Source: Glaucostegus cemiculus (Eukaryota). From it: 64,000 nucleotides of DNA. The notes beneath the pieces are model-generated. The model saw only the letters and a list, made by a program, of their open reading frames with translations. It was not told where the DNA came from and searched no databases. The position numbers and the translations under genes were made by a program. Positions 1-64,000 of the stretch are shown in pieces. The stretch is from contig CDPCPM010000021.1 in the NCBI GenBank assembly GCA_976551045.1, positions 1,736,001 through 1,800,000 on the forward strand. The letters run 5' to 3'. Each line of letters begins with the position of its first letter. Positions within the stretch are counted from its first letter, which is position 1.

Positions 1-830
1 GCGGGTGTCGCATGATGAATCCTCTGGGGCTGTCTGGACCTTTCATACGGTGTAAAGTGTGTGCAGTCAGTGCCCTCGTCCGGGTCAGCCTGTGATCCCT
101 CTCCGTGCTCTCTCCCCGCGCCCGGGTGCAGCCAGCCACTTGCCCTTCTGGCAGGGCTGTGCTGGGTGCGGGAGCTCTTGACCGCTGGCCAGCCGGCTGC
201 ACATGGGGAGCCTGTGCAAGCCGCAGCGTGCTGCCCGCCCGGGTGATGCCGCTCCCGTCTGCAGTGCCAATGTCATCTCAACAATTCACTTCAACCCTTT
301 CGGATACACTGAGAGTCCCGGCGCGCCTCTACTGCAATCTCAGCCAGCCTTTCCCTTATCAACTGGAGGAAAAAATGCACTAGCTTTTGTCAATACTTAG
401 CTCTGCTTAGTGAAAAATTTAAGAGGGCGCGTTTAAACCCTTCCTTTTACAAAAGGAAAGAAACCGAGACAGCCCTCAGAGGGTTAAAGGTACTTGGGTC
501 ACCTCCATAGGGAGGGAGAGGTGACACTTGACTCAGAAGAGCACTTAGGCTGTTACCATGACGAATGTTAAATTGAACGTGGCGTTGGAAGTGAGTGTTG
601 TCCTCTCCCACCAATTGATGTGGCACGTTGCGTTGTTTTACAACTCCGAGACTGGCTACCAGTTTCTGTAAACGGCTGCATGTCTGGGAATTTTTAGACA
701 ACGTACTAAGACAACAGTGTAGTAAGATGAAGAGTGCACGTTCCGCGCTACCGGCTGCATTACGGAGAAGTCTCTCATTCTGTAGAGCACCTTGTCGCCT
801 GTCTGTATTGGGGGCCCCCTTCCCCCATTT
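1..830. promoter_or_regulatory. GC/CpG-rich segment (CpG-island-like), candidate promoter or 5' region, probably truncated by the window edge
   Basis: Markedly higher GC and many CpG dinucleotides (e.g. GCGGGTGTCG, CCCCGCGCCCGGG, CCCGGCGCGCC) against an AT-rich, CpG-poor remainder; not repeat-like. Confidence 0.5.
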
Positions 831-1673
831 CCCTACCATTCTGTAGTTGGGAAATCTGAAAATGAGGTTACACAGCATGGGATATCTTCAGCATAAGACT
901 TGGATAGCTTTTGGTTGGATATTCCTTGCATTGTTTCCTATTTCTGCACCTCTTCCTTCCCCTCCAAACCATTTCTCTAATTTCATTAACGCCGTTTACG
1001 TGCATGGTTGTAGGCGATGCATTTTTTTTAAATCGTGGATTTCATTATCAGCAACTCTCCTGGTGCCTTTCTTCATAAGAAATATCGCCCCCACCCTTCC
1101 CCAGTAACCCATTTTGCCACTGTTTCTGAAAGACAAAGCGAAACCTCGTGACAATCAATAATTGAGCAGCAAGCAATTGAATTCTGCGAAGACATGCATT
1201 TAAAATCAAAAGCCCAGACATGCTGTGAGCCTAACTGTCTGGTTGGATTGCAGCAGACATACAGAACCTGTCTACAGAGCTTTGCTGAAAAGCCGCATTG
1301 CTCCCTCTAAACCTAGCATTAAAACATTACTCCATCCAGTGAATTAATCCAACCCCTTTCAGCAAAAGCTGGATATCATTACCGCTGCTGATTCTGGAAA
1401 CACAAGTAAAATGGGCAGCTACACAAAAAACAGCGAGAGATTCTCCTACCTAATCAGAGTGCTTAGACACACTGTGCTGCACTGAGCACAATCATTTCCC
1501 CGTTTGACTGTGAACTATTGAAAGCACATTCTTATGATTTTTCCCCCCATTTTTGAGAACTTTAGCTTGGTGAGTTTAATTTTTTTTGAACAAGCGGGAA
1601 AGTATTTCAGCAGCAAGTCAAAATAACACATTCCTGATTTTTGGTTTTTTTCAAAGCTCTCTTGATGACACAA

Positions 1674-1830
1674 GTCTTTTCCACAGTCACTTTTTTAACT
1701 GGGTGCATGGAGCAGTCTGAGAGCTATGTTCTCCCACAAAGAGCAGGATAACCTTTGTAAATAGGTTAAATAATATAAATTTAGAGTAGATTCTGATGCA
1801 GATTGAATAGATCAGTTATGAGAAGAAAAT
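1674..1830 (+). repeat. Local duplication copy A (partner at 2949-3122)
   Basis: GTCTTTTCCACAG...GAGCTATGTTCTCCCACAAAGAGCAGGATAAC...AAATAATATAAATTTAGAG...GATCAGTTA aligns by eye with 2949-3122. Confidence 0.85.
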
Positions 1831-2948
1831 TAGTTTGGATTTAACTTGGTAGTGCAAGTGCCCTGTTGCTGAATTTAATGTTTTCATTCACCCAATGTGA
1901 AGTTTCACTTTGCTGTTTTATGTTGGTGGAAGTACTAGGTAATGAATAGCTTGGTTGTTACTGAGGGGCATCCTGCAAAGCTCAGGCCATTTTATTTGCT
2001 GTGCATTAGTTCCACTCTTGGTCATGTCGTCTTTTCACCAGCCTCTCAGACTGAGTATTCAGCTTCTTATTTGTGGATCATAATTTATATTTTGAGGTTG
2101 TGCATTACAAGGATCAACTTTTAAGCACCCTGGAGCTTTTTGTTTTGGCCAGAAACAGTCTTCTGACTTTCAAAATTCAGTACCGAACACAGCATGTTAG
2201 TTCAAGGCAGGAAGTGAAAGGCAGTAGATTTGCATTTTTTTTATGAAGAGTGAACACAGTTTAACTGAAGAACGTGCTCTTCAATGGAGCACTCAAGGCT
2301 AAATCATTGATACCTGAGATATAGATTCAAGATTGTAGTCCCTTACTGTTTGAGCCCTTTGTCTTTTGAACATGTCAAATTATCCTCTGTGCACTTAAAG
2401 GACCAAGTGATTATTCATCATGGCGCTTGGATGTGGGGTTATTTAGTAAGGAAGAATTGCAGTCAACCCCTGTCCTCTTCATGCACCGCTCACACTAGCG
2501 TCTGTAAGATTGCAAGATAGTAACAGAACAGAGATTCAAACCATTCCTCCTTTCAGTACATTGGGACAATTGCTCAGTTCACCATTTCGGCTGCAATCAA
2601 AGCCTACATCCTCTTGGAAATATTGGTTCCACATACTTTCACTGAACCATTTCAAACAATAATAAATATTGTTGCAATTTCACGTTTTCTCAAAGGGATA
2701 CAATTTCTGAAATCCATTTACTTTGGTGGGGGGGGGGGAAGTAGAAAAATAATTGTTGCCTAAAATTTAAATGAACGTGAGTTAATTCTCCAGGGAGACA
2801 GACTTCAATGGGCTAAAGCTCAATTGATCTACAGTGGGAAAGGGCAGTGACTGGGAATGTGGGGCAATAGGAATGAGGACATGTCATTTTAATCCAACCA
2901 AATCACCTCAACTTTCACATCCAGTACATTCACAGAAATGTTTGCCTT

Positions 2949-3122
2949 GTCTTTCCCACAGCTGCCTTCTGTTGTACTGTGTAACTGTGTGCAGGGAGCA
3001 ATCTGAAATACTGAGCTGTGTCCTCCCACAAAGAATAGAATAACATTTGTTAACTGGGCAAATAATATAAATTTACAGCAGGTTCTGCTGCAAACTGAAT
3101 GGATCAGTTACAAGAAAAAAAA
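2949..3122 (+). repeat. Local duplication copy B (partner at 1674-1830)
   Basis: GTCTTTCCCACAG...GAGCTGTGTCCTCCCACAAAGAATAGAATAAC...AAATAATATAAATTTACAG...GATCAGTTA; roughly 80% identical by eye, with small indels. Confidence 0.85.
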
Positions 3123-5669
3123 TCCAAAAATGGACAATCAAATCTTCTGTGCACACTTTTTGGCTCCAGAATGTTATAATAGATATATTATTTAACATGA
3201 CAAAATCTGGTAGTCAAGCTGACCTTTGTACAGTTTTTTTTATCAAAAACAGGAAATGGTTGACTGGAAGTGGGAAGATTAAATAAAACTCTGCCATCTA
3301 ACCATATTTTACGATTAAGAAACCATAATTTCAAACTCTACAATATTAGAAATTCTCAATGTTTCAGCCAATTCATTTCACAGGTTTCCTTTAATGCTGA
3401 GCAGTGTCTTTTTGTTTAACACATTGAGATAAAATATTGGTTGTGTGGAACTTGTACCTCTGATAACAGGCCAACCTATTCATTCTTTAAGATGGGGAAA
3501 GAATTTTGACTATCACCAGTTTTCATTCTGAAAACACTAACTAAAGAATATTTTTGATGTTTGAGTTTGTATCACAAGAAGGTAGCTTTAATTAAAAAAC
3601 TCATCTAAGTTGATAAATTTTGTTAATTAAGAAGGATCTGTTAAGAAACCAATATTATGAGGATATTCTAAAGAAAACTGGTTAAATTACATGTTGGATT
3701 CAAATGCTCCTCAACATTGATGTAAGAATAAAATGTTAAATGTCACTGGGGATCAGGCTGGATCATAGCTTTGATCTTGGCTACTTCAAAATCTTTCTGC
3801 AATCTGCCAAGCATCCTAAACCACCTTAACAAAGTAGTTAATTTTTTTAACTAAGCCTTTGTTTTGGAACCCAATATAATGTTTAATTTTCCAAACAAAC
3901 TGTGTGCCTCAAATTTTCCTTTGTAGACTATGTTTAATACATCCCCTCATTTTGTCTGAAATGAAATGCTGACCAAGTTTCAGCCAAGAGTTTTCTGGCC
4001 CTTGTAATCAAAAATGCACTGCCATCTTGCACTGCTGCAGAGGAACCCAGGTTAATGGGTTATAGACAAATGTAGAATTGATCCCTTTGTAAGTCAGTCA
4101 ATGGATAATGCCATGTCCTCCCTTCCTTCTTCCTATAATATTCGTTATTGCAACTTCTTACTGGTGTGAATTACAAATCAAATTCTTGCCTTTCCTGGCT
4201 ACTGAGGTCACCAATCTTGCAAATGTTAAATTTTGTTTTCACCAAAATAACAGATTTAAGCAAGAAATGAGGAGGGTGAAAAAGCACCATCATCCTAGCA
4301 CTGCATAAGTATTGATTTCTGTCTGTCGAGGCATGCTCTATTTATTGTGCAAGGAAATGACAGGGTCAGTTGGATTTAGCTATAATGCCAAGTGCAAGGT
4401 CATTACAAAGATGTTTAAGATAAATTTTATGCAACAATTATTTGTTCATGTTCTGGAATGGCGATATTTTCCTTGTATGACCTGATTGGAATGGGATTTT
4501 GCCCTTTCATATATTTCATTTTTTTCTTTTGTGCAAGTGTTATTTTCAATTATGCAAATCATTATTTAAGCCAGAGGCAATTGACTGAGTGTTTCGCCAG
4601 AGCTTTTGTTTGTTTGTAAAGATACTGAATAAATAGAGGTTGGAGAATGTAACTCTGCAGCAACCTTGAGTACATTATTTAAAAAAAACCTCCTGTACCT
4701 AGGAGTTTAAAGTAAAATCAGCTGTAACAGTACAAAGCTACTTTTGACTGGCTTGGAAAGGTTGCTGAGATGAAAAATAAAAGGCAGCCATCAATAATGC
4801 CTGAAACAGCCTATGCTTTCTCTGCCTAACAGCTTGTGGCTGAAAGGATAGATTTTACACACCAGTGAGAAGAGTAACATTTAGGAATTCTGATTTTTCA
4901 GCACTTTGCTTTCCTCTTTCACGTACTGTTTGCAGTTATGTGAAAACACATGTTCATTCTTAATCCTTAAAGTACAGAAAGTCCTTAGCTGGTTTTGGAC
5001 TAGCCACATGTTTCCTATCATACAACATCTGCAAAACTTGATTCTGCACTTTCTGTTGAACCAGAAGAATGTAGGGATCCAGAGGAAATCTTTCAATCTT
5101 GGTTTTCTCTGTTAGATCTAGACAATTTTCCTTTTTTGAAAAATCCCCATGTAGTCATCAAAAGATTACTTTAAAAAAAAGTTACAGTATAATAACTTCT
5201 TTCTTTCTCAGCCAAATCTCTCATGAAGCAGAACACCATGGATTTGTATACTAAAAAAAAGTTCCAATGTGTGACCTTTGACCAGTGAAAATGTGAGAAT
5301 TTTTTTGTGATTAAACTGCAGTGTTTTATTTTAAATTTGCATTCTGCCAATTTATTCAGATAAAGTATTTCCCTACTAGTCCTGTTCCCCATACATCCTG
5401 TCAAAATGAACCCAATTAATCTGAGAATGGACAAAATAAATGACACCCTATTGAAATGATTATCAGTGGCATACTGTTAACAAATTGGAACTTGCATTGG
5501 CTAATGTTAACCCAGATATGGGGAAGAAAGCTTGTTGGATCTAACCTGCCAACCCTCAATAGTTTTCTTGTCCCTATGGTGTGTTACTCATAGACCTCTC
5601 TTGCTCTCAATGCCTTGACAACATGTGCTTCTATTATTCTACGTAGTATATGTTTGGTATTTGATTCAG

Positions 5670-5871
5670 AAATGAAAAATGCTGCAAGTGCTCAGCAGGT
5701 AAGGCAGCATCAGCTTGGAGAGAAACAGTTAACATTTCAGGTCAAGGATCCTTCATCCCTGAGACCCAAAACATCAACTATATTTCTCTCTCTCCACAGA
5801 TGCTGCCTGACCTGCTGAGTACCTCCAGAAATTTCTGTTTTTAATTAAGATTTTCAGCAGCTGCAGATTTT
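5670..5871. mobile_element. Inverted-repeat (fold-back) interspersed element common in shark/ray genomes, possibly Penelope-derived
   Basis: Left arm CTCAGCAGGTAAGGCAGCATC...GAGAGAAACAGTT is the near reverse complement of right arm TTTCTCTCTCTCCACAGATGCTGCCTGACCTGCTGAG. Family assignment is from memory. Confidence 0.7.
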
Positions 5872-6079
5872 CTCTGAAGTGTGATTGTCTGGGATAAACT
5901 GCTTAAAGCAGTAATGTAGTATAGAACCACAAATGTAGTTTGTTACCATGTTACTTCCTTCTGATTGTGGATTCACTTAAATTGCTAATCCAAATAATTT
6001 GATTTGCAAAGATTTTAGTGCCTTAATATCAAGCACATTGATGTATCAGAATGTGCACTGAATGAACTAGCTAACATCA

Positions 6080-6778
6080 GTGAAGTTGTTCACTTTGGTG
6101 AACAAACAGAAAGACAGTATTTTTTAACTAGGTGAGAGACTGGGTAATGCGGATGATGTTCAAAGGGGCCTTATTTGTCTTTGTACACAGGTCACTGAAT
6201 GCCAACATGCAGCTGCAACAAGTGATTGGGAAGGCAAATAGTATGTTGGCCTTAATTACTGGAGGTTTTGATTACAAAAGGTGTCTTACTGCAATTATAT
6301 AGGGCCTTGGTGAGTCTGCATCTGGAGGACTGTGTACAGTTTTGGTCTCCTTTCATTAGAAAGAATATGCTTTGATGAGGGTGGGCGCAGTGAAGGTTTA
6401 CTGGGCTGGTTTGAGGAATGGTGAGTTTGCTGTATAAGAAGAGATGGAGTAAATTAGGCCTACGTTCTCTAGAATTTACAAAAAAAAATGAAAGGAGATC
6501 GCATTGTAACTTCAAGAATGAGATGAGGAGAAATTTTCTCATGGTGAATTTTTAAAGTTCTCTACCTTGGAGGTGCAAGGGCGCTCAGTGGTTGATTTTC
6601 AAAGCAGAGGGATAGATTTCTGTATATTAAAGGGAACAAGAGATATGGGGATGGTTTAGATAGTTTAGGAAAATAGTACTGGTGGGGGCGGGAGGGGGGT
6701 GGAGATCGACTGTGATCTTGATGAATGAAGCAGCAGGCTTGGAGAGCCAAAGGACCTAGTCCTGCTTCAGGTTCTTAT
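6080..6778 (+). mobile_element. CR1 LINE, decayed 3' part of ORF2 plus 3' UTR
   Basis: Remnants of CR1 ORF2 C-terminal motifs (EVVHFG; LYRALVSLHLEDCVQFWSP), with frameshifts and stops, ending in the typical GAATG..GCAGCAGGCTTG..CCTGCT tail. Confidence 0.85.
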
Positions 6779-7899
6779 TATATTACATTGATTAAAGTAA
6801 TCATGTTGAAAATGCTAATCTGAAGATCATGATGTATCAAGTTTATTGGACAAGTGTAAAGGATCTAAATGAAAGTCATTACAAAGTTTGGAGATGTACA
6901 GCATATAAACGGCCACTTAAGCCCCGTGATCCGGGCTAGTGCTACTAGTACTTCACATCAGCATCCCTAACCGGACAAACTGAAACGTTAGGAAATGACC
7001 TGGAGTATTTCAGATCATAATCTGGGCATCCGACTTGTGACAAAACGCTTGACTTCAAGCTGCAGCTTCTGTAGAGCAAGGGTAATCTCACAAATATGCG
7101 GCCTGTGGATAGGAAAAACTAAAATGTTGCTTTGAGCTACAGTACATCCTTGGAACAAGAGAACCAACCAACCTATTGCACATTCTCAGTTGCCTTTTGA
7201 ACTTTAAGTGATAATACATTTGCTTAAGTCCTCCAAAGTGATCCTGTGCTATCAACATGTATATTGCTTTGTACAATTTGCTTTTGTAGTCAGTGGGGAT
7301 TTAAGTGCTAAATACTGTTTTAGCCAAAGTACGTAAATTATCTCACTTCTGTACATTTATTTTGGGGCGGGTTTCATTTTTTTTATTTGTAGGTCCACGT
7401 GATTACTTTGATTAGTGTCTGTCTTCCACGTTAATTTTTTTTTTGTTCTGCTTTTTGTTTAGTCTGATTGACTAATTGGAGTGCTGACTACCCTTGATCA
7501 TGACTGTTAATCATGTCTTATACAAATGGATTGAAGTGGTTAAACGGTATGTTCAATTTCTGTTTGTGTTGATATGATTAATGACTCTTTGAACAATGTT
7601 ACATAGAGTAAAATTTGCTCTTTATCTGGTAAACATGCACCAAAACGTGGTGCTGAATGGCTAAAATGCTTAGATCAGATTTACCACATGCAGTCTTGAA
7701 GATTAATAGGCCTGATTTTCACGCATTTTCCTTAACTATTGAGTCTGCAGATGGTTTAGCAAGACAATACCCAGAATGTTTATTGTTCTTTATCGATGGA
7801 AGGTCTGCAAGAGCATTGCTTAAGAGGCCAATGCAGTCCAACTGGGTACAAATACAAATGTGACTCTAAATTGTAGGCTTACTTAGATTTTAGAATGGG

Positions 7900-8027
7900 N
7901 NNNNNNNNNNNNNNNNNNNNNNNNNNNNNNNNNNNNNNNNNNNNNNNNNNNNNNNNNNNNNNNNNNNNNNNNNNNNNNNNNNNNNNNNNNNNNNNNNNNN
8001 NNNNNNNNNNNNNNNNNNNNNNNNNNN
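7900..8027. other. Assembly gap (128 N)
   Basis: Run of N characters. Confidence 1.
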
Positions 8028-8431
8028 CAATCTCCTTCATTTTACCCAGCATCTGCTATGGCTTCCTAAGTTCAACACAATCCACAATGTTGCCATCTTA
8101 AGCTCAAACACAGCAAAGATGGTTAATACAAATGCTAATTCTACCAATTGATACGTAAAGTGTCATGTCAAACTGCTATCATTTTAATGGATTTCTATTT
8201 AAGGCATTAAGTCAATCTAAATTGTTGGTCATTGTAGTTAGTGATGATCAATCATTGGTTTTCTCTGTGAAGGCCTGTTTGCTTCTGTTATTTGACAATA
8301 TAATCATGTGCACATCGACATGATAATACCAGTTTAACAAATAGTATTATCTTTTAAGATCATAGTTGGTAGCCTAATGTTCTGGGCTAAGGGACTACTC
8401 TTGTACTCTTCTGCTTTAGCACAAAGAACAG

Positions 8432-8696
8432 AATAAGATTTATTATCAGTGGCATGTGGCATGAAATGCATTGATTTGCGGCAGCAGTACAGTGCAAAAC
8501 CGCAAAATCTATAAATTACAAAAGTAAATAGTGCAAAAAAAATGTAAAATGAGCTGGTGTTTCTGGGTTCATGGATTGTTCAGAAATCTGATGGCAGAGG
8601 GGAAGAAGCTGTTCCTGAATCATTGAGTTTGGGTCTTCAGACTCCTGTACCTTTTCCTTGATAGTAGCAACGAGAAGAGGGCATGTCCTGGATGGT
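8432..8696 (-). mobile_element. Rex1/Babar-like LINE 3' end
   Basis: GGGGAAGAAGCTGTTCCTGAATCATTGAG...CTCCTGTACC...GAGAAGAGGGCATGTCC pattern with TTTATT (antisense AATAAA) at the left end, as recalled for chondrichthyan Rex1-type tails. Confidence 0.7.
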
Positions 8697-11542
8697 CTGT
8701 TCTACTCCGGTTATATCTAATTGGTGGAAGAAAACTTTTTTTTAACTCGGCATGTTTTATGCATGAGATCAATTGACCCTTTTCACAAAATTGTTAAACT
8801 GTGCTTTCTAATTTTAGTCAACTAAAGATGATGATAACCTTAAATAACTGGCGTAATAAATAATGGTTTATAATACATTTGCCTTGAACCTGATTGAAAT
8901 ATTGTTACAGTTATTCAGTGTGGAAGTTGACCTGTAGACTGGAGGTTCATCCGTCACCATTTATCACGTGGCACCAGCTCTGCCCAAGAATACCATGTGG
9001 GGGGAAAAGATCAAGTTTTTAATATTTACAGTTGTTTAAGATGGTCTGTCACATTCAGCATTGAAGCAGTACCTTAACATGTTTGACCCCAAGGGGAAGC
9101 TAGATGTAGGAGAAGCCTGCACTGAAGCATGTATACAGATGTTCACCAGTTGGGCTGGGCGCCATGCTTCTGTTCTGTAAGTTCTTTGTAATAGTTGGAC
9201 ACAGAGTGGAATTGAACCAGTGCCATCTGACTTGAGCAAGTACCTTGTACTGGCAATGTATAACTTGTGCTCCTCCATCCACGCAATTAGTTATACCACT
9301 GGGCAATGGGAATGGCCTGTAGACAGGGCAGTAGAAAGCAGTACAAATCCTCCAGGCACCCATTACCCGTCACAAACATGGCATCACTCATTTGGTGTAG
9401 TGACGTGTGGCTGGCAGGGTATTTTTTTTTTGTTTTTGAGCAGTTGAATATCAGAAAAACCCAGCCAGCAAACGCAACCGTAAATAGCAGAACTTGAAAT
9501 AATAAGATGCAAATGTATAAAATTGCTGCCAGCCGCTGACAAAATTCCATCGTGGGCAGCCCTACAGTATCATTTTGGTCCATGAGAAAGATCATGAAGG
9601 TGACAGCCACCATAATGGAGATTTCTTTTGCTTCTTTAAACAAAAAAATGGAAATTTTATTTAAATATAAAATCCTGGATTTAAGGAATTCCATTTGTGA
9701 GTATTATCCACATACATTTTAAAGATAGTGCTATGTTAACAAAAAAATTGTGCTCAACATGGAGGTTTCAGAATTGAGTTCTATCTCGGGACTGTTGGAA
9801 TTTGATCTCCTGTGGGTTCTTTAAAGCTGAGTGCTGAGTTTCTTTTGCAGTATCCAACTGATCACGTACCATCTGTAAAAGTGCTTTTCTGCATACCACT
9901 GGCTACTGTAAAAGGGCTTCCACTGGATGAAAACACCAGCTTTTTTTAAAAATTTGTATCATTCCACAGGCAAAATGAAATCCTCTTGATCAGATCACTT
10001 GCTTATCTTCATGATGGGTCTGTCATCAGCCTTAAGAGCACCGCATTCTCTTTTGAGATAGGAGTCTTTTGTGAAGCTCATTCCCAGAGTTAAATTATCT
10101 CAGCGATCCAAGGTTCTGGAAGTAGCTGATGAACCTGATTTCGGTTCTGGAACATGCGTGCACCCAGAGAGCGTTAGAATTGATCACGAATGAGTTTAAA
10201 TGTCTCAGTCATTAGACTGCAGCTTGGATTCAACTAAGCTTTTAGGAGGTTCAAAAATGGGGTTTGTAAACAGCCATGCACCGATTTTTTTTATTGAAAA
10301 ATGCTTTGCAGAACATGAATTGTTTGTATCACTAGTGGTTGGTCAGAAGACAACAATGAAGCATGCTATTGCATTATAGTAGATTGGTAATCTTCAAGGG
10401 GGAAGCTTGGCTATTCCAAATATCTGAAGCCACGTCCATTAGTTATTAATTACTGAAGTAAATCATTTTCTGATTTGCTGTACTAAGGATCTTTGTCTCC
10501 ATTTCTAGTGGCAGGATATGGGAGGGAAAAAACCTTTCACTCTCCTGATTGGTTACATTGACTAACAGCTCATTGTAATCTCCAAACCTAATCAGCCGAA
10601 AGGAGATGCATTGGAAGGCTTCAGGCATCTTGCTTTTACTGTGCAATGTTGGCATGTGATGTAAAGGAGGAGGGATTGAGGTAAAGAAAGACTGTAACTT
10701 GAAAGCTTTTGCAACAAAGGCTCAGGATCAAATGAGGCCAGCAGGTTGTGGGGTTTGTATCTTGGCAAGCAGCAGTCAAAACCAGACTGGTGCTTTGGAT
10801 TCGTTCCTACTTTGTTATCTTGCGTTCATTCTTGTCACTTAACTATAGAAGGCGTTTTATTCTTTTCCCAGGTTTCCAGATGTTTTTAGTGTTCTTAATT
10901 AAATTACACAGAAGATACCATTTCTGGATCAGTAATCGCATTATTACTCCTATCTAAACAGATCAAGAGTTTCTGGAAATTATGGTTCAGGGGTGACATC
11001 ATCAATTCCCCTTCGCTCGCCCCTCCAAATAGCGCTGAGTTGACAGAAATTTTCAGGGTTGAGAGAGCCTGACAAATGACTGCCTGTCCCCTCCTCCACC
11101 CTCTCTGCAATACTGAGCTCCTGTCAAGACATGCCTGAGAGCTAACAGTGAGACAAAAGCAAATAGACGGAATTTTTCCATGAATATGAGTGTACTGTTA
11201 CCATCAAAATCCCACAGGAAGGAAGAAAGCTGGATGTATTTTTTTGAACTACAGTGGCTGCTGAGAATTAAAATGAAACCACTTAGCTCTTTTGTTCAGG
11301 CTGAACACATAAGGCTGGGTCAGTTTTTCTTTGAGCCTTTGCAAGAGTAACTATCACACACCTCCCTTAGAATATTCACTTAACATTGATAGTGCAAATT
11401 TGCAATTTGATTCTTGATTCAGAGCTTACTGGGTATGAAACGTGTACTTATAACTTTTGAGATAACAACATTTTAATTGCAGTATCTTCAAACATTAAAG
11501 AAATACATTCTGACACACCAATCTTGCTCGTTTGCCCCCTAG

Positions 11543-11632
11543 GTTACTCGAATCTCTATGCCTTTGGATCAGCAGTTAAGTCCAGCAAAAGAGCAATGTG
11601 ACTGAAACCATCTTTAGCTGATCTACACGAAG
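11543..11632 (+). ncRNA. Candidate 90-nt non-coding exon of the miR-181 host transcript
   Basis: Acceptor TCTTGCTCGTTTGCCCCCTAG| and donor AAG|GTAGGG; stop codons in all three frames; same strand as the miRNAs. Confidence 0.35.
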
Positions 11633-14600
11633 GTAGGGGAGGTGCGCTGCCACGTGTACTTGCCCTGGAGGCACAGACACAGATTAGTGCATTAAGTTGG
11701 AAAAGTCAAAAATGACTCGAGCCATGCTATTATTATGAACCAAATCAAAAGCTGTGTGCCACTGGAAGTTTGAATTTTTTGCTACCCTCTTATTTACCGC
11801 ACATCTGCTGTAATTGCTGTTTGCTGTGGCTTCAAACTGTCTGCCACGAAGCAGGTGCTGAGAAACGTGGATGCCTCGAGAAAAAACCCACTGAATACCA
11901 TTCCAGAGGAGGTGAAATAATCCACTGCCTGGACTCCTCTTCTTCCTATCTTTAATACATTGATTGTCTCAGAATGCCTTGCTTAAACTTTTTGATCTTG
12001 CTCTTTTCAAAAATGCACGCTACACAGTAGCTAAAGGTTTTGTAAACAGACAAGCTGTGTGTAAGCTACATACTCAAATGATAAGCCCTGATACATTCTG
12101 CCATTTTGCTTTCCACCCACCTTTTATCCTTCTCCTCCCTTGAAAGTTGGTCTTTGTCTCCAGTGTTCCTAGACTTGCTTTCAGGTCTGCCTTTTCCTAC
12201 AGAGTAGTCACTGCATATCTAGAAGAAGTCACCGTGAATCAGCCTGTTAAAGTGGTCAGACAGACATAAACTAGAAGATTATAGGTGCAGAAAATAAGAG
12301 ACGCAGGCAGTCTGAAAGCTGTCATTTTAATAGCCTTTCTGTGGTTGCTACAGCTGTGAGAGATGCTGCCTAGCGTGATTTCTAGGAGCTGGGAATTACT
12401 AACCCCAGTGAACAAGTCCTGTGTCCTTTTTTTAAAGAAGCAAAAGTGTTTTTTTTTACAAGCTTCACACCCTCCAGCTGCTTGACATCCTGTCTCTGTT
12501 CATTCACTAGGAGATTCCATTCTCCTGCCTTCTCCTGCAATTTTTTTTTGTCCATCCTCCTTATTTAGCAGTAATTCTCAGCCTTTGACCGCTTTTCTAT
12601 GTTGGGAGTTTCCAATTCTTTGCAAACAAAAGGGGATATTTTAAAACATGAAAGGAAGAGGATATGGAGATGTCCACTTTAACGATTACATGCCTCCCTT
12701 AGGTCCAGATACCCAAAGCATGTTCAATTAACTTTTCTTCCAACAGCAGTTTTAGTAGGAATGCGCTGCTCTAGTCACTCATCTTGTCTTGATCTGCACT
12801 TTACCTACATCTCTTTGCTGATTTTTAACTTCTTATTTCCAAGTTGATTTCAAATGTTTTTTGAACCCTCTCCTCTCCATGGTTCACAGAATACAAACTA
12901 AGATAACGCATGCTTCATCTTCAAAATGTGTTCTACTTGCTTCTTTCTGTCAGGCATTTCTGGCTATTTAATTTCTGATAATTTGGGGGGTAATTTTGTT
13001 TTTTTTCCAATTTCTGAACAATAGAGGAAAACCATTAAGATTGACTTTATAGCTGCTCTTGGAGGTACTTAACGTGATTGGCTATGGGCAAAAATAAATG
13101 TTTCTTGTGTATCTGGGAATAATACAAACAGTGGATTGTTCAGCAGATGTAGCTTTAAATAGGGCAATTGTCTGTTCGATGTTTACACCATTCTTCCGCA
13201 TTTCAGTTAATGTTAATTCATTGACTAATGTCCTTCCTGATCCTTGGTACCAAGGATGAGTGCAAATCTGACCCCAAGTAGATCAAGTGTGAGCTAATCC
13301 AAATGTAGTTGGTTTGATTAAATTGGGATAAAAATCAGCTTTGCTTGGTTTTGCCCTGGAGATGGTTTGATTTATTCATCTCATTAAAGGCTAGACATTG
13401 TGAAAACTGGAGCAACATTGATTCAGATTTGGCATACAGCTTGGGCTAGTGACTGTTTGTCGTTTAAAAAGGATTGTGTTCTTCAGAGCAGCTTAAAATG
13501 AAGCTTTAATCCAAGACTGGATCTTTGTCATGCACCTGTTCACGTATATTTTAATTTTCCAGAAGATGATGCAAAGTTCTTGGTGCTGCATCCAAGCAGT
13601 GAGCAAAAACTGTTATTATAAATCTCTTTGAATAGATTTGGAAACATACTGAAGAGTTGGATGTGCAGAATATTGTAGGGAGTGAACAAAGAATTCTTCA
13701 AAAGAGAGCACAGTTTAAAGCCAAGTAACAGTTGGAATTTATAATAAAATTATGAAATTCAGGAAGAAATTGCCAGTGTTGAACATGTTCAAAACAATTG
13801 TTAGGCTGCAGTTAGACTGTAGTCTTAGGATGTTCAGTTATAATCCATCAAAAGCAACGCTTTGTCTGTAGCTTGACAGATTATCCATTGGTAGTTGTTG
13901 GCAGGAACCTTAAGTGCCTCACCTGATGAAGTATGCAGTGTAATTCCACTGAGATCTATAACTGCTTTGACACAATTTGCAATAATTCCTCATTTGCTTT
14001 TTTTTTCTCCATAATATCCACTTCCTTGGTACCCTCAGCTCTATTTCTGTCCAAGATGCTCCCCGGTCAGGTGATCTACAAATTGATTTGGCCTAAATCT
14101 TTTAAAAAGAAATGGATTTCTGTTAGAGGAGAGAGACCAAGTTTGGTTTATCTTTGGTCATTTCTGATTTAAAAACAAATTGTTTTAATTGCATGAGATC
14201 ACAAATCCTTTGTTTATCTCAGCAATATTTTGTGTTATAATTCATAATGCCTTTACAATCTGTTACAATGTGCTGCTATACTTATTTCCAAGCTGGAGAG
14301 GAAGGTGATATTTTTGAATTGGACCATGCTTTGTTTTAAGTACAGAGTTGTCCAAAGTATGCATTTATTTTTACCTAACTGCCAATTAGAGGTTTTGAGA
14401 AACCTTGTGACAGACACAGATCTCTCCGTCTAATCTCTCTTTTAGTCAGCTTTACAGCTGCTAAGAAAGCCAAAGGTGAATAAACATTTAAGTTCTTTTA
14501 TGCCCTAAAAATTATAGGGTGTGTGGAGTACAAACTTCAATGGTAGCCAAGATAGGAAACCAAGCTATCACGGTTTAAAAAAACCCACTAATCCAAAGAT

Positions 14601-14749
14601 GATAATGGTGTTCATCTAAGAATTATTTTTGATTAAGATTGTGACAAGCTAGAAATTAGTCTTGTACATGCATTCAGCACAGAGCTGTTAAGTGGTGTTA
14701 GATCAGGTCAAACAACATTGATGCTACTGTTCTGGGACTATTTGAAGAG

Positions 14750-15085
14750 ACTGCCTTCTATCTGTATTGACAGTGTTGCATATTCAAAGACGTTCTTTCA
14801 GATGATACATCAGACTGAGATTCCATCTGCTCAGTTGGGTGGACATGAAAATTCCACGCCACTACACAAAGCTTAGTAGTGGAGTTATTCCTGGTGTTCT
14901 GGTGAATATTTATCACTCAACCAACGTCCTGCGGGATTGATTGCAATGCTGTTGTGGAATTTGGCAGTGTTTTAAATGCTTCTGCATTTCCCTATCTTGC
15001 AACTGTAACTATGTTCCCAAAACAGACTGTAAAGTGCATTAAGACATCAAAGTTGTAGAGGGCACTTTATAAATGTAAGTTACTC
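14750..15085 (+). mobile_element. DeuSINE/SacSINE1-like SINE, diverged
   Basis: Core GGTGTTCTGGTGAATATTTATCACTCAACCAAC and tail CTGTAAAGTGC...TATAAATGTAAGT are shared with copies at 32.3, 39.5 and 63.0 kb. Confidence 0.7.
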
Positions 15086-16490
15086 CCACAATCACAGGAA
15101 ATCTAAAAGCTTGCTGAGTATTAAAAGTTTAAAACAGAACTATGATACTCTGAAGTATAGTTTCTGCATATTTTAGGACAGATGAGGCTGCCCATGTTCA
15201 ATTTACATTTAAGTGAGGTCAATGAACAAACCTTTGTACCCTGTCAAGTACTCACAACAATGTGCTGAATGGTGTCATAGGTACTACAACTGCATTTTCA
15301 CCTTTTGAGGGCTTCTGGTAGACTTGGATTGTTAAATAACATTTAAGAGAACAAATTACTTTCTGATGATTTTACTTAGTAAGTTCAGTCACCCGATGTA
15401 AGAACAAGTACCAAAGGAAATGCCAGTTGGATTCGTCATTTAATTTGTCATGTTGTGCTTGTCATTTGGGACTTTTTATTTAATAAGTCTGTCCAATCAG
15501 TGCTAAGAATAAGTAGTTACTGTATTGAACCTAGTGACACTGCATTTGCATTTTTTCATTCCTGAGTCTTACTGAACTCGTTCACCCCTGCTGTGCTCAC
15601 GAGATATGGATCTTTCACACTGAAGACAATAGAACTAGTGTAGTGCTTTGTATAATATTAAGCATAATGTAGCCTTTTTAGAACAGGCTTTAATAGGGGT
15701 AAATGGGAATACTGCTCTAATTATTTCACTGTGTGGGTGAACTTTAAGACATACAAAATGATGTGTATAATTCACCTGTGACCATTCAATAAGAGATTTC
15801 ACTCGCGGACTATTTATCCTGTGAATATTATCAAGATCGTTTTGGGTAAACTATTTGCCTTGTCTAATGAGAGGAAAGGAACAAGATGAACATCACTTAT
15901 TAATCAATATGCTTCAGCAGCATGGTTTCACTATTTAACATGTCAACAAAGATTTTTCAAATCATAGGGTCAGTATCTTTTCCACACATTGCCCTCAGTG
16001 CAGCTAAAACCTAGCAGAAATTACCCAAGTTAACAATTCCTTAGAGGTGTTTTGTCTTAAAGGTTCTTTTACTGGGAATTACGGTTTCAACTTGATGACG
16101 AGCACCCAAGATGATTCTTTTCCGATAGTGGAACTTAATAAAAGGCATGAAACCTCCTGGAGACTGGAGTGTGAGGAAGGGAAAAAAAATTCTGCTCAAA
16201 GTTCCATGTAGTCAGAATGTGGTGATTCCAGAAAGATAAAAATGTATTGATGTATTGTTAAGGGAAACTAACTACATTTTTCAGTGGAAATAAATGTGAC
16301 CTGCATTGTAACATGCCAGTGGCAAAGCTACTATAAACATGTAAAAGGAAGAGTCCATCATAGATATCCATTATTTTGAAATACTTCAGATTCTGTTTTT
16401 ATTTTACCTAACTGCAAATGTTAAGTAATTGGTCCTAGTAACAGTCACTCATTGATCCGGCTATTGGACTAAACTGAATGATTAACTGAG

Positions 16491-16551
16491 TGAATGGAGG
16501 AGCAGATTTGATGGGTCAAATGGCCTGATTCTGCTCCTATATCTTATGGTC
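16491..16551 (+). mobile_element. CR1-type 3' tail fragment
   Basis: TGAATGGAGGAGCAGATTTGATGGGTCAAATGGCCTGATTCTGCTCCTATATCTTATGGTC resembles the tails of other CR1 copies in the window. Confidence 0.7.
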
Positions 16552-16614
16552 CAACTGTTGAAAGATAGCAACTTTCTGCAGGAGGTGAGTCAAAAGTTAT
16601 TAACTCCAACCAAA

Positions 16615-16717
16615 CAGCTGCTAGTTCATGAGAGGTAATGTACTAACATCAGCTGCTAACATCATTAGCTGCTATATCATCAGCTGCTAGTTCATGAGAG
16701 GTAATGTACTAACATCA
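16615..16717 (+). repeat. Perfect 37-bp direct repeat with a 29-bp patchwork spacer
   Basis: CAGCTGCTAGTTCATGAGAGGTAATGTACTAACATCA at 16615-16651 and 16681-16717. Confidence 0.95.
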
Positions 16718-16894
16718 AGAACTCATCCAAAAGTAGTTTCACTCCAAATTAAGTGACTAGTTTCTTTGGTGATAAGATTATTTCATATGAAAGTGTTGCT
16801 AAGTGACCACCATAAAGATTTATTTTATCCTATCTGTTTATTTAATCATTCTTTAACCTTCTACCAAAAGTCAGATGTGATGATCTTTGCTGAC

Positions 16895-17610
16895 TCTGCA
16901 GTGCCCAATTCCATTTGCACATTCATACACCTGCAGGCAACAAGACTTGGGAAATCCTTGGGTAGGAGCTGATGGGGGCAAAGTAATTTTCACACCACAA
17001 AGGCAGGGGAATGGTTGTCTCCAACAGAAGAGAGGCTCATCTCAACCCTCGGCATTCAGTGATGCGAACATTCTTGGAGTTACCATTGACTCAACTGGAC
17101 CCATCACATAAATACTGGGTGATGAGAGTAAATCAACGGTTGGGTATTCTGCAGAAAAATGACTCCGTTCCTGATGCCCCAAAACCACGTCATCAAAGAA
17201 GGTACAATCAGGAGTGTAAAGGAATATTCTCGCCTACCTGGATGAGCCTTGACACCATCCAGGACAATGAACCCTAATTTATTAACCCCAACTGGGTGCA
17301 CAGTGGTTACAGTGTATGGAATCTACAAAATGCACTGCAGTTAGTTGTCTAAGCTCTAGCATCAAAACAGAGAGGGTGGTAGATGTATAGGAACATTACC
17401 ACCTGCACCTTCTCCTTCAAATCAAATATTATCTTGACTTGGAACAACCTCACCCTTTCTTAGTCATTTCTGGGTCAAAATCCTGCTACTCCCCACCCTG
17501 ACAGTATTGGAGAACTAATACAACCATCCAAGAAAGTAGTTCACCAACCCATTCAAGGGCAATTGATGGTGTGCAATAAATTAAAGCCAGATTCTGGAAA
17601 AAGATGAATA
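16895..17610 (+). mobile_element. Decayed non-LTR retrotransposon (CR1/L2 clade), RT C-terminal region and tail
   Basis: Remnant peptides QQDLGN..WVGAD..KVIF.P and NILGVTID; homologous to 61870-62560. Confidence 0.7.
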
Positions 17611-19239
17611 ATTAATAATAAAATCTTCAGGGATTTCATGTACCTGAAGATGAGGGGTACTGGAAGATCAGTTGAAAGCTGTATTTTGTTTCAAAGGAAA
17701 CATTGTGGATTATGAATGCAGTAGTAATGATCAGCTTGTCCATTCATGCCAAGGTTCCTGTGCGAGTCTGCGCAAAAGCTGTCTCTTCAACGTATGCCTA
17801 TCACTGCATCACAAGTACAGTACAGAATCTCAAACACACCTTCAAATGCACATCTAACTGAACTGAGGGTAAAGCTCTTCACCGTCAGCAAGGGAGAGAG
17901 GAATTATAGATTGTGTTATCAATGAGTACCTCTTGATCCAGAACACTAACCTTTTGAGTAGTCTAATGGTAACAGTTGTCGTTCTACAAATAATACATAC
18001 CTCTTGGTAAAATAAACATAGTTTTAAGTAAAGTACCATCTAAGCCATGCAAGGCAAACCATAAAGAATTGTAAATTGGCTGGGTATATTATGTCATTGT
18101 TCATTTAATTATTAAAAAAATCCCCACCCTATTAACTTGCCCACAGGTAAAATAATGATAGTTCAAAAAAAGACAAGTGAGGGTTTTATGATGGTTAATT
18201 ATTTTAACAGTTGGAAATGAAGCAAAACTTTAAACTGTGTTGCAACTTGCTCCAGAAAATTAGAAAGCAGTTCACATGGAACAGAACATGTTTAATAGCA
18301 AATAAATGACTTTAGAATACAGTTTCAGCAAGTACTTACTGAGCTAAGGGCAGCTTATTGGCATCCATCACTGGCTCGCAATTGCAAGATTAAATTACAG
18401 ACAGGCTTGTAAGGTTGCCAGGAAATGCTTGTGTTCAGTGTACAGTAATTACCAACATTACCTCTAATAAATGTGATATGATAACATCAGGATTCAACTA
18501 AGGTCTTAAATGGTCTAATTCCAAAGCCATTCTCAAAAAGATCTTGGACTAAGAAGCATTTGTACAAAGAAGCAAGTGGTATTACCAGAAAAACGTACAG
18601 AATGTACACTCTCTCTTTTTTCAAAGAGTACTTCTGTCACAACATCTGCACCACGGGGTTTTCAATAACTGAAGGTCAGCAAACCTTAACTTGAATTAAT
18701 AATGTAAAATTGATCGTAATTTTTTTTAACTCAACTACTCTATTGTATTCAGGTTATTATAACACAGAATCATTAATGAAAGACTACAATTAAATCAAAA
18801 TTGCTCATTTAACAGAGCTTTCCATTCAATGTAAAGACACTAAATCAGCAAAGCAGGTTAGTACTCCAACTAATATTTCATTATTATACTAAGAACATTT
18901 TTAGGTAAGCAAACAAAACTAAAGAGGACAATGAGTCCACTGTAATGTGGCTATGATCTAATGTCTGTGGGACTTGGGGCTAACCATATACGACAGCAGA
19001 GAAAGCTGACTATTACTGCACTCAGCGAGTATAGAATACTTAAAGATGGCTTTTATGCATCACTCATTCATTCTGTGACTTGCACAGGACATTTGAAATT
19101 TACATACAAGGATCCACATCATCCATAAAGTGAATGAATGCCAGGTGATGCATTAAGGTGGATGTTTTTTTTTAAACTGAAAACATTTTCCACACTCCCT
19201 CAGCAGCTGAAAATTCTTAAAGACAACTTGACTAAAGAG

Positions 19240-19440
19240 GTTGCCTTTGAATCAGAAGCTGCTAGATTCTAAATTTTGTGGACTCGAGAGCACAAACCAA
19301 AGGTGACATGGTGCAGTACTGCAGAGGGGCTGCATTATCAAAGATGTATTTGTGTAGAGTAGACTATAAACCAGTGTTCTCTTCCTATGCAAGTGAGCAA
19401 CCCTATTGCACTACCTCTGAGACTTCTTAACCAACAGCAG
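19240..19440 (+). mobile_element. DeuSINE/SacSINE1-like 5' fragment, highly diverged
   Basis: GCCTTTGAATCAGAAG...GTGCAGTACTGCAGAGGGGCTGCATTATCAAAGATG resembles the head of this SINE family. Confidence 0.45.
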
Positions 19441-21239
19441 CAAAAAGAGCTAACTTCATTCTTTGTTCTTTGGTTCAGTTTACCCTGCTAGCTGCTCTGT
19501 TTTGAGCTGCAATTCACTGCAATTCTGGGTTTCCTTAACCAAGTTTATTTTTTAGTAGTCGAAAGCTGGAATTTTCTTAAGGCTGCAGATGTTAGACAAA
19601 AGGGCTTATGATGAGATCAATTGACACATTTTGGATAGGACTAACCAGCAGTGTAACATTATGGAACTGAGGCACAGTACCCTCCTTTTCTAATTGGATG
19701 GTGAAGCACACTTGAGGGACTGAATTGTTTGTTCCTCTTCTCATAATCTTAAAGTTGAAAGAGTGGTGAAAAATTATATGGTGCAAAGTAAAATGAATAG
19801 CCTCAGATCCTCTCCAGGCAAAAATAACTCAAAATAACCCGACAAAATTTGTATGGTTGCTTTCAGTTAACAGGGAAAGTTTGGTAAATAGGATGATTGA
19901 ATGTTCACCAGTATGTAATTTTAAATCTAACTGGAAGAACAGATTTAGTTGACAAAACAGTGCAGTGCTTATCTAAAATTGGAAAGAAATGATTTGTGCC
20001 TATTTTATATCTTAGTTTGGTCAGTATGATCTGAACTAATCAGGGAGATGTCACAGTGGAAATAATTTACTGTGAAAAGTAAAGAAAATGAGTGCACGTG
20101 ATGTGCTTGGCTTAAAATAACTCTTCATTATCTGACAGACATAATTATCCAGTGACAGAACAGCAGAGTCTGACAACAGCAATATCTATTTAATTTACTG
20201 TCAAATCACAGGCACCAATTTGATCAGACATCTAAGTGAGGCTGCAAGCTCTGTCATACCACCACCAGAGTCTAGTGTCCTTCTACCTTGCTCTCCTAAT
20301 AATGGTATTTAAATTACAGACTTGTGGATGTTTCCCAGTCACAATAAAACCTCGGCATATTCTCCAGTCTCTCATTACAGTCTGTCTGTGCTGCAACAAC
20401 CCTCTCATCTTCCTTTCATACTCCTTTCCTTTAACAAATCAGATATACAAGGTGCCTCGGTAGAATAGCAACTTCTCTTTCCCTCTAAGCCAGTATGGCA
20501 GCATTGTACACGTCTTATTCCAATCAGATTTTTATTTCCTTTTGAAGAGATTTGAGGAGTACGTAACAAACTCAAAGCAGCTTCTGTAAATTGCTGGTGT
20601 ATTCCCTCATGACATTGCTGTATAATTACAGGGGCCCCAGTGGAGGCTGTTCGACTTCTAGTGGAGAGAACTATTCAATCTGTGTTGCTGCCATTGTCTC
20701 TCAGCGTGCAAGTCCTGTTACACTGTGCGTTTTGCCTTGAGCAACAGAGGACAAATTTCCACCCCCATATAGGATCACACACTACCCATAAATGGATATC
20801 AGTTTCTGTCTCTGACTCCAATAAAGGGTGTGGCTCTTGTCTCTTCCCCAAATTAGGCTTCGTATCTGTTACGTGCCTTCCTTTCAATTCAGTTAGATGT
20901 GTTACTACTGCCTTGATGCTATCTCCATGCTCTCCATCTTTTTCACCCACTTCATTGCCTTTGTCACTATCCTGTTGAGCTAGATAGACTTGGGAATTAA
21001 CGCAGCAGAGAGGATGCTTGTGCACATCTCTCTTTCTGTTCTGTTTTACCCCCTTGTGCTTTGTCCTGCTTATTCCCACACCATTTTCCCCAGCCGACTT
21101 CTTGCAGCATTCCCACTCTTTGGTGCAGTTGACTCGCATTGGGTGGATGTTCCCAACACACACGCAACTTGTTTATGGCAGAGAGGTGAGAGGGAAGTGA
21201 TTTAATTTAATTTAACCTGCCATATTTAATTTAATTTAA

Positions 21240-21393
21240 ACTTCTGTAGTTTTTAATGTTTTTTTTGTTCAGTGTGTCTGTGTCTCTGCTGTTTGTTATT
21301 TAATGGGACGAGCACCTGAGGAGGATGGTATCTCGCTCCTATGCATACTATGTATGTATATGGTTGTGACAATAAAACTGATTCTGATTCTGA
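21240..21393 (+). mobile_element. LINE 3' tail ending in AATAAA plus (ATTCTG)n
   Basis: ...TGTATATGGTTGTGACAATAAAACTGATTCTGATTCTGA; preceded by (TTTAA)n low-complexity sequence. Confidence 0.5.
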
Positions 21394-21707
21394 TGAGAGG
21401 ATGGCATGGTTACTGTTCACCGGTTCCTTTTCTACAGCAGTGATATCCTCCCAAGAACTTTAGCCTTGATGAAAAGCCTCATACAGTCTTGATTCTGCTG
21501 CATACCTGGAGTTCAGGGTGTCCTCTCCTACTTTTGCCAAAGATTCAAGTAGGAAAAGAAGTGTTGTTGTTGATTGAATATTTTAGTGGGGATATAGTAG
21601 ACTGAGTAAAGAGCTACCATGGCTATATATTTTCTTGTTGCAGTATGACTGAATATGTATGAGAGGGTGTAGGACAGTTTTACGATAGAGGTACAACAGA
21701 ATACCTC

Positions 21708-22050
21708 ATCAGATCAGATCTTTATTAGTCACGTATATCAAAACACACAGTGAAATGCATCTTTTACTTAGAGTGTTATGGGGGGGGCAGCCCGCAAGCG
21801 TGGCCACGCTTCCGGCGCCAACATAGCATGCCCACAACTTCCTAACCTGTACATCTTCAGAATGTGGGAGGAAACCGGAGCACCCGGAGGAAACCCGGAG
21901 GAACAGACATGGGGAGAACATATAAACTCCTTACACCCGGAGGAAACCCACACAGACACAGGGAGAACATATAAACTCCTTACAGAGGAGGCCAGAATTG
22001 AACCTGGGTCTCTGGCGCTGCAAAGTGTTATGTTAACCACTACGCTATGT
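21708..22050 (-). mobile_element. tRNA-derived V-SINE/HE1-like SINE with an internal tandem duplication
   Basis: Antisense V-domain core TGTGGGAGGAAACCGGAGCACCCGGAGGAAACCC; tRNA-like head at the right end; (GATCA)n tail at the left end; GGGAGAACATATAAACTCCTTACA occurs twice. Confidence 0.9.
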
Positions 22051-25000
22051 AAAGTGAAACAGTGAAGAATCAGGTAGAAAACCTGAAATGTTATTACTAT
22101 TGCCTTGGAAATGATTTGAAAAATTCTTGATACAGAAGGCAATTTTAAGTCTTGCAGTCACTTAGACCATTATGCTTTACAGCTTTCTAAAATGCAGTTA
22201 GAGCAGATTTAGTAACTCCCTGTTGAGTTTGGGGAAGATGTAGCCACATCATAACATTTCCAAAGCAGGAAGGGAAAATTGCACTCCCATAACCTTTCTA
22301 ATAAACCCTTCAAACCATTAACCGAGGTCATCTTTCATTTGAGTGATTGAAGCAGTGATCTTCATCAATTTTTAATTCTCTAGCATCCTGTAGAATTAAG
22401 TTCTGGTATTGTTTTACTCCAAAAGTTTTGGGTCACATGAGCAATTCAAAATTCCTTTGCCTTGAACTTAATAAAATGCTCCAGCCTCCTGCTCAGAAAA
22501 GTAATTTCCTTCCATCAAGTCACTATTCCTACTTCAGGGAAAGTAGAGCACAATAATTCTTGCCTGAACTTTTCCAATAGAAGTTGTTGCATTGACTTGC
22601 CAATTTTGCACCTGTTTTAGATTTGAACCTGAATTGAAGATGATCCATGCTGTATTGATTTGAACACTAGGGGAATAATTTGAGAATTCCTTGGTTTCAG
22701 ACTCCATTTAGTGTTAAGATTTCAGTGCATGCTTTCCCTCTTTTCTTTGAAAAAAAGACATATGCTTCTCAGTAAATTTAGGAAAGTAGCCCCTGGGTTT
22801 CTAGCCTTCCTTGAATAACTTGGATTCAGTTCAAATGTGCCCGTGTTCGACAGATCACTACAAAGTGCAGTGGTGGGTGTCTCTTATCAAAATATTGATT
22901 ATGTTGTAGTGCCAGATATTAGATGAAACCATTACTCTCCCCAAACAACGACTCCCATTCTAATTCTGGCTGTGCCAGGAGAAGGGTATGAGCTGATTCT
23001 GCAAGTTTCCAGCCAACTATGAGTGTGTACAGTTGGCCTCTGCTTGGGGTGAAAATGTACCAGTCCCATCTTAAAACCACCATAACCAGGAGTTGGCGAT
23101 CCACATGTTATCACTCTTAAATTCTTGCATAGTTCTTGTTTACCTGGCTTGGAAGGAAGTTACTGTAACCAGTTTCTACAAGGAAAGGACTTTCAGCCTC
23201 CAGAACTGCTCCTTCAAAAGGTCAATGAAAGAGATAGGTCCTGGAGAACAAATTTGGTTATATTTTTGAGAAATGCTTGCAAGAGATGAAGGTTCGAAAG
23301 GTTCTGAAGCAGAGTACTAACAGACACCTTCGTGGACTATGTTGGGGTAGGGAATGGATTATCCGGCTGTATTGAACAATGCAGGCGTGAGTAATATGCC
23401 CACAGCCTATCAATATCCACTGGTCCCTCAAATCTTGTGGGATGAGTACTGGTCATTATTGGAATAATGGGATGTTGAAATCTTCCACTGTATCATTGTG
23501 ACATTGACAATGGTGCTAATGTGTTGCAGCTGACTCTTAACTACCTTCTGAAATGTCTTGGAGCCAATAAGCGATGGAGAGTAAATTCTAGCCTTGCCAG
23601 TGGTTTCCCATCTTGTGAATAAATTTAAGAACTTTCAAAGCCGAAATGAGTAGGTTGCACCGGTTAGCCTCAACACCATCCATAAAGTGTGTTGCCCACA
23701 ACCAATACTGCTCCAGTGGCAACTACCATCTTGCAACCTAGAACTGTTTTGCTCAGGTTAATCAATAAACATGCTTGATTTACAATAATATGTCAGCCAT
23801 TTGGCCACTCCCTTTTGCTCCTTTCACTCGATTATGTTATTAATGTGTTGAAGTTTCAAATAAAAAGTTTGTTAAAGGTACAAGAGTCCAGTAAACCACT
23901 ATGATTGATGGGTCACTGGGCTAAATGCTACTGCAGAACAATGAGGCTTAGCACTTCTGAGTCAACTTGCCGTGTTTTAAATTTTACACCCATTAGCAGC
24001 TTTCTGTAATCATGTAGTTCCTGACCAGAATCACTGTTTAAGAACACATTGATTGTTTGCTGTGCAAACTGTAGGCATTACACACACATTATTTTATGCT
24101 CTTGATTGCATGTCACTTCACAATTGAATAATACATTAAACAATGTATGGTCACTTTTTAACCAGGAGCAAGTTCAATATTTACCACAGAAATTACATCC
24201 TAGAGAAAAAAATTGGAAGCAAATTTCAACTTTTCCCAAAGCTTAAATTTTCCAAATTCCCTACATTTCCCAAAGTTTAAATTTTGTCCTTGACACAGAA
24301 GATGTCATAATACACTTCAGCGAATGTTGAGTGTCACAATTGGTAATGGAATTAAAGTCAGCATTCCTGTACTAGGTGGTGATGTTACAGTGTTCTGTGC
24401 CAACAACAAGCCAATGATACGCCAAAGGTAAAAATAAATAATTGCTGACTTGTTTTTTGCTTTAGTATTGAAGTAGGCCTTGCATCTGGTGTATCAATTT
24501 TGTGAGGTGCTAGTTAACTGTAGACTGCATGGGGGATAATAATGGAACTCCCAAAACCTTGTTTTCATGAAACTTCCCGAAACAATTTCTATATTATGAA
24601 GTGTAATCAGAATACTTGAAGTTTGCTCGCACAATTGGAACCAGTTATCATACCCATCCTTGACCACATGGCTATTATACAGATTTTAGTGCCTTTGTTG
24701 CCACACCACATTGCTTTAGTCCAAATGTACTCTTTTTTTTACTTAATGGCTGCTTCTGAGTAAGTCCATTCTTGGGTGATAGAAGTCCGAACATGTCAGC
24801 CATGATTCATTAATTTGGAATGTGGCCAGGGCCTATGATAATCAAGGCATTAACTCAATTTGAGACATTTTTCTGGAAGCATTGTGCACATTGCATGTTT
24901 TCAGGTGGTTACTGTTATTATCACTGATTTAACACTCTTTCAACAGCCACAACTAGCAAAATCATTTTACCCTAAATGGTCCCGAACTTCAAACGTTTTA

Positions 25001-26857
25001 TTTGCAACATTATCTTGCCAGAGGCCAAAGTTTCAGTCTTAACCTTTTCCAGACAAGTCATCAGAAACACTTCAGATTTACACCTGGTCTATTGTATTTT
25101 TCCAACAAAGAAAGATAATACAACAGAATCAGAATTTCAAGGAGAATATTTTTTTATGGGAATGAAAAATGTCACCCAAAAATCTGCCACCTTCAAATGC
25201 TAACTAAGCCTCCTGATCAGAGTACCAAATGTTCATCGATAATGGGAGTGGAAATACAGGAAAAATTCATAAAAGCATGCAACACAGTACCTCAGAACAC
25301 TTGTTTACATTCCAATTTCTGGCTCTTGTTCTGATGTGTAATGGAACATTTTTGGTTTGCTTGCATGGAGGCAGTCACACCTTGAAAATTAGAAGACTAT
25401 ATAAAAGAGGACCTTTCATTCTCTCAGTAATAGGCTCTGGGAGGTGGAAGAATTGATTGTGGGCAATCAAACCAAATTTGCAATTGGTGGTCTGTTTCAA
25501 ACTCTGTTTGATTCTTTCCTTTTTAAGTCCATAGAACAGAACAGATAGTGGGGATGAACAGTTAATGGAGTACAGGGGATTGCCATTTTGTTTTGGGATT
25601 ACTACACAAAAAAGATTGCATTCCTACTGATTTCCCAGTATATGTTTGAAAGCTGTTGCCTTTGGTGAGTGTTCATTGGTTCCATTGTAATATTTAAATA
25701 GCAGATGACCAATTCCATCTTCATCCCTACCTAGCCAAATAATAGCTTTGTTCTGAAATAGATCCTAGCAACTCATAATAGCTTTTGTATAATGTGTGCC
25801 TGAGCATGTTTTCAGTTTTGGGGTGAAATTAGATTTGGATGTGGACACACAGGCAGTATTACCTTGTCTGTTGATATACCTTGCCCAATCCATTGTGTTA
25901 TCTAATGGAAGCGAATGTTGCGTCTGTTCTATCATAAATGACAAAATGATTCCATGTCATTATTCAAGTCCAATGTCACCTCTGCTATAATTAACATGGA
26001 ACAATTAACACACTTTGCCATATTCAAGTAGAGAAATGACACATGGGGCTCCCCTGCTGGCTGACTATTAATTCCTGGATGAAAATAGTGCATAGCCCTT
26101 GGTGCAAGTGGAGCCTGTTTCTATTGTGAGTCACAGATGTGGTGAGACTATTTTCCCCATAAGGGAATAAGCTTGTTCTAACTTGATCTTATCTGTGAGC
26201 ATCAGACTCGGAATCACAGTGGCATGGCAATGCTGTTGGCTGGGAAGAGGGAGCTGGAAAGGTCCTCTCCCTACTATTCTTCTTGAACCAGACTAAATGA
26301 TTCAAGGATATAAATCCTTGGAATTTGTGTGTATGGAGGGGGAGGGGTGGGATTCCTAGTCTCCTGCCGTACCTTTGGCAAGAGACTGAGAAAATCTCAG
26401 AGCAAGATGTTTCGATTGAAGGACTAAAGAAAGGAAAGAAACTTTGGGAAGCAAATTGATTGCATCTTAAATTCACAATCATTAAAGATATAAACCTATT
26501 TTTACCATGTTCTTAATTTTATTATTTGGATAGATGAACATGAAATAAATATGATTTTGGACATTTAATTGGGTGTTAACATTTTTGCACTGTACCATCA
26601 AGCACCCATTTTCATTTCCCTTTGTCCTCCTATTCATTTTTCTCTGCTTACAGCTTACATTCGGTTGATCATCAAGGAACATTGCAAACACATGAGAAAT
26701 GAAAAGTAAGCCAGCTGGTTTGCCTCATTTGGGCATATAAATGAAACTCAGAGTTTCTGGGCTAACCTACTTTGCCATCACCAGGTACAGGTTAATTGTA
26801 CATCACAAACTCAGCACCCTATCCAAGTTAGCCTTTCTATTCTCTCCATGTTACACT

Positions 26858-27225
26858 TCTGAGGGGAGACCTGATAGAAGTTTATAAAATTATGAGAGAC
26901 ATAGGAAAGGTAGATAGTCAGAGTCTTTTTGCCAAATACTTGAAACCATGCATTTAAGGTGAGGGGGGAAAGTTTAAAGGAGATGTGCAGGGCAAGTTGC
27001 TTTTTTTACACAGAGGGTGGTAGGTGCCTAGAATGGGCTGCCAGGGCTAGTGGTGGAAGCAGATACGATAGTGGTGTTTTAGAGGCTGTAAGAAAAATGT
27101 GAACGTGCTGGGAACAGAGGGATATGGATCATGAACAGGTAGAAGAGATTTAGTTTAATTCAGCATCGTGTTTGGCACAGACATTGTGGGCCAAAGGGCC
27201 TGTTCATGTGCTTTGCATATTTGAT
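26858..27225 (+). mobile_element. CR1 LINE 3' end
   Basis: LRGDLIEVYKIMR and FFTQRVVGA*NGLP remnants followed by the GGGCCAAAGGGCCTGTT tail. Confidence 0.9.
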
Positions 27226-27539
27226 ATTCTTCCCATAATCTGGGAAGGAGCAATTGGCATATTTGTCTGGCATGATGTTTCTGAACTGTGATGCTGAAAT
27301 TCAAGGTTTTTCCAACCTAAAGCAGTGGAATCTATATGGGACTCTTGGAATGATCAATTCCTGGAATGCATTGTGAGGAATGTTTGTGTCATGCAGAAAC
27401 TATGTTAAACCAATTTTTCTGTATGCCTGACAAAAAGTTGGGAATAGATCATTGGGTTAATTAGTTCTCAGTGTATTCATGTCCAACCTGACAGTTTGCA
27501 CTTATATACCATCTTGTGTCAGAGCGTAAACGACCACAA

Positions 27540-27720
27540 AATGAATTTTTGTGTGCAATCAGACATAGTTTGGCATCAAGGAAATTTAGCACAGGTGACC
27601 AAAAACGTGAATAGAGATCAGTTTGAAGGAAGGCCTGGAAGGAAAAGTAGGCTATAAGGACTCGCGATTAATAGACGGTATTCTAGGGGTTGGGATCTAA
27701 ACAGTTAAAGGTGAGGTGAA
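27540..27720 (-). mobile_element. L2-like LINE 3' fragment, diverged
   Basis: AAGGAAATTTAGCACAGGTGACCAAAAAC...GAGATCAGTTTGAAGGAAGGCCTGGAAGG resembles antisense L2 tails as recalled. Confidence 0.4.
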
Positions 27721-28141
27721 GAAAATGGTTAATGGTTCTGGCTGGACAAGTCTCTCCCCCAACCATTAGCCTTAGAGTGGAAAGGGATTAAGAACCAAAA
27801 AGACTGTGTGTGTGTTGTGAACAATGCAGGAAGAAGAGCAAAACAATTTTCAATCACTTGTGAGACTAATGTGCAACGTGACATTGGGACAAAGAAGGGC
27901 TTTATCATGTTTATTTTCCATTAACTTAATGATTATTTTACATAAACAACAACTTTTGCAGAGGAATGGAAGATTGCAGAACATCATACTGTACTTCAAT
28001 GAAATTCATTTTGAAATTCAGGTTTAATGAGGGCAACTTTGGTAAAAAGCTGTGAAGTAGGACATTTCTTTGTTTTTCATGCAATGTAAAAAAATATATT
28101 CAAAGGCCTTTTGAACCAGGTGAGGATTCTTTGCTGACTCC

Positions 28142-28579
28142 AAGTAAAGATGCGTATTCAGTTTCATATGACAGAAGAGCTTGTATAATTTACATTCCTT
28201 TGGTTTTCTGATGGTCTTGATGTCTCTGCTTTCAAAACTTGATGCACATCTACTGGTCTACCACCCATCTCAACCAAGATTGTGATTTTCCTCCCTCCCC
28301 CCATTCCCTCCAAATTTCCAGTATATCAGATTGACATGCATCTGAACCTAAGTCAACAGCAGGAATGCAGGGGAAGGCTGATGCCTCCAACCCTAAATCC
28401 TGCAAGTCCATCATCTCTGCTGATTTCCATGGGGTCAATGTTGAGCAAGCGGCTATAAGGGCTTGCAAAAGTAAGCATCTGTATTCAGTTTCAGATAATA
28501 GAAGAACTTGTTTAATTTACATTCCTTTGGTTTTGTGATGGTCCTGTATCTCTGCTCTCAAAAAGCTAAAGTCCATTTA
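28142..28579 (+). repeat. Two ~110-bp direct repeats (28142-28251 and 28469-28579) flanking ~220 bp of unique sequence
   Basis: Identical 22-nt core TAATTTACATTCCTTTGGTTTT with alignable flanks (GTATTCAGTTTCA; TGATGGTC; TCTCTGCT); offset about 327 bp. Confidence 0.9.
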
Positions 28580-29384
28580 TGTTGCGTTGAGACTGAAAGT
28601 GGTGTTCTTCCATGAAAAACCTGGACGAAGTAGTTTTTTCCCCGTGGCACAAGGAAATGAGTTACCTTGGGAGTTCTCTTTGGAACTCCATTGCAGAACT
28701 TTTGGGAGCCCTGATGTCTGCAAGGTTCTGCCGCCAAAGTTATCACGGCCCAGAGAGAGAGGACTTGTGCGGATAAAGTCCTGGAAGGAAATGCACAAAA
28801 GGGTCTAATTGCTTCTTGAATGCATATGCACCATTTGTTTCAACGGCCTTCTGTGATTAATTTATTCCCACAACATTGCGTGTCACAAGCAATTCTGCCC
28901 GAGTTGCCTGTTTATTTTCAACTGTGCCCCTGGGATCAGAACTTCTCATCATCCTGAACCATTACACCATCTCTATCATCTTTATGTTCTTACAGCTTTT
29001 ACAAACTTCACTGGTTTGCTAGTAATTTCAGCAATGGCATCACAAATGGTGTTCCTAATACTGGCACCTAACACTACAACTACGATTCATTGCTCTGGCT
29101 CCAACATCACTTTGGCAGTCTTTTGACAGAAATCAATCATTAAGTTTAGTTAGGAAAGTTTCACACTTGATGGAAATAAGATGCGCAAGATCATTAGTCG
29201 TTTGGTTGCTGATTATTGAGGAAGTTTACATTGCCCAGCAGGCTTATTACAAACTCGAGAGATAAAACTAATTTAATTAAGCTCCCAAATAAGCAAACAC
29301 ATCCTCAGTCAGTGTACAATGGCTGGGAAAGGGAGATGGAAACATTAAACTTGCATTTGCTTTTTGCACAGGGACAAGCCCTTA

Positions 29385-29548
29385 CAAAATAGCTGGAATG
29401 GTATGTCTCAGACTGTGCATAGAATCAATGTTCTTTGAATGTGAATGTTTGGGAATAAATAAGGTGGGGATGGAGTAAGGGGCACAAAAATGCCTGTGCA
29501 GATATATTGGGCCAAAGGTCTGCTTCTGCATTCTAAATACTATAACAC
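29385..29548 (+). mobile_element. CR1-type 3' tail fragment, diverged
   Basis: CTGGAATGG...GCAGATATATTGGGCCAAAGGTCTGCTTCTGCATTCTAAATACTATAAC. Confidence 0.5.
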
Positions 29549-32319
29549 TGGTATTTGGAGGGGATTGGTTAGATAAGACAAAAGGGACTGCTGCAGAATA
29601 AAAGAGAAGGCAGCCATGATACTGATGAGAGGTGATGTAATCACTGCTTTATCCCATGGGAGAACTCAAGGAACAAAAGGTTTGAGTCTGCGAAGGATCA
29701 GCTGCGGCAGCAGTGCTCCCCCAGTGGCCAGGAGGCAATGCTGCATGGGACATTTTTGGATAGCTCAAGTTAAGCCCAGCCAGCAATTCTCCCAGTGAAA
29801 TGAGACGATCTCTTTGCAGAGTGCCAGTAGCACAGTAGTTAGGCATTTGATTCACGCATGTAGTGCTTGGTTTCTGTTCATGGAAACAGTCCAACTGTGT
29901 GCATGTATGAGCAGTGTTGCCAGATCGCTCGACTGTTACACCAGGGCCTTCCCAGTTAGTTTTCAGATAGATAACAAAGAAGAAATTGCAAGCTTCTGCT
30001 TCAAACTTTAGCCTGCTGCTTGATTCTGTTAGATATTTCATGAAATTGCATTAGTCATGAATGAAATTATTCACTCATTCTTATAACTCTCTGCGCAGAG
30101 GAGAGGCTCAAAAAAGATTAAAAGTGTTAGGACAATGCGAGTTCCAAAAAGCTGTCACTCGTGTTGAGAATCTCTCAGTTCAGCTGTGACATAAAATTTA
30201 TATTTTGTAGGTGAGTTGTGGCTTGTCGCGATGGAATGCAAATCATACTTCGCAGTTTGCATTTGCTTCACCAAGAAATACTTCAACATTACTCAAGGCT
30301 TTGAAGGGAATGTTATGATGTAACTACCAGTCAATTGGCAGAAGTAGCCAACTTGAAGAATGATGATCGCCCTGAATTATTGTAATTGCCCTTCAGCTAG
30401 TTTTATCCTCTAATACTTGCCTGTTTTTTGTTTAAATGTCTGCTTGGTAAAGCAACTGATATGCAGTCTTATACCCCACCATTAGATATCATAACCTTGC
30501 TTCAGCAGCTGAATGTGAAACTTAATCGCACACCCTTTCTGACAACAAGTAGCCGTTTAGCAAGAAGAAACTCTTTTTATTTGCTCTGTGGTTGGATGGT
30601 TGGTATCCTGAGTTCACACATAGATCACCAATGTCAAGGCATTTCTGTTTCTAGATTAAGTACAATAACCTAGAATTTACCCATTTTGATGCACTAAATG
30701 GACAGAGTGTTTGCCCCAACATCATATTGGGCAACACCAAAAGAAATCGGGGCATCTTCACCAAGAAATCGCTCTCATGGTTTTTCCTCATTAATAAGCT
30801 TCAGAAGCCTCCTTGTGCAGTTGGAGATGGCGGTTGCTGCTTGTGCTTGCAGCAGCTGAATCGTGTGAGGGGGTCAGCGTTGTTGAAGAGTTCCCTCCAT
30901 GGCAACCATGCAACATAGAGATGAGGGAAACCAGGTGGTGGCGGGGGGCGCGGGTTCGCAGGAAACTAAAGGAGGATGGAATCAGGACGTAGAGATGGAT
31001 TATATGGTATAGTATGCAATGGGGCATTCCTGGTCATAAGCAGCATAATAGTGCTTGGGCCTTAATCAAGTCCTGAGCTGCAATCAGCTCAGTGCCACAG
31101 TGGTAGCCAGGGCCAAAGGTTGCAGCATCCAGTGTGCACAATGCTCTGATATGTACTAGTGCTCCCTTTCTGTGAAAGGGTAGCACTTGGAAATCAATGT
31201 TAGGTAGTCAATGAAGATAATAACAATGTCCCAGGGGAGACCTTTTAAGTCATGCATGATTCTTTACTTTCTGCATGGTTTACTCCGTTATGCTCTGAGT
31301 GAGCAGCGAAGGTCGTAGGTTTCGACCTTCTGATCCAGTCTCCATTGGTGAGTTGGAAACATGTGGTATGCATGCTGATGACCTTATTGCATCCACCGAA
31401 TAAGATGGGGAAGTGGCATCTGCATGGATGTGAATTGTGGCTCAATGCTTCTGCCAAATTTCCTCTTGGGCAGGACCTCCACCAGAAGTGGCGCACACTT
31501 CAAAATGTCCACATTGCCTGATTTATGCATTTTAAAAAGGCACACTTTGTTTTTCTTCCTAATCAAGTTTCTAGGCTTCCATCCATCCTGTTCTGAGGGT
31601 CTCTCACCTTTGATCACAGATGTGCACTGCTGCTGAACAAAATTTGGTGTCCCATTTCCAGTTCATCTGAATGATAACTTGTCCTTGTGCAAAATTAGAG
31701 ACATCTTTGCGTTCTAGAATTGTGGCCACCAGAAATGCTTGAGACTGGCCAAGCCACGATCTATCTGGACTGTTATAACAGGACAAAAGAGGAATCAGTT
31801 AATCTTTCCATCTGGATGCATTTAAATGCAGGCAGTATAGGTAAAATCCCATCATTAATCCATCCCAGCATCTAATTCCCTGAAATGATTTTGTTGAAGG
31901 ACTTCATTGAATGGTATTTAGGTGTGCACTTATCTGGAGTGTAAATGACATTTATCCAGATGAGCTACCTGAACAGACTCAAAATATAACAATCCTAAAA
32001 ATAAACCCAGAGATTCATATAGTTTCAGAAATACACACTTGTAACAGTAGACAAAGATAACTGATACAAATTCATCAATGTATTTATCTGCCTATGCTGC
32101 CTGGTACAGTTTCACCAGCTATTTTTCTGGAATGGAGTCTGAGCTTACAGTACACAGGATGTCACTGAGTCCAGTCCACATGGAGCTAACCACCTTAAAA
32201 TCATTTTCTGACTCTTTTCCCCAAATTCCAAATGTTTTGCAAATTTATTGAATTGCTCAAATGCTATTTATACAAGTTGTCATTATCAGCATTAATTGTG
32301 GTGACGTTATCACTTCTGA

Positions 32320-32625
32320 GTTGGTAAGTTCCAGGTCAGATTCCATTACAGGTGAGTAAGCACCAAGGTCATGGCTGCCTCTCCAATGCAGTATTGAGGG
32401 AGTTACCCCAGTGTCCTGGGCAATATTTATTCCCCACTCTACATTACTGAAAGCACAGACTATATGATCATTATCTAATTCTTCCTGTGAAAACTTGCTG
32501 TGCATAAATTGGCTGTTCATTTGCAGCACTGCAAACAATGACTACAGTTCGCAAATACTTCATTGGATATAAAATGAAGTCCCGATGGGAATGCAGAAAG
32601 CATAAAATAAATACACACCTTTCCT
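32320..32625 (+). mobile_element. DeuSINE/SacSINE1-like SINE
   Basis: CAGTGTCCTGGGCAATATTTATTCCCCA...AACTTGCTGTGCATAAATTGGCTG...TACTTCATTGG. Confidence 0.75.
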
Positions 32626-34185
32626 TTTGGATTTCTTGCATCAATTGCATTCTACATTATAATTAAAATATTTTTATGGTGCCTATATTAAATATCAATC
32701 CTGCCTTTAAATTCCAGTTTTTATAATCACTCAGTATTGAAATCATTAACTCCTGTAAACAGTCTTCCAATACTCATTGTCTTCAGTGTTTCAATTACAT
32801 TAGCCCTTAATCTTCACAGTTGCCATAAAAGCAACATTAACTGCAGCAGAGGAATTGATCATTTCTGCACTTAAATTCTGTACTGCTCCTCATAAGTTTT
32901 ACCTCTCACAAGAAAAGGCAATCAATTCCTCTTAAGAGACAGCAAGAAACATGGTGTCAGAGGCATAATCCAGTCTCTGAAACCTTTCATATGAGAGGAG
33001 CCATAATCCTTGGTGTCAGCAGCAGTGCACACAGGCAAACAGATTTTAATTTGACTGCCATACAGATTTTTTGCAGGAGTTTCTCGTGATTCAAGCATTG
33101 ATAGTACTCAACGCAATTGGTGACAGTGTAATTGGCTCACTGAGTCACTGTGCACATCCACATTTAGAATAACACCAGATCTTGAAAGAGATTCTACTAG
33201 CTGGTAATACTCAGAAAAAAATCTATATCTTGACTAAATTACATATCAGCAAATAGGGAAAAGAAGTGATACATTATCTTGAACCACTTCTAAAGGAAGA
33301 AACAAGGTCATAGTAGATTTAAATAATTGAGCAAAGACACAGCAAGATTGATCCTGAGTGCAACCTGGTTTCAGTGGAATCTCCTGTAACTGACTAATTG
33401 TGAGGTTTTAAGTGCAATTGACCTCTTGTCTAGACTGTAAATGCGTCCACTCCTTTCAAACGCCCATATATTTAGGCAACTCTAAAATTGTCCTGAGAGC
33501 TGTTTGAAGTAAAGGTGGATTTATCAGGCATCCACAATTTTTACGGGGGTTGAGCTGTAAAATTCCTTTGTTAAAACATTCCGTTTCAGCCATTGTTGGA
33601 ATTATTTTCATTACCAAGTAATCATTTCTTTTAAACAATTTTGGGGCTATCCGTTGTTTTTGTAAGTTACCCAGCCGTGCAACTACCTCCTAAATCAAAA
33701 CTAGCGAATACAGAATGGCCAGTACCATCACACAGATTACATTGCATCTCTAGTCTCTAGCCTATCTTCGATAATAGAGAGCATTGCAAATGGAACTCCC
33801 ATTGTGAGGCTGTAAATTGTGTGGATTTATTTGATTTAATTCCACTCATAAATATATGATTTTAATCTGTTCACATCTCTGTGACTAGATTTGGGTTATC
33901 TGAATCCTGTAACTGCCTTAATGCATTCCAGGAAGTCGGACATGACAGAGTTGGAAACTAAAACCAACAAAAGTTTAATGTCATTATCTAAAAATGGATC
34001 AGCTAAGGGGGTCTAGGAGTATCAAAAGCAACAGCCCACAGACACATGAAACTTCCGTGAGTCTCCATTTTCAGTTAGCTGCAATCCCACACCTTGTAAA
34101 TGACTCTGGACTGTAGACAGTCGGTGTTTGATGCTGTCGGCTGCAGCTGAGCCCCTTGTTGCTGTTTTTTTTCATTTTTCCGCAG

Positions 34186-35330
34186 ACACAGTGTCTCTGG
34201 TTTGCTTGAAGTGTCTCAGGAGGGGTTCCCGTGCAGAGCCAGCACACCCCCTGAGGTCACACAGTTTGGCTCGGCTGTCAGCCCCATCACCTGAGTGCTG
34301 TCACACTTCCAGAGGTGCATGGAGGTCTCTGGGAACAGACACAAGTAGAAGAGTCTTCAGAGAACACATCTGCTGTTCCTTCTGCTGTCTGTGCCTTTAC
34401 GAAAATGAGTCACTGCTGGCTTACTTCAGTAATTTATCATTACAGACACATCTTGCATGCACCTCAAGCAGCGTTGTAACTTCAAACACAGTTGGATGAG
34501 TTATTAGGGCCATTGTTCTGTGTCTCCAGTTATGAAACATAAAGAGTCAGTTTTACTCCTACACAATAGTTAGGCGGCTGTTGCGAATGAGCAAGTTTGT
34601 TTCTTGCTCAGATCCTGACTGTTGGCAATTGTTACCTGTAGCTTTGTGCAGGCAGATGAAGCTCCTGGCAAAAGTAGGCCATGCAAATTTGGGTGCCTTC
34701 GTGTCTGAGGATATCTGGTGTCATTTTGACTGGAACTGGACCAGTAAAGCCAGCATGGCTTTTAGTTGCTGCATAGGAGCTGACCTCAATAAAACAGATC
34801 TGCTTTTCTGGTGAGACCAGACCTTTCCACCTGGCTGAACTGGGGTGGTGTGGCCTCCTTTGGCCCCCGACTTTATCCTGCTCCTTTCACAAGCTCAACC
34901 ACTTACCTGGAACCCCTTGAAGCTAAGGCTGTCTGTGGAAAAGAGGGACACGGTATTTCAATGAGACCAGGTGGTTAAAATCTCTGCGGCTTCCTGCTTC
35001 CTCTGCCTTGCAGGCAATCAACTTGCCAATGCGGTACCTTGAGGAACCCTACCTTGAGTTAAAATCCATCAGGTCAACATGCATTTGAGAAGTTGGCAAT
35101 TCCATATTGACGAGCAGCAATGGCTGGTTCACAGCCTCTGGCCGCATCACCGTCACGTACACAGCAGGACCTTTGCTGATTGGGTCCAGGATACTGTAGG
35201 ATTGTGGGTTTCAACTTTGTTTGGTACATTCCATAATGATTGTACCATTGAATAGCTGTTTTAAATGTAAAGGAGAATATGCTAAATAAGGAAGCACTGC
35301 AAAATAAATGTGAAACTGATGCACTCTAGA
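34186..35330 (+). other. Candidate terminal exon (strong acceptor, UTR-like body, AATAAA at 34788 and 35303)
   Basis: TGTTTTTTTTCATTTTTCCGCAG| acceptor; GC-richer, repeat-free sequence follows; the second AATAAA is followed by a GT/T-rich tract. The right boundary is a guess. Confidence 0.35.
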
Positions 35331-36280
35331 TTTGCTTGCTCTGTGTATTTCTTGCAAGGATAACATTATTGAATGGGGTGTCATCATTTTCTGTCAGATT
35401 AATTGCAGATAAACTAATGGTGTAAAAACTGAAAGATGCTAATCACCAAATGGTGATCTCTCCACTAAGTTTCCTGATATTTTGCTTTTCAGAGATCCGA
35501 GGCAAGGATAGGCTGTGCATGGGTGGTAGAACGACCTGAAGTTAACCTTGGCGACTGAAAAAGAATAGCTGAAAAAGGTAATTTTTTTTCCTAATACAAT
35601 TCTTTCCTTTTCAGTATTGGTTGACTTTCCAGAGTAAATCAAGTAAAGATCTGAGCTGACTGTTTTGGTTCCTGTCGTAAATCTTTTTAAGATTAATGTT
35701 TTTGTTTTTATCCTCACCTCTTTGATACAGCGCTGGCAGGGAAAGTAATCACACTCTGTAAATTGAAAAAGAAGTGAACTGAGTACTTTAAGGGTGTAAA
35801 ACGGAGATTATAGACTTCTCCACTCTGCTCCCACTTTAACATTGTCTCTGCCAGATCATTGCACTAAGCCTACATGCGACAAAATGGTTCGAGCAGGAAG
35901 AGGGAAATGGTGTATCAAATAAATTGATTTTTCAGGAGCTGGTTGAAGGCAGTGAAGAGGTGCTGTGGGCATTGAATGAGAGAGCAAGGGGGAAAAGGGA
36001 GAGCGTACAGGAGGAATAGTAAAAGGATGAGAAACTTACAAATTTTAAGGAGATCAGCAGTGAAAAGGAAACAAATCTCTCCACTAATAAGGACAGCCAC
36101 GGGATTATCCCCTCTTGGGATCATGTTACCCATTCCATCCACAAGACAGAACAGGCATTCAGGAGGTGAAGAACATAAAGGGAAATTGGAATGTGTGAAA
36201 ATCGTCAGTTTATATATTGTTTAATCCAATGCAGAGCGAATTATTCTAAAAATATTACAGTTCCTTAGATGTACTTTACC

Positions 36281-36602
36281 ATGAGGGGCATAGGTAAGGT
36301 CGATGTACAGTCTTTTTATCAGGGCTGGGGAATCAAGAACTAGAGGACATAGGTTTAGGGTGAGGGGTGAGAGGTTTAATAAGAACCTGAGGGGCAACTT
36401 TTTCACCCAGAGGATGGTCAGTATACGGAAGGAGCTACCAGAGGAAGTCTTTGAGGCAGGTACATTAGCAACATTTAAAAGGCACTTGGACAGGTACATG
36501 GATAGGAAAGGTTCAGAGGGGTCTGGGCCGAATATAAGCTGATGGGATGAGAGATGTGAATCTTGGTTGGCATGGACCATTTGGGCTAAAGGGCCTGATT
36601 CT
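36281..36602 (+). mobile_element. CR1 LINE 3' end, well preserved
   Basis: ORF 36303-36542 reads ESRTRGHRFRVRGERFNKNLRGNFFTQRMVSIRKELPEEVFEAGTLATFKRHLDRYMD, the typical CR1 ORF2 C-terminus. Confidence 0.93.
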
Positions 36603-38414
36603 AAAAGCAGTTGCTGAGATTTAATTTAAGATTTACAATGGCCATTTGTTACAAAAAATGTATTTTGTTATGGAGCCGGATAAGCTGTGGTAACCAAGGA
36701 ACAGTATTATTATTTACAGGACTTGTTTTGGACCCTAACTGTTGTGACTCAGGCTCTCCCTTATTGTTTTCAGTCAGTTTGAAGCTAGCATTAGGCTTTG
36801 CTAGGCTGATATCATTGTTGGTCAACGCTATGTAAATAGGAATAGAAGCAATTGAATGGTTCTGCTGCATGGCTTGAAGAAGTAATGTTGTAATGTCATT
36901 TGAGCATGATGGAGGAATGTGACGGGATCTTTATCTTGAGGTACCTGCTCCTGATGACTATCCAATAAATCCTGCTAAATGATGCACGAGTGGATGTTGG
37001 GAAAGGTTTGGCACTATTTCCTTTAAGGCTGAGTTGGCCAAAAATGCTGATATTCTGCACACATAGAACGGCTTCTCGGAGTGAGTATTGCAAGGCCGAT
37101 TGTCAGCAGAGGTCCACACCTCACACTTCCGCAAACGGGGATCAAGAGACTGACAAAATGAATAACCTGTCAGCGGTTTCTGTGTGATTTCAATCTGTCA
37201 CTTATTTCCACAAATGTAATGATCTAGGAATGGGAAGTGGTACTTTAAGCACTGAAGATATGGAATATGCATTCCTTTCCAGCACCCCAGGGTAATAATA
37301 GAAGCACATGAGGGAATAGAAGGACATTTCAGTTCTACTGAAATAGCATACTTCTTCATATTTTGCCACTGAATGAATAATTTAGTGCAATATATTTCAA
37401 GTTCCTAACAAAATTGTTATTTAAAGCAAAGAAGGTGAAATCCATTGTCTTAATTGCAAGGTGTTAAGCTTATAAATTTAAATAGAGTCAGCACTTGAAG
37501 GAGAAACAAAGCACACAGTGATTACTGGAAGCAGTAAGGTGTGGTTTCTGTTTAAGGTAAAGACCTTGGTGTGTTGCAAAAGACAGTTCCTCCAGAGGTA
37601 TTTTTCACATTGGCATTTTGAAAGCTTAGTTTAGCCATGATTCTATGTAGATAGCTCCATAAAGAACTTACTTTGTTTGCACCCCTCTTTAAGTTGCCCA
37701 TCCTTTCAATAACGATTTATGTGTACTTATTTATTCACTGCAAAATAAATGACTGAACAGTGTAAAATACCTTCAGGCCAAAGATATGAATTGATCAGTG
37801 CAAAGACTGGCATAAGGAAAGGATGAGATCATTAGCTGACAAATTGTGGGAATAGGCCACTGAAGTAGAATGGATCCATATTATTTTAGGCCTAACTATT
37901 GGATCATACCAGCCCAAGTTCATGGTTTTATAAAGAGGGTTCTCACACAAATGCAGTGTCGACATTATAGTGTTGAACCAATGATGCATCTATCATCTCT
38001 CTGATTTATTCAAGCCCTCTGCAGGCCATTTAGCAGCTGTAAAATAGTCATCAAGTTGAGAGGGTCACTGGCTGGTAGAGACTATCTGGTAGAGAAGTTA
38101 ACTAAGACTTCCTTGCATGACGGTCCAATATATATTTAATGCCAACATTTTGGAAATTGTCAAAGTAAGCATCTCCATCCTAAAGTGGCTCACTGTGGCA
38201 TTAGTCCCATCTGCCTGCACTACTGCTTGATGGGGATATTAAAGATCCCAAGGCTCAATTTGAAGACCAAGGGCATTATTGCAGCAAACTGACACATTCC
38301 TTATTCAATGGGCACTTCTAAAACATGAAATTAATGCAGCATTATTTTAAGTGTTACTTCTGCCTTTCGACCATGCAAAAAGTGCATTTCTACAATTGCC
38401 TTCCGAACAGCCAT

Positions 38415-38605
38415 CACTAACAAGTGCCATACCATCCAATACCATACTGCACCATACCAGTGCCATTACCATCCTGCCCCACTAACAAGTGCCATACCAC
38501 CCAAAACCATCCTGTGCCCTACCAGTGCATACCATCCTGTCCACTAACAAATGCCATACCATCCAATGCAATTGCGTTGGTGGTATGGTATTTGTTAGTG
38601 GGCAG
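38415..38605. repeat. ~63-bp tandem repeat (about 2.5 units) ending in a near-perfect palindrome
   Basis: CACTAACAARTGCCATACCA starts at 38415, 38480 and 38542; 38572-38605 is the inverted copy of 38537-38571. Confidence 0.9.
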
Positions 38606-39489
38606 AGAGCACTGATTGGGATATCCAATCCATGGACAAGAGCATTCCCCCCAGGAATTCAGCAACACTGCACCTTGGAATACAATTATAATGGGGAAGG
38701 ACGAAAAATCGTTGTCTCTTATTCACATCGTCATGCTGATTTTTGAAATTTAGGGATGAAATTTCTAATTTCTCATGACTTGGTACAAATCCAGAAACAG
38801 CAATGTAAGTTGTGCCCTCTCAGATTCTGATATTCTTTCCACTAAAATGACTGGACAGAAAACCATAAGCCAGGAAGGGAATGTGGGCTCCAGGCATGTG
38901 TCGAGAATCCGCTCATCAGAATCTTTTGCCTTTGGACTATAAACTCTCCACTTGCAGCAAAATGCCAAAAAAAATCAGCATTACAGTTTGACTGTGGAAA
39001 TCTTTTCTGAATGCTTCTTGTTTAGATGGAAGTAACTGTACAGTAAACTGGTGCACTGACATTTCATTGCCATGCACATTGCGTAAGTGCAGTGGTTTGA
39101 CATCTTGTTTCTGCTAGCTTGGACTTGAGCATTTTTTTTAAGCAAGGCAGAGGCAGGCAGCCAACTAGTTACACAACAGAATTAGTGATGATCTCTCTCT
39201 TACAGACAGTGGAAATGTTCATCTATTGTACTTAAGCATACAGTAAGTATTCTACAAGAGAAAATGTGAGTCAGTACCTTTTCAAAACCTCACTTGCACG
39301 AATGTGCCCGTTTCCAAGCTAATCTGAATCACAAAGTTAGCGTGAACTCCCTTTGCTGACACCTCAAACACTTTGCTTGAAACGCGTGCTGCATTCATCC
39401 AACTTTAAAACCATTAACCTGTACCATTCAAATCATCCTTGTACTTCAAGTCTTAATTTTTCAGAAGAATCTTTAAAGCAAAGTCCCTT

Positions 39490-39750
39490 ATGCTCTCTCA
39501 GGTAGTTTTAAAAATCTCTGGCACTATTTTGAAAAGGACTAGCGCAGTTCTCTTTGTCCTTGTTAACATGCATTCCTCAGTCAACACCACTAAACAAACT
39601 GACTAGTTATCACATTGTTCTTTGTGGGATCTGTGGTGTATGCAATAGGGCTGCCACATTTCCTACATTACAACAGCGATTACACTTCAAAGGTAGCTGT
39701 AAAGCCGAGATCATTAAAGATGCAATGTAAATGGGAGCTTTTCTTTCATA
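39490..39750 (+). mobile_element. DeuSINE/SacSINE1-like SINE 3' half
   Basis: TATCACATTGTTCTTTGTGGGATCT...GCTGCCACATTTCCTACATTACAACAGCGATTACACTTCAAAG. Confidence 0.8.
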
Positions 39751-40024
39751 AAAGTGTGGCCTACTGTTTGCATCCTTTCAGATTAGGAAAGTGCTGCAGC
39801 CTCGATTATGTAACCTTTGGGGCCGCCCATTCCAGAGGTTATGGCAAGTTACAAGCCATAATTAGTGCCTTGTATCAAAGTCAAATGCGTGGAATCCAGA
39901 AGTAGGGCATCATTAACATAAAATGACTGTTGAATTCAAAGAGGAGTTTAGGAGAAATTTACTTACCCAGAGCACTTGGAATGTCGAACAATCTAATGCA
40001 GAAGGAATATAGCACGTTGCACAT

Positions 40025-40222
40025 TCTTCATTCAAAGATGTGCAGGTTGGTAGATAGACTGGCCACTGTAAATTGCACCTAGAGTGTAGGTGAGTGGTGG
40101 AGTTTCAGAGGAGTTGATGGAAATATGGGGAGAATGAATTAGGATTGGTGTACGGTTAGTGTGAATGGGTGCTTGATGGTCAGCATGGACTGGATGGGCT
40201 GCAAGGCCAGTTTCCATGCTCT
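40025..40222 (+). mobile_element. V-SINE/HE1-like SINE 3' half
   Basis: CAAAGATGTGCAGGTTGGTAG..TGGCCACTGTAAATTGC...GATGGGCTGCAAGGCCAGTTTCCATGCT; similar to 42130-42470. Confidence 0.75.
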
Positions 40223-41311
40223 AGGGGACTGCGTGGGAATTAATAGTAATGTAGATGACTAAGGCTGTCTCTGATTCATCTATGCAAAGTCACATCACAA
40301 TCAAAGAGGCTAGAGCTTATCAGCCTGATACCAGACCTAACGATTTGTTCAAAATTGGATACTAAGACAAAGTGGCATCACAAATCATCCACTGCCTTCG
40401 GGTTCTCAGTACAAGAGTGACTCACAAATGCATTGTCCTACACAACAGGCAAAATGATCCAAAAAGCAAGGATGCATTAAGCAAAAGATTTAAAGATATT
40501 TGTTTACAGCATGTTAGGTCAGTGTACATAAGCTAACATTGAAGTCAGTATTTTAAGTGTTAGGCTATAGTTAAAATTATATTTGGGATTTCTATTCATA
40601 CTGAACATATCGTAGAATCAAAGTTTCTCCTGCCACCCAGCAAGTATTAAATAGGTCATTTTAATCTGCTTCTGCTGTGCATTCATGCCAGAGTTTTATC
40701 AGGGCATTGGGCTAGAAACACTCTCATATGGTGCAGTCAAGCTGAAAGAGGCTTTTCCACCTGAAGGGAGAAGAGCAAAAAAAATAATAAATGCATACGC
40801 CTTTTGAAATATGGGGTGGCATAGAAATATGCCAGCCTTGCACTGATACCATTGCTAACCCTTCTCAGAAAGTGCAATGAATTCTGTAAAATGGAAGAGA
40901 AGGGACAGAACTCATTTGTTGGAACAAAATTAGCACACAAATGATGAATTTTTAAACACGATGCAAAAGGTATTAAATTTAACTCACAAGCTGTTTTGAG
41001 GGGTGGTATGAGCTTTAGCCATTTGGTGGAGGAAGATGGTGGCAGACAAATCTTCTCGGACATCATATGTACACCCTGCTATGTAGATTAAGCAGCAGCA
41101 CTGACTTGCTTCTATCTAGTGGCTCTGGGCAGAATTGCCCCATTCTCCTGACCGGGAATCAAGGACCGGCATTCTCAACCCTGAGGAAAAGCTTGTCTGA
41201 ATCAGTCCAGATGGCTTTTCTTAGATAACAGTACAGGAGATATTAATCAACTGGTATTGTTTATGAGTTTTGGGTTTTATTATTGTAGAACTGAGGAAGG
41301 AAAAGGAATTT

Positions 41312-41563
41312 GGGGCGGCACGATAGCGTCATGGTTAGCACAAGGCTGTTACAGCGCCAGCGGTTGGGGTTCGATTCCCGTCACTGACCGTAAGGAGTTT
41401 GTACATTCTCCCGTGTCTGCGTGGGTTTCCTCCGGGTGCTCCGGTTTCCTCCCACATTCTAAAGACATACGGGTAGGTTAATTTGGGGTTTAAAATGGGC
41501 GGCGCGGACTCGTTGGGCCGAAAGGGCCTGTTACCACACTGTAAATATATTTATTTATTTATT
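41312..41563 (+). mobile_element. Young full-length tRNA-derived V-SINE/HE1-like SINE
   Basis: GGGGCGGCACGATAGCG head, B box GGTTCGATTCC, V core GTGGGTTTCCTCCGGGTGCTCCGGTTTCCTCCCACA, many CpGs retained, (TTTA)n end. Confidence 0.92.
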
Positions 41564-42129
41564 TTATAATAATTAATCATCTTTGACATCACTCGATGAC
41601 TTAATCCTTGCTGCTGATGTCTTCAGAGTAGAATTTAGATTGTCGAATGGAAAATTAACAACAATATTATTTAAACAAAAAGTTATTTTTAAAGTATTTT
41701 AAATTCTCATTTGGCTGTCAGGAGGGCACTGAATGTTTCTTGTTTTTGAAGAAGTGAACTTCCTACTTGACAACCCAATTTCTTTGTGTGAATGCTACAT
41801 AGAGTTTACAGCAGAGAAATAGGCTGAGGGGCCCGTGTGCTGGTCCTTATCTACAGAAGCCTCTTCTGCCTTTATTCTCACTTTCTCTAGATACCCTTCT
41901 CTGATGCTGATGTATTAGTTGCTGCATTATGCCTCCATGAGGTGTTTTCACATACTTTATCGGAAAGATACTGCTGTTGACCTTCCTTCCGATTATACTT
42001 GGGATCTATTTCCATTGATATTAGTCATAAAGAGAGCATTAACATGCAGCTAAAGTATTGAAGACCCAGCTACGTGGACTAAGTCAATTTGGTCCACTCT
42101 TGATGAACTTCTCTGCCAAAATGAAGTGC

Positions 42130-42470
42130 TAAGCCCTGGGCAAAACAGTAGAAGTCCTTCTGCAAAGCTCCAAAAACCCAGGTTCAGTCCTTATCTCTGG
42201 CATTGTCTGTGCCGAGTCTGTACATTCTTCGCTGACCACATGGGTTTCCCCCTCGGTGCTCTGGTTTCCTGCCACATGCCAAAGATGTGCAGCTTGGGAG
42301 GTTAATTGGCCACCATAAATAGCCACTAGTGTGTAGGCATGCGGTCGAATCTGGGGAGCATTGATGGGAATGTAGGGAGAATACGTTACAGGGAAAATTA
42401 GTGGGGAATGGCAGTGCTCAGTGAGTTGGCACAAACTCGATGGACTGAAGTGGCCTCCTGTGATGGAAGG
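42130..42470 (+). mobile_element. Older V-SINE/HE1-like SINE
   Basis: CCAGGTTCAGTCC B-box remnant; TGGGTTTCCCCCTCGGTGCTCTGGTTTCCTGCCACATGCCAAAGATGTG core. Confidence 0.8.
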
Positions 42471-42629
42471 AACTAAAGACCTGACCTCTTTTGATTCAAT
42501 ATCCTCGGAAGAGTTCTCTCCACCTGAAATGTCAAGAGCAAAAGAGTAATGGATGTATAAAACAAACGAAAATACTATTGTAATAATGAATAACTTGAAA
42601 TTAGAGAATTGTCTTTAATGTGCAACAGA

Positions 42630-43146
42630 TGTAACGGACTACTGAGACCAGTTCTGGGCATCAAACCTTAGGAAGGATATGTTATACTTTGCTGCATTAC
42701 CTCAGACATTTAACAGAATGATAGCTACACTCCCAAGAGTTGAACTATACAATTTCACAAACTATTTGCTGCAATTTAGAAGGCTGGGGAGGATTTGATG
42801 GAAGTTTTATTTTAAGATATGACTGGGAATTGTGATAGGGGACAGAGAGAAACCATTCCTGCTGGCTGGGATATTTAGGGCTTGGGCAAATGTTTATTAA
42901 TTGGAGGCCGTCTTTCAGGAGTGAAGGGACTGCCACATAGAGGGTGAGAGAGGTTTAGAAATTGCTTCTCTGGATGGCAATTGATGCCAGGCCATTTGCT
43001 AATTTTAACTTTGAGCTTTATAGATTTTCAATCAGGAATATGTAGACATGGTGAGCACATGGATTAAGTAACTGATTAGCCATGGTCTTATTAAATCGTT
43101 GAACAGGTCTACTGGGCCAAATAATCTGCCAGGTTCTATGTTCCTT
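42630..43146 (+). mobile_element. CR1 LINE 3' part, diverged
   Basis: CAGTTCTGGGCATCAAACCTTAGGAAGGATAT (QFW...LRKD), GGATTTGATGGAAGTTTTA, and a CR1-type tail. Confidence 0.7.
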
Positions 43147-45434
43147 GTCATAGCATGGAGGGGTGAAATCAATGTTATTTAACATTTCTTGGGATTGACC
43201 TCAAGGTTAATATGTAGATAAAGCAAAGTTATAGCTCTGGATATGCCTACACAATAGTATTTCAGCGGGGGGGTGGGGTTTACCATTTTCTGGAAGGTAA
43301 TCTATGCTGTGAGCTGGTATGAGTATCCACTTTTCTGGCTGAAAGAAGTTTTGAACAGCTTTAAACCAGCATCCCATCCCTGCAGTGGGCACAACCCTGA
43401 GACTTGGCACAACTGGCACGAATTGTGTGCTTTCACCATGCCCATAAGGGCAGTCAACGTGAGACATGGAACAGCAATTCATTCCTGTAATGTCGTGTAG
43501 CAACTTTGGGAGGTTGAGATTTAGCCACACTGTCGGGGATAGGGAGGGTCAGGAGAACCTCTGCATTGTAAGTAATCAATACATCATTACAGTGTCCATC
43601 TATAAAGGAAAGCTCTCTCATTTTGCCAGCTTGTCGAAGTTGACATTTTAAGTACTTGTACATAGATAAATTTGTAATTGTAATCATAAACCAGTAAGCG
43701 CGCAATCAAAATGGTGATACAAATCACTCAAAAATCACTGGTGACAAATGCAATTATCGACTCTTCTGTGATTTTGAAGCCTGCCCTCATCTTGCATTGC
43801 CTTGATGTCACACAGAAGATTACAAGTCAAAGGTGCACCCAGTGCAAGAGATGATGGTAGCAAAGTTCATGTTTTACAGTGAAGATAATGATAGGGACTT
43901 TGATGCCTCTTCCTCCTCTTCCCCTTGGTAAATATGAAGGCTGGGACTGTGTTACTTCACAGTAGAGGCTGAAAGCATATCACGATCTAAGTCGATGTGA
44001 TGGTTCTCTTTATGATGATTAGAAAAGAAACATCCAGAGAATTTCAAAAGCAACATGGAAGATTTAACTTAATGAACCAAAAAACCTTTATAATGAGTAT
44101 GATTATAGTTTTATTGTGCAGAATATCTTTATTTATCAGATCTTCCCAGATTTTTGAAAAATATCATTGTCACAACACATGACAATTTCTCGCAGTCTTT
44201 TCTGTTGAAACAAACTGAATAACAGGAAAAGCAATTTTGGAAGAGGAATCATCGTCACCAGAATGAAGTACAGCATCATGATTTTAGATTTGCACTTCTT
44301 GGTAGCCTGCTTTTCATCTGTGAGAAAGTCAGCATTATATTCCAAAGAAAATATTGTGACTCACACAAGGTTGGATGGTTGTATCATTTAACATTTCAGT
44401 GATGCTCAATTAGTAGGTCCAATTGCTGCCTCGCTCTTCAGTTTGAGTTTGTTCCAGTTTCATCATGCAGCTTGACAGGTTTAATTTCAATACAGATTTC
44501 CATGTTCAGACATTGAGCATACTCTGCAACATCTTACAGTTGCAATTAGTCTAATCTCACAGATCAAAGGAAGCAGACTGCTGCAAAGCGAGAAAGCCTA
44601 GGGTGCAATTAATGATGGGCAGCTAATCCACTTGAGAAATTACTCCAGTCAGAAACTAATTCTTTGTACTTTGAAGTCATGTTCCTTTGCAAAATTGGTC
44701 AGCACACCTCTTTTTAGTCCATTAAAGTGTTTCAGTGCCATTCCCTGAGAATCAATTGGGTGATTTCTACCACTTAAAGAATATTGATGAACATTTTCTT
44801 CACATTTACTCAGTGTTGAACAAGCCATTGTAAGGATGGTTAATATACAGGGTCTTTACAGGCATTATTCTTCCAGTTCAATGCGTTAACTCTTGGTATA
44901 ATTTTTCTCAGTCATTTTATATCTGTTTATTTTCACTTGCTTAATTTCCAAAATAACTTTTTGATAGGAGTGGAAGGCACAAAAAGAAAATGGTCGGCCT
45001 AAAAGTTAGCTCTGCTCCTTCTAGTATATTATTTTGATTCATAGTGGAGAAGACAGACATAATTACTTTGAAAATCAACAATTGAACCATATTGACCCAT
45101 CTCACAGATATGAGGCTGAACAGTCCCACTCTTAATTTGTTTCCTATGATCTGGTTACATTCCCTCCTCCCCCTGGCTCCCTACGTAAGACTTATATGGA
45201 GAAATTTCACTGAGGATCAACAGATGTATCATTATAATGCACTGTGTGATTACATTCAGTTACCATTTACCTGCTAAAAACAAAAATCTTGCTGGTACAC
45301 AAGTCTTAAAAGTCTTAAGTTGCTGTATGCTAAGTACCTACAAAAATATCTAAGTTCCACTGTTTGATAGCATGCCCTAGTTTGCATTCAATACTTTCTG
45401 TGCGAATAGTTTCCCAGAAACTAGGGCACTTACA

Positions 45435-45590
45435 AAGTAACAGAATCTTGCAACATGGAAGTCAAGAATGACCAATCTAGTTCTCCACTCTAGCTCTAGA
45501 TTTTTTTTACTTCTTCCAAGTGCTTTGTAAATTTCCTTTCAAAAGTTACCATTGAACCTGCATCCGTCACCCTGCGTGGGAACAATTTTC
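45435..45590 (-). mobile_element. CR1-type 3' fragment, antisense
   Basis: TTCCTTTCAAAAGTTACCATTGAACCTGCATCCGTCACCCTG resembles the antisense CR1 3' end. Confidence 0.5.
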
Positions 45591-46739
45591 ACTAATGCAC
45601 ATTCCTTGCAAACAAGAGGAAGGTCTGAAATGAAAGACAAGGTAGGGCCAGGTTTACTTTTAATATCGGTTGGGACCGAGCATCACTGCTCCTAGTGAAT
45701 ATCAAAATCCTTTTGTCATTTGGGTTTCTCTTGAAGCTCACCAACTCCCCACATGGAAATCAGCTCATCTTAAAGCAGCTCTTTATGATCCACCTATGCA
45801 GACCATATACAAGAGCTTTCTACAGCCTTGTAACATAATTCAAACATTACTGAAGCCCATTACAAGTCAGTGGTGAGCTCCCTTTAGACCATTGTAGCTC
45901 AGCAAAGCCTCTTGCTATCACACTAAATTGTTTAATAGCATCACAGCAGGATTATCGACAACAGGGATGGGCACAGAATAGCGGCTTGTTCAGCTTCATT
46001 TAATGGAGTTTGCCTTCCTGTTAATGGATCTTGTACAGCATTTGATGAACTGAATATAGTTGCTGATAACTAACAGATGGATCCCAACGACGAGACCTCA
46101 TTGCAAACTTAACTCGTTAATATTTAAGTAGGGTGAAGCTAACTGCAAATACTAAGTGCTTTCTATTCCTAATTTTAAACATTCCAAAGAGATCCCTTCT
46201 AGCTTCCAAAAGGTTTGTGTGTTATCGACTTGCTGAAACTTGAAAGGATTCATGAGGTCTGAAGTAATACGAGATGTTCTGCAGGAGATGGGTGTATAAT
46301 CTTTGAATGGTGACTGGGCAACTGGAGCATCTGACCAAGGAAAGAGTCACCTAACTGGTTTAGAAGGAAAATCACCAGCTGTGAAATACCACAAGAGGGG
46401 AAAGAGATCAATTTTTCCAATTTACCCTTCATGGACGGTTACTTTATTTGAATTGGCCACATTCAAATAGTTTCTACATTACAGAATCAGAGCTTCATGA
46501 GTGAAGTCTTGTGATGTGTGCATTAAAAGGCTGCCACATTGGTGGGTGTGGTTCCATAAAGATCTCTCAGCTCTTTGAAGGAGATATATTATAGGCTGCA
46601 TAGTTCCATTTAATGTTTTGCCGTAATGGAGTCAGATCAGTATACAACCTACTATAATTAGCTCGTTATGTAAAATCTATTCACTGGATTTGTGACGAAG
46701 ACTCCCCTTGCTAACAGTTCTTGTTAGGAATTGGACATG

Positions 46740-46900
46740 GACTTTCAGAATGGAATCAGCCAATCTTGGCTGAGTTGGCAAGAGGACATCAGCAATCGGC
46801 CTCAGTCTCTTGCTGGGATGTGATACCTCCCAAGGTGTAATTGCTCATACTCACTGTTTAAACAGACCCACAAAGAACAGATCACATGGAACCAAAGCAG
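46740..46900 (+). mobile_element. Possible LF-SINE-like ancient SINE fragment
   Basis: GCTGAGTTGGC...CAATCGGCCTCAGT...TGTGATACCTCCC...ACTCACTGTTTA resembles recalled LF-SINE-like blocks; weak. Confidence 0.35.
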
Positions 46901-48639
46901 GGATCATGGACTCTGGGAGGGGGTTAGGGATTAAGTAGGATGTGTTGTCAGGTGGGGTGGTGGTGGCAGGGTCGGTTGTGAAGGTGGAAGATCAAGGGCA
47001 AATTGCACATCGAGGCACAAGGCAAATAACTAATTAATACCGTTCAGTGATGTCACCGAACATACAATTCTCAAAGTATCCATTCAGAGATTTTAAAGAT
47101 CTGCTCCCAGATAAAAATTCCAAATCCCAAGTTAGACCCAGGATGAACAAGAGATAGTGCCAAAGCACGTGAACTTCGACTTAACTGTGCAAGGAACATA
47201 AAACAATTAGATTTCTCTGCGCATTGATTTCAGTCAACATCGATGATAAATCAGATTTTAGTTTCATTGTCAGAAATGAGGGAATAGAAAAGCCTGAGAT
47301 AACCATCAGTTGGGGCTAACTGACCTCACATCTGTACTGCTGGCAGATGTTTAGCACATTGATATTTTTTTTCTGCAGCATTACAGTAAGTGTGCAGCTG
47401 CCTGGGAACATTGCATTTCTTTGCTTGCAGTAGCAAAATGTTCCCACCTCAATCAGAGCATTAGCAAAGCTGCTTGATTCTGGGTAGAGGGTTTAAAAAT
47501 AATCACTCTGCAGAATGGAACATATTAACTCAAACGACCCTCCTGGCAGTGGGACTGTATAATCCTTAAAATAGCACAACCACATTGAGACGTACAATCC
47601 TGGCTTTCTTGAGTGTGGGTGGAATGTGTCTTGTTAATGCTGCTTCAGATTCCTTTTACATGGGATGTTCTCATGGAAATACATCAGTCAAGCTGCTCCC
47701 AGAGGAACATGGCATTGAATGAATCATTTTTAAAAAAATTAAATGTTTTTAATTTTCAAAGTGTCAACACTTAACATTAGGCCAGAGCCAAGAGTTCTAA
47801 AGGAGAGATTTGACTCCTAACCAGAAAGTTCCAATCTCCAAGTGCTGGCCTGGATGATGGTTGAATTCTTTCTTTGTCCCTGGGTAGATTTTCCTTGTTC
47901 TTTTCCAGACAAAGATGTGGAGAAGGAGGACAGTGGGCAGAACCACCTGTTCTTTACAGCAGCTCATTGCTCTGTAACTTCTTCCCACAGCTTTGCTACT
48001 GGCTGTTACCAGAGAGGGCCATGCTGAAGGCTCTTCAGTGCAGAAGGGGAAAATGGAAGGAATGAAATGACTTCAGGAAAGGACGCTAATCATTTTAACT
48101 AGTTGGTCTGGAAGATGTAAAAAGAAAACAAATGCTAATCCTGTTGTAGTTTCTGCGGCTGTAGCTGTGATCGAGGATTAACTGTAGAAATATCCTAAGC
48201 TCTTAATAATTAAAAAGCAAAAGAGATCACGTTGATCCCTACAGGAACATAGATGCAATCAGGGATAGAAGCAAAGATGATTTTTTTTTCCCTCCCTGGG
48301 TATAAATCTCAGAGCAGCAAATTAAGGGCAGAATATCTGAGCTGTGCCACACCGCACGATCCGGGGGAGATGCTCCATTTCACACACTTGCCCTCCAGAC
48401 GGACTGGTTTAGACAGTTGCTTCAATTTGGCACAGGTCGCTAGCCATTGCCATGACAGCTGACTTTAGCAGTTCAAGGACCCTGTGGATATCATGATAAA
48501 CACAAACTGCTCCCAGATTCACTTCTGTCACTTCCAGTTTGATATCAGATTTCGGGCAAGGATGGCTAGGGAGGGGAGGGGAGGGAATGAGGTGGTTGGT
48601 GATTGGAGGAAGAGTATGTGCAGTACAAGAATTTACCTG

Positions 48640-48838
48640 AGCATTTGTTTCTGCTCAGTTGCTGAGTACATTTGAGATAGGAATCGATACAGTTCTGGTA
48701 ATTCAGGGAATCCAGGGATATTAGAGCTGGTGCTGGAAAGTGGCGTTGGGATCAATCATCAGACATGACTTTATTCAATGGCAGAGCAGGGGCAAGGGAC
48801 TGAGTGGTCCTACCCTGCTCCTATTTCTTGAGTTCTTG
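48640..48838 (+). mobile_element. CR1 3' tail
   Basis: GGAATCGATACAGTTCTGG..AGGGAATCCAGGGATA...AATGGCAGAGCAGGGGCAAGGGACTGAGTGGTCCTACCCTGCTCCTATTTCTTG. Confidence 0.75.
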
Positions 48839-50478
48839 GCTCTGCAATTCTTATTAGAGAAATATTGGAAGATTGGAGCTCTTTTGAGCTGTTTTTAGAG
48901 TTCATGATTTCTATGCAGCAAGGAACAAGGAAGTTCTTGGACTTTTAAGGGAAATTGTATTTCAGTTTTAGTGAGAGCAATGATTTTAATTTTGCATTGC
49001 ATGTGTTTTTGTAATACCTGTTTCTCTACTTATTAATTTCAAACCGTATAAGACTGTATATTTCTATAGATCAATCCCTTTCTAAAAAAACAAGTCTCAA
49101 TCTCTGACTGCTTGTAAACAGGACACATATATGTACTCACAAAATATAAATCTGTTGTGCCTTTACATCATATTTGATCCAAGCACGCTGGTTTCTTGTA
49201 AATATTATATATATAAAACAATAAAATCAAAGACTTAAAGATGCATTAGTATTCACACTTGATAACCACCGTTAAATACACTCAGGTTTCTCTATACCAT
49301 TGATCGTACGTATACTTTAGTTATAGGGTTCCTTGTTTTTCAAACTTAAAACACAGTCCTTCTCTATTCAATCATCAGAAGAAATCTGCATAATAATCAA
49401 AATGCAACTTCCGAATATACTCACTCAGGGACTATCATATACCCACTTCTACCACTCATTGGCCATCAGATTCATTTCATACCGCCAAAGATGATGCATA
49501 ATTATTAATAATTAGCATGATGCAGCATCTTTCCTCAGCCTTTGATGCGGTGCGGGTTTTCCAATTATCTGGTCTCTAAGCAAATGTCTGAAGGTCAGTT
49601 GAGCTGATTGAAATAAGGACTGAAACTTGAGCTGCCACAGAACTCACAGCTGACGGCACACACAGGAAGAGTTCAGTGTGAGCTGCGGTGGTGAGCAAGA
49701 ATCATCAGCTCTGCTGCAAATGATTCCACTAAAGGAAAAGCTTCAGTTGGCTGCAATTTAAATGCACAACTTTTAGCCTCCTCACAGGTGTGATCTGAAG
49801 GCTACTCTGTAAGACTCAGACGAGAAAGTTTTTGCCACCTGAGGGCTACAAGATGAACACTGTTCACCTGAGGTGGTTTGCAAAAGGTTTAATTTGCTAT
49901 TAGAAAAAAAACATGTCCGTTGGAGCGCAGTGTCTGCAGTTTCCAATTCTGTCATATGCCTGAGGAAAGAAGTCTCCACCCAGTAAAAGGGCTTTCACTG
50001 TAACTAGCTTTGCCCATGAACCTGGCTCACAGTTATTCTGTAATAGTTTAGCACAGCTTTGGTTGACCCAGTATTTGGAGCCATCTGTGACTGGGTGCTA
50101 TTCCAGTTTCCATCACATTTGCTTCTCCCTCCAACTGCTCGGACAGCACCTTATTTTCCTCCTCTTGGTTACTTGGAGCAGTGTCCAGGTAGATTAGTCT
50201 TAAAAATTGGCAGGCTCCCGGTTAATGCTAAAGAGTCAGCAACCTCGCGATACCTTCCGCTGCTCTCAGCATTCATAACGTAAATCTCTAAAATGATTTT
50301 CAAATGTGTTATTGAGATGGGTGGAAATCTGAAACAGCGACAAAAGAAGTTCCCAGGCAGAAAGGAAGAGTTGAGCACATATCTGCAGAAGGGAAAAGAC
50401 TGGTGTGGAGTGGAAAATGGCTGGTGTGCTGGAGATTTCATTTTACTTGCACTGCAGTTTCTTTTCTTATCTCCATAG

Positions 50479-50628
50479 GCAACTCATTGCTCCAACCACC
50501 TATGGAAGAGGGCTGTTGAAGGTGGAATTCTTTGCGGCCATGATCGATGCTGTCCCCTGACCGCCTGGCAGGAGGCAGATTTCTGCCGAGCTGGCAGTGG
50601 ATGTTCACTGGGTATCTGCCATTTAGAA
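50479..50628 (+). ncRNA. Candidate 150-nt exon of the miR-181 host transcript
   Basis: Strong acceptor TTTCTTTTCTTATCTCCATAG| and donor GAA|GTGAGT; locally GC-richer; 3 kb upstream of the miRNAs on the same strand. Confidence 0.45.
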
Positions 50629-53600
50629 GTGAGTAGCTTTGTGCATTAAGAATTAGACGTAGCTCATAGCTTCAGACAACTTGGGATGCCTTGCCAACTT
50701 GAACCTAATTAGGCACGATGCCACCAACTCACGTCTACAGCTACTCCTTAAACTCTCTGCTTTGTCATTTCAACAGAACTGCAGCTATATAATATAACAT
50801 AAATCAATCGTCCAAACAGGGAATTATTTTAAAGTTCCGATTGCCAAGCATAATAAAAGTTTACAGGTCTAATGTGCAAAGCAGACAACTGGAACCATTC
50901 CAAAATAGTTGCTCACAATACTCTTCAACAACTTAACGTTGCTTGCTCCCTCCCTCTGCCTCCATCTCCACCCTATCAACACTGCCATTCTGATTCCATC
51001 CCGGAGGGGTAATAATTCAATTTTGACTGGGCTATTTACTGTTTTAAATGTATTTTAGAGACCATTTGGCATTTGAGGGTTCTTGAATATGCTTTAATTG
51101 ATTGTGAAAGTCAGTCATTAGTGCGTTATACTGAAATCTTCCCAGCAAAATACTAAAGGGAAATTACATCTTTAAGCCATTATCTTGGCTGCTGCACCCT
51201 TGCCAGACCTGAACCCTAGAGTGTGAGCAGCAGTTATATTTGAACCTGATCATTAAGGAAGCTATTCCCTGCGTTTGGTGGATTTAAAGCCCCTGTGTTG
51301 GCTAGAAAGAAGCAAACAAATCAAATCTTACTGCGACGACATAAGCGCTGAGAACTGACATTTTCTGTTATCCTCTGAGAATGAACATTAGCTTTGGAAC
51401 AATGTCAAAGCCAAGCTGTTATTCCAAACAATACATTCGGCAGTTTCAGTAATCTAGGCAAGTCTCTTATAAGGCTACCTCAACCCAACACCATTTAAAA
51501 AGGTCAGCATTACCTTTAAAAAAACAATTTTAACCTTAAAAAATGATCAAATGTTGACAGCTGTTGTCAATTGGGTTTCCTTGTTGTTCAGTAAGGAAAA
51601 AAGTTAATCATTATTTCAGTTTGATTTGCTGATGAAACCAAAGTCTTAATTGTGGAGTAATAGTTTAGCTCCTTCTCTGGAGACCTTGAGGAGATGGTCT
51701 ATGTGGACACATCAATTCAATGCCAATAGAGTGTGATGCAATCAGAAGTATTACTTTGTCGATTGGAGGGGAGAGAGAGAAGAGGAAGGACAATGATGAG
51801 CAAACATCAGGTGTTATTAGAAAAGCAGGGATTTCTCTTGGCATATTGGCCGACATTCCTCCCTCATTATCCCTGCCAAAAACACAGTAAGATGACAGTT
51901 GTGCAATATATCCACATTTTATTCATAGCTAATTTCTAAATGTGTTGGATTACAGAAAGGATCCAGGGAATATGACTGAAATCTTTCCATTACTGATCTT
52001 TTTTGCATTCTATGACTAGACTTTCTATGAAAAGTACCAACAGTTTCTATAGAGTAGTTTCATCAATGGTAATAAGTTGTTTTCAAAGCATCTCTGAGAC
52101 TTTCCCAAGTAATTCTGTTCTATTACTGGTCAGGGAGCACTGGGGTCATATTAATAAAATTTAATCATTTATTTTGTTTTACTTCATAAATGAAATTGAA
52201 CATCTTCCTATCATCACCAATCTTGAACAGGGAAGCAAATATTTGTGACTTTACAGGAATACATAACACAGTAGAAATGCTTTCATTGCATTTTGTTTGT
52301 TATAGCAGTGGTTTGAGTCTTGAGTTAACCACTAAAATTTCTTGTGTCTGGGTCACCCAAACCTTAGTCCCTGTTCTGGAAGCTACAGACAAGCAAATCC
52401 TTTATAATTATACACTGTGCACAAACTGTATGAGTGGAAATTTTAAATCATTCCACATCTCCAAATTGGGTTCAAACAACTCACTGGTCCAGTCCGATGC
52501 CTTTGGGTTTATATTCTGCTTTTAAAAGGTCTTATGATCTTATACACTCATGCACACATGCCTGTAACCCACACATTTGTCATCTTTCAATGGAAGGAAG
52601 GTACAGTTGCACAAAAGTTCATAGAAGACCTTGCACAAAGTTGTTAAACTGCCATCATACTGGCTTACTGCCAACTATGTTGCAAATTCATCTCACATCA
52701 TTCTTTAGACCTCAATCCAAATGACAGTCAAATTATTTTTTTTCTGCAGAAAAACCTGCCAGAGCCTTTTTTCTGTATTTAGCCGAAAAAAGCTCCTTGG
52801 GTTTACTCACTGCAAATGCAGGGAATTTACAACTACTTTAACAGATGCCAAGCTGTAACATAAAACCCAGAACCTGAATGGGTCACGCTAACCTACTTTA
52901 CCATAAACAGACTGTAATCATGCAAAACAGCATAATTCGCATGTGCTGTGGTCACCCTGTATGCCATCTAACCACAAAGAACCAAGCTGGTGAAAACTGC
53001 TGTGGGTTAAATATTCTATGTGGATTCTTCCTTTGTGCATACATTTTAAATACGTCGTTTCAACGTCTGTATGATTAATCATCTATTTCCTTTGTGCGGA
53101 TTCCAGACTTTTATCCACAGGCAATGCAGTGTATTAGTCAAAAAGCATGCTATTTGAAAAGGAATTTCTTTGTAAAATGTATTTCTTGCTGTCACCATTG
53201 TTCATTTAATTGCCTTTTCTCCCAAACTTTCCATTCTTAAAAGGTTGATTTTTTTCCTCTCGATGGGAGTGATGGTGGGGGTTAAAGGTGTGGGGGTGGG
53301 GGGGAGTGTTGACGAAAAATGTCTTTCAGTGAAAGCAATCAATCATTGCCTCCTCACATTGTTAGAGCCCTACAGACTGTAATAGCAAGGGGAATTTTTT
53401 GCATGCAAACAGATTTTAAATATTTCTAAAATGATTTATTCAATTAGAGAATGCTCTTTGTGAGCTCCTGGCTCAGAATTCTTGCCATTTTTTTTTGCAG
53501 CTTTAACTGAGTAGAATACCTTTGTGTCAGAAAATTGCAAAAGAATTGCATGCCATAGACAATGAATTAGAGCCTTTTACAAAAATCTCTCAGCTTCTGG

Positions 53601-53638
53601 ATTTTTTTTTCCTCCCTTTAAATTGTTACGTTTACTGG

Positions 53639-53719
53639 TGGCTTCAGGGAACATTCAACGCTGTCGGTGAGTTTGATGCTATGGAGAAACCATCGACCGT
53701 TGATTGTACCTTGTAGCCA
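53639..53719 (+). ncRNA. mir-181a: microRNA precursor miR-181a (5p 53650-53672; 3p 53689-53710)
   Basis: AACATTCAACGCTGTCGGTGAGT is canonical miR-181a-5p. ACCATCGACCGTTGATTGTACC is miR-181a-3p (a-1 type, old name miR-213). Lower stem TGGCTTCAGGG pairs with CCTTGTAGCCA. Confidence 0.98.
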
Positions 53720-53853
53720 GCCTCTTTCAACTGCCTTTGGGCTAGTTCAGGCCACATAGATTGGTCTGAAACCTATTTTCTGTTTGTTATGACGGATGCT
53801 AACACGATCATTACAGATAATTTCGGGGAATGTGGAAAACAAGTTCCTGCAAA

Positions 53854-53932
53854 GGTCACAATCAACATTCATTGCTGTCGGTGGGTTTAACTATATGGTA
53901 AAGCTCGCTGAACAATGAATGCAACTGTGGCC
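53854..53932 (+). ncRNA. mir-181b: microRNA precursor miR-181b (5p 53864-53886; 3p about 53904-53924)
   Basis: AACATTCATTGCTGTCGGTGGGT is canonical miR-181b-5p. The 3p arm is CTCGCTGAACAATGAATGCAA and the basal stem is GGTCACA/TGTGGCC. It starts 214 nt downstream of miR-181a-5p. Confidence 0.98.
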
Positions 53933-56900
53933 CAGATTTTAGCAACGGCACCTACAGAATCTACATTGGACAAGACAGAGCTGGGATAGGTTATGATCCA
54001 AGGATGACTTGTACAAAGATAATGCTTGTTTATATTTTGCATACTTTCATATGTAGACAAGATATTAGCAATCAATGTTATTTACTCATAATTACTACAA
54101 ATCACGTGATGATAAAACCCTCATCTGGAATTGATCAGTGAACTTAACGCATTTTGTAGCTTTTAACATTGAAACCTGATTTTAACAAATACTCTGTTGC
54201 GACTTCCTGAAAGCCTTGGTCTTGTGACTGAGATGTCAGTTAGAAAGTGGAGATTACAAAAGAGTACCCCGTAGTACAGGCACATTGTGAAAATTACTGA
54301 GTGAACATTCTTTCCAAATCTTTCACCATTGAAAAAGATAAGAATTCCTGTTTGTTATGAAACAGATGTCACAAAGTGAGATGATTTTTGCCAGATGACT
54401 GTAGAAAAGGCCGAACCAGCCTAATGCAAATAAAGGTTCTTTCAAGCATTTGAACTAAATCAAGTATCTGAATAGTTGATCCTAGTTGGAATGGATCAAA
54501 AATGCTTTCTGGTTCAAGCCAGTTGGAGTTTGAGCCATTTGGAGTATTCTTTTCACCCAGTTCCTACTGGACTTGCTAGGCACGACTGGTGTTGAATTCA
54601 GCTGCTCTGTCTGGCTTGGCCCCAACTAAATTAGTTCCCCTATTCGCTGCAGTAATATTACATAATATCAAACAAGCATCACCAATATCTCCAAGAGTCC
54701 CAGCTCAGCTGCAGAGTACACACCATGTCTTTCACCAAATGCTTTCTTTCACTGAACTGTATATTTATGTATGATAAAAATGTAACAGAAAATAAACTTT
54801 GCATCTGTCTTCTTGCAAAAAAGTACTTGAGGCTTCCTTATTCTATACATGTGGCACGTGAAAATGAAGTAGTTATAGTAACTTGCCATAAACTTTATTC
54901 AGTAGGTATACTGATAAAGAAAACGTGCTTTGCTAGTATTTGAAATACTTGAGACATTGGCTGCCAAAACAAATATTTAAGGTGTCATGTTGTACTTTGG
55001 GATGTTCGACTGAGCATATTCTGCACCATTATGCTGGAGATATGATCTCCTTAAATCCAAAGTCTATTCATTTAGTTTCCTTTCATTGACAACTAACTGA
55101 ACTGTCTGCAATATGATTTTCCCTTCCTCGTCCCCTAACACTGTACTGTAACATCTGCTATTGGCTTTAAAGCACTTCGGGATATGCCAAGTTTGTGAAA
55201 GGTGCTTTACATACTTTTTAAAGTTTTTTTATAGTCTTTCAGGCCAGTAGTGTTCATTTTATTCCCTTCCCACTGTCTGAGATTGTGAAACCATCTCAAA
55301 TTCACTTTAATGCACAAAAAAAGAGTTTGTTGCAGAAATCAGGCATTTAAAATAAACCTAATCAAGAAAAATCATGCTTCATCTGCAAGAAATGTATAAA
55401 CCCCAAAGAGGTTATGTGCAAAATAAAGGAGAGAGAGAAATTGAGTAAGGATTTAATTGTTCCTGACCGTATTTGCACTTGGGTTTAACCTTTGTGGAAA
55501 TTATTTTCAAGATTATTCTTTTTATGAAGCAGGTTTGAAGAAGGGAAGATAAATTTTATATAAACTTTTAATGTACGTCTTGAAATCTTAAAAAATTTTG
55601 ACGATCAGTCAGAATTCTTAAAGATTGGAATAAATTACTGAATTTGTTTCATCTCAAGCAAGTATAACTTACAGACTTGCATTGTATTTTATTCTTCATG
55701 GCAAAACTAACAAGTTTAAAACAGAATGCATTTGGTAACTCCAGGCCTGATCCTCAGCATCCTTTCCAATTGTGGATAGTCTCATCAGTTTGCATCATCT
55801 TGTCCTAAGCAATGCCCAGGTACTTACTTCCATTGGGAAATGGGAGCACTGACCAATTTTCAACTCAGCTGTGTTCCAAATCTCCATCCCAGACTAGACA
55901 TACTTCTGGAACTATGTTAGAAACCTTTAGTTAGGACAAAGAATTATATTTAATGTTTTATTATAGAGTTTTATTATATATTTTTTAATGTGTAGTCTGT
56001 TAAAAAGTAATAGATGACATTTAAAATCATATTACATTTGCTGGTATTAGTTGTGTTATCTTTGGTAATATTTAGGATTTATTCCACTGCAATGGTAGAA
56101 AATGCACCATTAGATATAACAAAATTTTAAATATTACAGAAAATCAGTAGTATTTTAATCTGATTTTCCTAAAATGAAAATTATTTGCTTGCTGTATTCT
56201 TTATGCAGACTTAACTTGTTTTAAATGCTTTAATTATACTTTCCATTTGTTTGAATGGTATATTTTTCAATAACTTGAGTTGGCTCATTTAATTAAATTG
56301 TACTTTGCTAACTATTTAACAACTCACCATTGAAGACAATGACAGGGAAGTGATTAGTTGCCTTTGCTCTCACAGAAGAATAATCCAGAACATTTAAAAC
56401 AGACATACCTGTCTTAGATGTTACAATTAAACTCATACCAACACAAATTTTCAGTCACTACTTTAAACTATCTTAAAGCATCACGTACCATTTGTATGGT
56501 TCAGTAAAGTTTGAAAGTTAGCAATGGGGACACCTTGGTAATATTTGGGAGTCCTCCATGAAAATAGAATAGACTGCACTAGAGTTCCTAAAAATAAAAG
56601 ACAGACTGATGTGGTTCAGAGTTACGAGCTGGTTAGACCAAATTTGTATGTGCCCTGCTAAATATTTGGACTGGAAGCCTACTGTCAGTACAGCCCATTG
56701 AAGCAGGCTAGTTTGTAGATGTTAAACATAGTAATATGTGGAATATTAACTACTTAAATATCCCATTTTCGAGTATAACAGATGTGATTGAGAAATCACC
56801 ACAAGGCTGCAAACCCAGTGTTGCTGATTTAGTTCAAATGGAGCAGCAACATTTGTCCCAGGAGCAGACACATTTAATTAGAGATATCCTTTGAAATGAA

Positions 56901-59486
56901 TTCAAAAGGCAGCATGAGCAAAGCTTGAGAAGTTCAACAGAATATTTCTGATGTTTTTCTGAAAACAGCACGTGTAATTCTTATGCAAAAAGAAACTTCT
57001 TGAAAATAATAACATGTAACACTTCAGACATCACGATGTAATGTGGAATAATATCAAAAGAAATGAACTTAGCTATTTGTGGGTTTTTTTTCTTTATGAA
57101 AATTTCCTGCTGTACAGTCTTTTTCCTGTCTGCATACTTCTTGAGCAACAATAACTTTCAATTGGTTTCAGACTGCATTAAGCAGCAGATTTTGTGGTCT
57201 TAAAGAGACAGGCTAACCTTGAAAGTTGCTCGATTAGCAGCCTACTTATGCAGCGTCATTCAACTTAACTGTGCATAATCGAATGGAATATCTGCTAATT
57301 AATTATTCTTTTTCAAATATTCTAAAAAAGCACACAATGAATTGAATAAATTACAATGTGTAGTTTGTCAGAACTCTTGAGTGTCAGGTCTAATTACTGC
57401 CAGGAGTATTGATTCTTAGCCACCGTTTAACCACAATACTGCAGAGTTCTCCTCCGCAGTGACAGATGGCAAATGTAGAGAATTATTGATGCAAACAAAC
57501 ATGTTTTTCTTGGAAATCAGTAAATTTATTTCATGTTACACGCCAAACCATATTTTTAGGAACAACAGAATGAGTGATAGAATCCCTTTACTGTGGAAGG
57601 CTGTGCAAGTGTCCAATGAATGAGGAGTATACTTTGTTTCTGCTGGGTAAGCTGCAGAACTCTAAGTCAGACTTCCATCAAATCTTAAAGAGTATTCACT
57701 GCACCAGTTTCATTATGCCTCCTTTGGATTCTGATTTGAAAATATATTAAACCACACGAGGCAGCCCAGCCAACTTAGCACAATGTCGCTGATCCAGAAA
57801 ATAGTCATTCCCCAGAATAAAATAACTAAAAGGAATCATCTTAAAGAAGGCAAGTTATAATGACTTATTGTATTATTCATTCTCCAGTTTTCTCGCCAGA
57901 AACATGTAGGGTTTTTTTTTGGACATGTAACCTATCAATACAAAGATCAAAAGTGGAGTAACCAGTAGAGCAGTGATTGCACGCATCAGGGGTTTTGATA
58001 TATGGAATGTTGTTTCTAAATGCTTCGATGAGCTGAGAGTTAATTCAGCTGATGCTGTTTACTGTAATTTACAAAGTACCATAACAAAAACAGTGCAGTC
58101 TTCTAAGCATTGGAACCTTTAAATAATCTTAATGAATTATAAATCTACACAAAATTCTAGCAGGGTATTTACTCAAAGTCAAACAAAATTATGTAAATTT
58201 AGTGCAAATTATATCTGAAATCTTGTGTGTAACAATCAGATGTTTGCAACAATGCACTTGCCAGGTAATACAGATCGTAATAATGAAGAACATGGGTTAC
58301 AATATAGGCAGAAAGATTCACAGATTAACTGGAAAGATTGCGGGATCATTGCTGACTGTTGCATGTTACGAATAGCCTCTGCACTCCAAAGTATGCCTAC
58401 AGGATATCGTGGGGGCAAATTTACGGGGCTATACTGACGTGAACAAATCTCCCTACCCCCTACCACAGGATTAACATTTGTCTGCTGTAAATACAACAGG
58501 CAATCAAGAGGTTTGTCCACATACAATGCCTGCACTATTATTTTGGGACAGTGTACTCCATACAATGCCTGTTCTTATCCTGGCATAGTTAAACACACAT
58601 CAGCAGTAGGATGCATCCCACCTATGCCCACACACAATCCTACTTAAAAGAGTTAATCAATATCAGTTGCTGTTTTTTTTTAGTTGCTGCTGTGATTCTA
58701 CAAGCACTTGGTGTTTTATACAGTTCAAATTGCAGGAGTCTACAAGGAGACTCTGTAGCATCTCCAGGAGACTCTGTGTGCTGGGTGCTGCAGAGCCGTT
58801 GGTGACTTCAAGGTTTCTGCACAATCTACATGCTCCCAGACATGGGGAAGTGAGTGGGCATTCTCCTTTGAATGCAACATGACTGGGAAAATAAGTTGCT
58901 TTAGCTATTACAACGTGAAGAAGGGGAGGGCGAGAGGAATAGTTGTCAGGAGGCTTTTTCCACCTGAGGTGTTCAGGGAGTAAATTTCTTTCTTCAAACT
59001 CGGTAACGTATGATGTGCAGGGTGTCTGCTGTAGTAAGGACACCCTCGCTGAAATGTGTCATTTGTTGCAGCCACTACTTCCAAATTTTAGAGCCGGGCA
59101 AGGACCGACTTGCCAGGACTAACCACGCTAATGAGTTCTCCAGTGCATACTTGGACAACAGGCATATAACAACTGGCGTGCAGCCACATGAAATCCGATG
59201 GAGCAGATCATCTGCATGCTGAACCAAAATTTCCATCAACTGCTTGGTTGGATTTTGACTTATTAGAGCTCCTTTCCCATTCTCAGGACATTCCATAAAA
59301 TGCTCCATAATGAAGTACTTTAGATATGTGGCCACTATTAGAGAGGATAAGTGCTGCAAAGCTCGGCAAAGCATTTCACATTCATGGTCCACCACATGCT
59401 CCAAAACATTGCCATCAAGGTTAGGCAGCTCATGCCATCAGTGAAATGGTCGAGGATCAAGGGGAGGAGGAAACCCAGATAGGCAC

Positions 59487-59728
59487 TTTTTTTTATTTAC
59501 AGCGTGGTAACAGGCCCTTTCGGCCCAACGAGTCCACGCCGCCCATTTTTTAAATCCCAAATTAACCTACCCATACGTCTTTAGATTGTGGGAGGAAACT
59601 GGAGCACCCGGAGGAAACCCACGCAGACACGGGAGAACGTACAAGCTCCTTACAGACAGTGACAGGAATCGAACCCCGATCGCTGGCGCTGTAACAGCGT
59701 CGCGCTAACCGCTACGCTATCGTGCCGC
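59487..59728 (-). mobile_element. Young full-length tRNA-derived V-SINE/HE1-like SINE
   Basis: The reverse complement begins GCGGCACGATAGCGTAGCGGTTAGCGCG, has B box GGTTCGATTCC and an A-rich tail; same subfamily as 41312-41563. Confidence 0.93.
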
Positions 59729-60042
59729 TCAAGTCTGTGCTCAAGTCTGTGATACTTGTGTAAAACCAGTGACTACAACTATAATTCCCCACCCAACAAA
59801 AGTTCACAACTTCACTTGGTCACTGGCCAATGCCTGACCACAGTGCAAACAGGAGAAAACAATCGCCAAATGAACATTTCAACCCTAAGTTATAAATACA
59901 ATCATACCATGCTTTTCGTAGATATCAACTCATTGTCCTTGCACATATTTTAGTGCCTTTACCAATCCTCGACCCCCATCACCGTGCTATCCAGTGACTG
60001 TGGCAAAGAGGGGTCCAAAACAGTTGACTTGCAACGGCCAAG

Positions 60043-60340
60043 AGGGCACCACAGTGGCACATCTCGTAAAGCTGCTGCCTCACAGCCCCAGTGACCTAGG
60101 TTCAATCCCGACCTCTGCTGCTCTCTGTGTGGAGTTTGCACGTTCTCCCTTTGACGATGTGAGTTTCCCCCAGGTATTCTGGTTTCCTCCTGAATCCCAA
60201 AGAGGTGCTGGCTAACTGACCTCTGTAGATATTGCAAGTGGTAGAATCTGGGGAACATAGGGAGAATAAATTGAGATGAGTGTAATGGGTCCTTGAGGGT
60301 CAGTGTGGACAGTAGGCTAAAAAGCCTATTTCCATGCCCT
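60043..60340 (+). mobile_element. Older V-SINE/HE1-like SINE
   Basis: GCTGCTGCCTCACAGCCCCAGTGACCTAGGTTCAATCCCGACCTC...TGTGTGGAGTTTGCACGTTCTCCC. Confidence 0.85.
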
Positions 60341-61059
60341 AGGACTCTGTAAGACTCCAGACAACCTCGATGGATACCCTCAAATCACCCTGGGCCTGGC
60401 TGGCTCTCATTGTTGATCTTCCACTGCTTGCGGGTCTTAGGCATGGGAAAAGAGGAAAGCACAAGGATAAGTAGTGAATAGCAGATGATGTGGTGGTTAT
60501 GGCTGACTAGCCAACAGAGTGAAGCTTGCAGCAGTGTTAGGGTGTGGGGATAAGATATACAAGAGGTGATTGAGCAGTTAACGAGGCCACAGTGGATCAG
60601 ATATGACATCCAATGATGTGCCTTGACCTCTTGTGCAAATTCTTGCAGAATTGTGTCCAGGTTTGCAGAAGATGCTTGGTCTGCTTGCACTGCCTTCCAA
60701 CACTGTTTGGGGAGCCTATGGGATCCTTGCAGAATATAGGACCTCTCTCCTACTCTGCACCCCTTCTTCCAAGGGTTCCAGTGCAACATCCATAAATATG
60801 TCCGTGGAACAGTTCTTCCAATTTTGGCACAAGACCCTCGGATGTTAAAGAGAGCCTGACAACATAACTGAGTTGGTTTACTGTCATCATGCTGGAACCT
60901 GTTGCCAGGGTGGGTATCCTTGGTTTATACAAAATGTAGTTCTGTTACAGCAGTCTTGAAGCAATTGGGCACCTTTTCAGAGCATAGCTGAAGCAGGTCA
61001 GAGGTCACATCTAAGCCAAGTAGGATAAAGTAGCACTGGACACACTCCAGAAGGAATTC

Positions 61060-61510
61060 ACTACACTAATCCTTGGGATGAGAAGGTTGTCCTATCATTA
61101 ATAGCTAAAAAAAAGTTAGATCTATCTTTCTTGGAGTTTAGAAGAATGAGGGGTGACCTTACTGAAACATGCAAGATCCAGGTGTTTGGTGTTGAGGTGT
61201 TTCTGCAAGTAGGAGAGTCTTGAATGAAGAGAAACAAAACAAGGGGTTGGTCATTTAAAACCAAGGTATACAGGAATTTCTTCCCACAGAGGGTGGTGAA
61301 TCTATGGAATTCTCTATCCCAGAAGATTGTAGAGGTTAGAACAATGGAGATAGTTAAAGGTGGAGGAAGTAGATAAATTTTTGAAAAATGAAGGTAATGA
61401 ACTGGCACAGGGAAGGAGTTGAGGCCTGGGGCAGATTAGCCATGATGACATTGAATGGCAGGACGGGCTTGAGGAGCCAGGTGGTCTACTCCTCCTATTT
61501 TCTAGTGTTC
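61060..61510 (+). mobile_element. CR1 LINE 3' end
   Basis: LEFRRMRGDLTETCKI and RNFFPQRVVNLWNSL motifs; tail TGAATGGCAGGACGGGCTTGAGGAGCC. Confidence 0.88.
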
Positions 61511-61519
61511 CTCGGGAGT

Positions 61520-61700
61520 AGGTTATCCGACCCAAAGTGATATAAGTGAACCAGCTGAGTTTTTATGAAATTTTCTAGTTTCATCATCACCGTTACTGAT
61601 ACCAAGTTTTTCTTCCAGATGAATGAACTGAATTTAAATTTGATCATAGTCCCTGGACTACTAGTGCGATAACAACTTCCATGGTACGGTGCCAGTAGTA
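61520..61700 (-). mobile_element. SINE 5' fragment, antisense
   Basis: TTTCATCATCACCGTTACTGATACCAAG..TTCCAGAT..CTGAATTTAAATT...CTGGACTACTAGT resembles a recalled chondrichthyan tRNA-SINE head in reverse. Confidence 0.55.
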
Positions 61701-61869
61701 AAAATTTCACTTGGAATGAAGGGGTGGTGTCTCAACCTGCACAAATGAAGAAGATAGTGATTGGTGGAGATTAATCACCTCCGTCCCACAACATTGCTGC
61801 AGAATACCTCTGGGCGATTTGCTAGCCCCATCTCTCTCCTGCTTCATCAGTGAACAAATGTACCTCATT

Positions 61870-62560
61870 AGGTCAGTTCCATTTGAAACTCCTAAGATAA
61901 CAAAACTATCCATTTCTGCATGCAACAAGGGTAACATTCCAGCATGGCTGATAAGTGCCAAGCAACGTTCATATTACATAAATGCCAGCCTATAATTATT
62001 CTGAACAAGAGAAAGTCTAAAACATTTTCTTTTAACATTTAGGTCTATTCCCTTCATCAAATCCCACTGATCAGACTTACCTAGATCAACGACATGTAAC
62101 CTGGCTACAGGAGCAAGTCAGATGTTGAGTATTCTGAAGTAAGTGATCATTTTTCGACTCCCCAAACACTTGCTGACAGCACTCAACCAGTTCAACATCT
62201 CCCAGAGCAAAGCTGCCCACTTGATTGGCACCCAATTCATCACCTTAAAGCAATATTTTTTTCAAGTAATGACCCAAGGTGGCTGCAGTGGGTATCACAT
62301 AAAAGCACTGCAGCAAGTTGGAAAGGATTCTTTGACAGCATCGTAAAATCCTGTGTCCTTTATCACCTAAAGTGACAAGGATAACAGGTGCATAGTAACA
62401 CTACTATCTCAGAGTTATCCTCCAACTCAAATTTCAGGAGTTCCCGAACAACATCGTGGGAATACTTAAAGCGCAGAGATTTTGCCACCATCCTTTCAAG
62501 GGTATTTAGGGATGGATAATAAATACTGCCATGGAGCCACAGCCCATTAATGAATAAGAA
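61870..62560 (+). mobile_element. Decayed non-LTR retrotransposon (same family as 16895-17610)
   Basis: ATGCAACAAG..AACATTCCAGCATGGCTGATAAGTG (QQ..NI.AWADK), CCAGAGCAAAGCTGCCCACTTGATTGGCACCC, tail AGGGATGGATAATAAATACTG. Confidence 0.7.
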
Positions 62561-62999
62561 GAACCTTAGAGCCCATTACTTGCCGTGTTATGCCTTCAAT
62601 ATGTCCCAGGTTAGATTCACTTTCCCCAATGGTTTATATTCCCTGCTCTAGCCACACTTAAAAGATGCAGGCTGCTCCAACTGGATATGGCCACTCAGGG
62701 TCTTAGCTCCCTGTTCATGTTGCATTCCCTGCATCATTATTGATAGTGTAATCATGTACCAAAACTCACACATAGTCTTTCAGGGTAATCAAAGTTAGCT
62801 GCTAATGTACTTGTTCACCATCAGTGCCAATGGACTCAATAGTCACCTTATCACCTTGCATACTGTGGCTGCAAAATCACTATCTACAGGATACAGAACA
62901 CACATTAACTTATCTCTGACAGCATTTCCAGTCTGGCATCTAAACTCCCAAGGAGGACAAGATCAGTGATATAATCGGAAACACCAATATGTCCACAGA

Positions 63000-63340
63000 A
63001 AATCTAGGCTGACACACTTCAGTACACCACAGAGAGCGCGACACTGTCAGCTATGGAGCATCTCAGAAGAAGCCTCATCAGTGCTTCCCTGCAAAAGATC
63101 CTTTTGGACCCCACCACCACCCATAGAAGAGCAGGAAATACTCCCTGAGCACGTGGATAATGTTCCTTCCCCAACCAACGTCACTAAAAGCAGATGATCT
63201 GGCCACCATCACTGCTAGTGTGGCAATATGTCAGTTAGGCTTTCTACATTATGACAATAACCACGTTTTACAAGTACTTCATCAACTATAAAGGGCCTCA
63301 GGATGTCCTGAGTTTCTGAACAATTACCAAAATGCTGGTC
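63000..63340 (+). mobile_element. DeuSINE/SacSINE1-like SINE
   Basis: AATCTAGGCTGACACACTTCAGTAC...CAACCAACGTCACTAAAAGCAGATGATCTGG...TTTCTACATTATGACA...AAGTACTTCAT. Confidence 0.8.
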
Positions 63341-64000
63341 TTTTTTTATCTGGAACATTTTTGCTGCAGTTTTATTTTTTACAAGGGATACAAAGTATCC
63401 AGCACTGCTGGGAATAGGCTTGGGGCAGTTTTCTGGGGGTTGGAATATCCTGGACATGGATCCCTGCCCAAACTTCCACCCACACTCCCCAGCCACCTAC
63501 AGTAAGCTCCCCAAGAGACAGAGGGTAGTTGAGCTGTCCCTCCACACCCAACCAGCATCCAGCCAGCCTCCAAACATCAGTCCAGCCTCAGGCTATCCAC
63601 CCTAAGACCTGCACTCCCAGGATGCTGACAGCTCACTGCCATCACAGGCTACACAAGGCTTTTCTAGAAGTTTTAGCTGTCCTTAGAGGCATCCAAAGAC
63701 TATTCACATCGGTTTAAATAATCTTAATCATTAAGTATAGCTTAAAGCACAAACAAAATTGAAGAGGGTGAAATAAAGCAGGGAGCCCCGTCAAATGAAT
63801 GGGGTTGCCATTCCCACATCAACCCTTCCTGGCGTAATGCTGACGGCCATTTATGAAGCCCTCTCTTCAGAAGGCCCAGCAGCACAAAATCAGGCAAGAA
63901 GAATCCAACCTTGAGGATGTCTCGGACTAGCAGATCGAATAAGGGGAGCGAGTTGATTTGGTGTATTTGTGTAATTCTACACAAGTGAATACTGAATAAA

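What the first reader, a model, noticed from the sequence alone, without database searches (positions are those of the whole stretch)
53639..53932. Intact miR-181a/miR-181b bicistronic cluster, not shown by the ORF track; paralogue identity open
Seen: two hairpins whose 5p arms start 214 nt apart, each with an exact canonical 5p sequence. Established: jawed vertebrates carry several mir-181 pairs from genome duplications. In human, a-1/b-1 lies near PTPRC/NR5A2, a-2/b-2 is antisense in an NR6A1 intron, and c/d lies near NANOS3. The 3p arms and short spacing resemble a-1/b-1. However, the GGG just before the 181a 5p arm recalls the c-type flank. Inference: this could be a-1/b-1, an ancestral-like c/d orthologue, or an extra chondrichthyan paralogue.
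Basis: partly seen in the sequence, partly recalled or inferred. Interest (0 to 1): 0.7.

Follow-up and report, generated by a model that had tools for sequence, protein, structure and literature searches.

The report
Ordinary miR-181a-1/b-1 microRNA pair
These two hairpins are a real pair of miR-181 microRNA genes lying between the NR5A2 and CD45 (PTPRC) genes, so they are most likely this animal's ordinary copy of the well-known miR-181a-1/b-1 cluster that jawed vertebrates share, not a new or unusual paralogue.

Summary
Observation confirmed: two Rfam mir-181 hairpins (53639-53719, 53853-53934; 76 and 69 bits, cut-off 45.5), 5p arms 214 nt apart, both folding far better than shuffles. Neighbouring genes settle the paralogue question. 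The genome shows three a/b pairs, the number curated for the ancestral jawed vertebrate and the elephant shark. This pair lies 586 kb from the genome's best NR5A2 match and 130 kb from its CD45/PTPRC gene, with a V-ATPase G gene beyond: the a-1/b-1 neighbourhood. The other pairs take the other two known places: one on the opposite strand 94 kb before the NR6A1 DNA-binding exon (a-2/b-2), one 4.6 kb upstream of nanos with CC2D1 beyond (c/d position). The three-G flank is no c-type mark: the c/d-position copy lacks it. Mature small RNAs were not tested. Already known; low interest.

The parts
53639..53719 (+). mir-181a-type hairpin (orthologue of mir-181a-1 by neighbouring genes)
   Evidence: Rfam RF00076 76.1 bits, model 1-83/83; fold z -4.10
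53650..53672 (+). predicted mature miR-181a-5p (ends inferred, not read)
   Evidence: identical over 23 nt to the a-type arms of both other pairs; 17 of the first 22 nt paired
53689..53710 (+). predicted 3p (star) arm of the first hairpin
   Evidence: end placed by the 2-nt overhang rule on the predicted fold, precursor 61 nt; start read
53853..53934 (+). mir-181b-type hairpin (orthologue of mir-181b-1 by neighbouring genes)
   Evidence: Rfam RF00076 68.6 bits, model 1-83/83; fold z -4.41
53864..53886 (+). predicted mature miR-181b-5p (ends inferred, not read)
   Evidence: identical over 23 nt to the b-type arms of both other pairs; 3 differences from the a-type arm, none in the seed
33501..53400 (.). 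upstream non-coding DNA with low, strand-biased RNA coverage in a related organism; possibly intron of the host (primary) transcript
   Evidence: tallied: in 24 non-repeat bins, run X23 summed depth 15.6 (first mate -) against 0.6 (first mate +); strand of the RNA depends on an unrecorded library type

Best explanation
This is a pair of miR-181 hairpin genes between NR5A2 and PTPRC, most likely the orthologue of the vertebrate mir-181a-1/mir-181b-1 cluster. It would work as in mammals: one long non-coding transcript, likely read on the + strand away from NR5A2 and towards PTPRC, carries both hairpins; Drosha/DGCR8 would crop them to precursors of about 61-62 nt, Dicer would release the duplexes, and the 5p strands, which share one seed, would load into Argonaute and repress the same set of mRNAs through their 3' UTRs. 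Shown here: the hairpins, their fold, the three pairs and the flanking genes. Inferred: transcription, processing, targets, and any role in thymocytes or brain as in mouse.
For: Hairpins. Three pairs in the genome: 6 exact motif matches, 0 for the reversed control; 6 Rfam matches. Window = contig C21:1,736,001-1,800,000 (+). Upstream, on the - strand, an NR5A gene at 1.196-1.203 Mb; of the 3 NR5A genes in the genome it scores highest against the same human NR5A2 chain 3tx7_B: 351.9 bits against 259 (C52 gene) and 186.5 (C224 gene). Downstream, on the - strand, a two-domain tyrosine phosphatase at 1.920-1.939 Mb whose 2 tested exons both hit CD45 first (85.5 bits against 62.5 for the next; 63.0 against 59.6); its next relative in the genome is 53% identical, so no second CD45-like exon was seen among 26 matches. 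A V-ATPase G exon follows at 2.155 Mb. Human MIR181A1/B1 lie with PTPRC, ATP6V1G3 and NEK7 on 1q (tables in PMC9318831 and PMC5677966). The other pairs fill the other two known places: C52, - strand, 94 kb before a + strand NR6A1 exon (149 bits against 96 for the next family); C382, 4.6 kb upstream of a nanos frame on the same strand, CC2D1 45 kb further. Human hosts NR6A1 and NANOS3: table 1 of PMC8232258; nanos3-cc2d1a neighbourhood from sharks to human: PMC5932020. Processing signals on the predicted folds: CNNC 18 nt after the 3p end in both hairpins, basal UG at -14 in the first. Human a1/b1 are under 100 bp apart (PMC7139714); here the gap between Rfam matches is 133 nt.
Against: No small-RNA reads were seen, so processing is untested. 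NR5A best-hit alone does not discriminate: the C52 gene (next to NR6A1, so presumably NR5A1) also hits human NR5A2 before SF-1; the call rests on the ranking of scores plus PTPRC. The second CD45 exon wins by only 3.4 bits. Spacing is a poor guide in this genome: the c/d-position pair is 1,628 nt apart and the a-2/b-2 pair 9,223 nt, against about 100 and 1,200 bp in human. Precursor identity does not sort the copies (65-75 of 87 nt). The place and strand of human NR5A2 relative to the cluster are recalled, not from a call. The Rfam genome search scored 57 of about 334,000 first-look candidates, so a very diverged fourth pair is not excluded; it would not change this pair's neighbours.
Confidence: 0.96

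Rival explanations
1. The pair is the orthologue of mammalian mir-181c/d that kept ancestral a/b mature sequences.
Against: The c/d place (nanos 4.6 kb downstream, CC2D1 45 kb further, a mir-23 hairpin on the same contig) holds a different pair, on C382. None of the 4 nanos matches lies on C21. The C382 a-type copy has one G, not three, before its arm.
Confidence: 0.01
2. The pair is an extra, fourth paralogue peculiar to this lineage.
For: The genome search is a lower bound (57 candidates scored). Teleosts can carry four pairs (medaka, PMC7139714).
Against: 3 pairs found by two methods, each in one of the three known neighbourhoods; 3 pairs is the count for the ancestral jawed vertebrate, elephant shark, coelacanth, human and gar in supplementary file 3 of PMC8789304. 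If this pair were extra, the PTPRC neighbourhood would lack its own.
Confidence: 0.01
3. Orthologue of a-1/b-1 by position but silent or decaying, the shared mature sequences being supplied by the other two pairs.
For: The three pairs have identical 5p arms, so mature reads could not tell them apart; upstream RNA coverage is low.
Against: Both 5p arms are unchanged, both stems intact, CNNC motifs in place; the first hairpin has the highest Rfam score of the six. In mouse thymocytes this locus supplies most miR-181a/b (PMC3415433, passages).
Confidence: 0.02

Closest known systems
Mammalian mir-181a-1/mir-181b-1 cluster in MIR181A1HG (human chr 1q32)
   Same: a-type then b-type hairpin, same strand, under 250 nt apart; PTPRC and a V-ATPase G gene on one side, NR5A2 on the other (human neighbours; NR5A2 side recalled).
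   Different: Gap between the hairpins somewhat longer (133 nt against under 100 bp); a G two places before the first 5p arm pairs in the predicted stem where the genome's other two a-type copies are unpaired. Host transcript not defined here.
MirGeneDB Mir-181-P1/P2, three ohnologous pairs (a, b, c) of jawed vertebrates
   Same: Three pairs, as listed for the jawed-vertebrate ancestor and Callorhinchus milii in supplementary file 3 of PMC8789304.
   Different: Which MirGeneDB letter belongs to this pair was not tested; the database itself was not available.
Rfam RF00076 mir-181
   Same: Full-length matches above the gathering score.
   Different: None of note; the family model does not separate paralogues.

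Membership tests
mir-181 family (RF00076) | covariance-model score above the curated cut-off over the full precursor | tested here: met
   76.1 and 68.6 bits, cut-off 45.5, model 1-83
mir-181 family (RF00076) | stable hairpin with the mature sequence on the 5' arm, at least 16 nt paired | tested here: met
   z -4.10 and -4.41; 17 of 22 nt paired in each
bona fide microRNA gene | reads of both arms with uniform 5' ends and 2-nt overhangs | not testable with these tools
bona fide microRNA gene | primary transcript on the hairpin strand | tested here: inconclusive
   strand-biased low coverage upstream in a related organism, library type not recorded
mir-181a-1/b-1 orthologue | PTPRC as neighbouring protein gene downstream | tested here: met
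   CD45-best exons 130-149 kb downstream, opposite strand; the DNA between was not scanned for other genes
mir-181a-1/b-1 orthologue | NR5A2 upstream | tested here: met
   best of the genome's 3 NR5A genes against human NR5A2, 586 kb upstream, opposite strand; the human arrangement on this side is recalled
mir-181a-1/b-1 orthologue | precursors group with a-1 and b-1 in a tree of curated entries | not testable with these tools
   no miRBase or MirGeneDB sequences available
mir-181a-2/b-2 orthologue | antisense within NR6A1 | tested here: not met
   the NR6A1 exon is on C52 beside another pair; the only zf-C4 matches on C21 are the two NR5A exons
mir-181c/d orthologue | just upstream of NANOS3, CC2D1A beyond | tested here: not met
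   that arrangement is on C382 with another pair; 0 of 4 nanos matches on C21

The most novel reading that the evidence does not exclude
The pair is a-1/b-1, but the extra base pair in the lower stem of the first hairpin, found in 1 of the genome's 3 a-type copies, shifts the Drosha cut, so that this locus makes a seed-shifted miR-181a with a different target set in this lineage.
Probability: 0.04. Interest if true: 0.3.

Novelty: already known. Interest (0 to 1): 0.06.

Why it matters
It matters little beyond annotation. It confirms that the NR5A2 - mir-181a-1/b-1 - PTPRC - V-ATPase G block, and the two sister blocks, are intact in this genome, as curated work already implies for jawed vertebrates (PMC8789304). 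The only mildly useful by-product lies outside the window: the pair at the c/d position has plain a/b mature sequences, in line with the published view that c and d are later derivatives of an a/b pair (PMC7139714).

Tried and rejected
1) Three-G flank as a c-type mark: rejected; 1 of 3 a-type copies has it, and not the one at the c/d position. 2) Spacing as a guide: unreliable here (214, 1,628 and 9,223 nt). 3) Precursor identity among the six copies: uninformative (68-71 of 87 nt among a copies, 65-75 among b copies). 4) The NR5A DNA-binding exon as a discriminator: failed its control, as the C52 gene also preferred NR5A2 (91.8 against 90.0 bits for SF-1); replaced by ranking three genes on the hinge/ligand-binding exon. 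5) Sequencing runs: no RNA holder listed. 6) A hidden protein gene: 24 stop-to-stop frames of 100 aa or more in the window; 10 of the 24 were scanned against Pfam, 0 matches. 7) Naming the C382 nanos by the ESM Atlas: Nanos1 0.96, Nanos homolog 3 0.95, not decisive; the name nanos3 rests on the CC2D1 neighbour and on recalled motifs. 8) DCAF15 as a c/d-block marker: it lies on C224, not C382, so it gave no support. 9) Earlier findings: nothing by place or by words. 10) Literature: 10 searches gave no paper devoted to mir-181 neighbourhoods in cartilaginous fish, but the family's three pairs are tabulated in PMC8789304.

Full report
Observation. The sequence at 53639-53934 holds two mir-181 hairpins on the + strand. 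Rfam RF00076 matches 53639-53719 (76.1 bits) and 53853-53934 (68.6 bits) over the whole model, cut-off 45.5; nothing else in the window reaches a gathering score. Both fold much better than 200 shuffles each (z -4.10 and -4.41, 0 of 200 as good), better than their reverse strands. The 5p arms begin at 53650 and 53864, 214 nt apart, and differ at positions 9, 10 and 21 only. On the predicted folds the precursors are 61 and 62 nt, 17 of 22 5p bases pair in each, and a CNNC motif starts 18 nt after each 3p end; the first hairpin has a basal UG at -14 (these motifs as Microprocessor signals are established knowledge, recalled). No protein gene is evident: of 24 frames of 100 aa or more, 10 were scanned with Pfam and none matched.

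Copy number. The window is G000:C21:1,736,001-1,800,000 in a 2.85-Gb genome. An exact motif search found 6 matches, the reversed control 0; the Rfam model found the same 6 (57 of about 334,000 first-look candidates scored, so a lower bound). They form three a-then-b pairs: C21 (214 nt apart), C52 (9,223 nt) and C382 (1,628 nt). All three a-type 5p arms are identical over 23 nt, and so are all three b-type arms. Supplementary file 3 of PMC8789304 (one table row seen, file cut when stored) lists three pairs for the jawed-vertebrate ancestor, elephant shark, coelacanth, human and gar.

Neighbours of the window pair. A nuclear-receptor DNA-binding domain lies on the - strand of C21 at 1.202-1.203 Mb and translates as an NR5A member. 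The genome has 3 NR5A genes by a search with the ligand-binding exon. Against one human NR5A2 chain (3tx7_B) their hinge exons score 351.9 (C21), 259 (C52) and 186.5 bits (C224). All three prefer NR5A2 to SF-1, so best hit alone says little (one search was the control that showed it); the ranking, and the C52 gene's place behind NR6A1, point to C21 as NR5A2. On the other side, five tyrosine-phosphatase exon matches lie on the - strand at 1.920-1.939 Mb. Two were tested and both hit CD45 first: 85.5 against 62.5 bits, and 63.0 against 59.6. The first has no relative above 53% identity among its 25 other matches in the genome. A V-ATPase G exon follows at 2.155 Mb on +. Distances: NR5A2 586 kb upstream, PTPRC 130 kb downstream. 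In human, MIR181A1/B1 are listed with PTPRC, ATP6V1G3 and NEK7 in a 1q deletion (PMC9318831, table passage) and with PTPRC at a GWAS locus (PMC5677966, table passage); NR5A2 on the far side is recalled. I did not scan the DNA between these genes for others.

Neighbours of the other pairs. The C52 pair is on the - strand 94 kb before a + strand exon that hits NR6A1 at 149 bits against 96 for the next family, with an NR5A gene 123 kb further; NR6A1's first exons were not located, so 'intronic' is inferred. The C382 pair is 4.6 kb upstream of a nanos frame on the same strand, with CC2D1 exons 45 kb further and a mir-23 hairpin on the same contig. Human a-2/b-2 and c/d are listed in NR6A1 and NANOS3 (PMC8232258, table 1 passage); nanos3 keeps cc2d1a as a neighbour from sharks to human (PMC5932020, passages and supplement). 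The Atlas did not separate nanos1 from nanos3 for this frame, and CC2D1A was not told from CC2D1B. DCAF15, another member of that block, is on C224. So each of the three known places has its own pair, and the window's pair is a-1/b-1.

The three-G flank. Only the window's a-type copy has three G before its arm; the other two have one. On the predicted fold the base two places before the arm pairs in this copy and not in the other two. It is a private change that tightens the lower stem, not a sign of c ancestry, since the copy at the c/d position lacks it. Whether it alters the Drosha cut is untested; I give that 4%.

Expression. On 33501-53400, three raw RNA runs of a related organism (its DNA contigs align here with several differences per 100 letters) gave mostly repeat reads, equal on both strands; in the 24 non-repeat bins coverage was low and lopsided: summed depth first-mate-minus against plus 3.27/0.38, 1.62/0.61 and 15.61/0.61. 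In most stranded libraries that means RNA on the + strand, the hairpin strand, as expected of a host intron; the library type is not recorded, so an antisense transcript is not excluded.

Mechanism. By orthology (inferred): a long non-coding primary transcript, Drosha and Dicer processing, two 5p guides with one seed. In mouse, three polycistronic transcripts make the family, thymocyte miR-181a/b come mainly from this locus, and Nrarp, Dusp5, Dusp6 and Shp2 are targets (PMC3415433, passages; PMC7503384, passages); the locus also gives most miR-181a/b in brain and retina (PMC7139714, passages). None of this was tested in this animal. miR-181b was already reported in bamboo-shark small RNA (PMC3789328, one passage), and two cartilaginous fish are in MirGeneDB (PMC8728216, passages).

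Taxon. Not determined. Four nanos matches and three NR5A genes fit a cartilaginous fish or another early-branching jawed vertebrate (four nanos in basal vertebrates: PMC5932020).

Papers seen: passages only for 10.1101/2021.09.01.458616 (its supplements were read through the journal version PMC8789304), PMC8232258, PMC5932020, PMC3789328, PMC9318831, PMC5677966, PMC7139714, PMC7503384, PMC3415433 and PMC8728216; all others as search listings only.

Verdict. Observation confirmed; interpretation partly supported; an ordinary mir-181a-1/b-1 orthologue (confidence 0.96); already known; interest 0.06.

Noticed in passing
G000:C382:2,382,576-2,384,284 (-), loci L005, L006: The pair at the mir-181c/d position (nanos 4.6 kb downstream, CC2D1 beyond) has mature 5p arms identical to a and b, and is 1,628 nt apart rather than about 100 bp as in human: this, not the window pair, is the 'ancestral-like c/d' copy.
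   Followed up: partly
G000:C52:4,884,974-4,894,277 (-), loci L003, L004: The a-2/b-2 pair is spread over 9.2 kb (about 1.2 kb in human); its b hairpin has the weakest predicted lower stem of the six (7 of 13 nt paired) and no CNNC at 16-21 nt.
   Followed up: partly
G000:C224:4,105,948-4,118,207 (+), loci L013, L014, L042: A third, more diverged NR5A gene (76% identical to the C21 gene over 78 aa) shares a contig with DCAF15; it may be the NR5A copy of the c/d block that mammals lack (nr5a5-like; name recalled).
   Followed up: partly
G000:C382:2,377,184-2,378,071 (-), L038:7185-8072: The nanos frame beside the C382 pair is 295 codons stop to stop, longer than the frames around the other three nanos matches (133, 177, 254 aa).
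   Followed up: no
window 36157-36820 and 39477-42796: High-copy interspersed repeats (contig depth up to about 830,000, RNA reads on both strands); loose read ends look like a tRNA-derived SINE.
   Followed up: no
window 34900-34915: Five RNA molecules of one run end at 34915, a few bases from a splice-donor-like site on the - strand; duplicates, a start site or an antisense exon are all possible.
   Followed up: partly
G000:C56, C382, C157, C14: Four mir-23 hairpins above the Rfam cut-off, against two in human (recalled).
   Followed up: no
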